A DNA stretch of 64,000 nucleotides from Candidatus Omnitrophota bacterium. Its GTDB lineage: Bacteria > Omnitrophota > Gorgyraeia > B26-G9. The position numbers and the translations under genes are program-made. Numbering within the stretch: position 1 is the stretch's first letter; every line of letters begins with the position of its first letter. The stretch is from assembly GCA_018817585.1 (NCBI GenBank), contig JAHITE010000081.1, forward strand, positions 4,549 through 68,548. Direction: 5' to 3'. The notes beneath the pieces are model-generated. The model was given only the letters and a program-made list of their open reading frames with translations. It was not told the DNA's origin and did no database searches. This document shows, piece after piece, positions 1 through 64,000 of the stretch.

Positions 1-154
1 GCAATAAAGGATCATTAGTGTGCATCAAGCGAATATGCACAAAATGTCCAGGCTTAAGTTTAGCCGGGATCTTCGGCATGCTCAGCTCTAGATAATAAAC
101 ACTGGCTGACAGCTGCTGATTTTTTTCAATTTTTGCCTTCAAATCATATAACAT
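1..154 (-). CDS. pyrK: Dihydroorotate dehydrogenase electron-transfer subunit PyrK, N-terminal fragment. The gene continues beyond the window start.
   Basis: Minus-strand translation from the ATG at 152-154 gives MLYDLKAKIEKNQQLSASVYYLELSMPKIPAKLKPGHFVHIRLMHTNDPLL with no stop before position 1. It matches the PyrK N-terminal FAD-binding region (the ...PGQFV.V... pattern) and lies in pyr operon context. Confidence 0.65.
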   Translation of the reverse strand, partial: MLYDLKAKIEKNQQLSASVYYLELSMPKIPAKLKPGHFVHIRLMHTNDPLL

Positions 155-252
155 CTATTTACTCCATATTGCGTTGTGCGTACTACGCAAAAACACGTCT
201 TTTCGCTAAGTCTGAGCATGCATCGTGCAGTCTCAGCCGCGCGTTCTCACTA

Positions 253-272
253 TTTTGACATCCCTGTCAAAA
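253..272. promoter_or_regulatory. Perfect 8-4-8 palindrome TTTTGACA-tccc-TGTCAAAA in the pyrK upstream region. Candidate operator for a dimeric regulator.
   Basis: The inverted repeat is read directly from the sequence. It sits in the 266-bp mutM-pyrK intergenic leader, which has elevated GC. Confidence 0.35.
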
Positions 273-420
273 TTACGTTCAAAAGCGCCGCTCAAAGAGA
301 ATTTTTGCTCAGCGAATCAGCTATTAGCTATAACTGATTTCCTTATGTCATGTAACTGTTTTTTCTTCTGTTTTTCACTTTATAACTTTATGAACTTTAC
401 AAACTTTCTACTATGCACTA

Positions 421-1239
421 CTACTTTTGACATTTAGAACAAAAAAATGTTCCTCTACCTCCTAAAACAATTCTTTGAATTTTATTTTTGCAAACCAGAC
501 AAGGCTGAGCTTTTCGGCCATAGACATAAAAATGCTGTGAAAAGTTTCCCAGCTGACCATGTCCGTCGCGATAATCACTAAACGATGACCCGCGGCATTT
601 AATCGCCTTTTTTAAAACCTGTTTAATATTTTTAAACAGCAAGCACACTTCAGCTTTTGTTAAACTACAAGCTTGGCGATCCGGCATTATTTTGGATAAA
701 AACAATGCCTCTGCGGCATAAATATTGCCAATGCCGGCAATAAAATGCTGATCAAGCAGCAATGGTTTTATCTTGGTTAACCGCCTGCTTAACTGTTGGC
801 TAAATCCATTTAATTTAAATTCCTTGCTCAGGGGCTCTGGCCCCATTTTAGCCACCACGCTCAGCTGCTGCCAATCTTTGACTAAACGCAGTTCACCCAA
901 GGTACGCTGATCATTGTAGCATAAATAACCGCCATTGGATAATTTAAAACTAACCCGCGCTTTTTTATCAAAAGTACCGTAAACCAATTGCCCGGTCATG
1001 CGCAAGTGCACAGTCAGATATAAAGTTTTTTTATCTTTGGTTTCAAGCTCGATAACCAGAAGTTTACCTCTGCGGATTATTTGCCTTATCCGCGCGTTTT
1101 TTAATCCAGCCTTAAACTTATTGATTTCCGGCTGTTTGACAACACTGGACCGAAACACATCGACTTTAATGATTGTCTGATTTAAGATCACTTTTTCCAA
1201 ATCAGATTTAATTGTTTCAACTTCCGGAAGTTCAGGCAT
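421..1239 (-). CDS. mutM: Formamidopyrimidine-DNA glycosylase (Fpg/MutM)
   Basis: N-terminus MPELPEVE (catalytic Pro2/Glu3). C-terminal zinc finger CLVC...CSKC. 272 aa. Confidence 0.9.
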   Translation of the reverse strand: MPELPEVETIKSDLEKVILNQTIIKVDVFRSSVVKQPEINKFKAGLKNARIRQIIRRGKLLVIELETKDKKTLYLTVHLRMTGQLVYGTFDKKARVSFKLSNGGYLCYNDQRTLGELRLVKDWQQLSVVAKMGPEPLSKEFKLNGFSQQLSRRLTKIKPLLLDQHFIAGIGNIYAAEALFLSKIMPDRQACSLTKAEVCLLFKNIKQVLKKAIKCRGSSFSDYRDGHGQLGNFSQHFYVYGRKAQPCLVCKNKIQRIVLGGRGTFFCSKCQK

Positions 1240-1274
1240 AACTCACACCAAATCTATTTTAGTTATCTCTACAC

Positions 1275-1757
1275 TTAAACTAGTCCATTTGCTTTTTGCT
1301 CAAAAATATTGGCATTTTTAACATCATACTGCTGAACAAGAAAAGACCTGACTTCCTCCGCGCCTTTGGCTTTGACAATCTCAGCCATTTCCCGCAGACA
1401 TTTATCTTTACCTACTCCGCTGCCATAGGTAGCAAATAAAATTATTTTTTTACCAGCAAGACCTTTAACTTTATCAATATAGCCGCGCATCGCCGGAGCC
1501 ATGCCAAAAGCCCATACCGGAGTGCCCAGAGCAATCAAATCATATTCTTTTAAATCCAAAATTAAATCCTGATTTAAATCAGCCTGGACTTTGCGGAAAG
1601 CGCGCACGCATTGTTTTAGAAAAAACTTTGATTCATCCGATGGCTTAAGCTCAAGCATGTCAGTTTGAAATTTACGGGTAATTTTGTCTTTGAGAAATTC
1701 CGCGGTTTTTCTGGTATTTCCGGAATAAGAATAATAGACCACTATTGCTTTTTTCAT
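1275..1757 (-). CDS. Flavodoxin
   Basis: MKKAIVVYYSYSGNTRKTAEFL FMN-binding N-terminus. 160 aa. Confidence 0.8.
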   Translation of the reverse strand: MKKAIVVYYSYSGNTRKTAEFLKDKITRKFQTDMLELKPSDESKFFLKQCVRAFRKVQADLNQDLILDLKEYDLIALGTPVWAFGMAPAMRGYIDKVKGLAGKKIILFATYGSGVGKDKCLREMAEIVKAKGAEEVRSFLVQQYDVKNANIFEQKANGLV

Positions 1758-1799
1758 TTTATTTCTTCCCTATTTTATTTAACCCCTACAGACAATCCA

Positions 1800-3068
1800 T
1801 TAAAACAAATTCCATTGTTTTTCAGTTTTCTTTGTTTTCTCAGTTTTTTTTACGTTTTTATTTTTAGCCGCGCCCTTGCCAAAGATACTAATAATCCCAT
1901 ATTCACCGTCATATCCGGGTTTAATCACACATTCAGCGCGCCGAACTTTTAAAATTCCCTGGATAATCCTTGGCGGTAAAACAGCTGTAAGTTCGCTTTC
2001 AGTTTTATGCATTAAAATATCAAATTCTTTACCCAGTCCGGTTACAGCCTGATCATAGGCAGCAGCTACTCTTTTTGATGTCCGGCCAACTTCCAAAGCC
2101 TCGGCAATAATTTCTTCCAGAGGAATCAGGTTTTTAAACGGTATCGCATTATCCGGGACAAATCCTTCCGAACGATCAGCTAACTCTTCCACCCGGCTGG
2201 TAACACCCACAGTAACGGCTTTGCCGCATTGCGGACAAAGCCCCTTATTTTTTTTTGTTTCCCGCGGAGATAATCTTACCTGGCAATTACGGTGTCCATC
2301 ATAATGATATTTACCTTCTTCGGGAAAAAATTCAATGGTATAGAGAAATCTTTTTTTGTCTTTTGTCTTTAAAACATCTCTGATTTCAAAATAAGACATT
2401 TCACAATCAAACACATTAGCCTCTCTGCCGATTTTTTGCGGTGAATGGCAATCTGAATTGGAAATTAAACTGTATTTATCCAAAGCGCTCAAACGCCAAT
2501 TCATTGCCGGATCAGAGGAAAGTCCGGTTTCCAGGGCAAAGATATTTTTTGCCTGTTCTTCAAAACAATCTTCAATTAAATCAAATCCTGATTTTGAACC
2601 AAACAAGCTGAACCAGGGTGTCCAGATATGCGCTGGCACCAGCATACAATTGGGATCAATTTCAAACACAATTCTCGCCAGTTTAGCCGCGTCCAATCCG
2701 AGAATCGGCCGGCCATCAGCACGCAGATTGCCGATTGCGGACAAGGCTTTGTTAATTTTATCAACTGTTTCAAATGAAGGCGCGAAGATCAGATTATGAA
2801 TCCGATAACAGCGATTGTTTTTAGAATAAATACTGCTGATCTCAGCCGTAAGCATAAAATGCACATCATCATAAACAAATAATCCCTTACCGCTTGGTTT
2901 GAGCACTGATTTCAAATGATCCAGCCAAAGATGATGCGTAAAATCGCCTGTGCCCAAAAGATCAATGCCTTTAATTTTTGCCCATTTAGCCAAATTAGGC
3001 AGATCCATGGTTGGAGATGTAGCGCGGCTGTATTTAGAATGAATATGCAAATCAGCAATAAATTTCAT
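1800..3068 (-). CDS. PHP-domain endonuclease Q (EndoQ)-like protein with zinc finger
   Basis: Motifs DLHIHSKYS, GTGD, PAHIWTPW, SNSDCHSP..GRE, CPQCGK, PLEEIIAEA and PGYDGEYGIISI, co-linear with Pyrococcus EndoQ. 422 aa. Confidence 0.75.
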   Translation of the reverse strand: MKFIADLHIHSKYSRATSPTMDLPNLAKWAKIKGIDLLGTGDFTHHLWLDHLKSVLKPSGKGLFVYDDVHFMLTAEISSIYSKNNRCYRIHNLIFAPSFETVDKINKALSAIGNLRADGRPILGLDAAKLARIVFEIDPNCMLVPAHIWTPWFSLFGSKSGFDLIEDCFEEQAKNIFALETGLSSDPAMNWRLSALDKYSLISNSDCHSPQKIGREANVFDCEMSYFEIRDVLKTKDKKRFLYTIEFFPEEGKYHYDGHRNCQVRLSPRETKKNKGLCPQCGKAVTVGVTSRVEELADRSEGFVPDNAIPFKNLIPLEEIIAEALEVGRTSKRVAAAYDQAVTGLGKEFDILMHKTESELTAVLPPRIIQGILKVRRAECVIKPGYDGEYGIISIFGKGAAKNKNVKKTEKTKKTEKQWNLF

Positions 3069-3081
3069 AAGTACCCTTTAA

Positions 3082-4377
3082 TTAGTCTGCCTGATAAATG
3101 ATTTTCCCATTGCTGATTGTCAGCGCAACAGCTCCCTTGACTTTTCGGCCGATAAACGGAGTGTTTTTTGATTTGGATTTAAAATTAGCTAAACTGATAA
3201 TTGATTCTTTTTCGGGATCAAAAATTACCAGATCAGCATTTGAGCCTTCGGCAATATAACCTTTATCCAGCCCAAGAATCTTTGCCGGATTATAAGCCAT
3301 TTTTTCACACAACTGATTTAAAGTCAATATCCCTGGTTCCACCAGTTCGCTGATTGCTAAACTCAGGGCTGTTTCCAGTCCAATGATCCCAAACGGCGCA
3401 TGATCATATTCCACATCTTTTTCTGATTCAGCATGCGGCGCGTGATCAGTGGCAATACAATCAATTGTCCCGTCTTTTAAACCTTGCTTAATTGCCTGAA
3501 CATCAGCTTTTGCCCGTAACGGCGGATTAACTTTTGTATTAGTGTCATAGCCTAGCACAGCCTCATCAGTTAAGCTAAAATGATGCGGTGTTGCTTCACA
3601 GGTAATTTTTAAACCATCTTTTTTCGCTCTTTTAACTAAGACCACTGATTCTTTGGCACTGATATGGGCAATATGCAGACAAGTATCTGTATAGCGGGCA
3701 ATTTCAATATCACGGGCAATCATCGTTACCTCAGCCAGCGTGGGAATACCTTTTAATCCCAGTTTTGTCGAGATATAGCCCTCGTTCATAACCCCGCCAA
3801 AAGAAAGGTCATTATTTTCCGAATGAGCAATCACTAGAATATTCAGCATTGAGGCATATTCCAAAGCGCGGCGCATCAAATCGGCATTCATAACGCCATT
3901 ACCGTCATCTGAAATCGCGATTATTCCCGCGTTCTGCATATCCGCTATTTCCGAGAGTTCCTCGCCCTTTAAGCCTTTTGTGATCGCGCCAATCGGAAGC
4001 ACATTTATCAGCGCTGTTTTTCTCGCTTCAGAAATTACAAACTCGACAACTCCCTGATTATCAATCACCGGATTAGTATTAGGCATACAGCAGACAGTGG
4101 TAAATCCACCGGCAGCCGCGGCCATGCTTCCGGTTTTAATAGTTTCTTTATATTCATAGCCTGGCTCTCGAAGATGCACATGCATATCCACAAAACCCGG
4201 CATAAGCACTTTATCCTGCGCGTCGATAATTTCAGCATCTTTGTCTTTTATATTTTTGGCGATTTTAGCAATCTTATTATTTTCAATTAAAACATCCAGC
4301 TGATCATCAAGATTACTCTTCGCGTCAATTACTCTGGCATTTTTTATCAGTAATTTCATATTATTGCTCCTGTTCAT
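3082..4377 (-). CDS. pyrC: Dihydroorotase
   Basis: [10 protein letters not shown] metal-binding motif; DHAPH motif; 431 aa; pyr operon context. Confidence 0.9.
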
Positions 4378-5305
4378 CAGAATTAGCTTGTGACACCAAA
4401 TAGAGTACTGCCATTCTCACCGCGATTCCATTAGTCACCTGCTCAAGAATCACGGAATAAGTCCCATCAGCAACATCCGGCATAATTTCAATCCCCCGAT
4501 TCATTGGGCCGGGATGCATTACCAATACATCTTTTTTCGCGTATTTTTCCAGCTTTTCCTTGCTCACTCCATACTGAATCGCGTATTCGCGCATTGAAGG
4601 AAACAATCCGGCTTTTTGGCGTTCTTTTTGAATCCGCAGGATATTAATCACATCCGCGCCTTTTAATGCTTTGGATAAATCCGTGGTAATATTTACTCCC
4701 ATTTTTTCAATTTCCCGCGGTAAAAGCGTTCTCGGCGCGCAAATCGTTACATTCGCTCCCAGCTTTTTCAATCCCCAGATATTGCTGCGGGCAACCCGTG
4801 AATGCGTTATATCACCGATAATCGATACATTCAAGCCTTTTATTTTACCTTTTTTTTCTTTAATCGTAAACATATCAAGCAATGCTTGCGTAGGATGTTC
4901 ATGACAGCCGTCTCCGGCATTGATAATCGACGGCCCCATGGATTCAGCCAATGTATGCATTACTCCGCTGGAAGAATGTCGGAGAATAATCGCGTCGACT
5001 TTCATCGCTTCAATGTTTTTAAAAGTATCTTTCAGGGTCTCGCCTTTTTGAATCGCGCTGGTTGATGTGGCAATACTCAAAGTATCCGCACTTAACCTTT
5101 TTGCTGCCAGTTCAAAACTTGTTCTCGTCCTAGTTGACGGTTCAAAGAAGAATAGTACAATTGTCTTGCCGCGCAAAGTCGGTACTTTTTTAACTGAGCG
5201 GGTGGAAACTTCTTTAAACGATCCAGCTGTTTGCAGAATCAACTCAATTTCCTGCGCGGACAATTCCTCAAGTCCCAAAAGATCTTTTCTTGTCCATTCA
5301 TTCAT
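4361..5305 (-). CDS. pyrB: Aspartate carbamoyltransferase catalytic subunit
   Basis: STRTRTSFE carbamoyl-phosphate-binding motif; HPTQAL; 314 aa. Confidence 0.9.
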
Positions 5306-5856
5306 TGGCGTTTTTCCTTTTGATTGATTAAAACTATCTCATCTTTTCCATCTTCCTCAACTAATCTGACCTCTACATTTTCCTTCAAGGTTGTCGGTAA
5401 GTTCTTGCCCACATAATCCGCTCTGATCGGCAGCTCGCGGTGTCCGCGGTCAATCAATACAGCCAGCTGAATATTCTGCGGTCTGCCCAGATCAATCAGT
5501 TCATCCAAAGCGCAGCGAATCGTTCTGCCGGTAAACAAAACATCGTCAACTAAAACAATCTTTTTATCATCGATATCAAAATCAACTTTGGTGCTGTGCA
5601 CAACCGGACAGTAATCAATCATCGTTAGATCATCGCGGTAAAGAGTTATATCCATTATTCCCACCGGAACATCTGAGCCATCGATTTCTTTGATCAAATC
5701 AGCGATTCTCTGGGCAAGATAGGCTCCCCGGCAGCGGATACCAACAATCGCCAGATCCTCAGTCCCTTTATTGCGTTCGAGTATTTCATGACTAATCCGC
5801 ATCAAAGTACGTTTTATCATCTTATCGTCCATTAGATTTGCTTCTTTTTTCAGCAT
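5302..5856 (-). CDS. pyrR: Bifunctional pyrimidine operon regulator / uracil phosphoribosyltransferase PyrR. The start was moved to the SD-supported ATG; the raw ORF extends to 5895 through the attenuator terminator.
   Basis: PRPP-binding motif [34 protein letters not shown] matches the PyrR N-terminus. AGGAG SD lies 5-6 nt before the ATG at 5854-5856. Confidence 0.85.
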
Positions 5857-5877
5857 AGGGTCTCCTTGAATTAGACA

Positions 5878-6021
5878 TAAAAAAAACCTGCTCACTTACC
5901 TCAGATCGGTATAGTTTAAGCAGGCTAAAAACATCATTTTTTGACTCCTTGCTAGTCTCTCTGGACTAATTTAAAGGTTTATCTTTATATTAAATATAGC
6001 ATAGGCCGGTATGCTTGTCAA
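5878..6021 (-). promoter_or_regulatory. pyr operon promoter and PyrR-dependent transcription attenuator.
   Basis: Sigma70-like promoter on the minus strand: -35 TTGACA (6016-6021), 17-nt spacer, -10 TATATT (~5990-5995). PyrR-binding loop GUCCAGAGAGACUAGCAAGGAGUC on the minus strand (5943-5967). Intrinsic terminator: hairpin 5886-5923 followed by T8 (5878-5885). Confidence 0.7.
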
Positions 6022-6202
6022 GATAAACTAATAAAAAAAGCGGTTCATGAAATATCTGGGTTTTGACAATATTTTGCTCTAGTTTTTGTTTTAAACTCAA
6101 TTCCTGCTGCGCGAATAAACCGGAATTTGGACAGCCAAAAACAAGAATTAAACTGAAAACTACTTTTATTATTTGATTAATCTTTATCGCGTTAATTTTC
6201 AT
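5990..6202 (-). CDS. Small putative lipoprotein (70 aa)
   Basis: Signal peptide with lipobox LVFGC. Sits between the glycan cluster and the pyr promoter. No recognisable domain. Confidence 0.35.
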   Translation of the reverse strand: MKINAIKINQIIKVVFSLILVFGCPNSGLFAQQELSLKQKLEQNIVKTQIFHEPLFLLVYLDKHTGLCYI

Positions 6203-6232
6203 TTATTGTCTTTTTCCTGCCCTAATAATATT

Positions 6233-8398
6233 TTATTTTTGCTGATCCAGCGCCATCAGTTCCAGGGCTTTTAAATGCATGGTTTTATATTCCTCATTTC
6301 GCTCCTGCTCTTTATACAATAAAGCCAGATTATAATATGCTTCCAGATAATCAGGATTAAGCTCAATTGCTTTAAGATAATCTTTTTCCGCTAAAACCAT
6401 TTGGCCAGTAGATTCATAAACCGCCGCCCGATGATTATAAACCGGAGCAAATTGCTGATCAATTAAAATAGCCTGGTTAAACACGGCTAAGGCCTGATCG
6501 GATTGGCCTAAGGCCGCATAAGCTGAACCAAGATTAACTCTGGCGCCAAGATCATTAGGATCAAGCTCCAGGACTTTATTATAAGCCAAAATTGTCTGAT
6601 CATATTTTTTCAATTTAAACAAAGCCAGGCCCTGATTATTATAGGCCGCTGAATCCGCGGGATCATGGGCAATGACCTGCTCAAATATTTTTAAAGCCGA
6701 ATCAAACTGATTATTTTCCAAATCCAAAACTCCGACATTATACAAGATATCCAGATTATCGGGATTTATTTTACAAGCCTGCTCAAAAGATTTTATCGCC
6801 TTGGCCGTCTGGCCTTTATAGCGAAAAGCCGTGCCTAAATTAAAAAACCAGCGGGATTTGTCATCCTGGGCAGCGCCAAACAGATTCAGATTGCAGTAGA
6901 TATATAAAACAAGCAAAACTAAACCATATTTTAGAAATATTCTAAAGTTCTTATTTCTTAATTTATCAAAAAGCCAAACAGCGGCATATGCCGCGTAAAT
7001 CACAAAATAAGGCACAAGCACAGCGCGATATCTGCTGACCACGAAAAATATGACCATAACCATTAAATGTGCCAGGATAAAGCAATTCAGAACCATTATT
7101 TTCTGATTGGTTTTATGCCAGGAAATAAATATTCCGAGCAAAGCCAAAGGCGCGATAACCCCAAAAGGAAAACTAATAAACCGATTGGAAAAAACCAAAA
7201 CAGTCAGCAATGATGACCATAAACGAAAAAAATAAATACTCTGGTTTTCCGGAATTTCATAAGCACTAAACAAATAAAATATTTTCCTCAGAATCAAACT
7301 AGTAAAATCCACTGGATGCTGAATAATATATTGCCCTGTTTTAAACATCCAGTAATTCGAGACCTGAGAATTATTCAAATTCTTATTAGTTTGCGATTGA
7401 GCGACTTTGATTGAAGATACCCAGACATTATCCTGCCAGCCTTGATAAGCAAAATCCCGGCTGGGCGGGGCCGCGGTTTTACCGTCAGCTAAAGGATTAT
7501 TACCAATATAAAGATTTATCCCAATGGTTGATGAAAGCAGGACAAACTCTCCGCCTTCAATCAGATTCCGCAAAGATAAGGGTAAAACACTAAGAAAAGC
7601 TCCCAGACAAAGCAGAATCAAAGGTTTAAACGCTGTTTTATTCCAGGAAAAAGGTTTATTTGTTTTTATTTTTTGGTTTACAGTCAGGGGTAACTGTTGG
7701 TCTGTTGAATTTTTATTTTCCCCATCGGCCCTAATCTCGGATAAACAATCCGCTTGCGCGAAGTGGCAACCTTGCTGTTTAGTTAGAAAATAATAAACAT
7801 AAGCGCAAAGCAAAGGCAAAAATAAAATCACATTCGGACTAGTTTGCAGACAAATCCCGAAAAAAATACCGCTGCTCAGCCATTTCCAGGGTTTTGGTTT
7901 TTCAATTGTGCTGAAGATAATTAATAACAAATTAAGATTTAAAAATATAGTCAAACCAACGCTTAAAAACTCAGCGTCAAAATAAATTAATACTCCGTAA
8001 AGCGCGCAAATAATTCCCGCAAGCAAACCAACTCTTCGACCAAACAGTTTTTTAGCCAGCAAATAAACCAGCTGACAATTGATCGAACCTAAGATCATCT
8101 GCGCGGTTTTTATGGCAAAAAAATCACTACTAAATAACCGCATCAATACAGCCAGAAAATAAACATACAGCGGTACCCGGGGAGTAACCAGCCCCTTGAG
8201 CAGCCAGTCTCCGGCTACCATTTTTTGCGCGTAGATATAATGACTAAGCGCGTCAATTACCGGCGAATCAAAAAAAGGACAATGCTGATATTGATTTAAA
8301 TAAACCAGCCGAAAAAACAAAGCCAGGATAAAAATCAGGCTGATGCTGATAAAATCAAATACGAAAAATGTTTTTTTGATATTCTGTTCTTGGTTCAT
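6233..8398 (-). CDS. Polytopic GT-C-fold glycosyltransferase (PMT_2/ArnT-like, GT39/83-type) with a C-terminal TPR-repeat domain
   Basis: About 12 N-terminal TM helices with a PMT/ArnT-like layout. The C-terminal ~230 aa contain about six TPR units (AIKSFEQACKINPDN..., ALKIFEQVIAHDP...). The start overlaps the upstream stop (ATGA). Confidence 0.6.
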   Translation of the reverse strand: MNQEQNIKKTFFVFDFISISLIFILALFFRLVYLNQYQHCPFFDSPVIDALSHYIYAQKMVAGDWLLKGLVTPRVPLYVYFLAVLMRLFSSDFFAIKTAQMILGSINCQLVYLLAKKLFGRRVGLLAGIICALYGVLIYFDAEFLSVGLTIFLNLNLLLIIFSTIEKPKPWKWLSSGIFFGICLQTSPNVILFLPLLCAYVYYFLTKQQGCHFAQADCLSEIRADGENKNSTDQQLPLTVNQKIKTNKPFSWNKTAFKPLILLCLGAFLSVLPLSLRNLIEGGEFVLLSSTIGINLYIGNNPLADGKTAAPPSRDFAYQGWQDNVWVSSIKVAQSQTNKNLNNSQVSNYWMFKTGQYIIQHPVDFTSLILRKIFYLFSAYEIPENQSIYFFRLWSSLLTVLVFSNRFISFPFGVIAPLALLGIFISWHKTNQKIMVLNCFILAHLMVMVIFFVVSRYRAVLVPYFVIYAAYAAVWLFDKLRNKNFRIFLKYGLVLLVLYIYCNLNLFGAAQDDKSRWFFNLGTAFRYKGQTAKAIKSFEQACKINPDNLDILYNVGVLDLENNQFDSALKIFEQVIAHDPADSAAYNNQGLALFKLKKYDQTILAYNKVLELDPNDLGARVNLGSAYAALGQSDQALAVFNQAILIDQQFAPVYNHRAAVYESTGQMVLAEKDYLKAIELNPDYLEAYYNLALLYKEQERNEEYKTMHLKALELMALDQQK

Positions 8399-9885
8399 GA
8401 CTTTAATATTGGAATAAGTAGTTTATGAAAAATTGTTCTAAAGAAAAACATTGGTTTTCTAAATAAGAATATATTATAATTCTGGAAAAATTTAAATGGA
8501 TTTCTTAAAAATAATTTAAGGTTATAAGTCCAATACCAGTTTCTCCGGGTTTTTTCCAAAAACCTACTGTCAAATTCCTCGGTTTCAAATTTTGACTGAA
8601 AATAATCGAGGCTTGTATCATCCAAATCATTTAAATAGCCTTTTTGCCGGCAATATTCAAAAATCCGAGTCCCGGGCAAAGGATTGGCAATAAACAAAGA
8701 CACCCTGTCCAAAGCCAGCTTGTTCATAAATTCTAAAGTCTTAAATATCTGGGCCTTTGTTTCCTGCGGAAAACCAATAATAAAAAAACCATAAGTATTT
8801 ATTTTATGCGCTTTGATTATTTTGCTTATTTCCTCAATTTGCTTTAAATCCGTTGGCTTGTTTAAAACATCGCGCAATATATTCGGATCACCGCTTTCCA
8901 CTGCCAGAGTTATTTCATAACAGCCGCTTTGCTTCATTAAGCTGATCATTTCCGGATCAAGGGTCTGAGCGGCAATGCCGTTAGGAGTGTTCCAGGTAAA
9001 ATTAAATTTACGGTCAATCATTGCTTGAAACAATTTTTTCGCCCGCGGTTTATCCAAAGTCAGATTATCATCAAAGAATTTTATTTCTTTAATCCCCATA
9101 GCCTTTAACTGGCACATTTCCTGAATTACATTTTCCACAGAACGCGGCCGATACTTTCTACCCCAAAAATGACAGGAGCTGCAAAAAGCGCATTCAAACG
9201 GACAGCCGCGGGAGGTGATCAGATTCATTGCCGGAGTCTGTCGGCTGACCAGGCCCATGGGCAAATTGATTTTATGATATTTTTCTAAGGGTAATAAATC
9301 TCTGGCGGGAAATGGAATCAGATCAATATTTTCAATCCACTGGGTCTTGGGATTTATCTGAACTATATTATTATTTCTAAACGCCAAACCATCAATCTTC
9401 GCGTAATCAGCTTTATTGCTAATCGCGGTTAAAAGATTTTTTAATGTCTCCTCCCCTTCGCCCAGAATAATAAAATCAAGCTGCTGATTCTCCAGGCATT
9501 TTTCAGCTAAAAAACTGGGGTGTGAACCGCCGACGATAGTTACAATGTTTTCGGAAATGCTTTTAATATCACGGCAGATCCGATTAACAATGCTAATCTG
9601 ACTGGAATAAAGACAAGTTATGGACACAGCATCCGGCTCGAAATCAATAATCTGCTGTTTTATCTGGCTAAAAGACAATCCATAGCGCAATAAACCATTG
9701 GCTAATCTGGTTTCCTGCGCATATCCCTCAACTGCCGCATCAAGGAGTTTAACTTGAAAATCATCGCGCAGATAAGCAGCCAGATAAGTAATTCCCAATG
9801 GCGGCATTATCTGTTTAACAGACTCCGGCGAAAAAACAACCGGAGGAAAAATTAGCATTAGTTTTTTTATGGGTCTATCAATCAT
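8395..9885 (-). CDS. B12-binding-domain radical SAM protein (class B rSAM)
   Basis: N-terminal cobalamin-binding Rossmann-like region. Radical SAM cluster motif SRGCPFECAFCSS (CxxxCxxC). 496 aa. Paralog of the next gene. Confidence 0.8.
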   Translation of the reverse strand: MIDRPIKKLMLIFPPVVFSPESVKQIMPPLGITYLAAYLRDDFQVKLLDAAVEGYAQETRLANGLLRYGLSFSQIKQQIIDFEPDAVSITCLYSSQISIVNRICRDIKSISENIVTIVGGSHPSFLAEKCLENQQLDFIILGEGEETLKNLLTAISNKADYAKIDGLAFRNNNIVQINPKTQWIENIDLIPFPARDLLPLEKYHKINLPMGLVSRQTPAMNLITSRGCPFECAFCSSCHFWGRKYRPRSVENVIQEMCQLKAMGIKEIKFFDDNLTLDKPRAKKLFQAMIDRKFNFTWNTPNGIAAQTLDPEMISLMKQSGCYEITLAVESGDPNILRDVLNKPTDLKQIEEISKIIKAHKINTYGFFIIGFPQETKAQIFKTLEFMNKLALDRVSLFIANPLPGTRIFEYCRQKGYLNDLDDTSLDYFQSKFETEEFDSRFLEKTRRNWYWTYNLKLFLRNPFKFFQNYNIFLFRKPMFFFRTIFHKLLIPILKS

Positions 9886-11419
9886 TGTCTTTATCTATTT
9901 TTTGTTTTTTATTGAAATTAAAAAAACCGACAATACCTTTTGCGATAAGCCGGAAACTCATTATCGGATGAATGAAAAATAATTTAAGATATTTTTTAAA
10001 AAACCGAAAAGGATGCCTTAGAAAAACTCTTGTTAAATAAGCATTAAAGTTCTTCTGAATAAAACTTTCAAGTTCATGGCTGGCAAATTCCTCTGTCTGA
10101 AAATAAGAACAATCATAATCCACATCATCAGCCAAAAAATCTTTTTCAATATAACCTTTTCCCTTGCACAGCTCAAACAAATCTGAACCAGGCGTTGGAT
10201 TAGCAATAAAGAAAAAAGCTCCGTCCAAATCCATTTCCTTAGCAAACTCAAAGCTTTTCAACATCTGCTGTTTTGTTTCTCCGGGAAAACCTGAAATAAA
10301 AAAAGCCATTGTCTGAATCTTAAGCTGTTTCATTTTTTTTACCAGCTGTTTTCCCTTATTCAAATCCAATGGTTTGCGAATAATATTTTTCAAAACATCC
10401 TGATCGCCGCTTTCAAAAGCAATGGTCAGTTCATAACAGCCGCTTTGACGCATCAGCTCAAGCATCGGCTCATCCAAAGTCCAAATCGCAATCCCATTAG
10501 GCGTATTCCAATGGATATTAAGTTTGCGGTCAATCAAGCCCTGAAATATGGCTTTAGCTCTTTGTTTATCAAATGTCAGATTGTCATCCGTAAACTGAAT
10601 TTCTTTTATCCCGTATTTTTTAACCAGCATTTCAATTTCATTTAAAACATTCTCCGCGGAACGCGCGCGATATTGATTACCCCAATAATTGCGTGAAGCG
10701 CAGAAAACACATTGGGCGGGACAGCCCCGACTGGTGACCACCGGAGCATTCTTGCGGCTTTTATAAGTAAAGCTGAACGGCACTGCTTTTTTTTCATAAA
10801 ATTTCATGGGCAACAGATCATAAGCCGGAAACGGAAGGCTGTCTAAATCAGCAATAAAATTCTGTTTAGGATTAATAATGATTTTATTATCTTTACGAAA
10901 AGCCAGGCCGTCAATCTGGGTATAATCTTTTCCCTGGTCAAGGGTTTTTAGTAGTTTAGAAAAACTCTCTTCTCCCTCTCCCAGAATTATAAAATCAATT
11001 AAAGCCGCGGATTCCAAGGTATGCTTTGCTAAAAAAGTCGGATGAGAACCGCCAACAACAGTGATTATCTGAGGATTCAATTTCTTAATCTTTTCTGCTA
11101 GTTTAATAACTTCATTAACCTGGCGGGAAAATAAACAAGTTATGCCAACAACCTGAGGCTTAAACTGACTTATCATGGCCACTATTTCTTCCTGTTTATA
11201 GCCGTAATAATCCCACTTACTATTTTTCGGTTTAAATGATTGGAACTTTGCCCGTCCGTCAATTATTTTAACATCAAAATCTTTTCTGATCACAGAAGCC
11301 AGATAAGCCAAACCTAAAGGCACAGAACAATGCTGAAAATTTGCAGCCAGAACTTTACCGGGCGGAGAAACAAGCATTACTTTTTTGATTTTCCTATTTA
11401 ACATTATGAATAACCACAA
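9878..11419 (-). CDS. B12-binding-domain radical SAM protein (class B rSAM), tandem paralog
   Basis: TSRGCPAQCVFCAS motif. The C-terminal FLRHPFRFFKKY parallels FLRNPFKFFQNY in 8395-9885. 513 aa. Confidence 0.8.
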   Translation of the reverse strand: MWLFIMLNRKIKKVMLVSPPGKVLAANFQHCSVPLGLAYLASVIRKDFDVKIIDGRAKFQSFKPKNSKWDYYGYKQEEIVAMISQFKPQVVGITCLFSRQVNEVIKLAEKIKKLNPQIITVVGGSHPTFLAKHTLESAALIDFIILGEGEESFSKLLKTLDQGKDYTQIDGLAFRKDNKIIINPKQNFIADLDSLPFPAYDLLPMKFYEKKAVPFSFTYKSRKNAPVVTSRGCPAQCVFCASRNYWGNQYRARSAENVLNEIEMLVKKYGIKEIQFTDDNLTFDKQRAKAIFQGLIDRKLNIHWNTPNGIAIWTLDEPMLELMRQSGCYELTIAFESGDQDVLKNIIRKPLDLNKGKQLVKKMKQLKIQTMAFFISGFPGETKQQMLKSFEFAKEMDLDGAFFFIANPTPGSDLFELCKGKGYIEKDFLADDVDYDCSYFQTEEFASHELESFIQKNFNAYLTRVFLRHPFRFFKKYLKLFFIHPIMSFRLIAKGIVGFFNFNKKQKIDKDND

Positions 11420-11558
11420 TTTTCAATATTTTAGATTAATGTTCAAGATTATAATTACCAATATGATATATGTTTACAATTCTAACACAATCTTTTTGAT
11501 TACACAAACTGGTTTATTTGACTTTATTGATTAGTTATGCTAAAGTACGATTACAAAA

Positions 11559-12974
11559 ATGAATATCGCGCTAATCCGTCCCCCAAAAATTACCGGAGCA
11601 TTTGAAAAAATCCTGATTCAGGAACCGATAAATCTTGTTTATTTAGCTGCTTTTTTAAATGCCAACGGATTTAATACTGTGATTTGGGATTTTGAAGTTG
11701 AGCAATTTTCCCAGCAAATTATAGCGCGAAGAATTGCTGACAATAATATTTCAATTGCCGGCATTACTTCCATGACTCCAACAATCAATAACGCGCATAA
11801 TATCGCTAATTTAATTAAACTCATAAATCCCGCGATTGTAACTATTGCCGGCGGAGCACATGTTTCCGCAATCCCCGAGCAGAGTTTAAACGAATTTCCG
11901 GGATTTGATTATCTGGTTTTGCGCGAAGGTGAAATCGCTTTGCTCAAACTCTGCCAAAGCATCAGAGATAAAAAGTCAGCTGATAAAATCAGCGGCCTGG
12001 CTTTTTTAAAGAACAAACAAGCGGTGATAAATCATCCAGCGGAAGAAATTGAGGATTTAGACAGCCTGCCCTTTCCAGACCGGAAGCTTTTAAACCGCGA
12101 TTTATACAAAAACATGTACGCCGCCGGAATTAACATCAGCAATAAACGCGCGACTGTTGTCTTTACTTCCCGCGGCTGTTCTCAAGACTGCACATTCTGT
12201 GCTGTTAAAAAAACCAGCGGCCCTAAAGTCAGATTCCGCAGCGCGGAAAATGTTATTGCTGAATTAAAGCAATGCAAAGACATGGGCTATAATCATATTA
12301 CTTTTGAAGATACCAATTTAACCTTAAATCAGCAAAGATTTATTCAAATCTGCAATGGCTTAAAAATATTGGGATTGACTTGGGATTGTCAGACAAAAGT
12401 CAACATGGTCAACAAACAGCTAATATCTCTGATGAAAGACTGCGGCTGTTTAAAAATTGCTTACGGTGTTGAATCCGGCAGTCCTAAGATCTTAAAACTG
12501 ATGAAGAAAAACATTACGCTTGAGCAGATAAAACAAGCATTTGAACTTACGCATCAAGCCGGAATTGTTACCTGTGCTTTCTTTATCTTAGGTTCGCATC
12601 CTGAAGAAACAGCCCAAGACATTAAACTGACTGAGCAAATAATAAAAAAAATCAAACCTGATGTATTTCAGCTAGGAATTATCTGTCCCTACCCCGGCAC
12701 AGAAATTTATGATATTATGCAGGAATACGGTTTAATCAAAGACATTGACTGGAATAAATTTAATTTCATGCATTCTGTTCCGCCCTGGGGCACAAAACAT
12801 TTAACAGCCCAACAATTAGTCAAATTTCAAAAACAAATCTATACCCGTTATTTATTCAGCTGGCATTTTATCGGTTTTTTCTGCAGAAAGATGCTCAATC
12901 CCAAACAACTGCCGCAACTATGCAAGCTCTCATTTTACATGCTAAAGTATTTGCTTTTTGAGAAAAGGAATTAA
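11559..12974 (+). CDS. B12-binding-domain radical SAM protein (class B rSAM)
   Basis: TSRGCSQDCTFCAV motif. Divergently transcribed from 9878-11419. Upstream -35 TTGACT, 17-nt spacer, -10 TAAAGT. 471 aa. Confidence 0.8.
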   Translation: MNIALIRPPKITGAFEKILIQEPINLVYLAAFLNANGFNTVIWDFEVEQFSQQIIARRIADNNISIAGITSMTPTINNAHNIANLIKLINPAIVTIAGGAHVSAIPEQSLNEFPGFDYLVLREGEIALLKLCQSIRDKKSADKISGLAFLKNKQAVINHPAEEIEDLDSLPFPDRKLLNRDLYKNMYAAGINISNKRATVVFTSRGCSQDCTFCAVKKTSGPKVRFRSAENVIAELKQCKDMGYNHITFEDTNLTLNQQRFIQICNGLKILGLTWDCQTKVNMVNKQLISLMKDCGCLKIAYGVESGSPKILKLMKKNITLEQIKQAFELTHQAGIVTCAFFILGSHPEETAQDIKLTEQIIKKIKPDVFQLGIICPYPGTEIYDIMQEYGLIKDIDWNKFNFMHSVPPWGTKHLTAQQLVKFQKQIYTRYLFSWHFIGFFCRKMLNPKQLPQLCKLSFYMLKYLLFEKRN

Positions 12975-12985
12975 TTCTTAGCAAA

Positions 12986-13175
12986 GGACACAAGGTCACC
13001 AGGATCACAATGTCACCAGGTTAAAATCTTTAATAGAATTCCTAGTGAAATCCGCTTTTTTTAAGTTCTAAAATATTCTCGAATTTTTATCATAAGTTTT
13101 GGCAACTTGTAACTTTTCTTGCTTTATGCTTTTTCCTTGTGACCTTGTGTGCTTGTGACCTGGTATCCTTGTGTC
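12986..13175. repeat. Degenerate inverted-repeat element built from GGTCACCAGG / CAAGGTCAC units, between convergent genes. Possible bidirectional terminator or REP-like element.
   Basis: Arm 12986-13021 (ggacacaaggtcaccaggatcacaatgtcaccaggt) is an imperfect reverse complement of arm 13135-13175. The same core motif recurs at 41370-41395. Confidence 0.5.
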
Positions 13176-13180
13176 TGTTT

Positions 13181-13930
13181 TTACCTTCTTAACTTTTCTT
13201 TTACAATTAATTTCAAATATCCAAAAATTGTATCAAACACCTTCATCTTGCTTTTGCCAGTGCGCAAATCAAACCGAAGAGTAAGCGGCACTTCGCTGAT
13301 ATTAGGATTAAATCTGCGCAGTTTGATCAGAATTTCCGCCATGCAGGCAAAACCACCCTGCTCAATAAAACTATCCTGATAAACCTCCTCTGCTTTTTGC
13401 AGCAGCCCTATTTTATAAGCTCGAAAAAAAGTCGAGTAATCTCTTGCTCCTTGGATTCCAAAACAAACTTTCAAGAACCAGTTAATAGCATCGCTCATAA
13501 TCAGCCGGATAAACGGCAGATTCACGGTTGTGCTCTGGGCATGGTATCTTGAAGCAATCGCCAGATCGCAGCCGGAATTTATAGCATCAATCATCCGCGG
13601 TAAAACATTTGCCGGGTGAGTCTGATCACAATCCATAGAGATAAGAATATCCTCAGGCTGAGCTTTAGCGCAAAGAGTTTTAATCCCCTGCCGAAATACC
13701 TGCCCTACTCCCTGATTCTGGACAAAAGAAATTAATTCCAGAGGAAATTTTTGGATATTCGCTGAGACAATCTCAGCGGTATTATCAGTGCTGCCGTCAT
13801 TAACCACCAATATCCTGAATTGTTTTTTTGCCTGAGTTAAAACAGCGGCTATATTGCTCACTATTTGTTCAATGTTTTTCGCTTCATTAAATGCCGGCAG
13901 CAGAATGTAAACCATTATTTCCCTTTCCAA
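13181..13930 (-). CDS. Family 2 glycosyltransferase, polyprenyl-phosphate sugar transferase-like (DPM1/ArnC-like)
   Basis: LLPAFNEAKNIEQIV...LVVNDGSTDNTAEI GT-A signature; DCDQTHP motif; 249 aa. Confidence 0.75.
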   Translation of the reverse strand: MEREIMVYILLPAFNEAKNIEQIVSNIAAVLTQAKKQFRILVVNDGSTDNTAEIVSANIQKFPLELISFVQNQGVGQVFRQGIKTLCAKAQPEDILISMDCDQTHPANVLPRMIDAINSGCDLAIASRYHAQSTTVNLPFIRLIMSDAINWFLKVCFGIQGARDYSTFFRAYKIGLLQKAEEVYQDSFIEQGGFACMAEILIKLRRFNPNISEVPLTLRFDLRTGKSKMKVFDTIFGYLKLIVKEKLRR

Positions 13931-14813
13931 TTAAGATTAAATCCTCGGTTGTCATTACCTGTGAATGAACAGCGAGTTTTTTAACTATCTGCTCACAAAT
14001 CAGCTGTCTTTTGGTTAAGGACTTAAACCCTGGTAATCTTACGGAATAAGCCTCCAGGTCCAGCAGATCAATAGCGTGAAAAACATAATGCAGGGTTAAT
14101 TTATTTTTCAAGCAAAAATTAAACCCTGAATCAAACAAAAATTTACCTAGCGTAAAAACATAGGTACTATGCATCGGAAAACGCAAAACATTGCTGACAC
14201 TGACCGGAACCTCTTTAATTTTCATTGCTCCGGGGTTTGCCATATTCTGTTTATCCGGATGATAAATTCCGCGGGGAGCCTTGCCCCAGCGAATATTGCC
14301 GCAGTTGATCCACAATAGCTTTAATTTTAACAGAGAATGCGCTGTACTCATCAGCCAGGGAAAAACCGCGGAAGGCATAAGCGAAGCATCATACTTATAA
14401 CCCAGGTCTTCCAGTAAACATAATACCTGTTCATTAATGCAGAACATCGGCGCGCGAAAACCAACCGGATCTTTAGACATAAGCGCTTTAAGCAAATTAT
14501 GCGCTAAAACAATTTCCTGTTTTATTTCAGTCAAACTCAGGTCAGCAAAATCCGGCAGATGATTCATACTGTGATTGGCGATTTCATGCCCTTGATCGAT
14601 TATGGTTTTAATATACTTGATTTGTTTATGATTCTCCGCGTCTTTGCCAATAACAAAAAACGTGGCTTTTACTTTGTACTTGGCAAACAGATCGAGAAAA
14701 GACTGCAGACTTTGTGAATATACCGGGTCAACCGGATATTCAGACATTTGTTTATACCGATAGCGATCATATGTCCATAAACTGTCTAAATCGACTTGGA
14801 TTGTTGAAAGCAT
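13887..14813 (-). CDS. NodB-family polysaccharide deacetylase / deformylase (ArnD-like)
   Basis: HEIANHSMNH motif of the NodB homology domain; 308 aa. Confidence 0.7.
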   Translation of the reverse strand: MLSTIQVDLDSLWTYDRYRYKQMSEYPVDPVYSQSLQSFLDLFAKYKVKATFFVIGKDAENHKQIKYIKTIIDQGHEIANHSMNHLPDFADLSLTEIKQEIVLAHNLLKALMSKDPVGFRAPMFCINEQVLCLLEDLGYKYDASLMPSAVFPWLMSTAHSLLKLKLLWINCGNIRWGKAPRGIYHPDKQNMANPGAMKIKEVPVSVSNVLRFPMHSTYVFTLGKFLFDSGFNFCLKNKLTLHYVFHAIDLLDLEAYSVRLPGFKSLTKRQLICEQIVKKLAVHSQVMTTEDLILIGKGNNGLHSAAGI

Positions 14814-14825
14814 AATTCTCTCAGA

Positions 14826-16070
14826 TTAAACTTTAAATTCTTTTTTAATTCTCTGTCTGATTATCGCGCTTTTTATCAGCGAAGTATTGATAGTTTTTAA
14901 AAGCTGCGGCAAATACATTAAATCCGGAAGATATAAGCCATTAAACGATTCTACCGCGCCGTAAAGTTTAGCCACAAATTTCTGGGTGAATACCGGTTCA
15001 ACATTGAGATCATAATGAAAAGTTTTTTGCCTGATCCATTGCTGATTAAATTCCGGATTTATCTTTTTTAAAGAATCACAGCAGGCATTAAACATCTCCT
15101 GCTCGAGCTGCGGCGTAACAGATTGATTGCGCAGATAAAAAGTAAAATATGTCCGATTTTCATTGTTCAGCGGCTGAGTATTAACCACTACATGCCTTTT
15201 TTCCCGCTGATCATCAACCAGACAAATCCAGCATTTTTGATTAAGCGGTTTATTCAGATCCAATACCCAAGACCCGACACTAAGGTATTCCGACACATAA
15301 AATCCCGGATTACCGACAAACAAAGCCGCGGCATCAGTCAAAGAAATACAGGCAATAACCAGATCATATTCTTCCGCTCCGGTATCTAAAATCACCTGCC
15401 ATTTATTTTGCCCATCGCGCGTTATTTTTTTAACTTTTGAATTCAGCCAGATATGAGTTTTATTTTTATGCAGCCTGTCTCGTAAAGCGATTAGCAGAGT
15501 ATGCATTCCACCCTGAAGCGTGCCAATAATATTATTTTTTCTTTCTTTAAGCCGCGCCTTTAAATACATGGCGCTGATATCGTCTGTTTGCTGAGTTTTA
15601 AAATTAAGCAAAGGCTTAAATAAAAGATTAAACGCGGCAATCCCGCATTGTTCAATAATCCACTCTTCAGCATTTTTATCATTTAGTTCAATATTCATTT
15701 TTGAAAAAAGATTTTCTGCTAAAAATTTTCCGGTTTTAAGTTTGTCGATAATGCTGAGACTCTTGATCGCGAATAAATCACAGGGATTGCTTAAATCCTG
15801 GAGCTGGTCATTAATAAACAAACATTGCCCTGATTTCGCCCAAGAAACCTTTCGATTTATTCCCAGCTCTGAAAACAACTCCATCAATTCTTTATCCGAC
15901 TTGGAAAAGAAATGATTGTATTTATCAATATATTTGCCGTCTGATTCAAACCCGGAGCATAATCCGCCGATCTGCTTGGTTTGCTCATAAACAGTTACTT
16001 GATGTTTTGCTGATAATTTATACGCGTTTACTAGACCGCTGATTCCGGCTCCGATTATAGCTATCTTCAC
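14826..16070 (-). CDS. FAD/NAD(P)-binding oxidoreductase (amine-oxidase / phytoene-desaturase-like fold)
   Basis: MKIAIIGAGISGLVNAYKL...VYEQTKQIGGLCSG dinucleotide-binding motifs; 414 aa. Confidence 0.65.
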   Translation of the reverse strand: MKIAIIGAGISGLVNAYKLSAKHQVTVYEQTKQIGGLCSGFESDGKYIDKYNHFFSKSDKELMELFSELGINRKVSWAKSGQCLFINDQLQDLSNPCDLFAIKSLSIIDKLKTGKFLAENLFSKMNIELNDKNAEEWIIEQCGIAAFNLLFKPLLNFKTQQTDDISAMYLKARLKERKNNIIGTLQGGMHTLLIALRDRLHKNKTHIWLNSKVKKITRDGQNKWQVILDTGAEEYDLVIACISLTDAAALFVGNPGFYVSEYLSVGSWVLDLNKPLNQKCWICLVDDQREKRHVVVNTQPLNNENRTYFTFYLRNQSVTPQLEQEMFNACCDSLKKINPEFNQQWIRQKTFHYDLNVEPVFTQKFVAKLYGAVESFNGLYLPDLMYLPQLLKTINTSLIKSAIIRQRIKKEFKV

Positions 16071-16072
16071 AA

Positions 16073-17509
16073 TTACTTAGACTCCTTTAAGATTTTAGAC
16101 ACTTTCAGGCTATTAGCCCCTTTTATTACTGAATACCCCATTTTACAAATTGCTTTTATCTTTTCAAGACTATTTAATTTCTTAATCTGCTGCCAAATAT
16201 ACTTGGGCCGCAAATAAAACTTTTTCAAGGCATAATCACGCAGCTGCCAGATTTCTTGTCTGCTCAAGATTTGATTATCAATAACCGGATACATTGTCCG
16301 GTCAAAGTTTTTAATACTAGAGATTAAAGGATCCATTGCTTCTAATTGTTTACGCAATAGCGATCCATAATCCGGAACATACACTGAAAATGCCGCATAA
16401 TCACAATTAAGCTCACAGGCAAAATTAATACTCTTTTTAATGCTTTGGGCATCTTCACCAGGCAAACCAATAATAAAGAAACCAATTGTTTCCAGTGCCA
16501 ACTGTTTACAAATCAAAAAACAGCGCCTAACCTGCTGATTACTGATCGGTTTAGCCATTTTTTTCAGCAATTGCTCATTCTGGGTCTCAATTCCAAACTG
16601 AATTGTATGCGCTCCGGCTTTTTTCATTAAGATTGCCGTATCAATATCAAAACAATCTACTCGGGTCAAGCAATCCCAGCTCAGGCGAAGATCAGCATCA
16701 AGCATTGCCTGACAAAGCTTTCGCGCGTGCTCTTGATCAGCAGTAAAGGTGAAATCCGGAAAATGCACCTCAGATATACCCAAAGCTTTGATTGCTTTTA
16801 GCTCAAGAATAATATTATCAATATTTCTTAATTTAAAGCCAATCGAACCGCTGGAACAATAAGTACAACCATATTTACAGCCATAAGAAATCAAACAACA
16901 GGTAAAAGGCCTTTTTCTGGCTTGCGGCAGATAATATTTATCCAACGCGAAAAGTTCATGTCTGGGTACAGGATAAGAAAAACCAGTGTTTAGTTCAAGA
17001 ACATCGCATTGCTCAATAATCTGCTTATTTGCTTTAGCGCAAAGACCTTGATACGGCCCTGGCTTTTCCCGTAAATAATCAACAATCCCGAATTTTATAT
17101 AATCAATAATTACAGCATCAATAAAATCATGCTGTTTTAGATATTTTTTCGAATTATCCCGAGTAAAACCGGCATTTATAACAATAATTGTTTTACTCCG
17201 CGCTTTGATTGCTTTAAACAGCGCGAAATCCTCATCCATGCTCGCGCTGGAACTAAGGCTGATCAAAGCATAATAAGAACTGCTGATGATTTTTTCAATT
17301 AGTGTTTTTTCATCTACGGCCTCAGCAATAGCATCACATACCTCAAGCTCAAAATGCTCAGATAAAATACCACTTAAAACCAGTAAATCCACAGCCGGCC
17401 AATAATAATCCGCTTTTGTTGCCGAGCTGCAATACTGATCCCGAAGAAATTTTCGGCTGCCTGGAGGATTTAACAGCAATATTTTTTTCATTTTGGCATA
17501 GTATAGCAT
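16073..17509 (-). CDS. B12-binding-domain radical SAM protein (class B rSAM)
   Basis: ISYGCKYGCTYCSS CxxxCxxC motif; N-terminal B12-binding-like region; 478 aa. First gene of the minus-strand sub-operon, ending 2 bp before the FAD oxidoreductase. Confidence 0.75.
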   Translation of the reverse strand: MLYYAKMKKILLLNPPGSRKFLRDQYCSSATKADYYWPAVDLLVLSGILSEHFELEVCDAIAEAVDEKTLIEKIISSSYYALISLSSSASMDEDFALFKAIKARSKTIIVINAGFTRDNSKKYLKQHDFIDAVIIDYIKFGIVDYLREKPGPYQGLCAKANKQIIEQCDVLELNTGFSYPVPRHELFALDKYYLPQARKRPFTCCLISYGCKYGCTYCSSGSIGFKLRNIDNIILELKAIKALGISEVHFPDFTFTADQEHARKLCQAMLDADLRLSWDCLTRVDCFDIDTAILMKKAGAHTIQFGIETQNEQLLKKMAKPISNQQVRRCFLICKQLALETIGFFIIGLPGEDAQSIKKSINFACELNCDYAAFSVYVPDYGSLLRKQLEAMDPLISSIKNFDRTMYPVIDNQILSRQEIWQLRDYALKKFYLRPKYIWQQIKKLNSLEKIKAICKMGYSVIKGANSLKVSKILKESK

Positions 17510-17582
17510 ATTTTCACTCTTGATTCAAATTTTGTTTGCAAAACGTAACTTGATTAAAACAATAAGTTAATATATAATTAGC

Positions 17583-19013
17583 TTGGAGGAACTAATGCCC
17601 TTACAACAAAAACTGTTTCAAAAACAAGTTCAAAAAATGATCATGTCTGCAAAAATGCAGCAGTCCATGCATATTTTACAGTTAAATGTTGTTGAGATTG
17701 ATCAATTAATCGCTGAGGAAATGGCTGTAAATCCTGTATTGGAAGACACATCCCTTCAGGAATCCAGCGATGTAAACAAAGAAGTCACCGAAAGCTCTAC
17801 CGAAGATCTGCCCAAAATCCGCGATCAGGAAAATATCAGCCTGGAACCAGATTGGCTGGACAATGATAATGTCTGGTTTTCTGACTTTTTTGACCGGGGA
17901 AAAATTTCCCAGTCAATTGAAAAACATAATTTCCAGGAAACCATGATTACCAGTACTTCTTCTTTGCAGGATGAATTAATGCAGCAGTTTCGGATCATGG
18001 CGGAAAACGATGAGGATTTATTAATCGCGGAGCACATAATCGGTAATATCGCGGAAAACGGATATCTCGTAACCAGTGTTGAGGAAATCAGCCAGGCAAA
18101 TAGTTTTTCCTTAGATAAAGTTAATCAAGTGCTATCAATTATTCAGGGCCTGGAACCCGCTGGGATTGGAGCCAGAGATTTAAGAGAATGTCTGCTTATT
18201 CAGCTCAAACGCCAGGGTAAGGAAAATTCTATTGAATCCATGATCGTGGAAAAATACCTCAAGGAACTAGCAGCAAAAAAATACAGTTTGATCAGCAGTG
18301 AATTAAAATTACCCCTGCCTCAGGTCAAAAAATACGCGCTAAGAATTAGCGCGCTTGATCCCAAGCCTTGCCGCGGCTTTGCCGCTGAGGCCTTGAGCAT
18401 TGTCCCGGATGTTATTCTGGAAAAAGCAGCTGATAGATACGAAGTGATTATTAATTCTAAAAACTTACCCAAGCTTTCGATTAGTCAGCTTTATAAAAAA
18501 ATGCTCAAAGAGAAAAAATGTGAAAAAGAAGCTTTAGCCTTTATCCGGGAAAAACTGCAGAACGCGCAGAATCTGATCAATGGTTTAAGCCAAAGAGAAC
18601 AAACGCTTGAGCGTGTATCAAAATGCATTATTGAATATCAGCAGGAATTTATTGAAAAAGGAGTGTCAAATCTAAAGCCTCTGACGCTGAAAGAAGTCGC
18701 GGAAAAACTGGAAGTCCATCCTTCGACAATCAGCAGAACCGTGGCTAATAAATACATGCAGACTCCTTATGGAACGTTTGCTTTAAAAAAATTCTTTTCC
18801 CAGGCAATCAGCACTGAACAAGGTTCGCTTTCCAATCAAAACATCAAAGCCGCGATTGATGAATTAGTAAAAACCGAACCCGCGGGTAAGCCATTAAGCG
18901 ATCAGGAAATTGTAAGTTTACTCGCGGAAAAAGGAATGCCGATTTCCCGCAGAACCGTAACCAAATACCGCAATGCTTTAAAAATTCCCGCGGCGCATTT
19001 ACGGCGAAAATAA
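17583..19013 (+). CDS. rpoN: RNA polymerase sigma-54 factor
   Basis: Gln/Leu-rich region I at the N-terminus. C-terminal RpoN box ISRRTVTKYRNALKIP. HTH motif VAEKLEVHPSTISR. 476 aa. Confidence 0.9.
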   Translation: MEELMPLQQKLFQKQVQKMIMSAKMQQSMHILQLNVVEIDQLIAEEMAVNPVLEDTSLQESSDVNKEVTESSTEDLPKIRDQENISLEPDWLDNDNVWFSDFFDRGKISQSIEKHNFQETMITSTSSLQDELMQQFRIMAENDEDLLIAEHIIGNIAENGYLVTSVEEISQANSFSLDKVNQVLSIIQGLEPAGIGARDLRECLLIQLKRQGKENSIESMIVEKYLKELAAKKYSLISSELKLPLPQVKKYALRISALDPKPCRGFAAEALSIVPDVILEKAADRYEVIINSKNLPKLSISQLYKKMLKEKKCEKEALAFIREKLQNAQNLINGLSQREQTLERVSKCIIEYQQEFIEKGVSNLKPLTLKEVAEKLEVHPSTISRTVANKYMQTPYGTFALKKFFSQAISTEQGSLSNQNIKAAIDELVKTEPAGKPLSDQEIVSLLAEKGMPISRRTVTKYRNALKIPAAHLRRK

Positions 19014-20258
19014 ATTCCAAAACCCCACATTCTTTGACCAGGAAATATTAGTAAATTCATCAGCGATAACCGCTATCTTCTCTTTAGTTTTTCCATCGGA
19101 GCTCATTATCCAGAGCTGCGCGGTATTATCCTGATTGTATAACGGCAGAACTAAACTGAATATTTTACCTTCATTGATCCATTCCGGCCTTTTAGCCGCA
19201 GTCGGAATCTGAATTTCCTCACTACCATCGGCATTCATCACCGTGATTCCTTCGGATTCAAAAGCGATTTTATTATTTACTGACCAATCAAGCATCCCGG
19301 TTTTCGGATTATCAAAAGAAAGTTTTTTAATTTCTAAAGAATATATATCTCCTACCCAAATATTATTTTCACCGGAAAACGCGATCTTTGTCCCTCCGGG
19401 TGACCAGGCGAAATTCCCTTTGCAGCCCAGGTCATCAGAAGTAAGCTTACGCAAATCTTTGCCATCCTGATTCATAATCCAGATCTGCCCGGCTCTTAAA
19501 AAAGCCAGGTATAACCCATCGGCTGACCAATTCAGATATTTGATTTTAGTTGGCTCAAAAAAAGATGTCAGTTGGCGAACTATCTTGCTTTTCAAATCAA
19601 CAGTATAAATATTAGCGCATCCGGCATCATTCGTGCCGATAAACGCGATCAGATCAGTTAAAGGATTGGCTTCGGCAAAAGAAGCGTCATAAATCGGATC
19701 TTTTTCCACCAGATTTTCATTAGTCTGACCATTTGTGTCTATTTTCCAAAGCTGTCCTTGATAATCATAAATAATCAGCGTATTATCCAGTGCCCAAACC
19801 GGATGAAAGCCCTTCACCTTTAGTTCTTTAACATTACCGTTAATGCTAATCAGATTAATATTACCATTTGGCCCAATACAGACACCTTGCGCTGGAGTAG
19901 AGAAATAAGTGACAGCTAAAGGAACTCCGTCCTTTGATTTTACATCCGGAGTAAAAGTAACAAAATATGATGTCGAAGCCAGTAAAGGATCATTCGGAGT
20001 AAAAACAAATGTATTATTATCCCAAACAGCCTTACCTCTTATCTCCGGATAGATATTAAAACTTTTACTCACGGCTTTTTTATCCATTCGGGTATTAAAG
20101 GTTATCCTGATCATAGAATCAGTACTGACATCAGTTTGCCCGTATTGCGGAGAAACTGAGACAATCACCGGTATTTGGTTTTCCGCGAAAGCGGTTAAAA
20201 CATTTCCGAGCATTAGTAAAACAATAAAAATAATTATCCGATATTTATTAAATTTCAT
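18999..20258 (-). CDS. Secreted protein with an N-terminal Ig-like domain and TolB-like (PD40/WD40-like) beta-propeller repeats
   Basis: Signal peptide; SbsA/Big-like segment; repeated ...DG..IAF.. propeller-blade pattern; 419 aa. Confidence 0.55.
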   Translation of the reverse strand: MKFNKYRIIIFIVLLMLGNVLTAFAENQIPVIVSVSPQYGQTDVSTDSMIRITFNTRMDKKAVSKSFNIYPEIRGKAVWDNNTFVFTPNDPLLASTSYFVTFTPDVKSKDGVPLAVTYFSTPAQGVCIGPNGNINLISINGNVKELKVKGFHPVWALDNTLIIYDYQGQLWKIDTNGQTNENLVEKDPIYDASFAEANPLTDLIAFIGTNDAGCANIYTVDLKSKIVRQLTSFFEPTKIKYLNWSADGLYLAFLRAGQIWIMNQDGKDLRKLTSDDLGCKGNFAWSPGGTKIAFSGENNIWVGDIYSLEIKKLSFDNPKTGMLDWSVNNKIAFESEGITVMNADGSEEIQIPTAAKRPEWINEGKIFSLVLPLYNQDNTAQLWIMSSDGKTKEKIAVIADEFTNISWSKNVGFWNLFSP

Positions 20259-20285
20259 TTCAATGTTCTCTCTTTTTCTTGGTTG

Positions 20286-21731
20286 CTAAATCCTGCGTAC
20301 TTCCATTATATTTGATAAGAAAAGCTGATTATCTTCTGTAAGCATTACCAGCACAGTATCCTTGGGTTTTACCAATCCGTTTTTTTTTGTCAGTTTAATA
20401 CAATCATCAAGCGTTTTTCCCAGTTTGGCAAACTTCGGCATTAATAAAGGGTACACCCCCCAATACATAATCATTTGCTTTAGCACATTCTGATCAGTCG
20501 TCACGCCGACAATCATCGCCTGAGGCCGGCAGCGGCTAAGCCAGGATATTGCTTTAGCACTGTGTGTGGGCGCAATAATTGCCTGGGCATTTAGCTTATT
20601 GGAAATATTCACTGCTGCCCGGCTAAAAGCGCTGACTAAATTTTCAGTACCTGATTCCGCTAAACTTAATTCTTTTTGTTTCGCGCAGAGTTTCTTCTCA
20701 GCTCGATTAGCAATTTTCAGCATCATCTTAAGGGTTTGCACCGGATATTTACCCACCGCGGTTTCTTCTGAGAGCATCAACGCGTCAGTACCGTCAAGAA
20801 TCGCGTTAGCCACATCAGTAACTTCCGCCCGGGTTGGCTGAGGACTGACAACCATTGATTCAAGCATCTGGGTCGCGGTAATAACCGGCTTACCCACAGC
20901 ATTACATTTTCTAATAATTTCTTTTTGAAGAAAAGGCACATCCTCCAGATCAGCTTCAATCCCCAAATCTCCCCGCGCGACCATAATCGCGTCACTGACA
21001 TTAATAATATTATCAATGTCCTGAAAAGCGACTTTGCGTTCTATTTTTGCCACAACCGAAATATGTTTTTTTCTTTTATTTAAATAATTTTTTGCTTTTA
21101 TAATATCTTTTGCCTGCTGAACAAAAGACACAGCAATAAAATCAACTCCGGCTTCAATACCGTATTTCAAACATTTTAAATCATAAGCAGTCACTGAGCT
21201 CATTTTAAAAAATTGATTTGGACAACTGACTCCTTTGCGCGGATATATCCGGCCGCCGAGCAAAACTGAACAAACCGCCTTTTCCTGATTCGTTGAAATT
21301 ACCTGGAGTTTTACTAAGCCGTCATTCAGATAAACAATATTGTCTTTTTTTAGTTCCTGAATAAAAGCGCTGTGATTAACGCAAACTTCCGAATTTGTCC
21401 CAATAACTTTTCTGCTGGTAAGCGTGAATATCTGCCCCTGATTCAAGTAAATTGATTCTTCAGTTAATTCCCCCAGCCGGATTTTCGGACCAGGGAGATC
21501 CTGGAGTATCGCTACCGGAGATTTAAGTTCCTGGGCAGCTGCTTTTACCAGTTTAATATATTTCACATGATCCGCTGGTTTGCCATGTGAAAAATTAAAT
21601 CTGGCAATGTCCATTCCCGCCAGAATTAATTCTTTGATTACTTTGCGGCTGTTGCAGGCCGGACCGATTGTACAGATTACTTTTGTGCTGTTCCAATACT
21701 CTCTCATACTTTTCCCCTTGAATAGCGCCAA
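20286..21731 (-). CDS. pyk: Pyruvate kinase
   Basis: TKVICTIGPA motif; ARGDLGIE; MVARGDLG; 481 aa. The true start is probably the internal Met (MREYWN). Confidence 0.9.
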   Translation of the reverse strand: MALFKGKSMREYWNSTKVICTIGPACNSRKVIKELILAGMDIARFNFSHGKPADHVKYIKLVKAAAQELKSPVAILQDLPGPKIRLGELTEESIYLNQGQIFTLTSRKVIGTNSEVCVNHSAFIQELKKDNIVYLNDGLVKLQVISTNQEKAVCSVLLGGRIYPRKGVSCPNQFFKMSSVTAYDLKCLKYGIEAGVDFIAVSFVQQAKDIIKAKNYLNKRKKHISVVAKIERKVAFQDIDNIINVSDAIMVARGDLGIEADLEDVPFLQKEIIRKCNAVGKPVITATQMLESMVVSPQPTRAEVTDVANAILDGTDALMLSEETAVGKYPVQTLKMMLKIANRAEKKLCAKQKELSLAESGTENLVSAFSRAAVNISNKLNAQAIIAPTHSAKAISWLSRCRPQAMIVGVTTDQNVLKQMIMYWGVYPLLMPKFAKLGKTLDDCIKLTKKNGLVKPKDTVLVMLTEDNQLFLSNIMEVRRI

Positions 21732-22078
21732 TGTTCATAAGCATAATCTAAAATTCTTTGTCTGTCATCCGGCTCAATCTCATTGATTCTTAAACCCGCG
21801 TCATAATTATAAGTCCAATCCTCAGCACTTTTTCTAATCCAAACAACCTGCCCTTGAGCGAAAATCGGGATTATAGAACCGGGAATCCAAATTTCCAGTT
21901 TTAATAACTGTCCAACCGGAATATTCCGGTTCAGAGAAGCTTTCAAGCCTTCTCGATTAAAATTCATCAACATTACTAAACCGTTCTTAGCGTCTTCAGT
22001 TTGAAAAGTACCTTCTAAAAATGCCCCCAGGCGCAGGTATCTTCTCTTTTCATTATAATCAGTCATCAAAGCCTCCAT
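21704..22078 (-). CDS. PilZ-domain protein (c-di-GMP receptor-like)
   Basis: RRYLRL (RxxxR) plus an N.NREG variant of the D.S..G motif; 124 aa. Confidence 0.55.
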   Translation of the reverse strand: MEALMTDYNEKRRYLRLGAFLEGTFQTEDAKNGLVMLMNFNREGLKASLNRNIPVGQLLKLEIWIPGSIIPIFAQGQVVWIRKSAEDWTYNYDAGLRINEIEPDDRQRILDYAYEHWRYSRGKV

Positions 22079-22385
22079 AAGAATATATGATCTTAATAAT
22101 TATTTAAACAGCATATACTCCGGTTCAAACTAATCACTTATTTTATCATATCCTCAGGATAAATCAAACAGAAAGCATGAAAAAGTATACTTAGCTGACA
22201 GCTGATGGCTCATGGTTAAAAACAGAGAACAGAAAAAGCAACAAGCAGGAAAAGCTAACCGTAGGGGCGCTGCTTGCCTGCGCCCGATTATCAATTATTT
22301 AACCGATTTTAATAATTTATATTATACGGGCCGGGACAAGCACGGCCCCTACATTTCAACTTTACAAACTGCCCCTTCTCATTTT

Positions 22386-24065
22386 TCAGATCTCCAGGCG
22401 CTCAAGGGCTTTACAACCAGCGAATAAAAACCCAAAAATTGTGCTTAAGCCTAAAATCAGGATAAACAAAGTAACCGCTATAATCAGTTTGTCAAAAACA
22501 GTCTGACTGATCTGCTGCGTAACCAGCAAATGAAAAGGCATAGCTAAAGCAGTGACATTAACCGCGATATAAATCAAATTCAATACCAAAGCCAAGGTTC
22601 CGCCGAATCCCGATACAATCGCCGCCGGATTATCTTCTTTAAAATTAGGAAATAAAGCGCCCAGCCCGATACAGATACTGATCAAAGAAAACGACATCAG
22701 CACAACCATAATTCCCGACAATACACTTACCAAGGACGAAACCCTGAGCATATAATTAGAAATTGAAATTAAAGGCAGACTTATGCCCAAAGCAATCAAA
22801 CTGTTCAGCCAAAACTTTTCCAGCAGCAGCGTTTTTTTGTCCACTGGAGCCAATCCGAGAATCCAAAACCGCTTGCCTTCCAAACTAAGCTGGGGAAAAA
22901 CAAACCGCACGGACAAAGAAGCTAAAGTTAAATTAGTTGATGCCAGATTAAGAAAACTAATAATATTTTTCCAAAACGGCAGAACATTCTGATAGCCGAG
23001 ATTGCGGATATTGATAAAATATATAGCCAGCAAACCAAAGAATATGCAAAATTGCGACCACTGCAGCGGATCGCGGCTAAATACCTTGATATCCTTTACA
23101 ATCATTGCCCTGATCGGTAAATCGATAAATTTAAGCCGGCTGAACACTTTTTCCAGTTTACTATTTGCTCCAATATAGGTTTTACGTATTCCCTGAAACC
23201 TGGTGTTTGCCCAACTATCATAGTAAATAAACTTTGCCGCAGCCAAGGCAATGTAGCTAAAAAATAATCCATTGCTGATTAATAACAATAACCAGAATAA
23301 ACTCTGGGAATAATCAGCGGATATTATTTTTAATAAACCTTCGCTGATCCAAAAATTAGGTAAAAATACGCACTGGGTAAATCCAAAATGAGGGATAAAA
23401 TTAGTCAATAAAAACATCACTTCATTTTCTTTGTTTGCCGCGGCTTTACCAGTTAAGATAAGCCCAAAACAACCCGCCACAAACAAAACCACCAGCATCC
23501 AGATCAAATATTTTACCGCCTGCCTGGGAATAAATTTAATTGCCAGCATGGTAAGCAAACAACCCAGAGCTCCGGCAATAACCGCGAAAGGGATAAAAAA
23601 TATGATTAAACTTAAATAAAAAATTAAGCCCAAATCCCTGACCGCGGCATAAGCGCTTAGAATCGGTAAAAGAAAACATAAAAATGTCCAGGAGCTGAGA
23701 ATCATTGAATCAATTAATTTGATAAAATAAATTTCCGTATATTCCAGAGGCAAAGAAAAAAAATAAGCTGTTTCCCGCGCTTTATAAGCACTGGAATAGC
23801 TGATAATGCAATTGGAGAAAATCAGCATTAAAAACAAACCGAGAAACAGTAAGAACAAAAGCCGGTCAATAATCACCAATCCCAGACTGCCCAAAGATTC
23901 AAGGAAAAGAAAAGCTTTGTAGGGCACAAAGAAAATCAGCCAAAACAAACCAATCACCATAAGTCCCACAACAAAGATTTTTAGTTTTGAATGCTGTCCA
24001 ATACTCTGGAGCTTATTGCTTAAAACCCGCAGTCTGGCTGTATAAACATTTTTAAGGATTTCCAT
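22386..24065 (-). CDS. ABC-2 type transporter permease (polytopic membrane protein)
   Basis: About 12 predicted TM helices; overlaps the downstream ATPase gene; 559 aa. Confidence 0.6.
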   Translation of the reverse strand: MEILKNVYTARLRVLSNKLQSIGQHSKLKIFVVGLMVIGLFWLIFFVPYKAFLFLESLGSLGLVIIDRLLFLLFLGLFLMLIFSNCIISYSSAYKARETAYFFSLPLEYTEIYFIKLIDSMILSSWTFLCFLLPILSAYAAVRDLGLIFYLSLIIFFIPFAVIAGALGCLLTMLAIKFIPRQAVKYLIWMLVVLFVAGCFGLILTGKAAANKENEVMFLLTNFIPHFGFTQCVFLPNFWISEGLLKIISADYSQSLFWLLLLISNGLFFSYIALAAAKFIYYDSWANTRFQGIRKTYIGANSKLEKVFSRLKFIDLPIRAMIVKDIKVFSRDPLQWSQFCIFFGLLAIYFINIRNLGYQNVLPFWKNIISFLNLASTNLTLASLSVRFVFPQLSLEGKRFWILGLAPVDKKTLLLEKFWLNSLIALGISLPLISISNYMLRVSSLVSVLSGIMVVLMSFSLISICIGLGALFPNFKEDNPAAIVSGFGGTLALVLNLIYIAVNVTALAMPFHLLVTQQISQTVFDKLIIAVTLFILILGLSTIFGFLFAGCKALERLEI

Positions 24066-24795
24066 TAATCGTCTCTTCTTGAGTTATTCTTAAAAAAACA
24101 TCTTCCAGTTTGCCCTTTACCCCTGATGAATGGCTGAGCTGCTCAAGACTGCCCAGAGCCAACAGCTTTCCTTTATCAATAATCCCGATCCGGTCAGCCA
24201 GTTCTTCGGCAACACTTAAAGTATGGGTTGATAAAAAAATGGTCACACCTTGCCGCGTTTTTTGTTTTAAAATATCCTTAACCAATCTGCTGGAATGCGG
24301 ATCAAGCCCGACCATGGGCTCATCAATGACCATAACCCGCGGCTCATGCAGTAAAGCGCTGGCAAATACCAGTTTCTGCCGCATACCATGAGAATAATAT
24401 TCAATCAGATTATTTTGAGCGTCTGACAGGCCAAAGGCTGATAATAACTCATCCCTTAACTTCAGCTGTTTTTTTTGGTTTGACTGCGGATACAATTTGA
24501 TTACAAAATCAAGAAATTCACTGCCAGTCAGCTTATCATAAAGAAACGGAAAATCCGGAATATAACTGATCAAAGCTTTGGCTTTCACATAATCTGTCTG
24601 GATATTATGTCCGCAAATATAGGCAGTACCGGTTGAGGGTTTTAACAGTCCGATCAATAGTTTAATTGTAGTTGTTTTACCAGCGGCATTTGGTCCCAGA
24701 AAAGCAAAAAACTCTCCTTGAGGAATTTCCAAATTTAAATTATCCACAGCCAGCAGATTATCAAATTGTTTACTTAAATTCTCGATCTTAATCAT
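24052..24795 (-). CDS. ABC transporter ATP-binding protein
   Basis: Walker A GPNAAGKTTT; signature YSHGMRQKL; Walker B VMVIDEP; 247 aa. Confidence 0.9.
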   Translation of the reverse strand: MIKIENLSKQFDNLLAVDNLNLEIPQGEFFAFLGPNAAGKTTTIKLLIGLLKPSTGTAYICGHNIQTDYVKAKALISYIPDFPFLYDKLTGSEFLDFVIKLYPQSNQKKQLKLRDELLSAFGLSDAQNNLIEYYSHGMRQKLVFASALLHEPRVMVIDEPMVGLDPHSSRLVKDILKQKTRQGVTIFLSTHTLSVAEELADRIGIIDKGKLLALGSLEQLSHSSGVKGKLEDVFLRITQEETINGNP

Positions 24796-26297
24796 TGAAA
24801 ATTAATCACCTCCAGCTCAATTTTTCCCAAAACCCGAATAATATCCAATTGCCGTCTAATATCACCCTCCAGCAATTTTATATGCCCGGCATCAGCAATG
24901 TTCTGGCCAAAAGTCGGATCCATATCCAGCCAAACACCGATATAAACACTAACCCAGGCATGATAATAAAACCGGCCGTGGCTATAGACCAGGCCGACAT
25001 TAATTTTAGTGGGAATCCCGATTGACCGGGCCAAAGCAGCGAATAAAACACTATGTTCATTGCAATCACCTTCCCGGGTTTTTAACACATCAACTGCCGA
25101 AGGAATACTAACCACAGGAACTTTAGCGATATTTTTAAACAGCCAATCATTGATTTTCACAGCAGCCAGATAACTATTTTTTTCTTTGTTGATTATTTTC
25201 GCGGCTAGGGCTTTAATCTCTGGAGCATCCGCCTGAATAAACGCGGAAGCATGTTTTAAATCGTTAAATTCATTGATTGGTAAAGCTAAACACTGCTCTT
25301 GATTAATTTTTTCAGCTCTAATTTGCAGGGTTTTAATATTATCCTGGTCATTGAGAATCTTCTGCCGCTGGCTTTTTAGATCAAAATCATCCGGCAGATT
25401 TTTTAAATTAATATTCAGCACTTTCAAAGGTTTATTAGGCAAAGTAATATTCGCGGCAATGGAAACCATTTGCATAAGCTCAATTTCTGATTTTGCCGTT
25501 TCCGAATATACTCTGGTCGCGGCTTCCGGACTTTCCTTGATCAATACCCAGCCTAATCCGGTTTCCTGTTTCAGGATTTCTCCGTCTTGATTAACCCAGG
25601 CCGTCTGTTCAATACCGCGGTATTTGCTTTTTACCCGATAAGCCTTGACATCCTGATTATCATGAACAATAATTTCCTGATCTAGAACATTAACTTCTAA
25701 AGGTTCCAGAGCTAAACTAAAGGGATTAAACACCATCAGATTATAATTATTGCCGATTTCCAGAGAACCAAAAGAACTAAACGGGCTGATAATACTGGCA
25801 ATTAAAAACCCCTGATCCTTGGGCAAAATAATTTTTTTCTCACTAATATTGCCCTGAGAGACAATCTTCACCTTTAGGGTTTGCTTATCGAGCATTTCGC
25901 CAAAAACATTGATTGTATGCGTTCCTGAGGTAAGGTCAAAATCAAAGTTTACCAATTGATAATCAGCATCGACAATTGCCTGGGCATTAAACCAGACTTT
26001 ATTGCGTTTTCGCATTATAAATAAATTCATAAATGTTCGGTTAATTATTCGATAGCCGCTTTTACCTTTTTTAATCATAAAAGGCTCGATCGCGCTATGA
26101 ACAAAACCTACAGGCAGGCTATTAAAATATATGCCCATCCAGGAGTCAGACAACAGCTTATCTTTGGATAAAAAAGTTTTATATCCCGCGGTTTTGTTTT
26201 TAAACACAACTTGCTGCAATATCAATAAGCTAATCATCACCAGCCAAAAGATAATGATAAAACCCGGCAGTATTTTTTTAAGAATTTTCTTATTCAT
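24792..26297 (-). CDS. Transglutaminase-like (TGase core) domain membrane-anchored protein
   Basis: N-terminal TM helix. REGDCNEHSVLFAALARSIGIPT (catalytic Cys in a papain-like TGase core); downstream His/Asp. 501 aa. Confidence 0.7.
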   Translation of the reverse strand: MNKKILKKILPGFIIIFWLVMISLLILQQVVFKNKTAGYKTFLSKDKLLSDSWMGIYFNSLPVGFVHSAIEPFMIKKGKSGYRIINRTFMNLFIMRKRNKVWFNAQAIVDADYQLVNFDFDLTSGTHTINVFGEMLDKQTLKVKIVSQGNISEKKIILPKDQGFLIASIISPFSSFGSLEIGNNYNLMVFNPFSLALEPLEVNVLDQEIIVHDNQDVKAYRVKSKYRGIEQTAWVNQDGEILKQETGLGWVLIKESPEAATRVYSETAKSEIELMQMVSIAANITLPNKPLKVLNINLKNLPDDFDLKSQRQKILNDQDNIKTLQIRAEKINQEQCLALPINEFNDLKHASAFIQADAPEIKALAAKIINKEKNSYLAAVKINDWLFKNIAKVPVVSIPSAVDVLKTREGDCNEHSVLFAALARSIGIPTKINVGLVYSHGRFYYHAWVSVYIGVWLDMDPTFGQNIADAGHIKLLEGDIRRQLDIIRVLGKIELEVINFQ

Positions 26298-26403
26298 CGA
26301 TGAGCGGCTTTTTTAGCATAAATTCTAAAATAAATTTAAATCTCGATAAAACTCCAATAAGGCTTTATTTGAAAAGATATTTAAAGCTAAATATATTTTA
26401 TGA

Positions 26404-26718
26404 TTAAAAGTCTCCTAAATCAGATTTGTTGACTATTCTGACAAATCGGATGCCAATATCAAATTTATTATCAGCTGTTTGATCTTTTTCCTTATACCAA
26501 ACTACTTCCCCGACCGCATAATAAGGACTGGAAGAACCGGTAATATTCACCTCAATATTTAATTTTGTCCCGATATTTAAAGGCGTATCCGTGGCAATCC
26601 TCAGTCCTCCGGTAGATATATCCTGAGTTTTGGAAAATTCCACAATATCGCTGTTTTCAACTTTCTTTCTGATCGGCATCTCCTGCGCTAATCTGGTAAA
26701 TTTCCTTTTTTCATCCAT
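26404..26718 (-). CDS. PilZ-domain protein
   Basis: RKFTR and DISTGG canonical PilZ motifs; 104 aa. Confidence 0.8.
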   Translation of the reverse strand: MDEKRKFTRLAQEMPIRKKVENSDIVEFSKTQDISTGGLRIATDTPLNIGTKLNIEVNITGSSSPYYAVGEVVWYKEKDQTADNKFDIGIRFVRIVNKSDLGDF

Positions 26719-26749
26719 AACCGCCTCCTCTTGTTAAAAAGTTATTAGA

Positions 26750-29467
26750 TTACAAAGCATTATAGTAAAGTATCCGCGTTTTTGGCAAATAAGTTATTGT
26801 TACATCCTCTACAACCGGCGCTTGTTCAAAATCAGCATCATCAGGATTATCAGGCTTGTCAGGATCAGAACCATGGAGTTTTCCAAAGTCAGAAAATAAA
26901 TAAACCTGATAGCAAATAGACTGACTGGCTGTTGTTCCAATAGGGCCGCCGCTGGGCAGAATTACTGGCGGAACATATGCCGGCAAAGGCGCGCTAAGAA
27001 CCGCGCTGTCGGAAGCTGCCAGATAAACCAGCTCACTTCCCGCATCTGCATCATCTATTGCTGGATCAGCTGTTACCGGCAAAGTTACATGCGCTTGGAT
27101 TGTGCCCCATTCTAGAAACTGGCCCGAGCCCATGCCAGCAGCCGGGCTAAACATTTGAGATGTATACACTCCCTGGCTGGGAACAATTCGAATATAATCC
27201 ACATCCGGCAAATTACCCATTCCAGTAAACTGAAAAAAGCGATCTTCCCAAACCATTATCTGATGTGTTGTAATAAAAGAAGTAGTAGTGGCTGTCTTAA
27301 AATACACCTCTCCTCTAGTATGCCAACGCCCGATTCCTTTTAAATGAAATGTTTTTTCATCCTGATAAACATTTTCCACTATAAGGAAATATTCCACGCT
27401 ATCATCAGTAAAATACGGGATGTCTCCATCGCTACCAGAATACTCATTACATGATACCATCACATTAGATCCTCTAATAACTGAATATGGTTTTCTGCTG
27501 GTTTGCCATACTGCCTTTTCCCAGTCAGGAGAACCATAATCAGGTGATGGCGTAAAATAGATATACCCATTACCATCATAATTAACCCAGTTTTGGTATA
27601 CAGGGATCGAATCAGTAAGCTGATCTCTTTCCTGTACATTATTGCAGAAAATTGATGACATCAGCTCTTTGGGTGCTGATGGGTCAGGAAAATTTCCAAA
27701 ACGAACATGAAAAGTATTTATATATTGTTGATGAATCCATGGTTTAAGACAAGGAAACGCTGGGTCAGTAGACTTCCAACATTTCGCCAAATAAGCACCA
27801 AGAATACCAGTAGTGTCCGCAGCAATATCCGGGCAATTAGTTGCATCAGGCGGCGGAGCCTCGATCCAAACCCATTCTAAAGGAATCGCCGGCCAGGGTA
27901 AATTGGGACGGTCAACAGGATATTTAGCATTATCAGAATTATTTTCATCTTTTCCGTGTACAATAATCGCAAAATCATTCACAATACAGACATCTTGATC
28001 AAGATTTATTTTAGGAAAATGATCATCCGATAAATTTGTACCCGAAATCCAGGTTCTTAGCATTCCATCATTGCCATCATTAATCGTATATGTTTCATGA
28101 ACCGCTTTCCATGGCCCCTTTTGCCCTGAACCATCCGGATCCGGGCTTAAAGGATCATAATCCTCCTGAAAATTATCCCAGAATCCGAGTTTCAATGAAT
28201 CAGGAATAAAATCTTTAGGATTTTGCCCATCATCTTTATCATCTTTATAATTAAATTTCTTAAGCACAGTAAAATCAACCGGACAAGTATCTTTCCAGGA
28301 TATTCTGCAAGTAGCCAATAAATTAGCCTTGGCAATAAATTCTTCTCTAGTAGTTTGATTGATTTTGCGAAACACACTAACAACTTGTTTAATTCTTTTT
28401 TTCGCGCCTTGATATTTGCCAATAGCCTCAATTTCATAATAACCATTGGCATCAAAACCAATTTTTGTGGAATTAGTGGCATAAGTATTCGGATCACTTT
28501 GCAGCAAAACCGCGTCCCGGTTTGCTTCGGTTATAATCCCTACTGAACAAGCGTATTCAAGATAACGTTCAAATTCACCTCGCGCGCCTAAAAAATTAAA
28601 CACTCCAGCAGTCGGATTTTGTCCGTCAAAAGGATTAGTATCTCTTCTTGCTTTAATTGCAGCAGCTAGAGCATCCGCTTGACTATTGCTAAAACTGCCC
28701 ATCATTAATCTAAACACAGCTTCCAGCACTTTCAACGGTGCTGTATTAACATTTACAAATGATTTTCGGGAATGTCCGCTAACCGGAGATGTCGAGGTTT
28801 TATCCAGCTCAATAATCCCATCATCCTCATCACCCCACAAAGTAATAAAATCCTTTATTGAATTATAAGTATCTTTACCAATACCAAAAACTAATTTTAT
28901 TTCTTCTTTAGTAGTAAAAACCTGTCCCGGCAAAGTCTGACGAAAAGCCACCAGGTTTTGGGCTTGATTTGCGGTTAAACCCAGCTGATCTAAAATATCT
29001 TCTAAATCAGTTACCGCGTCTGAATTCGGTAAGGGACAGTTAATATTAATCAATCCGCCGCAGTCAATTACCTTTAAACGATAAGAGCCTTTGGCATAAG
29101 AAATATCAGCACCATAGGAAGGGGTAACAGCTGTAGCCAGCTCAACCGTAGACCCGTCATAAGCCGCATTGCCGGGATAATACCAAGGATCAGAGCTAGA
29201 ATCATAAGGTTCATTCATCGCCCCATAAGAGGAATCATACTTAATATCAGCAACTGCCCGGGCAATTCCTGCTTGGGCAATAAATGAAGCTTTAAGCAGA
29301 TTTATCTGATTTTCCGTGGCCTGAAGTTCAAGGCGGGTAAAAGCAGAAAAACCCACGGTAATTAGCACGAGAATCGCCAAGACTCCTACACTTAAAATAA
29401 GCGCTATTGCGGAATTAGGTTTAGTTTTCATTATTATAATTATATCACATCGATAGAGCCTAAACAA
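26750..29467 (-). CDS. Large (about 900 aa) PilX-N-domain pilus-associated protein (putative minor pilin / tip adhesin)
   Basis: N-terminal hydrophobic helix plus ...FTRLELQATENQINLLKASFIAQAGIARAVADI, which matches PilX_N. The long extracellular C-terminal region is rich in W/Y/G/D. The likely start is the internal Met (MKTKPNS). Confidence 0.55.
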   Translation of the reverse strand: MFRLYRCDIIIIMKTKPNSAIALILSVGVLAILVLITVGFSAFTRLELQATENQINLLKASFIAQAGIARAVADIKYDSSYGAMNEPYDSSSDPWYYPGNAAYDGSTVELATAVTPSYGADISYAKGSYRLKVIDCGGLININCPLPNSDAVTDLEDILDQLGLTANQAQNLVAFRQTLPGQVFTTKEEIKLVFGIGKDTYNSIKDFITLWGDEDDGIIELDKTSTSPVSGHSRKSFVNVNTAPLKVLEAVFRLMMGSFSNSQADALAAAIKARRDTNPFDGQNPTAGVFNFLGARGEFERYLEYACSVGIITEANRDAVLLQSDPNTYATNSTKIGFDANGYYEIEAIGKYQGAKKRIKQVVSVFRKINQTTREEFIAKANLLATCRISWKDTCPVDFTVLKKFNYKDDKDDGQNPKDFIPDSLKLGFWDNFQEDYDPLSPDPDGSGQKGPWKAVHETYTINDGNDGMLRTWISGTNLSDDHFPKINLDQDVCIVNDFAIIVHGKDENNSDNAKYPVDRPNLPWPAIPLEWVWIEAPPPDATNCPDIAADTTGILGAYLAKCWKSTDPAFPCLKPWIHQQYINTFHVRFGNFPDPSAPKELMSSIFCNNVQERDQLTDSIPVYQNWVNYDGNGYIYFTPSPDYGSPDWEKAVWQTSRKPYSVIRGSNVMVSCNEYSGSDGDIPYFTDDSVEYFLIVENVYQDEKTFHLKGIGRWHTRGEVYFKTATTTSFITTHQIMVWEDRFFQFTGMGNLPDVDYIRIVPSQGVYTSQMFSPAAGMGSGQFLEWGTIQAHVTLPVTADPAIDDADAGSELVYLAASDSAVLSAPLPAYVPPVILPSGGPIGTTASQSICYQVYLFSDFGKLHGSDPDKPDNPDDADFEQAPVVEDVTITYLPKTRILYYNAL

Positions 29468-29472
29468 TAAAC

Positions 29473-29508
29473 AAAAAAAAGGGCAGGATAATTTATCCTG
29501 CCCTTTTT
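29473..29508 (-). terminator. Intrinsic terminator (acts on both strands; strongest on the minus strand after gene 29525-30151).
   Basis: GC hairpin gggcaggataatttatcctgccc (29481-29503) flanked by A8 on one side and T5 on the other. Confidence 0.75.
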
Positions 29509-29524
29509 AATCAATTACTTAATT

Positions 29525-30151
29525 TTATTCGTACTGAATATCATCTAAATAAAACACGCATCCTTCAGGATTAGCCATAGAGCTGGTTACCCAGGAAAAA
29601 CCACCGCTAATATATGCCAAATCAAGATCAGTTAAGTCAATTGAATATTGCTGCCATTCAGCAGTCAGTTCAATTGGGCCAACACTAGCCGAATCAGTAT
29701 CTGAATATGTTCCGGTTAATCCGCCGATTTTAAACTCCATTATCTGTTCGCCGCCATTTGCGCCGCGCGCCCAGAAAGTAAGTTTAGTCGCGCCAGTCAG
29801 ATTATAACCACCATCTTTTTCACCCCAGTTGTTTGGCGGCCATTGCCAGTACATTCCAGCCCAATTAGCGCCTTGCTTGCCTTCGCCAGTATAAATAATT
29901 TTTATACAGGTTTTTCCAGAATACGGATTTTCTTTTTCGTTTTCCGAAAATTTAATATCACCATAGTCTCCCATCCATCCTGATCCAACATAATGATTTC
30001 CTTTATTACCTCTGTCATAATAAATACCAAACGGAGAGAATCCGCCTGCTGCTTCTTTCTCTGCCGTTCCCTGAGCAATAACAGGCATTACCGCAGCAAA
30101 AAATACTGCTAAAACTACCAAAATCAGTCCTAACTTTTTACTCATATTCAT
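29525..30151 (-). CDS. Secreted beta-sandwich / carbohydrate-binding-module-like protein
   Basis: Signal peptide. C-terminal ...GCVFYLDDIQYE resembles a CBM/galactose-binding-like fold ending. 208 aa. Confidence 0.35.
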   Translation of the reverse strand: MNMSKKLGLILVVLAVFFAAVMPVIAQGTAEKEAAGGFSPFGIYYDRGNKGNHYVGSGWMGDYGDIKFSENEKENPYSGKTCIKIIYTGEGKQGANWAGMYWQWPPNNWGEKDGGYNLTGATKLTFWARGANGGEQIMEFKIGGLTGTYSDTDSASVGPIELTAEWQQYSIDLTDLDLAYISGGFSWVTSSMANPEGCVFYLDDIQYE

Positions 30152-30270
30152 TTACCCCCTTTCAGGCATTCAAAAATATTGCGCTTTTCCAAGTTTAAAC
30201 TACTTACAATGGTTATAAATTATACCATACTGCTTTTTCAATGTCAAATTAGAATTATTTCAAAATTACT

Positions 30271-31404
30271 TTATAAAACCTGGTTTTCTGGCAAATACTG
30301 TTTTAAAATTGCTTGAACAATGCGCTTAGCCGCACTGCCGTCACCATAAGGACTAGCGCTTTTAGACATTTGCAGATAGGCTGAATCGGAGCTTAACAGC
30401 AGATTTACCTGGCTTACAATATTAGCTGTATCCATGCCCACTAATTTTGCCACCCCGGCTTCTAGCCCTTCTTGACGCTCAGTAACTTCCCGCATAACTA
30501 AAATCGGCTTATTAAATGCCGGAGCCTCTTCCTGCACACCTCCGGAATCTGACAAAACTAAATAGCAATTCCTTAAAACATGAACAAAACTCTGATAATC
30601 CAATGGTTTTAGCAAGTGAACATTTTTCAGACCTTTGAGCATCTTATTTACCGGAGTCTGCACATTAGGATTTAAATGTACGGGATAAATAATTTCAACC
30701 TGGGGTAAAGCAGCAATCTGCTGAATTGCCTGACAAATCTGAGCAAAAGGCTGGCCAAAACTCTCTCTACGATGCGCTGTGACTAAAATAACTTTTTTAT
30801 GCTTAAAATCAATTCTTTTAATTTCACAATTAATTATCTTTTTTTTCCGAGCAACATACTGCAAAGCATCAATAACCGGATTGCCGGTTAAAAAAATCTT
30901 GTTCGGCTCTATTTTTTCATTAAGCAGATTTTGCCGCGCTTTTTTTGTCGGCGCAAAATGCATATCAGCAATCAAAGTCATCATCTGACGATTTATTTCT
31001 TCAGGAAAAGGCCGGTATTTGTCAAAAGTGCGTAAACCAGCTTCAACATGGCCCATCGGAATTTTAAGATAAAAAGCTGCTAAACTGGCAATAAAAGCTG
31101 TGGTTGTATCCCCTTCAACCAAGATTAAATTTGGCTTCTCCTTTTCCAGAACCTTGGATAATCTGGCTAAACAGCGGCAGGAGACATCAATTAATGTCTG
31201 ATTTTTCAGCATAATATCCAGATCATAATCCGGCTTAATTTTAAACAGCTGTAAAAACTGATCCACCATCTTCCGATGCTGACCAGTTAAAACAATCAAA
31301 GATTTAATCTGCTTTTTATGCTTAGCCAACTCATGCGCAACCGGCGCAAGTTTAATAACTTCCGGACGTGTGCCAAGGATAGTCATTACCTTAATTTTAG
31401 ACAT
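30271..31404 (-). CDS. wecB: UDP-N-acetylglucosamine 2-epimerase (non-hydrolysing)
   Basis: MKVMTILGTRPEVIKLAPV N-terminus; HVEAGLRT; 377 aa. Confidence 0.9.
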   Translation of the reverse strand: MSKIKVMTILGTRPEVIKLAPVAHELAKHKKQIKSLIVLTGQHRKMVDQFLQLFKIKPDYDLDIMLKNQTLIDVSCRCLARLSKVLEKEKPNLILVEGDTTTAFIASLAAFYLKIPMGHVEAGLRTFDKYRPFPEEINRQMMTLIADMHFAPTKKARQNLLNEKIEPNKIFLTGNPVIDALQYVARKKKIINCEIKRIDFKHKKVILVTAHRRESFGQPFAQICQAIQQIAALPQVEIIYPVHLNPNVQTPVNKMLKGLKNVHLLKPLDYQSFVHVLRNCYLVLSDSGGVQEEAPAFNKPILVMREVTERQEGLEAGVAKLVGMDTANIVSQVNLLLSSDSAYLQMSKSASPYGDGSAAKRIVQAILKQYLPENQVL

Positions 31405-31447
31405 CTATATTATTTCCCATTATTTAAAAATTAAACATTAAATTAAA

Positions 31448-31768
31448 TCACTTAACAATACTGCCGCTGGCAACCGGTTTATCCGGGCACAATACCGCCA
31501 CGCTATTCTCATCAGAAGCAGCCAGCATCATCCCCTGACTTTCCACGCCTCTTAAAACAACCGGTGCCAGATTATCCACTACCACTACCTGCTTGCCAAC
31601 CAGCTGTTCTTTTTCATATTTTAATTTTAATCCAGCAACAATTTGCTTTTCCACACCGCCAACATCGATTTTTATAATATACAGCTTATTGGCATCAGGA
31701 TGATCTAAAACCTCTTTGATTGTGGCGATTTTTAGTTCCATTTTTTTAAATTCTTCAAACGTAATCAT
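31448..31768 (-). CDS. tRNA-binding domain protein (CsaA/Trbp111-like)
   Basis: FKKMELKIATIKEVLDHPDADKLYIIKIDVG EMAP/Myf-like OB fold; 106 aa. Confidence 0.75.
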   Translation of the reverse strand: MITFEEFKKMELKIATIKEVLDHPDANKLYIIKIDVGGVEKQIVAGLKLKYEKEQLVGKQVVVVDNLAPVVLRGVESQGMMLAASDENSVAVLCPDKPVASGSIVK

Positions 31769-31793
31769 TATTTCCCCTTATCGTTAATTAAAA

Positions 31794-32300
31794 TTATAAT
31801 TTTTGATAATTATAGATTTTAATTCTGCCGGTCGCATTGACAATTGTTAAAGTATAATACTTGCCCTGCGAATTTTTTAAAAAAATGCTGGCATTGTCTT
31901 CGGCACTACCGGTTATATTAAAAATTTCAGCAGGCCGGCTGATCAGAACATGTGAATCAACCGGCAAAGTAGTGCTTTCAATTATTACTCCGGACGCGGT
32001 TTTCATTGAAGTAGTAATTAATTGCCTGGTTAATTGATCTGGTTTGGCAAAAATAAAATACTCAGAATTAGCTGGATCAAAAGCAACTCCATGCTCAATC
32101 TGATGAGTGATCGCCAAACTGCGAGCCTGATTAAGCGCGGCCATAATATTATTTGCTGAGATTTTTAGAGCAGCACCGGCTTTATAATTAAAAAAATACA
32201 CCGTGGTAAGCCCCATGAGCATTGTGATAATGCCTAAGACAACCATCATTTCTATCAAACTAACTGCTTTAATTTTTTTCATAATTAATAAGTATAACAC
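31794..32300 (-). CDS. Prepilin-type N-terminal cleavage/methylation domain protein (type IV pilin / pseudopilin)
   Basis: MKKIKAVSLIEMMVVLGIITMLMGL, with Glu at +5 after the predicted cleavage site. The start is ambiguous (GTG at 32300 or ATG at 32282). Confidence 0.75.
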   Translation of the reverse strand: MLYLLIMKKIKAVSLIEMMVVLGIITMLMGLTTVYFFNYKAGAALKISANNIMAALNQARSLAITHQIEHGVAFDPANSEYFIFAKPDQLTRQLITTSMKTASGVIIESTTLPVDSHVLISRPAEIFNITGSAEDNASIFLKNSQGKYYTLTIVNATGRIKIYNYQKL

Positions 32301-32337
32301 AAAATTTATTCAGATAACAAGGGATAAGAGTATAAAT

Positions 32338-32376
32338 GTGGGGTTAGTGGGGTTAGTGGGGTTAGTGGGGTTAGTG
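32338..32376. repeat. 9-bp tandem repeat (GGGTTAGTG, equivalent to GGGGTTAGT) in 4.3 copies, immediately upstream of the pilin gene promoter.
   Basis: gtg(gggttagtg)x4 read directly from the sequence. A TATACT -10-like hexamer follows on the minus strand. Confidence 0.9.
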
Positions 32377-32399
32377 CGTTGTCGCGTTAACTCGATAAC

Positions 32400-32850
32400 T
32401 CATAGAGAAATAAAAAAAGCCGGTAAGGGTAAACTTACTTTCGGCAACCCAGCCGCCATTGCGCTTTCCACCCTCGACAGTTTTCATTGTATTACTTTTC
32501 CTCCACTTGGGTCATGAAGGCTGGTATAAATAACTGTCGTAAGAATAGACACTTTAGGCCTGTAGCATTGCCTCGAATACAGAGCAAAAACTCAAAACTC
32601 TGCTTTCGAGGGCACTGTTCTGAGTAAATCAAAACAAGTGCCGCCCTCGCTTTTCAGCTCCCGATTGCATCATCCAAAAATGACACAATCCCAATAAATA
32701 GCCATAAATCCCTAGCTCTGGGCTAAGCGATCAATCAAAAACAATGAATTGACCAGCAAAGTGGGATCTCAATCACAGCATATCAAATCAATGAACTTGA
32801 GAGAGTTTGCCCTTATCGACTCTAATATAGATTGTACCATACAAATTGAA
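32400..32850 (-). ncRNA. Candidate structured non-coding RNA (~450 nt) of unknown class.
   Basis: A 600-bp gap with no ORF of 60 aa or more and GC clearly above the flanks. Extended -10 promoter TGcTATAAT on the minus strand (~32858-32866). Intrinsic terminator hairpin plus T7 on the minus strand (~32405-32435). Multiple long GC stems, e.g. cgagggcggcac...gtgccctcg and cctcgaa...ttcgagg. Confidence 0.45.
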
Positions 32851-32901
32851 TTATAGCAACTCTTTATAAAAGTATTTTTTATCAATAAAAAAATTTATTG
32901 C

Positions 32902-33270
32902 TTAATAACTGTATTCATCTTCAAACACAACCTTAAAATCAAAAATATTTTTAAAATCTTCAATATTATCATCTTCAGTTTTACCTAAAACACCAGCATC
33001 AACCATATTAAATACAATATTGCCAAAGTCCTCAGTAACTTTAACCCCCCAATGCTCAAGCACTGTTCTGGCCATTCTGCCGTATTCACACAAAGCATAG
33101 TCCCTAATACCTTCAGACAGCTCCTTACCGCTAACATGGCCTTTGCGTTTTAAACGCTGCATTGTAAAATTCAAGGCGCCTAGAATAAATGGATAAGCAT
33201 CCAGCTTATATCTTTTATCATGCTCGCAAATTACTGTCAAAACACTTATCATATCTTCTTTTGATTCCAT
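32902..33270 (-). CDS. Hypothetical protein (122 aa, acidic C-terminus)
   Basis: ORF with typical codon usage; no motif recognised. Confidence 0.4.
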   Translation of the reverse strand: MESKEDMISVLTVICEHDKRYKLDAYPFILGALNFTMQRLKRKGHVSGKELSEGIRDYALCEYGRMARTVLEHWGVKVTEDFGNIVFNMVDAGVLGKTEDDNIEDFKNIFDFKVVFEDEYSY

Positions 33271-33301
33271 TTTGCTATTACCTACCTCTAATTTTATTAT
33301 T

Positions 33302-34054
33302 TTAAAATTTAAATTTTCTCAAAGCTTCTATTGCCGAATACGCGGTTAAATCAAACTGTAAAGGAGTTATGGAAACAAAATTATCTTCAATCGCCCGAAT
33401 ATCAGTATCATCGGTTTTTTTAATCCATTGAGCTTTTCCCGTCAACCAATAATATATCCGGCCTCGAGGATCAAGTCTTTTTACAAATTCTTCTTTGTAC
33501 AAGGATTTACCTTGGCGAGTAATCTTAACTCCTTTAATTTTACTTTTTGCCGCGCTGGGGATATTCACATTAAGTAATACTCCGTCCTCAATGCCTTTTT
33601 TCTCAAATTTTTTAGCCAGAGTGCCGGCAAAATCAGCGGCAAAAGAAAAATCATGTTTCTCATATGTTGCTAAAGAAATCGCGATTGAAGGAATGCCAAG
33701 AATAGTTCCCTCGGTTGCCGCGGAAACAGTTCCTGAATACATAATATCTGAACCTAAATTAGGCCCGTGATTTATTCCGGAAATAATCATATGCGGCTTT
33801 TGCTTTAAAACACAGCGCACCGCAATCTTTACACAATCCGCGGGTGTGCCATTAACCGCATAGCCAAAGAATTTCTTATTTTTAATTATTTCCTTTATCC
33901 GCAAAGGCTTGCTCAGGGTTATGGCATGACCAATCGCGCTCTGTTCTGCTTCCGGGGCGCATACAGTTACATCATATTTTTTACTCAAACTCAGATAAAG
34001 CGCGTACAATCCATCTGAATTTATTCCATCATCATTGGTCAATAGTATCCGCAT
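33302..34054 (-). CDS. surE: 5'/3'-nucleotidase SurE
   Basis: MRILLTNDDGINSDGL N-terminal metal-binding motif; 250 aa. Confidence 0.9.
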   Translation of the reverse strand: MRILLTNDDGINSDGLYALYLSLSKKYDVTVCAPEAEQSAIGHAITLSKPLRIKEIIKNKKFFGYAVNGTPADCVKIAVRCVLKQKPHMIISGINHGPNLGSDIMYSGTVSAATEGTILGIPSIAISLATYEKHDFSFAADFAGTLAKKFEKKGIEDGVLLNVNIPSAAKSKIKGVKITRQGKSLYKEEFVKRLDPRGRIYYWLTGKAQWIKKTDDTDIRAIEDNFVSITPLQFDLTAYSAIEALRKFKF

Positions 34055-34134
34055 CCCGCAAACTCCCTGATTTAAATCTTTAATTAAACAGCTTTTGATA
34101 ATCCGCGAAAATTAATTTTAGAAAATAATAATCC

Positions 34135-35160
34135 TTATAAAGAAAATCTACCGAATATCAGCGATTTGCAATTCGAACAATGCCCATTTTTAAGGTTTAA
34201 TTCAACTTCATCATATTCTTTTCTTTTAATTATAATTTTTTTGCATTTCTGGCAATATGTATTTGCCGATAAATGCCCCGGGATATTGCCAATATACACA
34301 TAATTCAGCCCTTCTTTCATCGCCAGCAGCCGAGACTTTTCCAATAAACCCACAGGAGTAGGCACAACATCCTTAAATTCGCCATATGGAAAGAATCTGG
34401 TTAAGTGTAAAGGTGTGTCTTTGCCCAGTTCGGCAAACATCCAGGAAGCAATTTCTTTTATTTCCTTTTCACTGGAATTATATCCGGGAATAATATTAGT
34501 CACAACCTCAACATGCATCGCGTGCTTGCGTTTCGCGTCACTGGCATTACTGAATATAGTATTAATATCCGTTACAGCGGCAATCCGGGTATAACTCTCC
34601 ATAAAAGAGCCTTTAACATCAATACAAAGCCCGTCTGTATATTCCGCGATTGCATCAAAAGCTTTAGAGCCCAGATAACCATTAGTCACTAAACATGTAG
34701 ACAATCCCTCGGATTTCGCTAATTTAAATACATCCAAAACAAATTCAAGCCACATAGTTGGCTCATTATGGGAAAAGGCAATGCCTTTACAGCCGTTTCG
34801 CAATGCTTTTTTAACAACTATTTCCGGACTTAAATCATGGATTTTATTCACAACTTCTTTTACATCACAATGCGATAATCCCCATGACTGGCAGCCATGA
34901 CATTGAAAGTTGCAGCCCAAACCGCCCAACGAAAGCCATAAGCTGCCGGGAAAAAAATTATACATATGCTTTGTTTCTATCGGAGAAATACTGGATAAAG
35001 CAACTTTACCGTATGTAACAGTAATCAGCTGTCCATCTTGATTGTAACGCGTCTGACACCATCCCCACTGACCTTTATCAATAATACATTTACGCATACA
35101 TAAAAAACAGCGTACCGAGTCTTTCATATACGGTTCCCAAAATAAAGCATTTTTCAGCAT
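34135..35160 (-). CDS. AmmeMemoRadiSam-system-type radical SAM enzyme (AmrS-like; PFL-activase-related)
   Basis: N-terminal Cys cluster CFLCMRKC...WGWC. Radical SAM motif GCNFQCHGCQSW. SPIETKHMYNFFPG matches the family hallmark. 341 aa. Confidence 0.7.
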   Translation of the reverse strand: MLKNALFWEPYMKDSVRCFLCMRKCIIDKGQWGWCQTRYNQDGQLITVTYGKVALSSISPIETKHMYNFFPGSLWLSLGGLGCNFQCHGCQSWGLSHCDVKEVVNKIHDLSPEIVVKKALRNGCKGIAFSHNEPTMWLEFVLDVFKLAKSEGLSTCLVTNGYLGSKAFDAIAEYTDGLCIDVKGSFMESYTRIAAVTDINTIFSNASDAKRKHAMHVEVVTNIIPGYNSSEKEIKEIASWMFAELGKDTPLHLTRFFPYGEFKDVVPTPVGLLEKSRLLAMKEGLNYVYIGNIPGHLSANTYCQKCKKIIIKRKEYDEVELNLKNGHCSNCKSLIFGRFSL

Positions 35161-35164
35161 ATAA

Positions 35165-36895
35165 TTATTTCCTTCCCTGCAAATTAAACATTTGCTTAAT
35201 TTCTTCTACGGTAGTAGCATCTTTGGCTGCCTTATCAATGCGGATAAAACCTACTGTACGCGGGAAGCGCAAAGCATAACCAGTATCATCCTTACTATCT
35301 TTACCGCATGTATGCACCGGACTTTGAGTGATTTCATCAGCCTGGACTTCCACTACATAGAGCGGATCAACCCACACATCAGGCACAATTAAGGACTCAA
35401 CATTTTTCGGCATAAAATTTATTTTGATTTTATCAAGAGTTTCCTTAAACCGGACTAATTCATCGTCACTTAATCCAGTACCTATTTTAGCAATTGTTTT
35501 AAACCTGCCTACCGTTGGATCATAAACAGCAGCTAATAGGGATCCAATGCCAAATGCCGCTCTCAATCCTTTGCCAAAAAAATAGCCGATAATAACACAA
35601 TCAATCGTATCATTTAAATTGTCGGAATACGACTGTTTTAATTTTATCCAATTAAAATTTCTTCCTCCGGCCTTATATTCACCATCCAGGCGTTTGGCAA
35701 CAATGCCTTCCCGGCCCTGGGCAATAGCATCTTCAAATATTTCAGTTAAACGCTGGGCTGTTTTTACTTCTTCAACCGGAGATAATTCCAAAACCTTGCC
35801 TTTTTTGATCAACTCTGACATAATCTGCCGTCTTTGACTAAAAGCATACTGAGTTAAATCTTTATCCGCGTACAAAAGATCAAACACAAAAATCTTCAAA
35901 GGAAATTTTTCCCGAATGGATTCAATGCCATGCTTGCGCTTTCGCTGTACAGTTGTCTGAAAAGGCAAACACTGTCCGGTAGCTGGATCATAAGCCAAAG
36001 CTTCACCCTCGAAAATCACATTGCTTTCTTTTATCTGATCAAGAGTCCCCTGAATAATCTCCGGAAACATATGAGTTGTATTTTCCAGATTACGCGAAAA
36101 AATCTGAACTTTGTTGCCCATTTTATGCACTTGACAGCGGAACCCGTCATATTTTTCTTCCACAGCGCAAGTTCCGATTTTTTCAATAATCTCTTCTGGT
36201 CCGGATAATCGCGCTGCCAAGGCAACCCGAATCGGACAGCCGACCATTACTTTAAAATCAATAATACTGCTAATCCCCTTGGTAAATAATATTTTCGCCA
36301 CCAAGCCAAGATCAGAACAAAGATTATAAGCCCGCTCCAAATCCGGGCGTAAAAGTTTATCCTGATTATAGGCAAGGGAAAGACTGTCTAAAACAGTAGG
36401 ATCACCTACCCCCAATCTCAGCTTGCCTAAAATTATCCGAATAATATATTTTGCCTCAAGCGGACTGGCATTTTTTAATAAATCAGCAAGAAATTCGATT
36501 TTACGAGCCACTGATCCATCACCGGAAAACTCAGCGAGTTTTTCTAAATTCGCGTAAACCTGACTAATACTTAAAACTTCTAAATGATCTAAACAAACCT
36601 TTTCCGCGACTAATCCATAATCCCCAAGCTGATGAACCATTGCTTCAATATCATTTGATATCCCGCCGGTTGCCTGAACAATAGCGCGATGAATAAGTTT
36701 TTCACTGATTCCAAACTCAATATTGCGAAATGAAGGCAACAGCTGCCCCTGCGTAAGATAGATAATTTCATCTATTTTTTCTTTTTCTACTGGATCAAGA
36801 TTAGTAAAAAGCTCAGCTAAAATATCAGTCATCTCCAGCCGTTTAGCGGTATTTTCCAGCTTTTGAAAATAAGCAGCCAGTTGTTTAAATTTCAT
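35165..36895 (-). CDS. lig: ATP-dependent DNA ligase (LigI/archaeal-type, three-domain)
   Basis: Adenylation motif I EEKYDGFR (KxDG); OB domain; N-terminal DNA-binding domain; 576 aa. Confidence 0.85.
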   Translation of the reverse strand: MKFKQLAAYFQKLENTAKRLEMTDILAELFTNLDPVEKEKIDEIIYLTQGQLLPSFRNIEFGISEKLIHRAIVQATGGISNDIEAMVHQLGDYGLVAEKVCLDHLEVLSISQVYANLEKLAEFSGDGSVARKIEFLADLLKNASPLEAKYIIRIILGKLRLGVGDPTVLDSLSLAYNQDKLLRPDLERAYNLCSDLGLVAKILFTKGISSIIDFKVMVGCPIRVALAARLSGPEEIIEKIGTCAVEEKYDGFRCQVHKMGNKVQIFSRNLENTTHMFPEIIQGTLDQIKESNVIFEGEALAYDPATGQCLPFQTTVQRKRKHGIESIREKFPLKIFVFDLLYADKDLTQYAFSQRRQIMSELIKKGKVLELSPVEEVKTAQRLTEIFEDAIAQGREGIVAKRLDGEYKAGGRNFNWIKLKQSYSDNLNDTIDCVIIGYFFGKGLRAAFGIGSLLAAVYDPTVGRFKTIAKIGTGLSDDELVRFKETLDKIKINFMPKNVESLIVPDVWVDPLYVVEVQADEITQSPVHTCGKDSKDDTGYALRFPRTVGFIRIDKAAKDATTVEEIKQMFNLQGRK

Positions 36896-36898
36896 AAA

Positions 36899-37351
36899 TC
36901 ACTCGTATCCTTGTTTCCTAATCAGCTGCAGCGCTTTTTCCACAACCCCGCGCTCAGACTCAAAACTCAGTTTTTCTAAAGCTTTATCTATTGGCAGCCA
37001 TTCTACAGCATCAACTTCTCGATCATATTCCCGCGAAACCGTAGCCAGTTTTTTCATTAAAAAAAAGCGTACTGTTTTATCAAGCTCTAATTGGCGTTTT
37101 GGGTCAGTGTATTTATAATAAATGTCTTTAATATGTTCAATTATTATCGCTTTTACCCCTGTCTCTTCCGCTACTTCCCGGATTGCTGCCTGCTCAGAAG
37201 TTTCCCCGGATTCAAGCTTTCCCTTGGGCAAACACCACTCTGTCGCGTTTTTCCGGCTATATATTACAATCATCGGCAGCTGCTTGATAAAATTAAATAC
37301 AACCGCGCCGGCGGAAATTTCCTGTTTAGTTTTATACATAAACACACTCAT
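36899..37351 (-). CDS. NUDIX hydrolase
   Basis: Nudix box GKLESGETSEQAAIREVAEETGV; 150 aa. Confidence 0.85.
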   Translation of the reverse strand: MSVFMYKTKQEISAGAVVFNFIKQLPMIVIYSRKNATEWCLPKGKLESGETSEQAAIREVAEETGVKAIIIEHIKDIYYKYTDPKRQLELDKTVRFFLMKKLATVSREYDREVDAVEWLPIDKALEKLSFESERGVVEKALQLIRKQGYE

Positions 37352-37353
37352 TA

Positions 37354-38286
37354 TTATTCTTCAGGCAAAACCACTTGATTTTTTTCCTGAGATAAATATT
37401 GCTCTAAGGCCTGTTTCCAAAGACAAAGCTTTTTACCTGTAATTTTCTCAAACCGGCTTTTATCCATCACGGAAAACTTCGGTCTTTTCGCGGCACGCGC
37501 TATATAATCAGAATCAACCGGCTCAAGCTTTGCCTTTATTCCGGTTAATTCCAGGATTGCCTGCGCGAATTCAAACCAGCTGCATTGTCCGGAATTACTC
37601 ACATGGTAAATCCCATAGCTAGATTGCTCTGATTCAGATTGAAAAACCGATTTAGTCAGCCAAAACAAAGCTTGGGCTAAACTCAAGGTATATGTAGGCG
37701 ATCCGATTTGATCATTTACAACTTTAAGATCTCCATCAGCTCGCGCCTTATTAACAATTGCTTTAACAAAATTTTTCCCCTTAGTTCCAAACAGCCAGCT
37801 GGTTCTTACAATAATATACTCCGTCAAGCAAGCAGCAACGCGCTGTTCTGCTGCTAATTTGGAACATCCATAATAATTAAGCGGATAGGGTTTATCGGTT
37901 TCAATATAAGCAGTTTTTTTATTTCCATCAAACACATAATCAGTACTGATAAAAATCAGTTTCGCGTTATACTGCTGACATAAAAAAGCAATGTTCTCTG
38001 TTCCCAGAACATTCACTGCTTTTGCCTGTTCCTGCTCTGACTCAGCGAGATCAACATTAGTAAAAGCCGCGCCATGAATTACCATCCACGGTTTTATCTG
38101 TAAAAATAAAGCCTCCAGATCTTTTCGCTGAGTTATATCAGCTAAAAAAACTCTCGGTTTATCAGTGTCCGGATTTATATCAATACCGTAGACTTCATAA
38201 TCAGAATCAAATACTTGGCTTAAGTCCTGGCCAAGCATGCCCTGAATCCCTGTAATTAAGATCTTTTTTTTAATTTTTCCCATCAT
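37354..38286 (-). CDS. rmlD: dTDP-4-dehydrorhamnose reductase
   Basis: N-terminal KILITGIQGMLGQDL Rossmann motif; RmlD-like length and pattern; 310 aa. Confidence 0.7.
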   Translation of the reverse strand: MMGKIKKKILITGIQGMLGQDLSQVFDSDYEVYGIDINPDTDKPRVFLADITQRKDLEALFLQIKPWMVIHGAAFTNVDLAESEQEQAKAVNVLGTENIAFLCQQYNAKLIFISTDYVFDGNKKTAYIETDKPYPLNYYGCSKLAAEQRVAACLTEYIIVRTSWLFGTKGKNFVKAIVNKARADGDLKVVNDQIGSPTYTLSLAQALFWLTKSVFQSESEQSSYGIYHVSNSGQCSWFEFAQAILELTGIKAKLEPVDSDYIARAAKRPKFSVMDKSRFEKITGKKLCLWKQALEQYLSQEKNQVVLPEE

Positions 38287-38445
38287 TTTGAATTATTTTT
38301 CATACCATTCTAAAACCTGATCAAAATCAAATACAGGTTTAAATCCTAATTTTTTGAATATCCAAACTATATTTTCGGTCATGCCCTAATCTGTCGGGAA
38401 CATAAACATACCTTTAACTTAGATTTCAAGAGGACATAGACCCAA

Positions 38446-38474
38446 ATTTTAGCACAGAAAGCACTGAGTGTCAA
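38446..38474 (-). promoter_or_regulatory. Sigma70-type promoter for rmlD (-35 TTGACA, 17-nt spacer, -10 TAAAAT on the minus strand).
   Basis: Read directly: forward tgtcaa at 38469-38474 and atttta at 38446-38451. Confidence 0.55.
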
Positions 38475-38510
38475 ATAATCATCTCTGCGGAAAAAATGAA
38501 TTTTTCGCCA

Positions 38511-38547
38511 AATTTTCCCGCTTTTCCCGCTTTTCCCGCTTTTCCCC
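38511..38547. repeat. 9-bp tandem repeat CTTTTCCCG (3 perfect and 2 imperfect copies) abutting the -35 of the plus-strand promoter.
   Basis: aattttcccg-cttttcccg-cttttcccg-cttttcccc, then TTGCTA (-35), 17 nt, TATACT (-10) at 38548-38576. Confidence 0.9.
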
Positions 38548-38642
38548 TTGCTAATCCGCAGATTTTCAAGTATACTATGCCTTTGTTTAATAAATATTTA
38601 ATTATCCAGCTATTATTATTTGATTTATAAAAATAGAGTATT

Positions 38643-41363
38643 ATGAAAAATCAATTATGGCAATTTACAAATCGTAACGGAGATTTTACTTTTCCGGATG
38701 CGCATAAGATCAGCCGCCTATACTTCCCGCTGGCTAATGAAGCGGAATTTATGTCTTCAATCACTCCTCTGCTGAGAGGCGATATTAAAATCGGGCAAAA
38801 CAACTTTTTAATGCAGCCGATCACCAGCGAGGATCTGAGCAGCTCTTTTTCCGGAAGAAATTTCTGGGTTTATCTTAATCCCCATACTTACTGGTCAATA
38901 AGCGGCGCCCCTTACTCCTGTAGTCCTGAAGAAAGCGTAAATTTAAAAGCCGGGATTCTCTGGCATGGAATAAAACGTTCGAATGAAAAGATCGGGCTCA
39001 GCGCTGAAGTAACTAATTTTATTCCCGCAAAAGGTGAGCATGTAGAATTAATGACCATAAAAATCACTAATATTTCGGCGCGGGCAATTACTTTTACTCC
39101 GACAAGCGCGATTCCGATATTCGGCCGTTCTGCTGACAATTTACGCGATCACCGGCATGTTACCAGTTTGCTGCACCGCACCGCTTTGACCAAAAACGGA
39201 ATTATCATTAAGCCGGAAATGTCTTTTGATGAACGCGGACATGAAATAAATTATTTTTCCTATTTTGTTATTGGCTGCGATGAAAACAGTAATTTACCTG
39301 TGGGGCAATTCCCGTCTATTGAATCTTTTATTGGTGAAGGCGGCAATCTAATCGCTCCCAGAGCAATCATGGAAAACCTAACTCCGTTTAAAAAAATCGA
39401 AAACCGTCATCATGGAAAAGAATCAATCGGAGCTTTACGCTTTCAAACTAAAACCTTGATTCCTGATGAATCAATTACGTATATTCTTATGCTCGGAATC
39501 GCCCAGAATAAAAATGAGTTCAATAAGATATTTAAACGCTTTAACGGAAAAGAAAAAGTTAAAAACGCTTTAACGGAAAATATAGATTATTGGAAAAAAA
39601 GGATTGACGCGATTAGTTTTTGCACTGGAGAAATCACTAATGATAATTGGCTGCGCTGGGTCACCCTGCAGCCTATTTTAAGAAAGATCTTCGGCTGTTC
39701 ATTTTTGCCTGATTTTGATTATGGCCGCGGCGGAAAAGGCTGGCGGGATTTATGGCAGGACTGCTTAACCCTTATTCTCGCCCATCCGCAGCAGACCCGG
39801 GATATTCTGGCAGCAAACTTTTCAGGCATTAGGATTGATGGAACCAATGCCACGATCATTACCAAAAAGCTAGGTGTATTTATATCAGACCGCAATAAGA
39901 TCAGCCGAGTATGGATGGATCATGGTGTTTGGCCTTTATTTACTTTAGAGTTATATATTCACCAAACCGGTGATTTTGATATACTGTTTGAACATTGCTC
40001 TTATTTTTATGATTCTCAGCTTTCCCGGGCTAAGGACATTGATTTAAACTGGAATCCGAAACTTAAACACAGCAAACAACTGCATACCAAAGACGGACAT
40101 GTTTATAGCGGCACTATTCTTGAACATACTTTAGTCCAGCATTTGGTGCAATTTTTTAATGTAGGCAAACACAATAATATCCGATTAGAAGACGCTGATT
40201 GGAATGACGGTTTGGACATGGCTAGTGAAAAAGGTGAAAGCGTTGCCTTTACCTGTTTTTATGCTCGAAATATCTATGAGATTTCCATGCTTTTGATTGA
40301 ACTGAAAAAAAAGAGAAAAAAGAAAAACATCGTGATTTCCAAAGAGCTGTATCTCCTGCTGGATACTTTGCATAAGAATCCTGTGAATTACAATAGCGTT
40401 GAGAAAAAAACCGCTTTATTACATCAATATTTCAAGGCAGTTAAATACCGGGTCTCCGGGAAAAAAGTTTCAGTTAAAATTGATGATCTTATTTCCGACT
40501 TATCACAAAAATGGCAATGGTTATTTGCCCATGTCCGCAAAAAAGAATGGATTAACATCAACAACCAAATCGGCTTTTTTAATGGATATTACAATAATAA
40601 GAGCAAACGGGTCGAAGGCAAAATAAACGGTCAAATGCGCATGACTCTCACCGGACAGGTATTCCCAATTATGAGCGGCGCGGCTTCAAAAAAACAAATA
40701 AAACATATTTATTCCGCGGCCAACAAATACCTTAAAGATAAAAAACTAAATGCTTTTCGCCTGAACACAAACTTTAAGAACCCGCAGTTTGATTTAGGAC
40801 GCGCTTTTGCTTTTTCCTATGGGGATAAGGAAAATGGGGCGATATTCAGCCATATGTGCGTTATGTTTGCTTATGCGCTTTATCAACGCAACTTTGTAAA
40901 AGAAGGTTATACTGTTTTAAACAGTTTATTCGAGCTAGCGACTAACACCAATGTCAGCAAAATTTATCCTTGTCTGCCGGAATATTTTAATCTTGAAGGA
41001 AAAGGTCTTTACTCTTATTTAACTGGATCAGCCAGCTGGTATATTTTAACCATGCTCACTGAAGTTTTTGGAATTAAAGGACATTTTGGGGATCTGGTAA
41101 TTGAACCAAAGCTTACCCGCGAACAATTCAGCAATACTGATACAGTATCTACTTCCTGCTATTTTGCCGATAGACGGATAAGCATTATTATTCAAAACCC
41201 CACTAAATTAGAATACGCTGATTACAAAATAATCAGTTTAAAGATAAAACCAACGCAGGTTGATTATAAAAAAGTTTCTGCGAATAAAATAAAAATTCTT
41301 CGCAAGAATATTACTGAATTCCCCAAGAATACGCATATTACCATTGAAGTACTCCTGGGATAA
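38643..41363 (+). CDS. Large (alpha/alpha)6 six-hairpin glycoside hydrolase/phosphorylase-like protein (GH94-like?)
   Basis: 906 aa. The motif EDADWNDGLDM resembles the catalytic-acid region of GH94-type phosphorylases. Family assignment is tentative. Confidence 0.4.
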   Translation: MKNQLWQFTNRNGDFTFPDAHKISRLYFPLANEAEFMSSITPLLRGDIKIGQNNFLMQPITSEDLSSSFSGRNFWVYLNPHTYWSISGAPYSCSPEESVNLKAGILWHGIKRSNEKIGLSAEVTNFIPAKGEHVELMTIKITNISARAITFTPTSAIPIFGRSADNLRDHRHVTSLLHRTALTKNGIIIKPEMSFDERGHEINYFSYFVIGCDENSNLPVGQFPSIESFIGEGGNLIAPRAIMENLTPFKKIENRHHGKESIGALRFQTKTLIPDESITYILMLGIAQNKNEFNKIFKRFNGKEKVKNALTENIDYWKKRIDAISFCTGEITNDNWLRWVTLQPILRKIFGCSFLPDFDYGRGGKGWRDLWQDCLTLILAHPQQTRDILAANFSGIRIDGTNATIITKKLGVFISDRNKISRVWMDHGVWPLFTLELYIHQTGDFDILFEHCSYFYDSQLSRAKDIDLNWNPKLKHSKQLHTKDGHVYSGTILEHTLVQHLVQFFNVGKHNNIRLEDADWNDGLDMASEKGESVAFTCFYARNIYEISMLLIELKKKRKKKNIVISKELYLLLDTLHKNPVNYNSVEKKTALLHQYFKAVKYRVSGKKVSVKIDDLISDLSQKWQWLFAHVRKKEWININNQIGFFNGYYNNKSKRVEGKINGQMRMTLTGQVFPIMSGAASKKQIKHIYSAANKYLKDKKLNAFRLNTNFKNPQFDLGRAFAFSYGDKENGAIFSHMCVMFAYALYQRNFVKEGYTVLNSLFELATNTNVSKIYPCLPEYFNLEGKGLYSYLTGSASWYILTMLTEVFGIKGHFGDLVIEPKLTREQFSNTDTVSTSCYFADRRISIIIQNPTKLEYADYKIISLKIKPTQVDYKKVSANKIKILRKNITEFPKNTHITIEVLLG

Positions 41364-41369
41364 ACTTCA

Positions 41370-41490
41370 CCCAGGTCACCTGGGTCACAAGTTAAAAGCA
41401 TTAAGTAAACAATTACGAGTTATGAGTGACGAATTAAAAAGCCTAAAACTTAAAACTCATAATTCATCACTCGTAATTCATAACTATTTT
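41370..41490. terminator. Palindrome-rich convergent-gene junction (putative bidirectional terminator).
   Basis: acccaggtCacctgggt palindrome (41372-41388). Imperfect inverted repeat aattacgagttatgagtgacgaatt / aattcatcactcgtaattcataac (41411-41488). Confidence 0.45.
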
Positions 41491-41494
41491 TAAG

Positions 41495-42460
41495 TTAGAG
41501 CGGAATAAAAAAAGACATGATTGTCACAAAAAGCGGTACAGTAATAATCCCGCAAACATGGGTTAAAAACACGGCCTGAGTTATATAACCGCATGATTCA
41601 CTTTGCTTAAACGAAACAACGCTAAGATTAATTGCTGCCGGCATAGCAGCTTCAATCAGGAGTAATATAGACATATATTTCGGCAGTTTCAAAAAAACAA
41701 CTATAAACAAAACAATCGCCGGAACAACTACTAATTTCAGGATAACTGTTTTTAGCAATAAACCGGAATTTAATTTATAAACCTTACCACCGTCACAAGC
41801 CGCTAAAATAGCTCCCAAAACAATCAAAGCAACCGGCAAAGTACATCCCCCGACCAAATCAGTGGCTTGTAAAAATAGTTTAGGGATATAGATTTTAAGA
41901 TTTAAGCAAAGAATCAGCCCTGCAAAAATTAATGCTAAAAAAGGCGGATTTAATATTTTCTTAAATTCGAATTTTATTTTTTTCTCACTGTTTAAAAACT
42001 GAATGCCCAAGCTCCAGAATATAAGATTATACCCCTGGATAAAAAGAAATATATAGGTAAACAAGACACTGGTTTGTTTTTCCGAAAATATAGACATCAC
42101 AAGGATTAAGGGCAAATAACCGCAGTTCTGAAATGAAACAATACTCGCTAATTCATTTTTCTGAACAATGCTTTTATCAAATTGGAGAAAAACCTTAGCT
42201 GCAATAAAGCCAATCAGACAAATAATCATTCCTAAAAACGGATAAAGCCACCAGTCCTTAGGATCAGTAAAACTAAACTTTTTAATTAAATGACTGAAAA
42301 TCATTGCCGGTAAAAAAAGATTTATGATTAGATTGGATAAGCCGCTGATCGCCGTTTTATCCAGTAATTTCCATCTAAAAAATAAAAAACCGCAAAGCGC
42401 GATTGTGAAAATCTGGAGCATTGCCGTAAAAACAGTGTAAAATGTAAGTAAAAATTCCAT
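41495..42460 (-). CDS. Auxin-efflux-carrier (AEC) family membrane transporter
   Basis: 321 aa with about 10 TM helices, split 5+5 by a central loop, typical of AEC/malate permease family. Confidence 0.65.
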   Translation of the reverse strand: MEFLLTFYTVFTAMLQIFTIALCGFLFFRWKLLDKTAISGLSNLIINLFLPAMIFSHLIKKFSFTDPKDWWLYPFLGMIICLIGFIAAKVFLQFDKSIVQKNELASIVSFQNCGYLPLILVMSIFSEKQTSVLFTYIFLFIQGYNLIFWSLGIQFLNSEKKIKFEFKKILNPPFLALIFAGLILCLNLKIYIPKLFLQATDLVGGCTLPVALIVLGAILAACDGGKVYKLNSGLLLKTVILKLVVVPAIVLFIVVFLKLPKYMSILLLIEAAMPAAINLSVVSFKQSESCGYITQAVFLTHVCGIITVPLFVTIMSFFIPL

Positions 42461-42567
42461 GAGATTAGTTTTGGTTAAATTTATTTTTTGATTTTTCTTA
42501 AAAGAGAATCACTATAAAGGATTCCGCGTAAAGTCAACAAGAATATCAGCAGATGGCTTATTCAGAA

Positions 42568-42747
42568 TTAAATAGTAATTACCTTACCAAGCAGATACAC
42601 ATCTATAGCTCCTCCAAGCAGTTGCGAAGGAATACTCGTTGAATTACCAACGCAGATATTCACCATTTCTTTAATGATGTCTGCTTCTTCAGCTGTGAGT
42701 GTAGAGTTTTTTCTTTTATAACTTTCTAAATCATAACATGTTAGCAT
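42568..42747 (-). CDS. Unannotated small ORF (59 aa, just under the ORF-track cutoff).
   Basis: My translation: MLTCYDLESYKRKNSTLTAEEADIIKEMVNICVGNSTSIPSQLLGGAIDVYLLGKVITI. AT-rich third codon positions consistent with neighbouring genes. Lies in the 370-bp gap upstream of the AEC transporter on the same strand. Confidence 0.3.
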   Translation of the reverse strand: MLTCYDLESYKRKNSTLTAEEADIIKEMVNICVGNSTSIPSQLLGGAIDVYLLGKVITI

Positions 42748-42830
42748 ATATTTGTAAAGAATTTATTCGATAAAAAGAAATAAAAAGAAATAATTACATT
42801 GTTTTATCTCTTGATTTAGCCTATAATTAA

Positions 42831-44792
42831 GTGATTATGATATACGACGCGTTTCAAAAACGAGCAATTAATAGTACTGACAGCGGCAATTCAGTAATTG
42901 TCTGTGCCCCAACAGGCGCGGGAAAAACAGCTATTGCCGAATATGTTATTGAAAAATGCATAGCTGAAAACAAGGGGATTGTTTATACTGCTCCGATCAA
43001 AGCACTCTCCAATCAGAAATTTCGCGATTTTTCCCGAAAATACGGTAATCATATTGGAATACTCACTGGTGATGTCAGCTTAAACGCTAATGCCCCGATA
43101 TTGATCATGACTACTGAGATCTTCCGCAATACCTTACTGGAAGACCCCTTGCGCTTAAAAAACATATCCTGGGTTATTTTTGATGAAATCCATTATCTTG
43201 ACGATCCGGAACGAGGCACGGTTTGGGAAGAATCAATTATTTTTTGTCCGGAACACATAAAAATCCTAGCCTTGAGCGCAACGATTCCCAATGCGATCCA
43301 ATTATCTTCCTGGATTAGAAATATCCATAAACATCCGGTTGAAACCATTATCGAAAAAAAACGGCCAGTTCCCTTGCATCATTGTTTTCAGGCGCATAAC
43401 CGGGTTCTTGATAATTTTGAACAGCTTAAAAAAAATATTTACGAACAGGTAAAAAGAACTCATCCCCGTTCCAAAAAACACCATTCTTTTCAAAATTTTC
43501 GCCATGAAGAAAAAACTGCTTCGGCAAATAAGATATCCTCGCTTCTTCATCATTTACAGGAAAATGACAAGATGCCGGCAATCTACTTTGCTTTTAGCCG
43601 CAAACGCTGCGAAAAACTGGCTTTTGAAAGCAGAAATTTTAATTTTCTTGAAGATCAGGAACAAGCGGAATTAAAAGATATATTTGCTAATTTACTTAAA
43701 AAATACGGGTTAACGCAGGAGCCATCGGCAATTAGAATGCGCGGTTTAATTGAAAACGGAGTTGCTTATCATCATGCCGGATTATTGCCAAGTTTAAAAG
43801 AAGTTGTTGAACAATTATTTACCAGCCGGCTGATTAAACTTATCTTCACTACCGAGACTTTTGCTTTGGGAATTAACATGCCGGCAAGAACAGTAATTTT
43901 TGATGAACTCCGCAAGTTTTACGGTCAGTTCTTCGCTAATCTGCGTACCCGGGATTATTATCAAATGGCTGGCCGTGCCGGACGCCGCGGCATTGACACT
44001 GAAGGTTTTGTATACTCAAGGATAAATCCTCTGCGCATTGAACTAGACCAAATAAATAAAATGATCTTTGCTCAGCCGGAACCAGTACTCAGTCAATTCA
44101 ATTTATCTTATGCCAGTTTACTGCATCTTTATGGAACGTGGCAGGACCGCTTATATGAGGTCTATCCGCAAACTCTGCATTTTTATCAAGCGAATAAGCG
44201 CTCGCGGAAAAAAGCTTTGGAAATTTTACATACAAAGATAAGACTGCTTAAAGAAATGGACTATATCCGGGATCACAAGCTGACTGATAAAGGAAAGTTC
44301 GCCTCTTCTATTTATGGATATGAACTGCTTTTAACTGAGCTTTTCTTTTGCAGGGTGCTGGAAGAGTTGTCGAGCATTGATCTTAATATTGTGCTTACAT
44401 CTTTAGTTTTTGAACCAAGAAAAAATCAATTAAACATTAAACTCCCTCACCAGATTATTAAAATTAATAAAAAATTATCTCCGGTTGTTGAAGATATTTT
44501 AAAAATTGAAAAAAAACACAAGATCCGGCCGCTGACTAAAAAACCGTTCTTTAATCTTTCGGAAGCAGTAGAAAAATGGTCAACTAATGAATCGCTGGCT
44601 GTAATCACCGACGGAACGAATGCTGATCCCGGTGAAATAGTCAGATATTTTAGAATGGTAATCCAAATCCTCCGCCAATTGCGCGCTATCCCCTTTATCA
44701 GCAGTAATTTTAAGCAGAATATTTCCCGATCATTAGAAATGATCAATCGGGATGAAGTTGATGCTGAAAAACAATTAAGAGAAGGCCTCTAG
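42831..44792 (+). CDS. Superfamily-2 DEAD/DEAH-box helicase (DEIH, Ski2/HelY-like)
   Basis: Walker A APTGAGKT; DEIH box; SAT; helicase motif VI QMAGRAGRRG; 653 aa. Confidence 0.8.
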   Translation: MIMIYDAFQKRAINSTDSGNSVIVCAPTGAGKTAIAEYVIEKCIAENKGIVYTAPIKALSNQKFRDFSRKYGNHIGILTGDVSLNANAPILIMTTEIFRNTLLEDPLRLKNISWVIFDEIHYLDDPERGTVWEESIIFCPEHIKILALSATIPNAIQLSSWIRNIHKHPVETIIEKKRPVPLHHCFQAHNRVLDNFEQLKKNIYEQVKRTHPRSKKHHSFQNFRHEEKTASANKISSLLHHLQENDKMPAIYFAFSRKRCEKLAFESRNFNFLEDQEQAELKDIFANLLKKYGLTQEPSAIRMRGLIENGVAYHHAGLLPSLKEVVEQLFTSRLIKLIFTTETFALGINMPARTVIFDELRKFYGQFFANLRTRDYYQMAGRAGRRGIDTEGFVYSRINPLRIELDQINKMIFAQPEPVLSQFNLSYASLLHLYGTWQDRLYEVYPQTLHFYQANKRSRKKALEILHTKIRLLKEMDYIRDHKLTDKGKFASSIYGYELLLTELFFCRVLEELSSIDLNIVLTSLVFEPRKNQLNIKLPHQIIKINKKLSPVVEDILKIEKKHKIRPLTKKPFFNLSEAVEKWSTNESLAVITDGTNADPGEIVRYFRMVIQILRQLRAIPFISSNFKQNISRSLEMINRDEVDAEKQLREGL

Positions 44793-44796
44793 ATAT

Positions 44797-45300
44797 TTAC
44801 TCTTGATTCAGAGTAATGTCCTGTTGCGGTAAATTCCCAACCACAAATATTCTCATCGCCGGCAAACTAAGCGGATTCTTATATCCGTTATATTTTATAT
44901 TAATATCGTAATTACCCGGAGTTTCTGGTAAAAATTTGGCTGTAAATTTAATTCTTTTCTTGGGATAAAGCCGGATGTTTTCTAATTTTAAGCCGTAAAT
45001 ACTCAGCATCTTATCTTTTTTACCATCAGGAGCAACGATTTCAAACATAAATGATGATTTATCAATAGCCGGTTCAACAATATCAATCGGTTCTGCTGTC
45101 TTATTTTTAAGATAAACCGTAATCATTACTTCCTGGTCTAGTTTATAAATCATCTTGTCGATTTTTGCCTGCATAGACAGACCACTATTATTACCAAATA
45201 GCTCCTGATCATTTAAAGAAAAACACTGATTTGTTAATCCCGCAAAAATTAAGAAACTTAAAACAATCAACAATCCTCTTCTTAACACTATCTGGCTCAT
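44797..45300 (-). CDS. Secreted hypothetical protein
   Basis: Signal peptide LSFLIFAGLTNQCFS; 167 aa. Confidence 0.4.
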   Translation of the reverse strand: MSQIVLRRGLLIVLSFLIFAGLTNQCFSLNDQELFGNNSGLSMQAKIDKMIYKLDQEVMITVYLKNKTAEPIDIVEPAIDKSSFMFEIVAPDGKKDKMLSIYGLKLENIRLYPKKRIKFTAKFLPETPGNYDINIKYNGYKNPLSLPAMRIFVVGNLPQQDITLNQE

Positions 45301-45311
45301 TCATCCCCCTG

Positions 45312-46484
45312 CTATTTTTTTATGCAACTATCAACAAAGATTTTTATACATTTAATTGCTTCCTGCAGTTTTGAATAATTTGTCGCGTATGATATCCGGA
45401 TATGCTGATCATAATCTTTACCAAAAGCAACTCCCGGGACAACTGCGACTTTTTGCTGTTTTAAAAGCTTATTGGCAAAATCAAGAGAACTAAGTCCGGT
45501 TTTTTTAATTGAAGGAAAAATATAAAAAGCGCCCTGCGGCATATCGCAGGAAAGGCCGATTTCATTTAATCCCTGATGCATGAGATCTCTTCGGCGATTG
45601 TACTCCTTTTTCATATCTTCTAAACTTTTTTTACCAGTTTGTAAAGCTTCGCAGGCAGCCATTTGGCTGAGGATCGGAGCGCAAAGAATCGTATATTGGT
45701 GGATTTTAGTCATTGCCGCGATTATTGATTTTGGACCACAGGCATACCCCACTCTCCATCCGGTCATAGCATAAGCTTTAGAAAAACCATTAAGATATAA
45801 TGTATTTGCTTGAGCGCCGCTTAAACAGGGAAAAGGAATATGCTTTCCCGTATAAGTCAAATCACCATAAACCTCGTCGCTAATAACTACTAAATTATGT
45901 TTCAGGCAAACCCGGCTGATCGATTCCAGCTCTTTTTTATTATAAGTAACCCCGGTAGGATTAGAAGGATAATTTAAGATTATTCCTTTTGTTTTATTAT
46001 TACAAGCTTTTTCCAGCTTGGCCGCGGTTATTTTAAAACCTTCTTTTGCCGTAGTTGGTAAATACACCGGAACGCCGCCGGCCAACTCAACTACCGGCCC
46101 ATAAGAAACATAACATGGCTCAGGAATAATAACCTGATCCCCTGGGTTTAAAATCGCCCGCACAGCCAAATCCAGCGCTTCGCTTACCCCGACAGTAATC
46201 AGAATATCATCATCCGGAGAATAATTTAAACCATAAAGCTGTTTTAGCGATCTTTGAATCAATAATCTGAGTTTATATAAACCTTTATTTGAAGTATATG
46301 AGGTATAGCCCTGCTCCAGAGAAAAAATTCCAGTTTCTCGGATATTCCAGGGAGTTACAAAATCCGGTTCCCCCACACCCAGACTAATAACATCCTTCAT
46401 TCCCAGCACAAGATCAAAAAAAGCTCTGATTCCCGAAGGAGCTAATTTTTCAACTTTATCTGCTACAAAATTTTTATTCTTCAC
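45312..46484 (-). CDS. Class I/II pyridoxal-phosphate-dependent aminotransferase (aspartate aminotransferase family)
   Basis: PLP-lysine region NGFSKAYAMTGWRVGY; 390 aa. Confidence 0.85.
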   Translation of the reverse strand: MKNKNFVADKVEKLAPSGIRAFFDLVLGMKDVISLGVGEPDFVTPWNIRETGIFSLEQGYTSYTSNKGLYKLRLLIQRSLKQLYGLNYSPDDDILITVGVSEALDLAVRAILNPGDQVIIPEPCYVSYGPVVELAGGVPVYLPTTAKEGFKITAAKLEKACNNKTKGIILNYPSNPTGVTYNKKELESISRVCLKHNLVVISDEVYGDLTYTGKHIPFPCLSGAQANTLYLNGFSKAYAMTGWRVGYACGPKSIIAAMTKIHQYTILCAPILSQMAACEALQTGKKSLEDMKKEYNRRRDLMHQGLNEIGLSCDMPQGAFYIFPSIKKTGLSSLDFANKLLKQQKVAVVPGVAFGKDYDQHIRISYATNYSKLQEAIKCIKIFVDSCIKK

Positions 46485-46510
46485 GAAATTCTCCGCTTGC
46501 TGCTGTTAAT

Positions 46511-46996
46511 TTAATATGAAATCGCGATACGTTTATTTTCTTCTTTGCGTTTTAAAATCACTCCGTCTTCTTTATATTTTTTCAGCAGAAAATGAGTAAC
46601 TGTTCCGCGAACATTTTCCATCGGAGAAAGTTTTTCCGCCACAAAATTTGATATTGTCTGCATGTCTTTGCCTTCTACGATTAAAAGTAAATCATATGTT
46701 CCTGAAAGCAGAGAACAACTAGCAACTTCCGGAAACTGGTAAATCCGTTCGGCAATATGATCAAAACCCAGATTTTTTTGCGGCAGGATATTTACTTCGA
46801 TCAAAGCTCTTAATTCATTATTTTTTTTCACAACTAGTTCTTTATTTACAATTGTTTTATATTTAAGAATAACCCCGTCTTTTTCAAATTTATTAATTTG
46901 TTTTTTTACGGTTTTCACATCCTGCTTAATTAACCGGGCAATTTCCTCAGGAGTGGTTCTCGCGTCTTTTTCTAGAATTTCTAGGATTCTATCCAT
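46511..46996 (-). CDS. Lrp/AsnC family transcriptional regulator
   Basis: N-terminal HTH DARTTPEEIARLI; C-terminal RAM domain; 161 aa. Confidence 0.85.
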   Translation of the reverse strand: MDRILEILEKDARTTPEEIARLIKQDVKTVKKQINKFEKDGVILKYKTIVNKELVVKKNNELRALIEVNILPQKNLGFDHIAERIYQFPEVASCSLLSGTYDLLLIVEGKDMQTISNFVAEKLSPMENVRGTVTHFLLKKYKEDGVILKRKEENKRIAISY

Positions 46997-46997
46997 T

Positions 46998-47237
46998 TCA
47001 ATTCTCCTCTTCCATCCGGGCTAAAACTTCGCCAACCGCGACTGATTCTCCTTCTAAAGAAATAATCTCTGTTATAACCCCGGCACATGGCGCTGCCACA
47101 TTAAAAGTGCTTTTTTCAGTAGTAACTTCTACAATATCAGCACCTTTCTCCACATGTTCCCCTGCTTCCACATGCCAAAATGATATAGTCGCCTCTTCAA
47201 TATCCTCTCCCAAACTCGGCATTACTACTTCCTGCAT
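46998..47237 (-). CDS. Biotin/lipoyl attachment domain protein (79 aa)
   Basis: VTTEKSTFNVAAPCAGVI hammerhead with the attachment lysine. Immediately upstream of lpdA. Confidence 0.65.
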   Translation of the reverse strand: MQEVVMPSLGEDIEEATISFWHVEAGEHVEKGADIVEVTTEKSTFNVAAPCAGVITEIISLEGESVAVGEVLARMEEEN

Positions 47238-47361
47238 TTTAATTCCTCCTGTTTATCTTAAATTTTTTTATCAAAATTAATAGGCTTAACATTATTAATC
47301 CTAACATGATAACGTTTTTTTTTCAAGCTGCATTTTTATTAGATCAAACTTTTTATTGTTC

Positions 47362-48750
47362 TTATCTTATCAAGTGAATCGCCTGACCATCTGAATCCAA
47401 AGCAGCTTCCATGATTGATTCCGAAACCGTAGGATGCGCGTAGATAATCCCAGCCAACTGTTTTACAGTTAAATCCGCGTTCATCGCCACCGCGATTTCA
47501 TGCACAATTTCAGTCGCCATCGGTCCAGATAAACAAGCCCCGATTATTCGATCATCACTAGCTTGAACAATAATTTTTATCATCCCTTTTGAATCATCTT
47601 CAATTAAAGCCCGACCTGAGGCAAGTAAAGGAAATTTGCCTATTTTAATTTTTAAGCCTTGTTTTTCCGCCTGTTCCTGAGATATACCAATACTGGCAAT
47701 CTCCGGATGAGAATAAACACAGCGCGGAATATTAGCGTAATTCATCCGCGACGCGTTTCCCGCAATATTTTCCGCGACAATAATCCCCTGATGACTGGCA
47801 ACATGCGCTAAAAAGTTTTTGCCCACAGCATCCCCAATCGCATATATCGTACTGATACTTGTCTGCATCTGCTCGTTTACCTTAATTCTTCCGTCAAGCA
47901 TATCTAATCCCAGATTTTCCAAACCGCAGTTATCAATATTCGGAATCCTGCCCACGCTTAAAAGAACTTTTTCCGCGCTTAGTTCCTGTCCCTGCGAAAG
48001 TTTTATTAAAAGCTCCTGGCTATTTGATGATTTGCTGACTGATTCAACTTTGCCTTGGGTAAATATTTTGATTTTTCGTTTTTTAAAATCATTGGTCAAA
48101 ACCCGGACAATATCTTTATCTTCATTAGGTAAAAGCCGCTCAGCGACTTCGATAATCGTTACTTCACTACCCAAAGCCGCGTAAATATCCGCAAATTCAC
48201 AACCAATAACCCCGCCGCCGATAATCAGCAGACTTTTCGGAACATGGGTAAAGCTCAGTCCCCCGCGATTAGAAACAATGCCCAGAGCATCATCAAATTT
48301 AATATTTTTTAATTCCGCGGGATAAGAACCTGTAGCAATAACGCATTTATCAAAATTAATCACTTCACCCTGAACATCAATCCGGTTTTTGTCCAAAAAC
48401 CTGCCTTGGCCCTTAACTATCCGCACCTTACGTTTTTGCAGTAGAAACTCAATCCCTTTTGTCAGCTTATCCACTATTTCTTTTTTTCTTTGCTGCACAG
48501 CCGAAAAATCAAGTTCAATACTGCCGGGTTTTATTTTAACACCAAATATCTCGGATTTTTTAAGAGAATCAAAAAAATGCGCGCTTTTTAATAAACTTTT
48601 GGTAGGAATACAGCCCCAATTAAGACATACTCCGCCAATTTTTTCTTTTTCAATCAAACAAACTGATTGACCCAAAGCCGCGGCGCGCAAAGCCGCGGTA
48701 TATCCTCCGGGACCAGAACCTAAGACTACTAAACCATATTTATTTTCCAT
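47362..48750 (-). CDS. lpdA: Dihydrolipoyl dehydrogenase
   Basis: Redox-active disulfide GGVCLNWGCIPTK; FAD and NAD motifs; C-terminal HAHPT; 462 aa. Confidence 0.9.
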   Translation of the reverse strand: MENKYGLVVLGSGPGGYTAALRAAALGQSVCLIEKEKIGGVCLNWGCIPTKSLLKSAHFFDSLKKSEIFGVKIKPGSIELDFSAVQQRKKEIVDKLTKGIEFLLQKRKVRIVKGQGRFLDKNRIDVQGEVINFDKCVIATGSYPAELKNIKFDDALGIVSNRGGLSFTHVPKSLLIIGGGVIGCEFADIYAALGSEVTIIEVAERLLPNEDKDIVRVLTNDFKKRKIKIFTQGKVESVSKSSNSQELLIKLSQGQELSAEKVLLSVGRIPNIDNCGLENLGLDMLDGRIKVNEQMQTSISTIYAIGDAVGKNFLAHVASHQGIIVAENIAGNASRMNYANIPRCVYSHPEIASIGISQEQAEKQGLKIKIGKFPLLASGRALIEDDSKGMIKIIVQASDDRIIGACLSGPMATEIVHEIAVAMNADLTVKQLAGIIYAHPTVSESIMEAALDSDGQAIHLIR

Positions 48751-48768
48751 ACAATCACCGCCAGTAGA

Positions 48769-50451
48769 TTACATTTTATCCGGAGCACTTACACCCAAAA
48801 GCTTTAAGCCAATAGCAATAACCTGCCGAACACAGCCAATTAAAACTAAACGGGCTCGGCTAAGCTCCCCTTTACTCTCATCAAAAACCCGATGTTTACT
48901 GTAAAACCCGTGAAAATCCGCGGCAAGCTGTCTTAAATAAGTTGTCAAAGCCTGGGGATCTAAAGTTAACGCGCAAAGCTCAAGAACATCAGAAAAAGCA
49001 TTCATCCGGCGGATTAGATCCAGGCATTCCTGTTCAGCAAGCAAATCAAAATTAATTTCAATATTTTCCAGCTCAGATTTAAACTGATTAGCAGATTCAA
49101 AAATACTGCAAATCCTGGCATGAGCGTACTGAACATAATAAACCGGGTTATCCATACTATGTTTTTTAGCCAGTTCCAGATCAAAATCCAGTTGGGAGTC
49201 ACAGCGGCGCATTAAAAAGAAAAACCGGGCAGCATCACAGCCGACTTCCTCGATTAATTCCTCAAGAGTAATGTATTCACCAGCCCGCGTGGACATTTTC
49301 ACCGGCTTACCAGCCCGCGATAAAGTTGCCAGCTGAATAATTAGAACCTCTAAATCAGCTTTATTATGCCCTAAAGCACAGGCAGCGGCTTTAATCCGGT
49401 TTATATAACCATGATGATCCGGACCTAAAATATCAATCAGTTTGTCAAAGCCTCGATCAAATTTCATTTTATGATACGCGATATCCGGGGTCAGATAAGT
49501 AAACAGCCCATCGCTTTTAATCACTACCCGGTCTTTATCATCACCAAACTCTGTTGATTTAAACCAGGTTGCTCCATCGAGTTCATAAATTAAATTTTTA
49601 TTTTTCAACTCAGTTAACACCTGATTTATTTTATCATTAGTCACATGGTCTTTCTGACTAAACCATTGATCAAATTCAACCCCAAAATCTTTTAGTTCCT
49701 GCTCTATTCCCTGAAGAATTGAGTTTGCCGCGAACTCCGCAAACTTTTTTACTGTCTGCTCACTGTTATCATTTAAAAAATTAGAGCCCTCAGCATCAAT
49801 CATCTTCTGAGCTAATTCAATTAAATAATCCCCCTTATATCCCTGCTCGGGAAAATCAATATCTTTTTTTCCTAATTTTTCCTGATAGCGAAACAGTAAG
49901 CTCAATCCGAGATTTCTAATTTGATTACCATAATCATTGATATAATACTCTTTAGACACAGTCTGTCCGCGAAAAGCAAGAATGCTGGCCAAACTCTCAC
50001 CCACGGCTGCTTGACGGGCATGCGCGATGCTCAAAGGTCCAGTAGGATTGGCACTGACAAATTCAATCAGGATTCGCTGTTTATTTTTTAAATTGGTTTT
50101 GCCAAAATCATTAGCTTGTTCCAAAATCATCCTAAGCACATCATGCATCGCGTTAGCGGAAAGGAAAATATTAATAAATCCCGGAGATTTTATTTCTATT
50201 TTAGCGATTTTACTTTCCATTTTTTTTTGCTTGAGTTTTTCCGCTAATTTTTCATTAAGAAACTTAGCAATTTCCAGCGGCGGTTTTTTGCAATCTTTTA
50301 CCAGCTTCATTGCCGTATTAACCGACCAATCGCCAAATTGAGGTTCTTTAGGATTTTCGATTTCAATCAAAACATCTTTATTAGTAAGCGCATGTTCCTG
50401 AATAATTTCCTTAATTGATTGAATAATTATATTTTTTAAGTCATAAGACAT
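48769..50451 (-). CDS. argS: Arginine--tRNA ligase
   Basis: SANPTGPLSIAHAR (HIGH-type motif of ArgRS); C-terminal DALR anticodon-binding domain. The start was moved to MSYDL; the raw ORF extends to 50484. Confidence 0.9.
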   Translation of the reverse strand: MSYDLKNIIIQSIKEIIQEHALTNKDVLIEIENPKEPQFGDWSVNTAMKLVKDCKKPPLEIAKFLNEKLAEKLKQKKMESKIAKIEIKSPGFINIFLSANAMHDVLRMILEQANDFGKTNLKNKQRILIEFVSANPTGPLSIAHARQAAVGESLASILAFRGQTVSKEYYINDYGNQIRNLGLSLLFRYQEKLGKKDIDFPEQGYKGDYLIELAQKMIDAEGSNFLNDNSEQTVKKFAEFAANSILQGIEQELKDFGVEFDQWFSQKDHVTNDKINQVLTELKNKNLIYELDGATWFKSTEFGDDKDRVVIKSDGLFTYLTPDIAYHKMKFDRGFDKLIDILGPDHHGYINRIKAAACALGHNKADLEVLIIQLATLSRAGKPVKMSTRAGEYITLEELIEEVGCDAARFFFLMRRCDSQLDFDLELAKKHSMDNPVYYVQYAHARICSIFESANQFKSELENIEINFDLLAEQECLDLIRRMNAFSDVLELCALTLDPQALTTYLRQLAADFHGFYSKHRVFDESKGELSRARLVLIGCVRQVIAIGLKLLGVSAPDKM

Positions 50452-51163
50452 CAGAAGCCTCTCCCGCGATTTCAAACAAATCATTTCCCTTTTTCATTAA
50501 TTTAACAAAAACTTCGACAACCTTTGGATCAAATTGAGTGCCGCTAAAATTCTCCAGTTCAGCCAAGGCTTCTTCCTTACTTATCGGATCCCGATAAGGA
50601 CGCTTACCGGTCATCGCGTCAAAGCTATCGGCTACAGCCATTATTCTTGCTCCGATATCAATCTTGTCGCCTTTTATTCCATCAGGATATCCAGTACCAT
50701 CATAGCGTTCATGATGCTGTCTGACAATCAAAACTACTTTATCTAAAAAATGAAATGGCTTTAAAATTACTGCTCCGGCCAAAGCATGCAATTTCATTTC
50801 TTTAAATTCCTGCTCAGTGAGTTTGCCGGGTTTGGTCAGGATATTATCATGCACTCCGATTTTACCCAGATCATGAACCTGGCAGGCTTCTTTTATCGTA
50901 TCTATCTGCGCCTTAGACAAACCCATTTCTTTGGCAATCGCTAAGGCGTAATGTTTAACATTATCCGAATGATTTCTCGTCAGTTTGTCTTTAAAATCAA
51001 TTGCCGAAACCAGGGAATTGATCGTACGCATAACATTTCTCCGCTCAAGACGGCTCCATACCAGGCGGTGTCTAAGTCTTTCTTCTTTACGATATATCCG
51101 ATATCCAATAAAACTACCGATAAAAAAAGTCACAATGGGTAAAATATACGTCAATAAATCCAT
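50441..51163 (-). CDS. HD-GYP domain c-di-GMP phosphodiesterase with an N-terminal TM helix
   Basis: HDLGKIGV, HHERYDGTGYPDG (HD..GYP) motifs; 240 aa. Confidence 0.8.
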   Translation of the reverse strand: MDLLTYILPIVTFFIGSFIGYRIYRKEERLRHRLVWSRLERRNVMRTINSLVSAIDFKDKLTRNHSDNVKHYALAIAKEMGLSKAQIDTIKEACQVHDLGKIGVHDNILTKPGKLTEQEFKEMKLHALAGAVILKPFHFLDKVVLIVRQHHERYDGTGYPDGIKGDKIDIGARIMAVADSFDAMTGKRPYRDPISKEEALAELENFSGTQFDPKVVEVFVKLMKKGNDLFEIAGEASDVL

Positions 51164-51562
51164 TTACTTTTTCTTCGGCTCCCTTTTCTTTACTTCTTTT
51201 TTCTTTATTACCGGTTTTTCTATCGCTGTTTGCTTTAAATTAACTTTTTTACCCTTGCTCCATAAATTTTCTAAAGCGTAAAAATCACGCGCGTCCTGAT
51301 CAAAAATATGCACCAGCACACTGGCATAATCCAATACTATCCAGCGTGATTCTTGATAACCTTCCCGGGATTGCGCTTTAAATCCGTAATCTCTTAATGT
51401 TGAATTTATCTGGTCAGCAATCGCTTTAATATGGGTTGAAGAAGTCCCGGTACAAATAATAAAATAATCACAAAAAGTACATATTTTACGTAAATCTAAA
51501 ACAACAATATCTTCGGCTTTTACAGCTTCGGCCAGTTCAATAATTTTTTTTACTTTATCCAT
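51164..51562 (-). CDS. rsfS: Ribosomal silencing factor RsfS (Iojap)
   Basis: IVVLDLRKICTFCDYFIICTGTS core; Lys-rich tail; 132 aa. Conserved position after nadD. Confidence 0.85.
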   Translation of the reverse strand: MDKVKKIIELAEAVKAEDIVVLDLRKICTFCDYFIICTGTSSTHIKAIADQINSTLRDYGFKAQSREGYQESRWIVLDYASVLVHIFDQDARDFYALENLWSKGKKVNLKQTAIEKPVIKKKEVKKREPKKK

Positions 51563-51602
51563 GATAATTCGATCTCCTTTTTATTTTTTTAAACATACTC
51601 AA

Positions 51603-52607
51603 TCAGCTGACATCGCCTTCAATTTCCCCGACAATTTCCTCAATAAGATCCTCGAGAGTTGCCAGCCCCTGGGTCAGGCCTTTTTCATCTTTAACAATCG
51701 CCATATAAATATGAATTCTTTGAAATTCATGTAAAAGCTGACTAACCCGCATTCTGGTATTTACCACAAAAGGCTTATGCAATAAATCACGGATTATAAT
51801 CAAATCTTTATTTCGCCAAATGGTCAACAATTCTCGGGCGTATATTACTCCGACAATATTATTAATATCTCCATCATATACCGGAATCCGGGAATGACCT
51901 TCTTCTACAATTATATCGAGAATCGCGTCAGCACTGGAATTAATATCAATCGCGACAATTTTTTCAACCGGCATCATCACTTCATAAACTAAAGTATCAC
52001 CAAATTCGAAAATCCGGTGCAGCATGCTTCTTTCCCGGTCCGTTAAAACTCCTTCTTCCTTTCCCAGCTCAATCATCAACCGAATTTCTTCTTCAGTAAC
52101 CAAAGGAGAGCGTTTCGGCGGTTCATCACCCAGTATTTTTAAAAACAAATTGCTAACATTTAAGAAAACCCGGACAATCGGAGAAAGAATTTTAATTATT
52201 ATGTCCATTAGCCAGGCAACATGCAGCGCGACTTTCTCCGAATGTTTTACGGCAAAAATTTTCGGGGTAATTTCACCGGCAAAAAGCACTAGTAAAGTAA
52301 CCGCGATCGTTGAGATCGCGATTGAGCCAAAATTATTTCCCCAAAGTTTAATAAAAATCGCTGTGCCAATAGCGGAAATAGCGATATTTACAAAATTATT
52401 ACCAACCAGAATCGTGGTAATTAGTTTATCCATTTTATTTACAATTCGATAAACAGTTGAAGCATTTTTCCGGTTTTGACTGAGCAGATGCCGCAATCGC
52501 AGTTTATTCAAACTAACAAAAGCAACTTCTGACATTGCAAAAAAAGCAGAGAAAGCAACCAGAATAACTAAAACTATTGGTAATATGTACGTCAGATGTG
52601 AATCCAT
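51603..52607 (-). CDS. DUF21/CNNM + CBS-pair domain protein (HlyC/CorC family)
   Basis: Four N-terminal TM helices followed by tandem CBS domains; 334 aa. Confidence 0.75.
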   Translation of the reverse strand: MDSHLTYILPIVLVILVAFSAFFAMSEVAFVSLNKLRLRHLLSQNRKNASTVYRIVNKMDKLITTILVGNNFVNIAISAIGTAIFIKLWGNNFGSIAISTIAVTLLVLFAGEITPKIFAVKHSEKVALHVAWLMDIIIKILSPIVRVFLNVSNLFLKILGDEPPKRSPLVTEEEIRLMIELGKEEGVLTDRERSMLHRIFEFGDTLVYEVMMPVEKIVAIDINSSADAILDIIVEEGHSRIPVYDGDINNIVGVIYARELLTIWRNKDLIIIRDLLHKPFVVNTRMRVSQLLHEFQRIHIYMAIVKDEKGLTQGLATLEDLIEEIVGEIEGDVS

Positions 52608-52661
52608 TTTATTTCTTCTTTTCGTTTGATTTCAATTATTTAGTAAGCAAATCATGCTAAT

Positions 52662-53261
52662 CTATACCGCGTATAATTCATTTTGCTTAATAAATTCATT
52701 AACACTTGGCGGTACTGAATCATTAACCGCTAATCCCTGTTTAATCAATTCGCGAATATTTGTGCTCGATATATCAGGGTAAACTCCGTTTAAAATTATC
52801 GCGTTCTCCGGCAAATCAGCATTATCAAATTTTTCAAAATCAGGACGTTTGGCCACGACAAAACAACAAAGTTTAAAAATTTCATTGATCAAGCGCCAGG
52901 TTTTGAGTTCCGGGACTGAATCTGAACCAATAATAAAAAACACTTCCGCCTGCGGATAAATCCTTTTAATCCTATTTAATGTATCTACTGAATACGAAAC
53001 AGTTTGTTTTTTGATTTCGATATCGCTGACTGTATAGTTTTTATTATTCTTTACAGCCAACTGAATCATTTTATAGCGCAGTTTTGAATCAATTATATTC
53101 TGGAGATTCTTATGCGGCGGAACATGCGCTGGAATAAAAATTACCAGATCAAGTCCCACCTGTTCCTGAGCCGCGGCAGCAATTGCCAAATGGCCAAAAT
53201 GAACAGGATTAAAGGTTCCCCCGAAAATTCCGATACGCTTTTTAGGTCCTGATTTGTCCAT
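52662..53261 (-). CDS. nadD: Nicotinate-nucleotide adenylyltransferase
   Basis: GIFGGTFNPVHFGHL (H/T-x-G-H); 199 aa. Confidence 0.9.
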   Translation of the reverse strand: MDKSGPKKRIGIFGGTFNPVHFGHLAIAAAAQEQVGLDLVIFIPAHVPPHKNLQNIIDSKLRYKMIQLAVKNNKNYTVSDIEIKKQTVSYSVDTLNRIKRIYPQAEVFFIIGSDSVPELKTWRLINEIFKLCCFVVAKRPDFEKFDNADLPENAIILNGVYPDISSTNIRELIKQGLAVNDSVPPSVNEFIKQNELYAV

Positions 53262-54498
53262 TACCGATTATAACATATTTATAGGTTGTCAATTCTACTA
53301 ATCCCATTGGTCCACGCGCGTGCAGCTTATCAGTACTTACCCCGATCTCCGCGCCCAAACCAAATTGATTACCGTCAGTAAACCGGGTAGAAGCATTCAG
53401 ATAAACACATGCCGCGTCAACTGATTTTAAAAAACTCGTGCCATTACGCAGGTTCTCAGTAATAATTGCCTCAGAATGTTTGCTTCCATATTTAGCAATA
53501 TGATCAACCGCCTGTTTTAAGGAACTGACAATTTTCACACTTAGGATTAAGTCCAGATATTCCGTAGCATAATCCTGATTGCTGGCCAGTTTTATCCCGG
53601 GAATAAGCTTTGCGGTTTTAGCACAGCCTCTGATTTCCACCCCTGATTTTCGCAAATGCTTTACCATCTCCGGCAAAAAATCCAAGGCGATATCCGCATG
53701 CACCAGCAAACATTCCATGGCATTGCAAGTCGAAGGTCTTTGCACTTTGGCATTAAAAGCCACTGCCTGCGCCATGGCAAAATCAGCATATTTATCAACA
53801 TAAATATGACAAATACCTTTATAATGCTTGATCACTGGGATCAGGGAATTCTCCACAACACCGCGAATTAATGATTCTCCTCCCCGGGGAATAATCAAAT
53901 CAATATAATCATTAAGTTTAAGCAGTTCATTTACTGCCTGACGATCCGTTGTCTGAATCAAGCTGATACACCCCTGGGGAAAACCTGTTTTGCGCAATGC
54001 CAGGGAAATTACTTTATAAATAGCCTGATTAGAATGAATTGATTCTTTACCGCCGCGCAGAATAACCGCATTGCCGGTTTTCAAACATAGTCCCGCGCAA
54101 TCGCTGGTAACATTTGGCCTTGATTCATAAATAATCCCGATCACGCCCAAAGGCACTCTGACTTTGCTCAGCACTAAGCCATTGGGTCTTTGCCAGGTTT
54201 TGATTACTTCTGATACCGGATCAGCTAAATCAGCTACCGCGATCAGATCATCACTCATTTTTTTAATACCAGAGAGGTCAAGGCTGAGCCGGTCAATAAA
54301 AGCAGAATTTCGCTTTTCTTTTTTTGCGGATTGAACATCTAATTTATTAGCAGCAATGATTGCTTTGCTGTGTTTAAGCAATTCTTTGGCCATGGTCTTG
54401 ATTGCTTTATTTTTTTCTTCGGTACTAACAACACTTAAAAATCGAGCTGCCTTTTGCGCCTGTTTAGCGGTTGTTAAAAGCTCAGACTGTAAAGACAT
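53242..54498 (-). CDS. proA: Glutamate-5-semialdehyde dehydrogenase (gamma-glutamyl phosphate reductase)
   Basis: Typical ProA N-terminus and the catalytic Cys region (YVDKYADF...NAKVQRPSTCNAMECLLVH); 418 aa. Confidence 0.9.
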   Translation of the reverse strand: MSLQSELLTTAKQAQKAARFLSVVSTEEKNKAIKTMAKELLKHSKAIIAANKLDVQSAKKEKRNSAFIDRLSLDLSGIKKMSDDLIAVADLADPVSEVIKTWQRPNGLVLSKVRVPLGVIGIIYESRPNVTSDCAGLCLKTGNAVILRGGKESIHSNQAIYKVISLALRKTGFPQGCISLIQTTDRQAVNELLKLNDYIDLIIPRGGESLIRGVVENSLIPVIKHYKGICHIYVDKYADFAMAQAVAFNAKVQRPSTCNAMECLLVHADIALDFLPEMVKHLRKSGVEIRGCAKTAKLIPGIKLASNQDYATEYLDLILSVKIVSSLKQAVDHIAKYGSKHSEAIITENLRNGTSFLKSVDAACVYLNASTRFTDGNQFGLGAEIGVSTDKLHARGPMGLVELTTYKYVIIGNGQIRT

Positions 54499-54530
54499 TA
54501 AATCCTCCTAAATTTTCAGTAATTAATTGA

Positions 54531-55634
54531 TTATCTAACTATAACCAGATTATCTCTATCAATAACTTCATCATAAGACTTATAACCTAAGACCTGCTCA
54601 ATATCCGCGGTCTTAACTTTCTTAATTTTAGAAAGCTCATCACAGGAATAATTAGTCAACCCTCTGGCGATCTCATTATTGTTTTGATCATAAATCACAA
54701 CCAAATCACCAAAAGTAAACTTACCTACGATATCCACAATCCCGATCGCCAATAAACTTGTTTTCTTTTCCAATAAAGCTTTTTTTGCTCCATCATCAAC
54801 AATAATTTTTCCGGAATTTTTACAGCTAAAAGCAATCCATTTTTTCTTACCGGAAATTTTATCTTTTTTCGGAATAAACCAGGTGCCCACCTGCTTAGCA
54901 TCCACAATATTCTGAACCAGACTCACATCTCGTCCATTACCAATTACCATTAAGATCCCGGCATTAGCAGTGATTTTAGCTGCTTCAAGCTTAGTAATCA
55001 TCCCCCCGGTACTGGTCTGCCGCGATGTATCACCAGCTAACTTTTCCACACAAGCATCAATTTCCGCGATCTGATCAATCACTTTGCCATTAGCATCATA
55101 TACCCCATCAACATCCGAAAGAATTACTAAAAGCTGCGCGTCAATCAAAACCGCGACTTGTGCTGAAAGCTTATCATTATCACCAAAGCGGATTTCATCA
55201 GTAACCACCGCGTCATTTTCATTTACAATCGGAACAACATTGCCTTTTTCCAAAAGATGCAGTATCGTCGTCCTCGCGTTTAAATAACGGTCCCGTTTAT
55301 CTAAACAGTCCGCGGTCAGCAATAACTGGGCGCAGATAAGTCCGGATTTGCGAAATAACTGTTCATAATCAAACATTAGCAAACTTTGGCCAATTGCCGC
55401 GGCACAAGAAGATTCCGCTATGGTTTTCGGTCTATGCAAAAGCCCGAGTTTTTCCATTCCGCAGGCAATCGCACCAGAAGAAACCAAGACAACCTTATAA
55501 CCATTTTTTTTCAATCCGCTGACCATGGTAGTAATTGATTCTAGTTTAGCCATATCCAGCTTGCCGGAATCATTAACCAAAATACTTGATCCGACTTTAA
55601 TCACAATTATTGAGTTCTTGTCTAGCTTAATCAC
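54531..55634 (-). CDS. proB: Glutamate 5-kinase with a C-terminal PUA domain
   Basis: IVIKVGSSIL amino-acid kinase N-terminus; PUA-like C-terminus; 367 aa. Confidence 0.9.
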   Translation of the reverse strand: MIKLDKNSIIVIKVGSSILVNDSGKLDMAKLESITTMVSGLKKNGYKVVLVSSGAIACGMEKLGLLHRPKTIAESSCAAAIGQSLLMFDYEQLFRKSGLICAQLLLTADCLDKRDRYLNARTTILHLLEKGNVVPIVNENDAVVTDEIRFGDNDKLSAQVAVLIDAQLLVILSDVDGVYDANGKVIDQIAEIDACVEKLAGDTSRQTSTGGMITKLEAAKITANAGILMVIGNGRDVSLVQNIVDAKQVGTWFIPKKDKISGKKKWIAFSCKNSGKIIVDDGAKKALLEKKTSLLAIGIVDIVGKFTFGDLVVIYDQNNNEIARGLTNYSCDELSKIKKVKTADIEQVLGYKSYDEVIDRDNLVIVR

Positions 55635-56619
55635 TGTGTTCCTGCTTGAATTTTCCCAGTTTTTTAAATAAAGCTTCTTTTATTTTCTCAATTCCCAGAG
55701 ACTCAACACAGGAAACCTGATAAATTATTTTTCTTACGCTTTTTTTAAAATTAATTAAATTTTCTTTTGCCTGAGCCAGGTCCATTTTATTAGCAATGAT
55801 CAATTGCGGTTTTTTTAACAGCATATGATCATATGACTGCAATTCATTTAATAAATCAGAATAATCATTGATCGGATCGCGGCCGTCAATTCCTGCCATA
55901 TCAATTACAAACAATAATATTTTAGTACGTTCAATATGCCGCAGAAATTCAATGCCCAAACCTTTACCCTGGTGCGCGTCTTTAATAATCCCCGGGATAT
56001 CAGCAATAACCATTCGGGATTCCGATAGAGAAGAGTTTACAACCCCGAGTACCGGACTTAATGTTGTAAACGGAAATTGAGCAACTTTTGAATTAGCCTT
56101 GGAAATTTTATTTATAAAGGAAGATTTTCCAGCATTAGGGTACCCGATTAAACCAATATCAGCGATCAATTTCAGTTCGAAAGTTATTCTGACCTGCTCA
56201 CCAGGATCACCCGGAGTTGATTCATGGCGTTTAAAGTTTCCGATCCCGCCTCTGCCGCCCCGGACGACAATAACCTGTTCCTCAGCCTTATTTAAATCCC
56301 GGATCAAACAACCAGTATCAGCATCCCGGATAATCGTACCCGGAGGAACAAGAATAATCGAATCCAAAGCATCAGCTCCGCGTTTATTATTGCTGCCGCC
56401 AAGTTTTCCGGACTGAGCTTTAAAATGCTGCCGATAGCGGTAATCAAGCAGCGTATGAACATTCACATCTGCTTTTACTATGATTGATCCGCCATTACCT
56501 CCGTCTCCGCCATCTCTCCGAGCATGACGCCAACCTCTTTTGTAATATTGGCTTTCACAGCCTTTTCCACCGTCACCAGCCTGAACATAAATTTTCGCTC
56601 GGTCAACAAACATGACCAT
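55627..56619 (-). CDS. obg: GTPase Obg/CgtA
   Basis: Obg fold FVDRAKIYVQAGDGGKG; G1 GYPNAGKSS; G3/G4 motifs; 330 aa. Confidence 0.9.
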   Translation of the reverse strand: MVMFVDRAKIYVQAGDGGKGCESQYYKRGWRHARRDGGDGGNGGSIIVKADVNVHTLLDYRYRQHFKAQSGKLGGSNNKRGADALDSIILVPPGTIIRDADTGCLIRDLNKAEEQVIVVRGGRGGIGNFKRHESTPGDPGEQVRITFELKLIADIGLIGYPNAGKSSFINKISKANSKVAQFPFTTLSPVLGVVNSSLSESRMVIADIPGIIKDAHQGKGLGIEFLRHIERTKILLFVIDMAGIDGRDPINDYSDLLNELQSYDHMLLKKPQLIIANKMDLAQAKENLINFKKSVRKIIYQVSCVESLGIEKIKEALFKKLGKFKQEHSD

Positions 56620-56629
56620 TCAACCAATC

Positions 56630-56872
56630 TTAATTTGTGTCAATACTGATGACTTTTGGTTTAGGAAAACAGACTTTTCCAGCAACCTCAGCATACAAAG
56701 TATAATCTCTGCCCATACCTACATTTTTCCCAGGCTTAAATTTTTGACCGCATTGTCTAACTAAAATTGAGCCAGCGGTAACAGTTTGTCCGCCAGAACG
56801 TTTTAATCCCAAACGTTTTGAGTTACTGTCTCTTCCGTTACGACTCGCGCCTTGCCCTTTTTTCGTACTCAT
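56630..56872 (-). CDS. rpmA: 50S ribosomal protein L27
   Basis: [25 protein letters not shown]; 80 aa. Confidence 0.9.
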
Positions 56873-56958
56873 TGCTCTATCTCCTCTATTCCTTCAGGAT
56901 TTAATTATAAATCTTGTTTTTCAATTTTTATCTGGTTAGTAAATTAACTTTTTTTAGG

Positions 56959-57270
56959 TTAATTATTAATTTTCTTAATCAATAACTTTGTTAATTTCTG
57001 ACGATGTCCGGTTTTTTTGTGTGAATCTTTTCTTCTTAAATATTTATAAACAACTACCTTAGCCGCTTTGGTCTGCGCTAAAACCTCAGCTTCCACACTT
57101 GCCCCTTCAACATAAGGCTGTCCAACTTTAATGTCTTGTCCATTAGCAACCAAAAGAACTTTATCTAAAGTAACAGAGCTATTATCTTCCTGCTCGATTT
57201 TGTTAACTTCAATAATATCTTCCTGGGCAACTTTATACTGCTTACCACCAATTTCTAATATTGCGTACAC
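56959..57270 (-). CDS. rplU: 50S ribosomal protein L21 (GTG start). The ORF-track N-terminal extension to 57321 is unlikely to be real.
   Basis: YAILEIGGKQYKV. GGAGGTG SD lies 7 nt upstream of the GTG at 57268-57270. 104 aa. Confidence 0.85.
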   Translation of the reverse strand: MYAILEIGGKQYKVAQEDIIEVNKIEQEDNSSVTLDKVLLVANGQDIKVGQPYVEGASVEAEVLAQTKAAKVVVYKYLRRKDSHKKTGHRQKLTKLLIKKINN

Positions 57271-57333
57271 GTTATCCACCTCCAAATTACTATTTTTTAG
57301 TTTTCTCCATTTTAAAAACAATAAATGAGTATA

Positions 57334-58850
57334 TCATAAAAAAACTATATCTTCAATACCTAATTGTTCATCAGTAAATATAGATATTTTTACCCATAAT
57401 TTCTTTTCCAGATTAATTATCGCCAGTCTATCCTCATTTAAAAACCTTAATGCTATTTTGGGATTAACTTTAACTTCAATATAGCGTTTTTTATGGGCTA
57501 TAAGATGATTTTTAATTTGCCTTATTACTTTAATCGCAACAGATTGCGTTGATTTTATCCGGCCAGTGCCTTCGCATACAGCACATTTTTGAAAAATCAC
57601 ACTTTCAATATTTTTCCGAATTCTTTGTCTGGCAATCTGAACTAAACCCAAAGGAGAAAACGGGTAAATTGTTGAACGGGCCTTATCTTTTTCCAAAGCT
57701 TTTGTCAAAACCTGCAATATTTTTTCTGGTGTGAATTTTTTTGCATATCAATAAAGTCAATAACAATAATCCCGGCTAAATCCTTGAGCATGGCCTGCCG
57801 GGCAATTTCCTTAGCAGCCTCCAAATTAGTTAAAAATGCTGTTTCTTCCAGCCGGCCCCGATTAACAAAACTACCGCTATTAACATCAATTGAGACTAAT
57901 GCTTCAGTGCGTTCAATAACAATATATCCGCCTTTTTTTAAAGAAATCTTCTGGTCATAAATCTGATCAATCTGACGCTCAACATCAAATTTTTCAAACA
58001 AATGCATTTTATCTTTGTGTAAGATTATCCGATTACGTAATTGCGGAGCTAAAGCTTTGATAAAACTCATTACCCGTTTATAATCATCTTTAGTATCAAT
58101 AATCAGACTTTTCGCGTCTTCGCTGAAAATGTCGCGGGCAATTCTTAAAACAATATCATATTCTTCATGAATCAAAGCCGGAGCTTTGCTTTTATTTGAT
58201 TTACTTTGAATCGTTTGCCACAACCTTAGTAAATATTTTAATTCCCGCTTAAATTCATTTTTCCCCATACCCACGGCCTGGGTGCGCACTATACAACCCA
58301 TTTCTTTGGGTAATCCAATATCCTTTAACAGCTGCTTCAGCCTGGCTCGTTCTTTTTCATTGGTGACTTTTTTAGAAATACCAATATTCTGGCTATAAGG
58401 CATAAGCACGAGAAATCTTCCCGGCAGGCTGATATGACTGGTTAATCTGCAGCCCTTAGTACCAAAGGGTTCTTTGACCACCTGAACTAATACTTCTTGT
58501 CCCTTGGTTAATAAATTTTCAATTCTTACTCTTTCTTCGCTTACCTTTGGCTCTGGCGCTGTAACTGGTTCAACAACACCGTCTTCAATCTCAAGCGCGT
58601 ATTCATCCGGCCTAAGCGTTTCCGGCAGTAATTCCTGCACATATAAAAAGCCGTTTTTCGCCAACCCAATATCTACAAAGGCAGCTTCCATGCCCTTAAC
58701 TATTTGCGCGACCTTACCTTTATAAATATTTCCGGCTAAATGCTGAATAGCCGTTCTTTCAAGAAAAAATTCTTCCAACTTATTTTCTTCTAGAATAGCA
58801 ACCCGCTTTTCCTGTTCATCTACACTAATTAAAATCTCTTTACTTTCCAT
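57334..58850 (-). pseudogene. rng: Ribonuclease G/E family (rng/cafA) split into two ORFs by a -1 frameshift in a T6 homopolymer (57720-57725). Either a sequencing artefact or an authentic frameshift.
   Basis: The upstream ORF carries the S1 domain and the catalytic domain up to VIDFIDMQKNSHQKK. The downstream ORF continues ...LTKALEKDKARSTIYPFSPLGLVQIARQR...CAVCEGTG. Inserting one A restores a single ~505-aa RNase G. Confidence 0.7.
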
Positions 58851-59163
58851 AACTAATTTCTAGTATCCTTATATCTGCTGTTAACTGCTGTTCTAATTTA
58901 GCTTTAAACGCGTCTAAAGCAATTTGTGTTTTTAAAAAAAACTCTACCTCCATAACTCCGGCAACTCCCAATTTTAAAGCCTGCCCAAATTTAATTTTCG
59001 GCCGGGGATTAAAACCTTCGCTTAACATAAACGGCAATTCCGCGCGTCTTAATGCCCGATAAATCAATCTAATAAAATCAAGATGAGAAATATATTTAAG
59101 CATTCCCTTTTTGCTAAAGCTAATATTTATTTTGCATATCTGCATGCTTATCCGATCAAACAC
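58840..59163 (-). CDS. DUF2344 (TIGR03936-like) 'radical-SAM-linked' protein
   Basis: FSKKGMLKYISHLDFIRLIYRALRRAELPFMLSEGFNPRPKIKF matches the family signature; 107 aa. Conserved neighbour of rng. Confidence 0.65.
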   Translation of the reverse strand: MFDRISMQICKINISFSKKGMLKYISHLDFIRLIYRALRRAELPFMLSEGFNPRPKIKFGQALKLGVAGVMEVEFFLKTQIALDAFKAKLEQQLTADIRILEISYGK

Positions 59164-59184
59164 ACCTAAGAGTAATCCTATTTT

Positions 59185-60936
59185 TTATTTTTTAAAGAAA
59201 AAGCCTTTATTGCCGTCTTTTTTATCCGCTTTTTCTTCAACTGTTTTTTCTTTTACTGGTTTAGCAGCAACCGGAGTAGTTACCTGTGTTTGTTTTTTAG
59301 TTACAGGCTGTGCTTCGGCAGCAGGCTTATTAATTTCTGCTGCTGATTCCGGACTAAATGCTGCTTCGTCAATCACCATTACACTTTCCGGTAATACCGC
59401 AGGTAATGTCATTGCCGGAGAAACCGCTGGAATAATTGCTTCTTTATTCGGCTGTTCAACAAACATCTCTCCTTCAATAAAACTATCTTCTTTTGCTTTT
59501 GCCTTAGTGCTGGCTTCGACCAAATTATCATCATCCCCCAGGTTAACCAGTCTTTGCACATCCAAAGCTTTGGTTATTTCCTGGCGCTTAGCTAAAGTTT
59601 CCTCTTTTACAATATGCGGAGTAATGAAAATCAAAAGATCATTTTTAATTATTTCCTCAGATTTATGGGTAAACAATAATCCTAATATCGGAAGATCTCC
59701 CAGCAAAGGTACTTTGGTTTTTGTGGTTACTACTTTGTCTTTTATTAATCCGCCGATAACCAAAGTATTTCCATCTTTAATCATTACAGTACAATCTGTT
59801 GATTGGGTGGTTAAAACCGGGACACGCGCGCCTTGAAAATCAATTTCTTCCTGTTTATCGCTGATCTCTGGATGCAGTTTTAAAGTAACATAGCCGTTCT
59901 GGTTAATCGTTGGTGTGACTTTCAGCAAAATCCCGTAACTTTTATATTCCCAGCCGCTGATTACAAATCTGTCTGTCTGTTCATTATATGTATAGTTAGC
60001 AATCGGCCAATCTGTTCCCACATGAATTTCTGCAGGCTCATTATCCAGGGTTGTAATTCTTGGATTGGAAAGTATTTTAGTTTTACCTCTGCTCTGAATA
60101 GCTTCAAGTAAAACATTGAATGCGCTGCCGTCTAAAATTCCATAAGAAAATTGCGAGGCTTCAGCTAAAGGAAATGAACTGGCTCCGGGATGAAAAGTCG
60201 CGGCATCGTCCCCATTAGGGAGAACATTACTATATGTTTCGCCAGCACTATTAGACGGCCAAGGAAATGTCGTTGGACGACTGGACATGCCCGCGCTGTA
60301 TGAAGCATTCCATTTTATTCCTAAATCCTGGGAATTAGTCATATTAGTTTCCACAATCTTAGCTTCGATTGAAACCTGAGGAGTCATGGAATCAAGTCTT
60401 TTAATTACCTGAGCGATTTTATAAATATTTGTGGGGATATCTGTAACAATTATTAAATTTGCCCGATCATCTGCTTTTATTTTTCCTCTGTCAGAGCGCA
60501 TTTCGGCAATCGCTTCGGCAACGCTTGCTGCTTTAGCATAATTTAGGGGAAAAACATCAGTTACCAGATTTTCCTGTCCCTGTTTGTCTAAAGTAGTAAC
60601 CCGGATAATATTCGCTTCCCGCTCATAGGCATAGGCATATGTACGGCAAATTACATCCAAGGCCTTTTCCCAAGGGATATCAGTTATCTGAACTGTAACC
60701 AAACCTTTTACTTCCGGATCAGACACAATGCTTACATTTCCCTTTAATGCCAACACTCTAAAAACATCATGAATATCCGCGTCTTTAAACTCAACACTGA
60801 TATTCCCTTCCCCAGCATCTTCAACCTGCATTTCATTAACACCATTAGCCGCGATAAAAGATGCCACTCCTAAAATCAAGATAAATACTACTGCCGCCAG
60901 CTTAACCTTAAACATTAAATTTTTATCAGTCCCCAT
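59185..60936 (-). CDS. pilQ: Type IV pilus secretin PilQ
   Basis: C-terminal secretin domain ...GGLIKDKVVTTKTKVPLLGDLPILGLLF; N0/N1-like domains; Lys/Pro-rich N-terminal linker; 583 aa. Confidence 0.85.
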   Translation of the reverse strand: MGTDKNLMFKVKLAAVVFILILGVASFIAANGVNEMQVEDAGEGNISVEFKDADIHDVFRVLALKGNVSIVSDPEVKGLVTVQITDIPWEKALDVICRTYAYAYEREANIIRVTTLDKQGQENLVTDVFPLNYAKAASVAEAIAEMRSDRGKIKADDRANLIIVTDIPTNIYKIAQVIKRLDSMTPQVSIEAKIVETNMTNSQDLGIKWNASYSAGMSSRPTTFPWPSNSAGETYSNVLPNGDDAATFHPGASSFPLAEASQFSYGILDGSAFNVLLEAIQSRGKTKILSNPRITTLDNEPAEIHVGTDWPIANYTYNEQTDRFVISGWEYKSYGILLKVTPTINQNGYVTLKLHPEISDKQEEIDFQGARVPVLTTQSTDCTVMIKDGNTLVIGGLIKDKVVTTKTKVPLLGDLPILGLLFTHKSEEIIKNDLLIFITPHIVKEETLAKRQEITKALDVQRLVNLGDDDNLVEASTKAKAKEDSFIEGEMFVEQPNKEAIIPAVSPAMTLPAVLPESVMVIDEAAFSPESAAEINKPAAEAQPVTKKQTQVTTPVAAKPVKEKTVEEKADKKDGNKGFFFKK

Positions 60937-61312
60937 TTTTATCTCCCCCTCCTTTTTTTAAGTAAATCACAATAACTTTCCCCTCTTTTTGCAAAAGCAC
61001 ACTGTCTTTTTTTATTTTTAAAACCTGCAGATTCATAATTCGCTGCTGTTCTTTAACTGGTTTCCCATTAATGATCGCCAGCGAATTACCATTAGGATCC
61101 CAAATAACTCCTTCGAGTTCAACATTCGTTGATTCGGTAATTTCTCTGGCTCCGGGCAGGATCCGGCCATCACTGGTTACCAAAGAAATAAACGGATCAC
61201 GCGTCTGTTTATCTTTATAGACAAAATCGCGATCAGCCTTAGCAAAAGCCGATGCGCTCAAGAGCAACAGAATAACAATAATCAATATTTTTTTAAACAC
61301 TATTATCCTCAC
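60926..61312 (-). CDS. pilP: PilP-like pilus assembly lipoprotein
   Basis: Signal peptide; RDPF motif; beta-sandwich-like GVIWDPNGNSLAIINGKPV; 128 aa. Position between pilO and pilQ. Confidence 0.55.
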   Translation of the reverse strand: MRIIVFKKILIIVILLLLSASAFAKADRDFVYKDKQTRDPFISLVTSDGRILPGAREITESTNVELEGVIWDPNGNSLAIINGKPVKEQQRIMNLQVLKIKKDSVLLQKEGKVIVIYLKKGGGDKNGD

Positions 61313-61856
61313 TCAAGCAAAAAGCATAGATAGAAATAAACACTTGAATCTTATCTGTGTCTGGATCGTCTTTTCTAATTTTCAGATTACCAATCCGCAT
61401 AAATTTATCAGCGGATTCAATGTCATTTATAAACTTTCCTAATTCATGATACCCGCAATAGGCATCAATAAAAACCGGAATATTGATGAAAAATAAACCT
61501 TGCGCTTCAGTTATTTTCTGGGGTTCAATAGCAACAATTTTCACATCATTATTTTTCGCTAATTTTGAAATTAATTCCAGAAAAACCGGAAAATCTTTTT
61601 GCGCGGGCAGACCGGCTAAAAAATCATTATAGGCTTGACTTAAAGATGCTTCCTCTTTTTCTACAAAAGCAAAGTTTTTAATCCCAGTATCAAGCTCATT
61701 CAAAATCGCCCGTTTATCCGCGATTTCTTTGGATACTTTCTGCATATTCATCACCTGGGGCACAGTTAAGAACAAACAAACTCCGGCAATACACCCCAGA
61801 ATAATCTGGAATATGGGAATTTTTATTTTTTTCAAAAAAGAAATATCTAAACTCAT
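61293..61856 (-). CDS. pilO: PilO-like type IV pilus assembly protein
   Basis: N-terminal TM plus coiled coil, then a ferredoxin-like domain; 187 aa. Gene order pilM-N-O-P-Q. Confidence 0.55.
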   Translation of the reverse strand: MSLDISFLKKIKIPIFQIILGCIAGVCLFLTVPQVMNMQKVSKEIADKRAILNELDTGIKNFAFVEKEEASLSQAYNDFLAGLPAQKDFPVFLELISKLAKNNDVKIVAIEPQKITEAQGLFFINIPVFIDAYCGYHELGKFINDIESADKFMRIGNLKIRKDDPDTDKIQVFISIYAFCLSEDNSV

Positions 61857-62476
61857 AAATTAACATCCGGTTTAAACAAACAAAGTAAAGTAAAGTCCAT
61901 AACTTCGATTGAAGCAATACTCCGGCTCACCACTCCCTCTAGCTCAATATTACTAAATTCATTTATAAACTCATCGCTGGTTTTAAGCCTTCTGATTAAC
62001 TTACCGATAATCCCCATTTCATCGCGGGTGATTGAAACAACACTTGCTCCAATCTTTAAATGATTAATTGAATTACCGGGATAATTAGGATCAAGCATTG
62101 GATTAATTATTTTTCGTTCTAAAGATATATTTCTCAGCCAAATCCCCGGCAAGATCAATTCATCTAAAAAGTAAAGTTTTTTTGACCATAAAAACCGATT
62201 ATTCACAAAAGGACTGAACAAAGCATTTGTTGATTTTAAACTCTGCATTCTCCGCTGCAAAGCAATGATCTTCTGTTGTTCCGGGGCTAATCCTTCTAAT
62301 CTTGTATTAATCGCGTTAAGCGTAAGTGTCCGGGAAAGATTCATCCCTGTAACAATCAATAAAACTACAAGCAAAACAGCGTTACTACTAATCAGAATTA
62401 AATTTACCGGCACATTTTTGGATGTTGATTTCCGCAATACCTTATATTCAGCTGGAAGTAAATTTATTTCTATCAT
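61853..62476 (-). CDS. pilN: PilN-like type IV pilus assembly protein
   Basis: N-terminal MIEINLLPAEYK (conserved INLLP), then a TM helix; 207 aa. Confidence 0.65.
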   Translation of the reverse strand: MIEINLLPAEYKVLRKSTSKNVPVNLILISSNAVLLVVLLIVTGMNLSRTLTLNAINTRLEGLAPEQQKIIALQRRMQSLKSTNALFSPFVNNRFLWSKKLYFLDELILPGIWLRNISLERKIINPMLDPNYPGNSINHLKIGASVVSITRDEMGIIGKLIRRLKTSDEFINEFSNIELEGVVSRSIASIEVMDFTLLCLFKPDVNL

Positions 62477-62479
62477 TAT

Positions 62480-63532
62480 TTAGCCTCTTAAAGCCAATCC
62501 CACGGCAACAGTTAAAAGCGGGCCGGTTTCCACTAATTTTTCTCTGGGTAAAGCTTCATTGACCATTAATATCCGGGTTGGATCCCAAATTTCCACATCA
62601 ACTCCCAGGATACCGCTTAAGACTTTACCAATTCCCTTAAATTTAGCCATCCCCCCGGTGAGAAAAATTTTCTGCACTGAACCACCGAGCTGACTTTCGC
62701 AATAATTAAACGATAATTGCATTTCATCAGCCAAAGAATCTATAACCGGACGAATCGCGGTGATTAAATCTCCATATCGAGTCTGAGGATTATGCTTAAG
62801 CTCATCCGCTTCTTCAACCGTCATCTCAAATTCCTCAATTATCGCTCTGGTAAAATTATTGCCGCCAATCGACACATCGCGATTAAAATACGGAACATTA
62901 TCCTTTAAAATCGTAGTACTGGTAATATCCGCGCCAATATCTAAAACAGCAATAATTCCTTTATTTTCCTGGCTGACTAATTGAAACGAATTCACAATGG
63001 CAAAAGAATCAACGTCAATAACATTAGCCTTCAGCCCGGCTTTAGAAAGAACAGCAATCCGTTCCTTGATAATATCTTTTTTAACCGCAACCAGCATAAC
63101 TCGCATCATTTTAGATCTTTTATCTGAATCATCGAGTATTTGACAATCAGAGTTTACTTCATCGACCCCAAAAGGAATATATTTTCCAATACCAAGTTTA
63201 AGCGCTTTATCTAACTCATCTTTCGTCATTTTAGGCATTTGAATATACCGGACAATCACTGCCTGTCCGGAAACCGAAGTATTGACAGAGGTGACATTGA
63301 TATTGGCGTTTTTCATCGCTGTTTTTATGGTTGCGGCAATTGTATCATTGTTGACCGGATAAGTAAAGCGCTGGACATCAAAACTAACCAGTTCTTTGAG
63401 TTTGCTATTGGGTTTTGAACACAATTGCACAACCTTAACACTGGAATTGCCAATATCCAGTCCGACTTCAAATTTTGGCTTCTGTTTTATAAATTTATTT
63501 AATATAGTCTTTATTTTTTCCATAGTTTTCAA
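62480..63532 (-). CDS. pilM: Type IV pilus assembly ATPase-fold protein PilM
   Basis: Actin-like fold VGLDIGNSSVKVVQL; 350 aa. Confidence 0.85.
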   Translation of the reverse strand: MKTMEKIKTILNKFIKQKPKFEVGLDIGNSSVKVVQLCSKPNSKLKELVSFDVQRFTYPVNNDTIAATIKTAMKNANINVTSVNTSVSGQAVIVRYIQMPKMTKDELDKALKLGIGKYIPFGVDEVNSDCQILDDSDKRSKMMRVMLVAVKKDIIKERIAVLSKAGLKANVIDVDSFAIVNSFQLVSQENKGIIAVLDIGADITSTTILKDNVPYFNRDVSIGGNNFTRAIIEEFEMTVEEADELKHNPQTRYGDLITAIRPVIDSLADEMQLSFNYCESQLGGSVQKIFLTGGMAKFKGIGKVLSGILGVDVEIWDPTRILMVNEALPREKLVETGPLLTVAVGLALRG

Positions 63533-63696
63533 CTAATTCAAATTTTTTCAAAAGGAGCTTTTTAAATTTTTTTATTGTTGATTTAGTTTAACATAGATCA
63601 ACAAGCGATTCAAGACATATTTAAGTGCTCACTGATAAACATCTTAGCTATAAAATTCCGGAATAATAAAGTATTTAGCTCAAGCTATATTTTTGC

Positions 63697-64000
63697 TTAT
63701 GCGCAAATAGCAATAGTATTCTCCATCGTAACCTGGGATATTATTACCGGAAGGATTAAATTCTTAAGGTTTTTCGCTGATTTTAATTTAATCTGAACAT
63801 AGTTATCAGCATACCCCATCCAATATCCATCTTTGCTTAATTCCTCAAAAAGCACCCAGTTTTTTTTATTAAGCAGTTTTTTTCTCGATTCAAAACTAAT
63901 CAGATTAGCAAAATCAGCCAGCTTTTTTTTACGCAGATCTTTAACCTTGGAATCAATCTGATTGGGCATTGTTGCTGCCGGAGTGCCCGGCCGAGGACTA
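63697..64000 (-). CDS. MiaB/MtaB/RimO-family radical SAM methylthiotransferase, C-terminal fragment (TRAM domain). The gene continues beyond the window end.
   Basis: The reading frame is open through 64000. The translation contains SPRPGTPAA (family hallmark) followed by a TRAM-like ...WMGYADNYVQIKL... segment. Confidence 0.7.
   Translation of the reverse strand, partial: SPRPGTPAATMPNQIDSKVKDLRKKKLADFANLISFESRKKLLNKKNWVLFEELSKDGYWMGYADNYVQIKLKSAKNLKNLILPVIISQVTMENTIAICA

Follow-up and report, generated by a model that had tools for sequence, protein, structure and literature searches.

Endonuclease Q (EndoQ) nicks DNA 5' of deaminated bases (uracil, hypoxanthine, xanthine), and Fpg/MutM removes oxidised purines (8-oxoG and Fapy lesions). 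The pyr operon of Bacillus subtilis (pyrR-pyrP-pyrB-pyrC-pyrAA-pyrAB-pyrK-pyrD-pyrF-pyrE) is controlled by PyrR attenuation (RF00515) at three attenuators, and a translation-coupled PyrR mechanism was reportedly proposed for Thermus by Van de Casteele et al. in 1997. In E. coli K-12, the neighbourhood mutM-coaBC-dut-pyrE-yicC-gmk-rpoZ brings mutM, a pyrimidine gene, yicC, gmk, rpoZ, and coaBC together within ~12 kb, but split between the two strands and among separate transcription units, and without PyrR and EndoQ; dut, whose product keeps uracil out of DNA, adjoins pyrE. The two metals of Pyrococcus furiosus EndoQ (PfuEndoQ, PF1551) are bound by H8, H10, E76, H84, H139, and D193, and its deaminated-base pocket consists of H139, T142, E167, L170, and D193 plus the main chain of L168, G169, and N191 (PMC5961232). 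Archaeal EndoQ attaches to PCNA by a PIP box at its C-terminus, and bacterial homologues have already been noted to carry beta-clamp motifs (PMC4858679).

The window (the whole 64-kb stretch of an Omnitrophota contig that was analysed) carries a minus-strand gene cluster in which, unlike in Pyrococcus furiosus and Bacillus pumilus, endoQ sits inside a pyr operon. The order pyrR-pyrB-pyrC-EndoQ-flavodoxin-mutM-pyrK given for this DNA in an earlier note was borne out, and the coordinates were refined (Table 1). The genes are closely packed: pyrR and pyrB overlap by 4 nt, 1 nt separates the pyrB stop from pyrC, and gaps of 13, 42, and 35 nt follow at the pyrC-endoQ, endoQ-flavodoxin gene, and flavodoxin gene-mutM junctions, respectively. 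The pyrR start was placed at ATG 5856, which has AAGGAG ahead of it and agrees with the 184-aa gene called on the ENA contig; a start at GTG 5895, offered by the ORF finder, was rejected because this GTG falls within the terminator.

Table 1. Features of the pyr locus, in order of transcription (positions in the window)
Feature	Position	Strand	Basis or remark
Sigma-70-type promoter TTGACA-17 nt-TATATT	5993..6021	-	TG before -10 hexamer; score 11/12
PyrR-binding hairpin AACCUUUAAAUUAGUCCAGAGAGACUAGCAAGG, anti-antiterminator element	5942..5980	-	RF00515 and own model R1
Attenuator intrinsic terminator CCUGCUUA ... UGAGCAGG then U8	5879..5925	-	Read from sequence; inside RF00515 match
Possible 13-codon leader ORF MMFLACLNYTDLR	5896..5937	-	Predicted from sequence
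pyrR, bifunctional pyr regulator/uracil phosphoribosyltransferase, 184 aa	5302..5856	-	NF003549
pyrB, aspartate carbamoyltransferase catalytic chain	4361..5305	-	NF002032; OTCace_N and OTCace domains
pyrC, dihydroorotase, 425 aa	3082..4359	-	TIGR00857; Amidohydro_1 domain
endoQ, stand-alone endonuclease Q, 422 aa	1800..3068	-	phmmer to 5ZB8/7K30, Foldseek
Flavodoxin-like gene, 160 aa	1275..1757	-	Flavodoxin_4
mutM/fpg, formamidopyrimidine-DNA glycosylase and AP lyase, 272 aa	421..1239	-	NF002211
mutM-pyrK spacer, 266 nt, non-conserved	155..420	-	
pyrK 5' end, dihydroorotate dehydrogenase B electron-transfer subunit	1..154	-	Gene leaves window

Profile searches assigned PyrR (NF003549, 243.9 bits, cutoff 138), PyrB (NF002032, 411.5 bits, cutoff 263), and PyrC (TIGR00857, 474 bits, cutoff 279) to their families. 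Fpg/MutM scored 283.5 bits against NF002211 (cutoff 212) and 280.8 against TIGR00577 (cutoff 203.3); its Fapy_DNA_glyco, H2TH, and zf-FPG_IleRS domains, the last a C-terminal C4 zinc finger, all exceeded their cutoffs, and its N-terminus MPELPEVE contains the catalytic P-E-L-P-E-V-E motif. The flavodoxin-like protein matched Flavodoxin_4 (38.1 bits, cutoff 24), and the profile search reached no NCBIfam equivalog for it. The pyrK fragment within the window gave weak matches only (NF000799, E 1.5e-3); on an identical contig the gene is full length (280 aa, with NAD_binding_1 and DHODB_Fe-S_bind domains) and is followed 3' by a 118-aa TauE-like gene (a tauE fragment), pyrD, and pyrF. Neither carA nor carB was found in the cluster or anywhere within the 64-kb window.

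The placement of repair genes inside the pyr operon is a real, conserved layout, present in the window species and in at least 69 related species. Comparison of pyr operons among relatives, a step proposed in the earlier note, showed that endoQ directly follows pyrC in 69 of 73 related species-level loci; the two genes are a median of 5 nt apart and in some loci overlap. Farther along, pyrK was located downstream of endoQ in 42/45 related loci and mutM upstream of pyrK in 40/45, and a flavodoxin-like gene followed endoQ in 18/48. The pyrC-endoQ adjacency persists among genomes whose PyrC proteins are only ~50% identical. The flanking genes (TPR glycosyltransferase, hisK) are kept in only ~3-6 of the closest genomes; the pyr/repair cluster therefore outlasts background synteny. 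As a control, 80 loci of the sister EndoQ-UvrD fusion clade were inspected, and none had pyr, mutM, or flavodoxin genes within 8 kb. The gene order is significant because it is conserved in 69/73 related loci versus 0/80 control loci; all of the conserved loci come from one clade, so common descent adds to these counts.

The relatives also showed what kind of operon this is. Between the pyrC/endoQ and mutM/pyrK regions, 17 loci contain carA and 33 contain carB, and all recurring intervening genes lie on the same strand as the pyr genes. Because relatives carry carA-carB between endoQ and mutM, the cluster is a Bacillus-type pyr operon with passengers at fixed junctions, from which the window lineage has lost a part. 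Up to seven unrelated passenger families, endoQ and mutM among them, are intercalated: endoQ after pyrC, often with a flavodoxin-like, SLOG, or Mut7-C gene; mutM before pyrK, often with a YjbQ or PEMT-like gene; and the TauE fragment between pyrK and pyrD. The arrangement had been described as an unusual, interrupted pyrimidine operon. It is unusual when set against model bacteria, yet standard within this Omnitrophota clade; likewise, the repair genes are indeed intercalated, but "interrupted" hides the loss of carA-carB in the window lineage.

Relatives share with B. subtilis the one-strand order pyrR, B, C, carA, carB, K, D, F and a 5' leader in which a PyrR-binding hairpin precedes an intrinsic terminator. 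They differ in having one attenuator instead of three, in lacking pyrP and pyrE from the cluster, and in the intercalated passengers, and the window lineage additionally lacks carA-carB. Downstream of the pyr cluster the contig carries yicC-gmk-rpoZ-coaBC, as does the B. subtilis chromosome. On the contig, mutM, a pyrimidine gene, yicC, gmk, rpoZ, and coaBC lie within ~8 kb, against ~12 kb in E. coli K-12; this resemblance exists at the neighbourhood level only and may be coincidental.

The leader upstream of pyrR matched Rfam RF00515 at 5981..5877 over the full model (1-115) with 46.6 bits and E 3.4e-4, missing the gathering score of 54, whereas our own lineage-specific model (R1) gave 42.5 bits and E 4.7e-7. 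Across 63 loci, R1 detected exactly one PyrR site in each, positioned ahead of pyrR every time, and nothing further at E<0.6. The PyrR loop of the window, AGUCCAGAGAGACU, has one mismatch to the consensus ARUCCAGAGAGGYU-like loop, the hairpin arms co-vary over 54 leaders, and our own terminator scan detected the leader terminator hairpin with its U-run in 58/66 related loci. Most related loci likewise have a promoter of the form TTGACA...TATA(C/T)TT 5' of the leader, and the next 11/12 promoter on the minus strand of the contig occurs only past a hisK-like gene downstream of pyrF. The 3' arm of the PyrR hairpin would double as the Shine-Dalgarno sequence (AAGGAG) of the candidate leader ORF, which spans the terminator 5' arm. 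In all 54 aligned leaders, an ATG lies 5-12 nt past an invariant AAGG and the ORF covers the terminator 5' arm, which points to a possible conserved short leader ORF overlapping the attenuator; by analogy, such an ORF would recall the Thermus proposal.

The terminator scan of related loci revealed none at the pyrC|endoQ or endoQ|flavodoxin gene junction in any locus and no internal terminator conserved across loci, and in the window the intergenic gaps of the cluster contained no promoter scoring at least 10/12. None of the three strongest promoter matches on the contig falls within the cluster; all three are intergenic. Promoter-like sites at 9-10/12 occur in coding regions of the cluster, including a 10/12 site (TTGGCA-18-TAAAAT) inside mutM, and such matches are no commoner in the region than in shuffled sequence. 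Promoters may nevertheless lie within upstream coding sequences, the genome GC content being 37-44%. The mutM-pyrK spacer of the window lineage could likewise hold an unrecognised promoter. Other close relatives have 6-50 nt at this position versus 266 nt in the window, and the spacer aligns with the closest relative solely at the pyrK ribosome-binding site. Its fold z-score was -1.3, and scans found no PyrR site and no promoter-like or terminator-like site in it.

With one attenuator, tight gaps, and no internal PyrR sites or junction terminators, the cluster looks like the single PyrR-attenuated unit suggested in the earlier note. The sequence strongly suggests that endoQ, the flavodoxin gene, and mutM are co-transcribed with the pyr genes, and we infer PyrR control of the repair genes. 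The best explanation of the whole, to which we assign a probability of roughly 0.6, is a Bacillus-type pyr operon of this Omnitrophota clade with passengers, served by one promoter and one PyrR attenuator. Over evolution, the operon pyrR-B-C-carA-carB-K-D-F would have gained passengers at three fixed junctions, and carA-carB and two passengers would later have dropped out of the cluster in the window lineage. RNA polymerase most likely initiates at the one consensus promoter and next meets the single attenuator, where PyrR bound to UMP/UTP would occupy the leader hairpin and allow the downstream terminator to form; when pyrimidine nucleotides are scarce, read-through would extend over pyrR, pyrB, pyrC, endoQ, the flavodoxin gene, mutM, and pyrK-D-F. 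EndoQ itself should nick 5' of dU, dI, dX, and AP sites via its two-metal PHP site, probably while tethered to the beta clamp through its C-terminal motif, and MutM would take out its own substrates. Repression of repair enzymes under plentiful pyrimidines has no obvious logic.

The passengers could instead be an old insertion retained in a compact genome, expressed mainly from weak promoters of their own inside the cluster or through constitutive read-through, so that PyrR control of them would not be meaningful. This explanation, which we consider somewhat unlikely, draws on the functional mixture of the passengers (flavodoxin, SLOG, Mut7-C, YjbQ, PEMT, TauE fragment), which looks like accretion rather than design, on their gain and loss between lineages, on the 9-10/12 promoter-like sites in coding regions, and on the non-conserved spacer ahead of pyrK in the window. 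It is countered by the endoQ-pyrC junction, which stays tight at ~50% PyrC identity while the surrounding synteny decays, by the lack of any terminator isolating the passengers, and by the intergenic location, outside the cluster, of the three strongest contig promoters.

Stronger claims concern selection. That selection has wired EndoQ and Fpg repair into the PyrR regulon in this clade, with the position of endoQ held by translational coupling, seems doubtful to us. If true, repair capacity would track de novo pyrimidine synthesis, and the regulation of DNA base repair would be tied to the state of the nucleotide pool in a way not described before. A related reading, which builds on the co-regulation suggested in the earlier note and in which selection holds endoQ and mutM under PyrR so that repair of uracil, hypoxanthine, and oxidised bases rises with de novo pyrimidine synthesis, appears more doubtful still; a possible reason for such coupling would be that shifts in dUTP/dTTP pools alter uracil misincorporation. 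The passengers include two base-damage repair enzymes and a recurrent SLOG/LOG-like member of a nucleotide-processing superfamily, and the pyrC-endoQ adjacency is very stable; moreover, a fused PyrD/PyrK gene lies two genes away from endoQ in an unrelated CPR genome, and in E. coli mutM, dut, and pyrE lie within 5 kb, though not in one operon. However, the CPR genome is one case, the sister EndoQ-UvrD clade showed no pyr association in 80 loci, the remaining passengers are unconnected to repair, and switching repair off at abundant pyrimidines has no established rationale.

The PHP protein encoded after pyrC is, judged by its sequence and predicted structure, a true endonuclease Q and no generic PHP esterase. 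Full-length homology and the same three-domain fold, as modelled, link it to PfuEndoQ and Bacillus pumilus EndoQ. The phmmer search against PfuEndoQ (5ZB8, 7K30) gave E 6e-55 and 32% identity, aligning query residues 5-395 with Pfu residues 5-382. The AF2 model (pLDDT 81.9, pTM 0.84) retains the PHP, zinc, and C-terminal helical domains and matched 5zb8_A in Foldseek with TM 0.82/0.87 over 409 columns, versus TM ~0.3 for generic PHP esterases. The metal ligands H8, H10, E76, H91, H147, and D206, plus H208, are identical to the PfuEndoQ ligands, including its H195, and are invariant in 116-118/118 Omnitrophota homologues and 143-145/145 cluster representatives. In the lesion pocket, T150, E180, G182, L183, N204, and D206 are kept, and Pfu L168 is replaced by T181 at a position that touches the base via its main chain; the pocket residues are invariant in 118/118 Omnitrophota sequences. 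The predicted zinc site is H-C-C-C (H259, C262, C278, C281), its first ligand being His rather than Cys, as compared with the C4 domain of PfuEndoQ (C249, C252, C268, C271), and this pattern recurs in 118/118 Omnitrophota sequences and 140/145 related cluster representatives. Where archaeal EndoQ has a PIP box, the window protein ends in KQWNLF, predicted to be a bacterial QLxLF-type clamp motif (QWNLF); 99/120 close homologues end in Q-x-x-L-F, mostly as QLSLF or QLDLF, the canonical beta-clamp pentapeptide. The protein carries Pfam PF27218 (MJ0043_C), and NCBI names an identical protein "endonuclease Q family protein". The initial description as an EndoQ-like PHP nuclease is upheld by this full-length match, the structural comparison, and the kept catalytic and pocket residues, and the profile search for membership that it had recommended likewise gave the full-length match, with the zinc-ligand positions present as H-C-C-C and TIGR00375 reaching 186.7 bits, under its cutoff of 326.6. 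That the protein is instead a PHP phosphoesterase directed at nucleotides and co-opted for pyrimidine metabolism fits the gene's place directly 3' of pyrC, the existence of nucleotide phosphoesterases among PHP domains (Foldseek 2anu, 3o0f, and 2yb1 match the N-terminal half), and the TIGR00375 score, but is highly improbable given the full-length EndoQ fold, the kept zinc and DNA-binding helical domains, the invariant pocket, the frequent clamp motif, and closest relatives fused to UvrD helicases.

The nearest relatives of the window EndoQ are these UvrD fusions, proteins of ~1050-1150 aa from other bacteria that share 46-58% identity with the window protein over their EndoQ domain. They have the same H-C-C-C zinc site and many end in QLxLF, but they are joined to a UvrD/Rep superfamily-1 helicase, unlike the stand-alone window EndoQ. 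The family as a whole comprised 1035 clusters at 50% identity with E<=1e-30, mostly bacterial, and the nearest 150 were bacterial-type, which contradicts the view of EndoQ as mainly archaeal with sporadic bacterial homologues. The label "rare bacterial EndoQ" no longer fits a family with more than 1000 mostly bacterial clusters, and >545 species-level genomes matched narrow patterns.

Gene mapping revealed that the first 6 kb of the window form a single co-directional series on the minus strand, in which genes for a PHP-domain protein (endoQ), a flavodoxin-like protein (fld), and MutM lie among the pyr genes. The pyrR and pyrB genes overlap by 4 nt, the pyrB stop and the pyrC start are 1 nt apart, and the gaps after pyrC measure 13 nt (to endoQ), 42 nt (to fld), and 35 nt (to mutM). 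A protein-identity look-up retrieved the same contig from ENA (L001; ERZ27247128), which continues with a complete pyrK (280 aa), a TauE-like gene (118 aa), pyrD, pyrF, and a histidine-kinase gene (hisK), followed by yicC-gmk-rpoZ-coaC-coaB. An identical PHP protein is on record at NCBI as "endonuclease Q family protein". With refined coordinates, the ENA contig, and this identical protein, the arrangement proposed in the earlier note, a pyr series with an EndoQ-like gene, a flavodoxin gene, and mutM inside it, was confirmed as described. No tblastn match to carA or carB was found elsewhere in the 64-kb window.

Positions of the pyr-endoQ series, its leader, and neighbouring features in the window
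Feature	Position	Strand	Size or remark
B12-binding radical SAM gene	11559-12974
B12-binding radical SAM gene	9878-11419
B12-binding radical SAM gene	8395-9885
Region of the PMT_2 glycosyltransferase and radical SAM genes	6233-12974		PMT_2 protein of 721 aa, with TPR repeats
ORF with lipobox-like LVFGC signal	5990-6202	minus	70 aa
Promoter match	6021..5993		TTGACA-17-TATATT
PyrR-binding site (RF00515)	5981..5877		full-length match
Leader ORF	5937..5896	minus	MMFLACLNYTDLR
pyrR	5856..5302	minus	ATG at 5856
pyrB	5305..4361	minus
pyrC	4359..3082	minus
endoQ (PHP-domain protein)	3068..1800	minus	422 aa
fld (flavodoxin-like protein)	1757..1275	minus	160 aa
mutM/fpg	1239..421	minus
mutM-pyrK spacer			266 nt
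pyrK start	154	minus

The PMT_2 gene lies directly upstream of the pyr promoter, beside three paralogous radical SAM genes, one of them divergent. The 70-aa ORF is located between the glycosyltransferase gene and the pyr leader, and its 3' end contains the pyr promoter. The TauE/SafE-like gene between pyrK and pyrD (L001 13761-14117, just beyond the start of the window) matches only the C-terminal half of its family (profile positions 127-237) and is kept in many relatives at 54-89% identity.

The promoter upstream of pyrR is the top match of the region. The PyrR-binding site scored 46.6 bits (E 3.4e-4) against the Rfam model, just below the gathering score of 54. The window leader comprises a binding hairpin with AGUCCAGAGAGACU and a terminator, CCUGCUUA...UGAGCAGG then U8, and AAGGAG precedes the pyrR ATG. 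Relatives have the same leader, with co-varying hairpin arms. The exact motif CCAGAGAG was rejected as a marker of the PyrR site, as only 7 leaders contained it owing to variation in the loop (CUUGAGAAG, CUGUGAAG, and others); a lineage-specific covariance model of the hairpin (54 leaders), searched on 1.26 Mb of loci, was used instead. This model identified exactly one PyrR site per locus in 63 loci, upstream of pyrR every time, and no other site in the 1.26 Mb better than E ~0.65. Neither Rfam (E<=1) nor a motif search allowing 3 mismatches revealed a second PyrR site or attenuator in the mutM-pyrK spacer or elsewhere in the cluster.

In 54/54 aligned leaders, an ATG stands 5-12 nt (mode 8) downstream of the invariant AAGG that makes up the 3' arm of the PyrR-binding hairpin, and the short ORF that it opens (9-55 codons) extends over the terminator's 5' arm in every case. 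This conserved ATG and the placement of the ORF suggest that PyrR may occlude the ribosome-binding site of the leader ORF; leader translation would be lost when PyrR blocks that site, and the terminator would fold. A translation-coupled mechanism of a similar kind has reportedly been proposed for Thermus. A short CAAGG/CCUUG antiterminator pairing is a possible alternative.

A hairpin-plus-U-run scan of 66 loci recovered the leader terminator in 58, detected no terminator between pyrC and endoQ or between endoQ and the flavodoxin gene, and gave only scattered weak matches elsewhere, mostly in coding sequence. The three top promoter matches on the contig (11/12) were located at the pyr leader, at a site after the hisK-like gene, and farther downstream, and none of this strength fell inside the cluster; promoter-like matches overall were not commoner than in shuffled sequence, and promoters may lie inside coding regions. 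Searches of the mutM-pyrK spacer of the window for a PyrR site, a promoter, or a terminator gave no match. The idea of a structured or conserved element there was rejected (fold z-score -1.3), the spacer aligning with the closest relative only at the ribosome-binding site of pyrK; other relatives have a gap of 6-50 nt. The one PyrR site per locus, the lack of terminators at the two junctions, the promoter scan, and the spacer results together favour a predicted single PyrR-gated polycistronic unit.

To compare pyr organisation in relatives, the 80 closest species-level loci were fetched and the window proteins were mapped onto them. The layout around endoQ was kept: pyrC lay directly upstream on the same strand in 69 of the 73 loci with enough upstream sequence (median gap 5 nt, several pairs overlapping), and among the 45 loci whose downstream sequence reached 9 kb or more, pyrK followed in 42 and mutM in 40. 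The four loci lacking pyrC-endoQ adjacency bear CPR or unclassified labels. PyrC identity is only about 50% across most of these genomes, and the neighbours on either side of the cluster (the TPR glycosyltransferase gene and hisK) remain in no more than about 3-6 of the closest genomes; conservation of the cluster therefore extends beyond that of the background synteny. Contigs with the typical Omnitrophota pyr-endoQ arrangement labelled Planctomycetia, Paceibacterota, or Margulisiibacteriota (L003, L021, L026, L034, L041-L043, L074) probably come from bins with a wrong taxonomic label.

Clustering of the ORFs between endoQ and pyrK, followed by a Pfam scan, placed carA (17 loci) and carB (33 loci) between endoQ and mutM. 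From these data we infer a common layout, pyrR-pyrB-pyrC-[Mut7-C]-endoQ-[flavodoxin]-[SLOG cluster 4]-carA-carB-[UPF0047/YjbQ]-mutM-[PEMT/ICMT-like]-pyrK-[TauE fragment]-pyrD-pyrF, which compared with the Bacillus pyr operon amounts to the Bacillus gene order with passengers added at three of the junctions. In the window lineage, the cluster no longer has carAB or the SLOG and YjbQ genes, which were lost. The Mut7-C RNase-domain gene (PF01927, 142 bits; ~150 aa) occupies the pyrC-endoQ gap of ~15 relatives (L009, L017, L030, L037, L042, L048, L049, L053, L055, L058, L065, L072-L074). In many relatives, the carB of the operon is half-size (about 520-540 aa) and has no adjacent carA (L007, L011, L017, L025, L027, L033, L035-L037, L043, L045, L054, L059, L061, L076); others have a full carA with a carB of 1085-1127 aa.

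In a control set of 80 metagenomic loci from the EndoQ-UvrD fusion clade, neither pyr genes nor mutM or the flavodoxin gene turned up within 8 kb. Placement among the pyr genes is specific to the Omnitrophota clade with stand-alone EndoQ, and a general EndoQ-pyr association outside Omnitrophota was rejected on these 80 loci, the only hint being a Candidatus Nealsonbacteria (CPR) locus. There (L079, 2601-5903), EndoQ and a DUF498 gene are followed by a 536-aa fusion of PyrD (DHO_dh) with a PyrK Fe-S domain, a possible second, independent EndoQ-pyrimidine adjacency.

The best-supported reading, to which we assign a probability of roughly 60%, is one promoter with PyrR-gated read-through into endoQ, mutM, and pyrK-D-F. 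Transcription would begin at the consensus promoter, and PyrR loaded with UMP or UTP would bind the leader hairpin so that the terminator forms; under pyrimidine scarcity, the polymerase would read through pyrR-B-C, endoQ, the flavodoxin gene, mutM, and pyrK-D-F. EndoQ would nick 5' of deaminated bases on clamp-loaded DNA, and Fpg would excise oxidised purines. That the passengers arrived by accretion and hitchhiking is favoured by their functionally mixed set, and we consider this explanation rather unlikely overall. The co-regulation of pyrimidine supply and repair put forward in the earlier note is doubtful, with a lower probability still; it is kept alive by the two passengers that are base-damage repair enzymes, by another that is a SLOG/LOG-like nucleotide-processing protein, and by the Nealsonbacteria locus, where endoQ lies two genes from the fused PyrD/PyrK. 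If the coupling is functional, the locus would offer a natural case of DNA repair whose expression is linked to the sensing of nucleotide pools, and a defined regulatory context for bacterial EndoQ; if it is mere hitchhiking, the locus would still be a clean marker of passenger accretion by operons at fixed junctions.

By every sequence and fold criterion tested, the PHP protein is a predicted EndoQ, which bears out the earlier assignment. Residues 5-395 align with P. furiosus EndoQ (5ZB8, 7K30; E 6e-55). The metal ligands H8, H10, E76, H84, H139, and D193 are essential in EndoQ (PMC5961232); the PHP protein has all of their equivalents together with the lesion-pocket residues, and these positions are invariant among 118 Omnitrophota homologues. 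An AlphaFold2 model (pLDDT 81.9, pTM 0.84) superposed on 5ZB8 with TM 0.82/0.87 across 409 columns, whereas generic PHP phosphoesterases matched the N-terminal half only (TM ~0.3). A generic PHP esterase without the zinc finger was therefore rejected on the conserved residues and the full-length fold, and a role unconnected with DNA is very unlikely. The TIGR00375 score (186.7 bits) is below the curated cutoff of 326.6, and a Pfam-A scan, with no model for the EndoQ core, gave 0 matches; the identification rests on PDB and NCBIfam searches. Unlike the crystallised archaeal enzyme (C4), the bacterial protein has a predicted H-x2-C...C-x2-C zinc site (H259-C262-C278-C281 in the window), with His at the first position in 118/118 Omnitrophota sequences and 140/145 related cluster representatives. 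Archaeal EndoQ has a C-terminal PIP box with which it binds PCNA, and for bacterial homologues beta-clamp motifs have already been noted (PMC4858679); the window protein differs from archaeal EndoQ in ending with a bacterial beta-clamp-type motif, QWNLF, and such motifs occur in 99/120 homologues, as QL[SD]LF in most.

EndoQ has been described from most Euryarchaeota and "some limited groups in Bacteria" (PMC6202378), and the earlier note had called the bacterial enzyme rare. That description is outdated: an exhaustive HMMER search (E<=1e-30) yielded 1035 clusters at 50% identity, a word-indexed search at least 8000 candidates, and narrow peptide patterns alone at least 545 relatives in one-genome-per-species contigs. 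Our survey corrects this view, in that EndoQ is widespread among genomes of Omnitrophota and of CPR type, and in other groups it is found as a fusion with UvrD helicases. Outside Omnitrophota, the nearest relatives are mostly proteins of 1000-1200 aa in which the EndoQ module is joined to a UvrD/Rep helicase. Such fusions (P0123, P0126, P0141, P0121; loci L082-L161), about 1050-1150 aa, are common in metagenomes from soil, gut, and fermentation, and a few EndoQ genes are interrupted by inteins (LAGLIDADG type in P0121). To our knowledge, bacterial EndoQ has been characterised so far only from Bacillus pumilus.

All of the parts, from EndoQ and Fpg to the PyrR attenuator and the Bacillus-type pyr operon, belong to known families or systems. 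The operon variant appears new: a putative PyrR-controlled pyr operon stably carrying endoQ and mutM across a whole uncultivated clade. A full-text search for "endonuclease Q" together with Omnitroph* found no paper, and the searchable literature yielded no case of two base-damage repair enzymes stably embedded, at operon level, in a PyrR-controlled pyr operon. Judged on sequence, the gene-context observation is solid, conserved, and previously unremarked, and it has a plausible neutral explanation.

The nearest precedent for closely placed pyrimidine and base-sanitation genes is E. coli mutM-rpmGB-yicR-dfp-dut-slmA-pyrE-rph-yicC...gmk-rpoZ. In E. coli K-12 (L162, 3.806-3.826 Mb), mutM, coaBC (dfp), dut, pyrE, yicC, gmk, and rpoZ lie within 12 kb; the corresponding stretch of L001 (11830-20037) reads mutM-pyrKDF-hisK-yicC-gmk-rpoZ-coaC-coaB. 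Both regions thus have mutM, a pyr gene, yicC, gmk, rpoZ, and coaBC, although the E. coli genes are on both strands and in separate units. The resemblance could reflect an ancient neighbourhood or coincidence.

Follow-up and report, generated by a model that had tools for sequence, protein, structure and literature searches.

The window analysed here, 64,000 nucleotides of DNA from a Candidatus Omnitrophota bacterium, contains an eight-gene cluster that we propose encodes an Arn-like pathway of the three-component type, building and tailoring a lipid-linked amino sugar. We hold this reading with slightly more belief than doubt. The cluster joins a triad resembling ArnC, ArnD and ArnT (a GT2 glycosyltransferase, a NodB-family deacetylase and a GT-C transferase) to four radical SAM (rSAM) enzymes and an FAD enzyme. 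Our literature search returned no paper describing such a pathway, and this gene combination appears to match none described. No protein of the cluster reaches an NCBIfam equivalog cut-off, Arn or other, and functions are therefore assigned by family-level analogy, making this an analogue of ArnC/D/T and not an Arn system. The Arn-like triad suggested by an earlier, sequence-only reading of this DNA thus stands as an analogy, through the GT2 relatives and the NodB motifs, but not as orthology, since no Arn cut-off is reached. All eight open reading frames of that reading are present, and lie as follows with their neighbours.

6233-8398, minus strand: GT-C transferase (PMT_2 plus TPR; Pfam), 721 aa
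8395-9885, minus strand: rSAM1 (B12-binding plus Radical_SAM; Pfam), 496 aa
9878-11419, minus strand: rSAM2 (B12-binding plus Radical_SAM; Pfam), 499-513 aa
11420-11558, no strand: divergent rSAM2/rSAM3 intergenic region, 139 bp, probable bidirectional promoter region
11559-12974, plus strand: rSAM3 (B12-binding plus Radical_SAM; Pfam), 471 aa
12975-13180, no strand: convergent rSAM3/GT2 gap, 206 bp (ORF coordinates)
13181-13930, minus strand: GT2 (Pfam Glycos_transf_2), 244-249 aa
13887-14813, minus strand: NodB deacetylase (Pfam Polysacc_deac_1), 308 aa
14826-16070, minus strand: FAD enzyme (Pfam Amino_oxidase/FAD), 414 aa
16073-17509, minus strand: rSAM4 (Pfam Radical_SAM), 478 aa
17583-19013, plus strand: rpoN (window ORF)
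30271-31404, minus strand: WecB-type UDP-N-acetylglucosamine 2-epimerase (Pfam Epimerase_2, 8.4e-122)

The tight packing noted earlier is borne out by the gene overlaps, but the genes are not co-directional. Direct reading of the sequence confirms a 4-bp ATGA overlap at 8398-8395 between rSAM1 and the GT-C gene, the last of its unit, and an 8-bp overlap, ATGATTGA, at 9885-9878 between rSAM2 and rSAM1; both indicate translational coupling. rSAM4 is the first gene of an rSAM4-FAD-NodB-GT2 unit, with 2 bp between it and the FAD gene. As rSAM3 lies on the plus strand, divergent from rSAM2 and flanked by the 139-bp and 206-bp gaps, the cluster likely comprises three transcription units, with one rSAM gene on the opposite strand. 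The start codon is uncertain for two genes: in a gene call made independently, rSAM2 begins at ATG 11377 (499 aa) as against TTG 11419, and GT2 at ATG 13915 (244 aa) as against TTG 13930. The probable promoter region between rSAM2 and rSAM3 holds sigma-70-like matches, to consensus only, at 11476-11448 (minus) and 11518-11546 (plus), and an Rfam search of it returned no element, cobalamin riboswitch included. The adjacency to rpoN is real, across a divergent 73-bp gap, but a sigma-54 scan detected no regulatory signature: consensus matches occur at chance level in the window and are absent from the cluster's intergenic regions.

The GT2 protein (Glycos_transf_2, 3.6e-21) finds its best PDB sequence match in the Dol-P-Man synthase of P. 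furiosus (5mlz, 2.1e-23, residues 2-238), followed by three ArnC sequences and GtrB, and its DxD motif, DCD, aligns with the DAD of DPMS. These solved relatives, exclusively polyprenyl-phosphate glycosyltransferases, support its proposed assignment to the DPM1/ArnC type. The NodB protein (Polysacc_deac_1, 4.8e-22) is an intact CE4/NodB deacetylase whose residues D8, D10, H81, H85, P122 and H246 do not vary among 30 homologs. A hydrophobicity scan finds in it no signal peptide, transmembrane (TM) or hydrophobic segment, placing it in the cytoplasm; GT2, the rSAMs and the FAD enzyme, a soluble oxidoreductase of the amine-oxidase/protoporphyrinogen-oxidase/phytoene-desaturase superfamily, likewise lack TM segments in the hydrophobic-segment scan. 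The GT-C protein has a PMT_2/ArnT-like fold of about 11 TM helices, with ArnT as its top structural match, followed by a C-terminal TPR array at about residues 514-720; the segment scan marked eight segments, and the invariant Asp49 is placed in the first periplasmic loop. The sequence-only reading's identification of all three enzymes, including the fusion of an ArnT-like GT-C to TPR repeats, is thus upheld.

This arrangement parallels the Arn pathway. There, a GT2 enzyme attaches an amino sugar, still N-acylated, to polyprenyl phosphate, a deacylase in the cytoplasm uncovers the amine, and on the periplasmic side a GT-C passes the sugar on. The cluster's GT2 has ArnC among its best solved relatives, and ArnT heads the structural matches of GT-C. 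In contrast, no protein of the cluster reaches an Arn equivalog cut-off (59 on the NCBIfam ArnC model against 529), and NodB resembled ArnD in no search, with no match to it in NCBIfam or PDB. The cluster also lacks ArnA/ArnB-type sugar-nucleotide genes, carries a TPR array that ArnT does not have, and adds four rSAMs and the FAD enzyme. Known relatives of the Arn system include Bordetella LgmA/B/C and Francisella FlmF/NaxD/FlmK. Three-component extracytoplasmic glycosylation (PMC11127046, PMC7389260) relies on a GT2 that synthesises the Pren-P-sugar, a flippase of the GtrA type and a GT-C. There too, the GT-C is paired with a GT2 of the DPMS/GtrB/ArnC clade, but those systems are known to transfer an unmodified monosaccharide, whereas the sugar here is predicted to be deacetylated and tailored while lipid-linked. 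No flippase of the GtrA, ArnE/F or Wzx type is encoded in the cluster, unlike in either comparison system.

The eukaryotic protein O-mannosyltransferases TMTC1-4 and PMT (PMC7801869) share with the cluster's transferase a PMT-clan GT-C preceding a C-terminal TPR array, Pren-P-sugar donors and a conserved acidic residue in the first lumenal/periplasmic loop. They differ in that the present protein is bacterial and its predicted donor a tailored amino sugar, not mannose, and a PDB sequence search detected no identity between them. Other phyla have PMT_2 plus TPR homologs, about 30% identical, with no GT2, NodB or rSAM gene next to them; this solitary occurrence speaks against the pathway proposed here.

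Four class-B rSAMs, as expected earlier, are borne out in part. Pfam assigns Radical_SAM to all four, along with PMT_2, Polysacc_deac_1 and Glycos_transf_2 to their partners, but B12-binding to only three: rSAM1 (B12-binding 2.7e-25, Radical_SAM 9.2e-21), rSAM2 (2.1e-25, 2.6e-20) and rSAM3 (5.2e-21, 9.5e-22). rSAM4 (Radical_SAM 8.7e-16; CxxxCxxC motif GCKYGCTYC) has no PF02310 B12-binding match, nor do the orthologs examined from loci L082, L084, L085 and L088; four aligned orthologs are 52-53% identical. It nevertheless aligns end to end with rSAM3 in hhalign (residues 9-460, probability 100%, E 4e-46), and by this profile alignment its N-terminal domain is a divergent Rossmann-like domain homologous to that of B12-domain rSAMs. 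rSAM1 and rSAM2 are paralogs (cross-hits between both lineages are 41-43% identical) and share the B12-binding and rSAM architecture of class-B methylases such as the Sden_1168/PhpK P-methyltransferases, TokK and GenK. Their top NCBIfam family is the Sden_1168 P-methyltransferase (334 and 326 bits, respectively, against a cut-off of 575), the PDB relatives of rSAM2 are 9ccb, AprD4 and TokK, and TokK is among those of both proteins. Unlike these methylases, they fall under every family cut-off, the window has no phosphonate genes such as PEP mutase, and their predicted substrate is a lipid-linked sugar.

For rSAM3 and rSAM4 the top NCBIfam family is HpnJ, at 207 and 145 bits, respectively, and this raises an alternative that we regard as unlikely: GT2 would glycosylate a resident membrane lipid, NodB would deacetylate it, and the HpnJ-like rSAMs would turn the glucosaminyl head group into a methylated or carbocyclic (cyclitol-type) one, retained by the lipid, leaving the GT-C/TPR protein a separate or accessory role. 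The cluster deacetylase is of the NodB/CE4 family, unlike HpnK, a YdjC-family enzyme. The succession of GT2, deacetylase and B12-type rSAM nonetheless parallels HpnI, HpnK and HpnJ of the hopanoid side-chain pathway, which act on lipid-linked GlcNAc; HpnJ is there the proposed ring-contracting enzyme on the deacetylated glucosaminyl lipid and not a methylase, and calditol synthase Cds is another example of an rSAM contracting a ring on a glycolipid (PMC13459092). HpnJ is also the top family for three of four NodB-adjacent rSAMs tested from independent loci L087, L007 and L003 (270, 161 and 200 bits), the fourth placing BchE first and HpnJ second. All of these scores, however, are far under the 577.6 cut-off, HpnI is absent among the GT2 matches, whose nearest solved relatives are Pren-P glycosyltransferases, and no hopanoid or terpenoid-cyclase Pfam match occurs among the window ORFs scanned. 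Nor does this alternative account for a GT-C gene translationally coupled to rSAM genes, or for the recurrence of GT-C beside NodB in three independent contexts. A point against our preferred reading is that HpnJ-type ring contraction by rSAM3 or rSAM4, if it took place, would yield a product without an anomeric centre, which could not serve as a GT-C glycosyl donor.

The whole cluster, with gene order kept, is found in five further Omnitrophota loci (L002, L082/L083, L084, L085 and L088, the pair being one protein on two contigs and counted once), representing four distinct gene-order contexts, with NodB identity down to 41-44%. In a comparison of the window with L084, the rSAMs (52-63% identical, rSAM3 at 63%) are conserved as well as RpoN (60%) and better than NodB (44%) or the FAD enzyme (37%). 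The flanks in this clade (rpoN, a Big_5/beta-propeller protein, pyruvate kinase, PilZ and pyrR-B-C) are conserved too, and cluster synteny there is therefore weak evidence on its own. It could be that two systems lie side by side, an Arn-like GT2/NodB/FAD/GT-C module and unrelated class-B rSAMs with another substrate such as a lipid, cofactor or peptide, whose proximity would reflect nothing more than a genome order conserved in the Omnitrophota lineage. Flanks as syntenic as the cluster in all full-cluster loci would fit this, as would an rSAM number that varies (L084 has two extra) and a GT2-FAD-NodB triad that is spread over many phyla without a detected rSAM in its vicinity. We nevertheless consider it quite improbable. 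The overlaps and the position of rSAM4 at the head of the FAD-NodB-GT2 unit speak against it, and B12-rSAMs adjoin the same NodB family and a PMT_2 GT-C where the flanks are entirely different.

Three such contexts share NodB, a PMT_2 GT-C and HpnJ-like B12-rSAMs: L087 (PMT_2, B12-rSAM, NodB, FemAB, GT2, Epimerase_2, formyltransferase, DegT), the archaeal MAG locus L007 (B12-rSAM, flippase, PMT_2, NodB, two FemAB, DegT, then GT2 and Epimerase_2) and L003 (NodB, PMT_2, carbamoyltransferase, B12-rSAM, rSAM/SPASM, B12-rSAM). GT2 and a 2-epimerase accompany this core in two of the three (L087, L007). Among the window's rSAMs, rSAM3 is the most similar (27-32%) to the best NodB-adjacent rSAM of L003, L007, L015 and L087. 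The FAD enzyme's place is taken in L003, L007 and L087 by amine-acting enzymes (FemAB, carbamoyl- or formyl-transferase), which is consistent with a deacetylated amine as the handle for tailoring. The GT2-FAD-NodB triad itself occurs in 29 of 88 loci from at least 8 phyla, in many cases accompanied by a UDP-GlcNAc 2-epimerase and by a polytopic membrane protein, which is GT-C-like where Pfam gives a match; in 20 of 22 triad loci scanned outside the Omnitrophota cluster, a protein of 6-12 TM segments lies within 9 kb, mostly as the adjacent gene. Pfam searches of nine such membrane proteins gave one GT87 (6e-15), four sub-threshold PMT_2/TMEM260-like matches, one sub-threshold DUF6594 and, for three, no match. 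With the cluster or its core found again in both syntenic and non-syntenic contexts, the genes are not independently distributed.

An exopolysaccharide system of the Pga/Ica/Pel type, in which GT2 would polymerise HexNAc and NodB partially deacetylate the polymer outside the cell, is very improbable and already contradicted by the cluster's architecture: GT2 and NodB have weak NCBIfam matches to PgaC/IcaA (8e-14) and an XrtA-system polysaccharide deacetylase (4e-19), respectively, but a GT2 of 244 aa without a TM segment rules out a processive membrane synthase, its alignment with DPMS is full-length, NodB lacks a signal peptide or TM segment, and porin, export and c-di-GMP receptor components are absent from the cluster.

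We propose a model for the Arn-like pathway where the TM-less GT2, at the cytoplasmic face of the inner membrane, would load an N-acetylhexosamine onto polyprenyl phosphate. The sugar would probably be GlcNAc or ManNAc, donated by a UDP-sugar; UDP-ManNAc might be supplied by the WecB-type 2-epimerase encoded about 13 kb from the cluster, an enzyme that we place in the pathway by inference. Of the 88 loci, 20, with L007 and L087 among them, have an Epimerase_2 family gene no more than 8 kb from NodB. Cytoplasmic NodB would then remove the N-acetyl group, leaving a free amine, and the lipid-linked sugar would be remodelled by the FAD enzyme and the four rSAMs. By analogy with their nearest relatives, P-/C-methylating class-B enzymes for rSAM1 and rSAM2 and HpnJ for rSAM3 and rSAM4, this may involve C-methylation, which the sequence-only reading suggested might occur up to four times, and/or an HpnJ-type radical rearrangement, together with one flavin-dependent oxidation. 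Once a flippase from elsewhere in the genome had flipped the lipid-linked product, the 11-TM GT-C would transfer its modified sugar to an acceptor outside the cytoplasm, probably selected by the TPR array, which would lie on the periplasmic side. Given the TMTC/PMT-like architecture, that acceptor would most likely be a protein, or else an envelope glycan or lipid.

The eight genes between 6233 and 17509 encode, in our view and by somewhat better than an even chance, an Arn-like pathway of the three-component type, in which a lipid-linked amino sugar is built and tailored. All eight, first recognized in a sequence-only reading, were recovered by ORF map and Pfam scan, as was the neighboring rpoN.

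Features of the cluster and its borders (cluster genes and rpoN from ORF map and Pfam)
6233-8398, minus strand, GT-C/TPR: GT-C transferase, PMT_2 plus TPR
8395-9885, minus strand, rSAM1: B12-binding/Radical_SAM
9878-11419, minus strand, rSAM2: B12-binding/Radical_SAM
11559-12974, plus strand, rSAM3: B12-binding/Radical_SAM
13181-13930, minus strand, GT2: glycosyltransferase
13887-14813, minus strand, NodB: Polysacc_deac_1
14826-16070, minus strand, FAD enzyme: Amino_oxidase/FAD
16073-17509, minus strand, rSAM4: Radical_SAM
17583-19013, plus strand, rpoN, divergent to the cluster
5895-3082, minus strand, pyrR-pyrB-pyrC operon, beginning at a sigma-70-like promoter and PyrR leader

The ATGA and ATGATTGA gene overlaps were seen on direct reading of the sequence, and a second gene call leaves the start codon ambiguous for two cluster genes. 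Because rSAM3 lies on the opposite strand, three transcription units are probable, namely rSAM4-FAD-NodB-GT2, rSAM3, and rSAM2-rSAM1-GT-C/TPR. The identical contig is also present in ENA sample ERZ27247128. The window belongs to a MAG of an uncultivated Candidatus Omnitrophota bacterium, and NCBI entries bearing the name of this phylum match its NodB and GT-C/TPR proteins at 100% identity.

The downstream boundary of the cluster is firm, since the pyr operon opens there with a near-consensus sigma-70-like promoter (11/12 match, 6021-5993, minus strand) and a PyrR-binding leader (Rfam RF00515, 5877-5981, minus strand; 46.6 bits, E 5.8e-4, under the gathering score of 54). At permissive Rfam thresholds this site, outside the cluster, is the sole credible match in the window, the other match having an E of 0.4; at gathering thresholds the whole window gave no match at all, and we rejected a cobalamin riboswitch, or RNA element of another kind, for the cluster. 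At the other end rpoN is indeed the divergent neighbor, without a sigma-54 promoter signal above chance to go with it: scanning for TGGCAC-N5-TTGC turned up 47 sites where 49.5 would be expected, none in the cluster intergenic regions, and we rejected sigma-54 control as unsupported. No small dedicated flippase (GtrA or SMR-like) is encoded in 5800-17700, where the single extra ORF is one of 70 aa (5990-6202, minus strand). It has a hydrophobic N-terminal stretch and a lipobox-like ‘VFGC’ and counts as a gene in the annotation of the ENA contig, which led us to consider a role for it as flippase or lipoprotein partner. We rejected this, since the ORF overlaps the strong promoter and PyrR leader of the pyr operon and no counterpart is annotated at the matching position in three Omnitrophota loci (L082, L085, L088); a genuine partner gene is improbable here.

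All four radical SAM enzymes match PF04055 and carry the CxxxCxxC motif, as GCPFECAFC, GCPAQCVFC, GCSQDCTFC and, in rSAM4, GCKYGCTYC. Four B12-binding enzymes had been proposed; PF02310 bears this out for rSAM1-3 (75-89 bits) and not for rSAM4, which like the four orthologs examined has no PF02310 match in Pfam. Even so, hhalign pairs rSAM4 with rSAM3 over the entire length (probability 100%, E 4e-46), so that its N-terminal domain is homologous to a B12 domain. Where rSAM1-3 have GGxH, however, the rSAM4 orthologs have N(A/G)GF(T/L)R. AprD4, which has a B12-like domain without cobalamin, is among the closest solved relatives in a PDB search.

No rSAM reaches an equivalog cut-off in NCBIfam. 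rSAM1 and rSAM2 are paralogs, with between-lineage cross-matches of 41-43% identity, and their best family is the Sden_1168 P-methyltransferase (334 and 326 bits against a cut-off of 575). Phosphonate or phosphinate chemistry, considered on the strength of this likeness, was rejected given the sub-cut-off scores and the lack of a PEP mutase or phosphonate gene among the window ORFs scanned. HpnJ, of the hopanoid side-chain pathway, is the best family for rSAM3 and rSAM4; on its equivalog model (TIGR03471, cut-off 577.6 bits) rSAM1 to rSAM4 score 160, 207, 207 and 145 bits.

The GT2 had been described as DPM1/ArnC-type. Its best seven PDB sequence matches, to DPMS, ArnC (three sequences) and GtrB, are all polyprenyl-phosphate glycosyltransferases, and it aligns full-length (residues 2-238, E 2e-23) with the Pyrococcus furiosus Dol-P-Man synthase, placing ‘DCD’ opposite the ‘DAD’ motif. 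On the NCBIfam model for ArnC, the Und-P 4-deoxy-4-formamido-L-arabinose transferase (NF007986, cut-off 529 bits), it scores 59.1 bits; from these sequence comparisons its likeness to ArnC is at the level of the GT2 Pren-P-transferase clade only. HpnI is not among its NCBIfam matches. A hydrophobicity scan found no TM segment in the GT2; human DPM1 and mycobacterial PpgS likewise have none.

NodB is a CE4 deacetylase by Pfam and by its motifs: D8 and D10 (CE4 Asp motif), H81-S-M-N-H85 (metal ligands), F-R-A-P122 (RxP) and the catalytic H246. D8, D10, H81, H85, P122 and H246 are invariant in 30 of 30 sequences. With neither signal peptide nor TM segment, the enzyme acts in the cytoplasm. The NodB-family assignment thus holds, while its casting as ArnD-like finds no echo in any search: there is no ArnD match in NCBIfam (E<=1e-3) and no ArnD-named chain among the PDB matches, the best matches in both being generic CE4 deacetylases.

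The GT-C/TPR protein has a GT-C fold whose first extracytoplasmic loop holds an acidic residue, in line with three-component systems. Queried by itself against PDB sequences, the GT-C domain returned no matches, so structure prediction was needed for the fold, and the likeness to ArnT that it suggests is at fold level only. Pfam and TM/repeat prediction give the domain order of the TMTC/PMT protein O-glycosyltransferases, a PMT-clan GT-C followed by a C-terminal TPR array, and 11 predicted TM helices together with the positive-inside rule would place that array on the periplasmic side. The fusion family as such is not tied to the pathway, since PMT_2+TPR homologs of about 30% identity stand alone in other phyla; in the two neighborhoods examined (L089, L090) no GT2, NodB or rSAM gene lies beside them.

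NodB homologs of at least 40% identity form 31 distinct 90%-identity clusters, and every source-named one among these is Omnitrophota or ‘PVC group’. As to whether the genes are independently distributed in relatives, five more loci carry the full cluster with its gene order unchanged, at NodB identities of 71% (L002), 52% (L082/L083), 43% (L084), 44% (L085) and 41% (L088). L082/L083 are one protein on two contigs, and the five loci represent four distinct gene-order contexts. Compared with their L084 counterparts, the rSAMs of the window show 52-63% identity, RpoN 60%, NodB 44% and the FAD enzyme 37%; that the rSAMs are on a par with RpoN and above NodB and the FAD enzyme argues that they are under strong constraint. 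L084 further has two extra B12-type rSAM genes (13249-16246, plus strand) between rSAM3 and rSAM2, six in total, whose best NCBIfam families are BchE and a ladderane-associated lipid B12-rSAM family, both far under cut-offs. The flanks are conserved in the same loci too, so gene order here says little by itself about a functional link.

What decides for a link is a set of three loci in which the same core sits among unrelated flanks.

The core in three unrelated contexts
L087, 7041-15534: PMT_2, B12-rSAM, NodB, FemAB, GT2, Epimerase_2, formyltransferase, DegT, GFO/IDH ... flippase
L007 (archaeal MAG), 8144-14059: B12-rSAM, Polysacc_synt flippase, PMT_2, NodB, two FemAB, DegT, then GT2, Epimerase_2
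L003 (marine Omnitrophota), 9974-19209: NodB, PMT_2, carbamoyltransferase, B12-rSAM, rSAM/SPASM, B12-rSAM, second carbamoyltransferase

Of four B12-type rSAMs tested from these loci, three have HpnJ as their top family (270, 161 and 200 bits), and the fourth, the second of L003, has BchE first and HpnJ second. In all three the position of the FAD enzyme is taken by amine-directed enzymes (FemAB aminoacyl-, carbamoyl- and formyl-transferases), which fits an amine freed by NodB as the handle for tailoring; these variant clusters also include DegT aminotransferases in place of FAD. The recurrent association, like the folds, the motifs and the soluble or membrane location of the products, is an observation.

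From here we infer a carrier, a sugar, an order of steps, a tailoring chemistry and an acceptor. On the cytoplasmic face the GT2 would make a polyprenyl-P-HexNAc, from which NodB would remove the acetyl group. The FAD enzyme and the rSAMs would tailor the resulting lipid-linked hexosamine, and a flippase unlinked to the cluster would move it across the membrane. The GT-C/TPR protein would then hand the sugar to an extracytoplasmic acceptor picked by its TPR array. A periplasmic-looking Big_5/beta-propeller (Tricorn/TolB-like) protein encoded at 18999-20258 is a speculative acceptor candidate. Its gene belongs to a block of conserved order (rpoN, Big_5/beta-propeller, pyruvate kinase, PilZ, ABC_tran_2/ABC transporter; 17583-24795 in the window) that is also found in L082, L084, L085 and L088, whose NodB orthologs are only 41-52% identical.

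In a stronger form of the model, less likely than not in our view, the carrier-linked hexosamine would be extensively remodelled by three to six B12-type rSAMs and the flavoenzyme, and the TMTC-like GT-C/TPR would put the product on periplasmic or surface proteins, an undescribed envelope route. On the carrier, the sugar could be C-methylated several times, oxidized at the amine or close to it, or rearranged in its skeleton by radical chemistry. If so, the route would exist in Omnitrophota and, in variant form, in some archaea and other uncultivated lineages, and would give the cell surface an amino sugar of a very uncommon kind, branched or alkylated.

HpnJ has been proposed to catalyze a ring contraction (PMC13459092), and the product of a true HpnJ-type contraction would be no glycosyl donor. 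Either the HpnJ-like enzymes therefore catalyze something else, such as C-methylation, or the cluster makes a resident glycolipid head group in the manner of HpnI/K/J. We consider this head-group alternative unlikely. The succession of enzymes is alike, yet the HpnJ cut-off is missed and the deacetylase is of another family, CE4/NodB; HpnK is a YdjC-family enzyme. Further, no Pfam match indicative of a hopanoid context (shc, hpn) was found among the window ORFs scanned. That two unrelated systems are kept together by synteny is quite unlikely, since the three independent contexts speak against it, as do the translationally coupled genes for rSAM2, rSAM1 and the GT-C. An EPS synthase/deacetylase system is very improbable, contradicted as it is by the TM-less GT2 and cytoplasmic NodB.

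Beyond the cluster, GT2, FAD and NodB homologs occur together in 29 of 88 loci, 23 of them in the genome-contig set, spanning Verrucomicrobia, Acidobacteria, Flavobacteriaceae, Rhizobiales, Rhodobacterales, Melioribacteraceae, Eisenbacteria and Chloroflexota. In 20/88 loci a gene for a UDP-GlcNAc 2-epimerase is no more than 8 kb from NodB, and among the neighbors in the 23 triad loci it is the most widely shared, being present in 15; this association hints at ManNAc as the sugar. Of 22 triad loci scanned outside the Omnitrophota cluster, 20 encode a membrane protein of 6-12 TM segments at a distance of up to 9 kb, mostly as the adjacent gene. Nine such proteins gave, in Pfam, GT87 at 6e-15 (n=1), sub-threshold PMT_2 (n=2), TMEM260-like (n=2) and DUF6594 (n=1) matches, or none (n=3).

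A module of WecB, GT2, PRK07233-like FAD oxidoreductase and NodB is seen in L029, L031, L036-L038, L040, L043, L045 and L049-L059, and also in L069, L072, L076, L077, L080 and L081, at about positions 5000-13000 of each locus. Its hosts include Acidobacteria (whose GT2 carries a second NodB+DUF3473 domain by fusion), Verrucomicrobia, Flavobacteriaceae, Alphaproteobacteria, Chloroflexota and others, among them the cultivable Maribacter arenosus, Aquamicrobium zhengzhouense and Ruegeria sp. The module is apparently widespread and uncharacterized.

The window carries its own 2-epimerase (30271-31404). Near it lie a 905-aa ORF (26750-29467, minus strand) without Pfam match except a weak helix-hairpin-helix and, between this ORF and the epimerase gene, a 208-aa ORF (29525-30151) with no Pfam match. 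A further radical SAM gene, without B12 domain (34135-35160, minus strand), adjoins an ATP-dependent DNA ligase (35165-36895, minus strand); the same neighborhood encodes an RmlD-type reductase (37354-38286) and a GH94-like protein of 906 aa (38643-41363).

Compared with the Arn pathway for lipid A Ara4N, the cluster would work like ArnC/D/T, yet ArnC and ArnD tests fail and ArnT is resembled in fold alone; Pfam detected no ArnA/ArnB sugar-nucleotide genes or ArnE/F flippase domains in the eight genes or flanking genes. Three-component systems share its working logic, a GT2 Pren-P glycosyltransferase with a GT-C, and differ in having the small flippase that the cluster lacks. We found no publication in the literature describing this gene combination, the wider GT2-FAD-NodB-WecB module or Omnitrophota rSAM clusters. 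No paper that we found describes what is proposed here, the tailoring of an amino sugar by rSAMs and a flavoenzyme while it is still on its carrier, ahead of a TMTC-like GT-C. The cluster does not form a category of its own, and its chemistry is putative; yet conservation is strong, the mechanism suggestive, and experiments are within reach, also through the simpler module of cultivable bacteria.

If our amino-sugar model is right, the Arn/three-component paradigm, in which a GT2 makes a lipid-linked sugar for a GT-C, would gain a class-B rSAM tailoring stage on the carrier and a flavoenzyme that, in many phyla, accompanies GT2 and NodB as a widespread, uncharacterized core partner. The wider module (WecB, GT2, FAD enzyme, NodB and usually an adjacent polytopic membrane protein) can be tested in cultivable Maribacter, Aquamicrobium, Ruegeria and Nannocystis-type relatives. 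Several orphan B12-rSAM families would acquire concrete substrates. To Omnitrophota, a phylum of mostly uncultivated, ultrasmall bacteria with an envelope that is, to our knowledge, essentially undescribed, the model would bring new surface-sugar chemistry.

Follow-up and report, generated by a model that had tools for sequence, protein, structure and literature searches.

A large K-type minor pilin with a PilZ protein, a transglutaminase-ABC transporter cassette, and a PilZ-pyruvate kinase pair juxtaposed in a clade of Candidatus Omnitrophota

Gene content and transcription units of the locus

The window, the whole 64,000-nucleotide stretch of DNA that we analyzed, comes from a Candidatus Omnitrophota MAG, and the proteins of the locus are deposited at NCBI as MBU1087377-81. 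All six minus-strand open reading frames named in an initial annotation of this DNA were found (26750-29467, 26404-26718, 24792-26297, 24052-24795, 22386-24065, and 21704-22078), and the features that we assign to the region are given in Table 1. The same annotation pointed to nearby pilus and cyclic di-GMP (c-di-GMP) genes. These are present, but they lie 2.3 kb (pseudopilin), 21 kb (HD-GYP), and 30 kb (pilMNOPQ) away, and the HD-GYP and pilMNOPQ genes stand amid housekeeping genes.

Table 1. Positions of genes and regulatory features in the window
Feature	Position	Strand	Evidence or remark
PilZ2, 120 aa	21704..22066	-	Pfam PilZ 1.3e-9; alignment
Promoter of separate PilZ2-pyk unit	22140..22167	-	TTGATT, 16 nt, TG-extended TAAAAT; scan match
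GC-rich structured hairpin, then T-rich tract, after permease gene	22254..22360	-	MFE -48.2 kcal/mol, z = -3.76
Polytopic permease, PF16949 (ABC_tran_2 / 12TM_1)	22386..24065	-	PF16949 3.2e-136
ABC ATPase, DrrA/ABC-2 type	24052..24795	-	ABC_tran 3.8e-25; TIGR01188 drrA 5.9e-65
Membrane-anchored transglutaminase (TGase)-like cysteine protease, 501 aa	24792..26297	-	Transglut_core 2.8e-20
PilZ1, stand-alone canonical c-di-GMP receptor (predicted), 104 aa	26404..26718	-	Pfam PilZ 2.5e-12
K-type (GspK-like) minor pilin, modular, 893 aa	26750..29431	-	NCBIfam, Pfam, AF2, Foldseek
K-type pilin promoter	29439..29467	-	-35 TTGTTT (29462-29467), 17-nt spacer, extended -10 TGaTATAAT (29439-29447)
Intrinsic terminator of upstream gene (secreted 208-aa protein)	29476..29508	-	15-bp stem, 6 GC pairs, 3-nt loop, T-run
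GspH-like pseudopilin	31794-32282		2.3 kb upstream of large pilin gene
True HD-GYP protein	50441-51163		HD plus HHExxDGxGYP; 21 kb off
pilM/O/Q	59185-63532		30 kb off

The large pilin gene begins a new transcription unit, as had been proposed. The strong terminator before it was confirmed, with a hairpin that is kept in 8/8 aligned clade loci, and the gene has its own conserved promoter, in which TTGT and T-TG-TATAATT are invariant across 8 loci. The TTG at 29467, from which a giant protein of 905 aa had been translated, was rejected as a start, since it forms the -35 element of this promoter. The large protein is real, but it measures 893 aa from the ATG at 29431, which gene callers and NCBI also take as the start. 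Because this ATG lies only 7 nt downstream of the -10 element, the pilin mRNA in the window is probably leaderless; the spacing is 7 to 13 nt in six of the eight loci, and promoter positions suggest that the gene is mostly leaderless across the clade.

The second PilZ gene is likewise genuine, but the proposal that it belongs to one six-gene operon did not hold: the 307 nt that set it apart contain a strong hairpin as well as a promoter that is kept in 5 loci, and its end overlaps pyk. In that promoter, TGATAAAAT and flanking bases are kept, and the conservation reaches relatives whose large pilin is ~36% identical to that of the window. The stop codon of PilZ2 overlaps the pyruvate kinase start at 21707, an overlap found in nearly all clade loci, and the two genes would be transcribed together from PilZ2's own promoter. 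PilZ2 carries the RxxxR motif and a second motif that reads NFNREG in the window and [D/N]x[S/T/N]xxG across orthologues. The hairpin that follows the permease gene is the probable end of the cassette unit; of the relatives, only L002, the closest, has an alignable counterpart, whereas L009, L013, and L005 either lack it or do not align there.

A modular K-type minor pilin

The product of the large gene was originally described as having a PilX_N-type N terminus. No PilX_N match was found for the window protein at E<=0.1, and only 2/20 members of its family match that model, weakly (best 0.0023). The pilin-like N terminus itself is present and is of the GspK type. Pfam T2SSK matches 18 of the 20 family members, NCBI names the protein GspK (MBU1087381.1), and NCBIfam T2SS_GspK matches it at 1.2e-9, with a score under the equivalog cutoff (38 versus 130 bits). 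Its N-terminal hydrophobic helix is without Glu5, an absence that is a trait of K subunits (PMC9934059), and the putative prepilin cleavage site has a Ser/Asn-like residue rather than the usual Gly. Residues ~1 to 355 are confidently modeled by AF2 as a pilin fold interrupted by a helical HhH insertion. The best Foldseek matches are XcpX/GspK structures (9a1f_T, 6utu_C, 5vtm_X, and 3ci0_K; 6e-8 to 2e-6). GspK/XcpX is the K minor pseudopilin of type II secretion systems (T2SS; PDB 3CI0, 5VTM, 6UTU, and 9A1F) and corresponds to the K/PilX position in the HIJK tip complexes of type IV filaments. Profile and fold matches thus agree with the earlier view of a pilin-like protein that is probably located at a tip, and we classify it as a K-type minor pilin.

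The helix lacking Glu5, the HhH-like domain, and the position of the relatives' genes at the end of a row of G/H/I/J-like pilin genes are all shared with GspK. Conversely, the window protein is ~3 times larger, owing to a C-terminal module of ~500 aa that GspK does not have; in the clade its gene stands apart from the pilin row, under its own promoter; and its machinery context resembles that of type IVa pili (T4aP) rather than a T2SS. No I- or J-type minor pilin genes adjoin it in the window, where the GspH-like gene is the only such neighbor. Distant relatives (25 to 31% identity) directly follow 3 or 4 prepilin genes and occur inside complete T4aP clusters; one such cluster (L104) holds two PilB(MshEN) genes, PilT, PilC, a PilM-PilN fusion, and a secretin-like gene.

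We considered whether the protein might instead cap a type II secretion pseudopilus, with a lectin-like module that recognizes or pushes glycan-active exoproteins or polysaccharide and is tied to neighboring secreted or PEP-CTERM proteins. The top sequence and fold matches to GspK/XcpX, with their typical helical insertion, would fit this reading, as would the gene for the secreted 208-aa protein, which is always directly upstream. Genes for GH26-like, CBM, and PEP-CTERM/exosortase proteins flank the pilin gene in L004, L005, L090, and the P0024 contig, and one relative (P0026) stands after GspF-GspG. However, relatives cluster with T4aP-type machinery (PilT, PilM-PilN, and MshEN-PilB), the window has pilM/O/Q and not gspC/L/M, a terminator stands between the secreted-protein and pilin genes, and T4aP is the system reported to be common in Omnitrophota (PMC10066038). 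We therefore regard both the pseudopilus and the exoprotein role of its module as unlikely, and favor a type IVa pilus in which the large pilin would cap the minor-pilin priming complex as the equivalent of GspK/PilX.

The C-terminal module (residues about 400 to 893) is beta-rich and moderately predicted to be a ConA-like lectin or jelly-roll. After XcpX/GspK, Foldseek returned lectins and GH16 enzymes, many of them ConA-like folds, at E values of about 1e-4; the AF2 model has pLDDT of about 50 to 80, with several stretches <50, and no lectin match was found at the sequence level. The module is rare, with 31 clusters among 1.84 billion, and was seen in these solely as the C terminus of GspK-like proteins. 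At the pilus tip, such a lectin-like module may bind a surface ligand, for which a glycan of a host cell or of a substrate is the probable candidate.

A comparable architecture is known from the modular pilins of Streptococcus sanguinis, PilC with a ConA-like lectin module and PilB with a vWA module (PMC9934059, PMC8179133). Both combine a pilin moiety with a bulky C-terminal adhesive module that can be accommodated only at the filament tip, and the ConA-like module of PilC has a predicted counterpart in the window protein. The proteins share no sequence similarity, the S. sanguinis pilin moieties are short whereas that of the window is a full K-type subunit, the DNA of the window belongs to a diderm in the PVC group, and the lectin assignment of its pilin comes from a model of moderate confidence. 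Within the PVC group, Verru_Chthon cassette protein A (TIGR02600, Verrucomicrobia) is also a large protein with a GspK-like N terminus. Several distant members of the pilin family match the first 60 to 75 positions of that model, and the neighboring GspH-like pilin weakly matches cassette protein D. However, the matches cover only the N-terminal helix, the window protein itself has none, the C-terminal regions are unrelated, and the window locus contains no A-B-C-D cassette.

A canonical PilZ protein linked to the pilin gene

The gene for PilZ1 begins 31 nt past the pilin gene, and the two would be cotranscribed. Its annotation as a canonical PilZ was borne out: the RxxxR and D/NxSxxG motifs are both kept in 9 orthologues. 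To our knowledge, the PilZ proteins of Pseudomonas aeruginosa and Xanthomonas lack c-di-GMP-binding motifs, and PilZ1 differs from them in carrying both. It also differs from PilZ-PilB systems in being linked to a minor pilin gene and not to pilB. In other respects it resembles the known PilZ regulators of type IV pili (P. aeruginosa PilZ-PilB; Xanthomonas PilZ-FimX-PilB, PMC8389850; and Myxococcus xanthus PlpA/PixA/PixB), which are likewise small stand-alone proteins linked to a pilus gene. Like other PilZ proteins, PilZ1 may place the assembly or the use of pili under c-di-GMP, with the extension ATPase or platform as its most likely target. A tip adhesin with a c-di-GMP link is thus a plausible description of the large protein and PilZ1.

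Proteins of the transglutaminase-ABC transporter cassette

The membrane-anchored transglutaminase-core protein was correctly recognized. It consists of a single N-terminal transmembrane helix, a beta-barrel-like domain, and the TGase core, whose triad Cys412-His446-Asp460 is invariant in 18 sequences. In Foldseek searches with its AF2 model (pLDDT 86), 3isr ranked first (2e-12), followed by TglA, PeiP/PeiW, and CPR-C4, while the N-domain resembles YmcC/DUF1089/LolB. 3ISR, an uncharacterized "putative cysteine protease" of Cytophaga hutchinsonii, is its only solved sequence relative (2.6e-13). The protein would probably be a periplasmic Cys-His-Asp protease or isopeptidase with a LolB/YmcC-like barrel. 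At its start, the ATPase gene shares 4 nt with the TGase-like gene, and it shares another 14 nt with the permease gene. In agreement with the 12-TM permease proposed, the latter encodes a full-length PF16949/12TM_1 member with about 11 to 13 hydrophobic segments and a KDhKxhhR motif at residue 324. In the literature searched, we found no account of this three-gene cassette, which is probably an envelope module that is not pilin specific.

NCBI names the TGase-like product "lasso peptide biosynthesis protein," and many RiPP clusters come with ABC exporters, so that the cassette might be read as a maturation and export pair for a lasso peptide or other RiPP. The corresponding match, to lasso_biosyn_B2, is weak (E 0.0023) and scores 18.3 bits, under the model cutoff (33 bits). 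Neither the window nor the other annotated contexts contained an Asn-synthetase-like lasso cyclase, a B1/RRE, or a precursor ORF. The TGase-like protein has an N-terminal TM anchor and a 300-aa barrel domain, unlike the small cytoplasmic protease lasso B2, and its structural neighbors are other TGase-like proteases and isopeptidases. We consider a role in RiPP maturation scarcely credible.

Autonomy of the cassette and organization of the locus

The initial annotation treated the TGase-like enzyme and ABC exporter as dedicated parts of the appendage, in a combination said never to have been described. The Lap system of Pseudomonas makes it conceptually not unprecedented: there, the LapA adhesin, the ABC/T1SS LapBCE, the c-di-GMP receptor LapD, and the TGase-like protease LapG act together (PMC3032545). 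By analogy, a periplasmic TGase-like protease would process, release, or cross-link the pilin at the tip or the lectin module that it carries, the exporter would display the pilin, and the PilZ proteins would give c-di-GMP control. Apart from this precedent, such a switch would be consistent with the arrangement, in a single Omnitrophota clade, of five contiguous genes with short gaps under one conserved promoter, and with the intact triad of a TGase domain that is probably periplasmic.

The distribution of the cassette argues strongly against it. Relatives of the TGase-like protein occur in at least 591 species genomes of >10 phyla (tblastn confirmed), and 45 of the 62 evaluable nonclade loci have the full trio; a GspK-like gene or PilZ stands beside the cassette in 0/43 nonclade loci with >4 kb of upstream sequence. 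Similarly, Pfam annotation of its surroundings revealed no pilin or PilZ gene in Nitrospirota, in Edwardsbacteria, or on an unclassified metagenome contig (L008). Conversely, giant K-type pilins outside the clade are never within 9 kb of a cassette. Within the clade, a natural deletion seen in four independent assemblies of one member has removed the cassette while leaving pilin and PilZ1 intact, and in L013 an inserted toxin-antitoxin pair separates PilZ1 from the TGase gene; PilZ1 remains with the pilin gene wherever the cassette is deleted or displaced. Judging from this distribution, the trio is an autonomous, self-contained cassette.

Furthermore, pilins are inserted via Sec/SRP and assembled by pilus machinery, not by ABC exporters. 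Profile matches revealed no LapD, DUF920, MFP, or TolC components, and no parts are homologous in kind to those of Lap: PilZ proteins stand in place of the GGDEF-EAL receptor LapD, PF01841 in place of DUF920, an ABC-2/PF16949 importer-like architecture without MFP or TolC in place of a T1SS, and a pilin in place of an RTX adhesin. A Lap-like switch is accordingly very improbable, and dependence of the appendage on the transglutaminase or exporter is not supported. Instead, we favor, at a probability of about 0.7, a clade-specific juxtaposition of three modules over one new integrated machine: a large protein of the pilus tip, headed by a sugar-binding-like domain, together with the c-di-GMP sensor PilZ1, a transporter/protease cassette that stands alone in many bacterial phyla, and a second c-di-GMP sensor, PilZ2, that belongs with pyruvate kinase.

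Synteny was conserved, but only within one Omnitrophota clade, where pyk, rpoN, and the gene for a Big_5/Tricorn protein are just as much part of the block. Across the clade, the order pilin-PilZ1-TGase-ABC-permease is retained in 11 distinct loci, with pilin identity down to 36%. Since PilZ1-TGase gaps are just 8 to 13 nt in L005, L014, and L015, read-through from PilZ1 into the TGase gene is plausible, and the cassette directly downstream would probably be read through from the pilin promoter. Because gene order is kept and the PilZ1-TGase interval shows no evident promoter or terminator, pilin and cassette may have a functional link that is specific to this clade.

A K-type pilin with a predicted lectin-like head

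We read the minus-strand genes, with a probability of about 0.7, as a lectin-tipped K-type minor pilin and a co-transcribed c-di-GMP receptor (PilZ1), lying next to an autonomous cassette for a transglutaminase (TGase)-like protein, an ABC ATPase, and a PF16949 permease (a cassette probably reached by read-through), and a separate unit of a second PilZ protein (PilZ2) and pyruvate kinase (pyk). Coordinates of the minus-strand open reading frames agreed with the initial annotation. The window derives from a metagenome-assembled genome of Candidatus Omnitrophota. All four window proteins looked up are identical to NCBI entries (MBU1087377.1, MBU1087379.1, MBU1087380.1, and MBU1087381.1, on a 133-kb contig), and the locus is also present on ENA contig k141_164712.

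The initial annotation had called the large protein a PilX_N-type putative pilus tip or adhesin protein. The substance of this is right, given the K-type pilin context of its relatives, but the domain is not: in Pfam searches the window protein had no PilX_N (PF14341) match at E ≤ 0.1, and only 2 of 20 family members had one, weakly (best E, 0.0023), against 18 of 20 for T2SSK. Its Pfam matches were HHH_3 and T2SSK, the latter at E 0.0017 and reaching 9.5e-9 among those 18 members, while NCBIfam T2SS_GspK matched residues 21 to 279 (E 1.2e-9; 38 bits against a 130-bit cutoff). A PDB sequence search with the whole pilin-family profile returned HhH matches only. In an AlphaFold2 model built from an alignment of 20 sequences, residues 1 to 355 form the confident part (pLDDT about 70 to 90) and adopt a pilin fold, a long N-terminal helix (6 to 65) and a beta-sheet (strands 105 to 123 and 323 to 352), with a helical domain (137 to 311) interrupting the sheet. 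The top four Foldseek matches in the PDB were XcpX/GspK chains (9a1f_T, 6utu_C, 5vtm_X, and 3ci0_K; E 6e-8 to 2e-6; TM-score normalized to target, 0.56 to 0.60). The N terminus, MKTKPNS/AIALILSVGVLAILVL (slash, putative prepilin cleavage site, with Ser at -1), has a single hydrophobic segment (8 to 26) and no Glu at +5; the absence of Glu5 is a feature of K subunits (PMC9934059).

The beta-rich remainder after residue 355 is modeled moderately to poorly (pLDDT about 50 to 80, with stretches below 50). In this moderate-confidence model, many ConA-like lectin/glucanase folds (FRIL, ConA, GH16, and the thrombospondin C-terminal domain; E 6e-5 to 1e-3) followed GspK in the Foldseek ranking, and a sequence search of the module against the PDB gave no match, lectins included. 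Of 1.84 billion clusters, just 31 had a representative matching the C-terminal 493 residues, five of these being short fragments; in full-length matched proteins (600 to 930 aa), the match falls at the C terminus. All 10 members checked, eight of them taken from the 31 representatives, have a GspK-like N terminus. The predicted architecture parallels that of the modular pilins of Streptococcus sanguinis, in which PilC has a ConA-like lectin module at the pilus tip (PMC9934059). It would carry the modular-pilin concept, so far built on short pilins in a Gram-positive bacterium, over to a diderm and its K cap subunit.

The main alternative for this protein, a role in a type II secretion pseudopilus, would suit its T2SSK and XcpX/GspK matches, but we consider it unlikely given the genomic setting of its distant relatives. 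A metagenome scan recovered relatives of 680 to 1,040 aa at 25 to 31% identity, and at five of these loci (L096, L097, L104, L107, and L108) three or four canonical prepilin genes immediately precede the giant K-type gene. At L104 the order is PilB with MshEN, PilT, a second PilB, PilC, four pilins, the giant K-type protein, a PilM-PilN fusion, and a secretin-like protein; another family member, P0026, is preceded by GspF and GspG. Since the giant genes follow pilin rows in type IVa pilus clusters, the family probably occupies the K position of type IVa minor-pilin sets. Distant giant GspK-like genes also occur as two or three tandem paralogs after the pilin row (L097, L107, L108, L111, and L112), which suggests interchangeable tip subunits.

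The window and the Omnitrophota clade that shares its gene order have no pilin row before the K-type gene, only a GspH-like pseudopilin gene 2.3 kb upstream; in the window, genes for a tRNA-binding protein, a UDP-GlcNAc 2-epimerase, and the secreted protein lie in between. Scanning the window for prepilin motifs turned up a single canonical pseudopilin, so I and J partners were not located. Of known proteins, K-type minor pseudopilins and modular pilins come closest to the large protein, and the PilZ regulators of pili come closest to PilZ1. Omnitrophota are uncultured, mostly ultrasmall, and proposed to be host attached, and type IVa pili are suspected to mediate the attachment (PMC10066038). 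With its predicted lectin-like head, and expressed from a dedicated promoter together with a predicted c-di-GMP receptor, the putative K-type tip pilin is a concrete candidate for a host- or substrate-recognition element.

A secreted protein of about 200 aa (208 aa in the window) is always encoded directly upstream of the pilin gene; relaxing the Pfam threshold to E ≤ 5 gave no match, and the protein does not resemble the pilin C terminus. Exosortase/EpsI, PEP-CTERM, GH26-like, and CBM genes lie near the pilin gene in some relatives, among them L004, L005, L090, and the P0024 contig.

Coordinates of features in the window and in homologous loci
Feature	Sequence	Position	Strand
TPR/PMT_2 glycosyltransferase-like membrane protein	Window	6233-8398	
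Three B12-binding radical SAM genes	Window	8395-12974	
PilZ2 and pyruvate kinase	Window	20286-22167	-
Nested hairpin	Window	22254-22360	-
PF16949 permease	Window	22386-24065	-
ABC ATPase	Window	24052-24795	-
TGase-like protein	Window	24792-26297	-
Pilin ATG to promoter	Window	29431-29467	-
-35 element of pilin promoter	Window	29462-29467	-
Terminator (stem and T-run)	Window	29476-29508	
Secreted protein	Window	29525-30151	-
Canonical pseudopilin	Window	31794-32282	
ATP-dependent DNA ligase	Window	35165-36895	-
RNase E/G (two open reading frames)	Window	57334-59163	-
Toxin-antitoxin insertion	L013	8890-9960	
Cassette deletion	L092	8405-9017	

Transcription units and PilZ proteins

The strong terminator proposed upstream of the pilin gene was confirmed as a 15-bp stem followed by a T-run. 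In an alignment of the pilin promoter from eight clade loci (A4), the terminator hairpin, a -35 TTGT, and an extended -10 TGnTATAAT were conserved, and in six of the eight the pilin ATG lies 7 to 13 nt past the -10, which implies a leaderless mRNA; the K-type pilin gene thus appears to be leaderless. Two loci, L004 and L005, are exceptions, with a leader of 45 to 50 nt and a Shine-Dalgarno-like sequence before the pilin gene. The 905-aa reading frame called earlier starts at a TTG that forms part of the -35 and therefore belongs to the promoter; the protein starts at the ATG at 29431 and has 893 aa.

The pilin and PilZ1 genes are 31 nt apart. The gap separating PilZ1 from the TGase gene showed no conserved promoter or terminator and is only 8 to 13 nt long in L005, L014, and L015, so that read-through from PilZ1 into the cassette is plausible on sequence grounds. 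After the cassette, a 307-nt spacer separates the permease gene from PilZ2; within it lies a TG-extended -10 promoter kept in five loci. The same spacer holds a GC-rich nested hairpin (ΔG, -48 kcal/mol; z, -3.8) with a T-rich tract after it. This hairpin could be aligned in the closest relative (L002) alone, the L009 spacer being much shorter and largely unalignable, and it had no Rfam match. A scan of the whole window at Rfam gathering thresholds returned no family, so the intergenic regions lack c-di-GMP riboswitches and any other RNA of a known family.

Both PilZ domains were confirmed by Pfam. PilZ1 carries RKFTR and DISTGG, with RxxxR and D/NxSxxG kept in nine orthologs. PilZ2 carries RRYLR and NFNREG, the window protein having Asn where orthologs have Ser or Thr, and its orthologs keep RxxxR and [D/N]x[S/T/N]xxG. 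Judged by these motifs, both are predicted c-di-GMP receptors. The PilZ2 stop codon overlaps the pyk start codon in nearly all clade loci, and PilZ2 is therefore part of a PilZ2-pyk unit. This translational coupling of a stand-alone PilZ protein to pyruvate kinase, under its own conserved TG-extended -10 promoter, hints at c-di-GMP input into glycolysis.

The TGase-ABC cassette, a probable autonomous envelope module

Pfam confirmed the transglutaminase core (PF01841; E 2.8e-20), the ABC ATPase, and the permease (PF16949, ABC_tran_2). The TGase-like protein has an N-terminal transmembrane helix, a beta-barrel-like domain (YmcC/DUF1089/LolB-like folds), and the TGase core, with a C412, H446, and D460 triad that does not vary among 18 sequences drawn from several phyla. 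Its model (pLDDT 86) matched the folds of 3isr, TglA, PeiP/PeiW, and CPR-C4; the sole solved relative, 3ISR, is an uncharacterized "putative cysteine protease."

Scanning a single genome for each species, we confirmed relatives of the TGase-like protein in at least 591 species genomes, spanning Omnitrophota, Nitrospirota, Verrucomicrobiota, Kiritimatiellia, Lentisphaerota, Planctomycetia, and Thermodesulfobacteriota and extending to NC10, Binatia, Poribacteria, TA06, and others. Of the 80 loci kept, 75 lay outside the clade, and 62 were evaluable: the full TGase-ATPase-PF16949 trio was present in 45 of the 62 evaluable nonclade loci and at least one ABC component in 57. Profile HMMs of PilZ1, PilZ2, and the K-type pilin found nothing at E ≤ 1 in the 75 nonclade loci, including 43 with more than 4 kb upstream. 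Cassette neighbors were unrelated in the Pfam-annotated contexts (Nitrospirota, Edwardsbacteria, and another lineage). We regard the cassette as an autonomous envelope module. It is very widespread, uncharacterized, and misnamed in NCBI records, so flagging it as such a module corrects the annotation and defines a target for study.

The NCBI name "lasso peptide biosynthesis protein" is not borne out: lasso_biosyn_B2 scored 18.3 bits against a 33-bit cutoff, and lasso cyclase and precursor were absent from every annotated cassette context. In PADLOC only the ABC protein had matches, all of them to generic ATPases, and the other five proteins had none, giving no defense-system membership.

Synteny, natural deletion, and comparison with Lap

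The order secreted 208-aa protein, K-type pilin, PilZ1, TGase, ATPase, permease, PilZ2, pyk, Big_5/Tricorn, and rpoN (opposite strand) is kept in one Omnitrophota clade only (the window, L002/L003, L004, L005, L009, L012 to L015, and L090), within which pilin identity falls to 36%. Synteny in related genomes thus stands for this clade but not beyond, and since pyk and rpoN are part of the block as well, the shared order is not particular to the proposed system. Insertions are tolerated at the junctions between these genes: L013 has a toxin-antitoxin pair of MazEF/PemIK-like type plus the gene for a 137-aa protein between PilZ1 and TGase, L004 an M48 peptidase gene between permease and PilZ2, and L012 an extra open reading frame between pilin and PilZ1. 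Most telling is a natural deletion of about 3.4 kb (L092 and L113 to L116) that removed the whole ATPase and most of the TGase and permease genes and fused the remnants, leaving pilin and PilZ1 intact. In the member P0014, ~70 codons from the start of the TGase gene and ~110 from the end of the permease gene remain, beside an intact 819-aa pilin and an intact PilZ1. The structure recurs in four independent assemblies (ENA, JGI, and NCBI).

The integrated c-di-GMP-controlled appendage, with transglutaminase and exporter, of the initial annotation is therefore largely unsupported, since the cassette is autonomous elsewhere and deleted in one clade member; this lowers the importance of the finding. 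Our literature search on PF16949 and the TGase-like/ABC-2/PilZ/GspK combination found neither cassette nor cluster described. The claim of novelty calls for a caveat: the Lap system of Pseudomonas joins a giant adhesin to a c-di-GMP receptor, an ABC exporter, and a periplasmic protease of transglutaminase-like type (PMC3032545), but no component here is of Lap type. Among the six proteins and their neighbors we found no LapD (HAMP-GGDEF-EAL), LapG (DUF920), type I secretion ABC, MFP, or OMP component, or RTX adhesin with a LapG site, and the likeness is functional only. An integrated, clade-restricted Lap-like system, for which the shared gene order and plausible read-through would speak, is very improbable. 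We would give similarly long odds to a clade-only recruitment of the cassette behind the tip-pilin promoter, in which the periplasmic Cys-His-Asp enzyme would trim, release, or isopeptide-link the lectin-bearing tip pilin and PilZ1 would convey c-di-GMP control. If true, a putative epibiont would have a Lap-like "inside-out" attachment/detachment switch that acts on the adhesin at the tip of its type IV pilus.

Wider window

Two further parts had been linked to the appendage. The HD-GYP protein is genuine, with HD and HHExxDGxGYP motifs, but its gene follows rsfS 21 kb away, and pilM, pilO, and pilQ are present but 30 kb off. No GGDEF or EAL gene lies within the window.

Elsewhere in the window, RNase E/G is encoded as two overlapping open reading frames (381 and 127 aa), beside a DUF2344 frame that matches no more than the first half of its profile; frameshifts or assembly errors may account for both. 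Three adjoining B12-binding radical SAM genes lie beside the gene for a TPR/PMT_2 glycosyltransferase-like membrane protein. Flanked by NUDIX hydrolase and radical SAM genes, an arrangement kept in L002/L003, is the gene for a full-length ATP-dependent DNA ligase with N, adenylation, and C domains.
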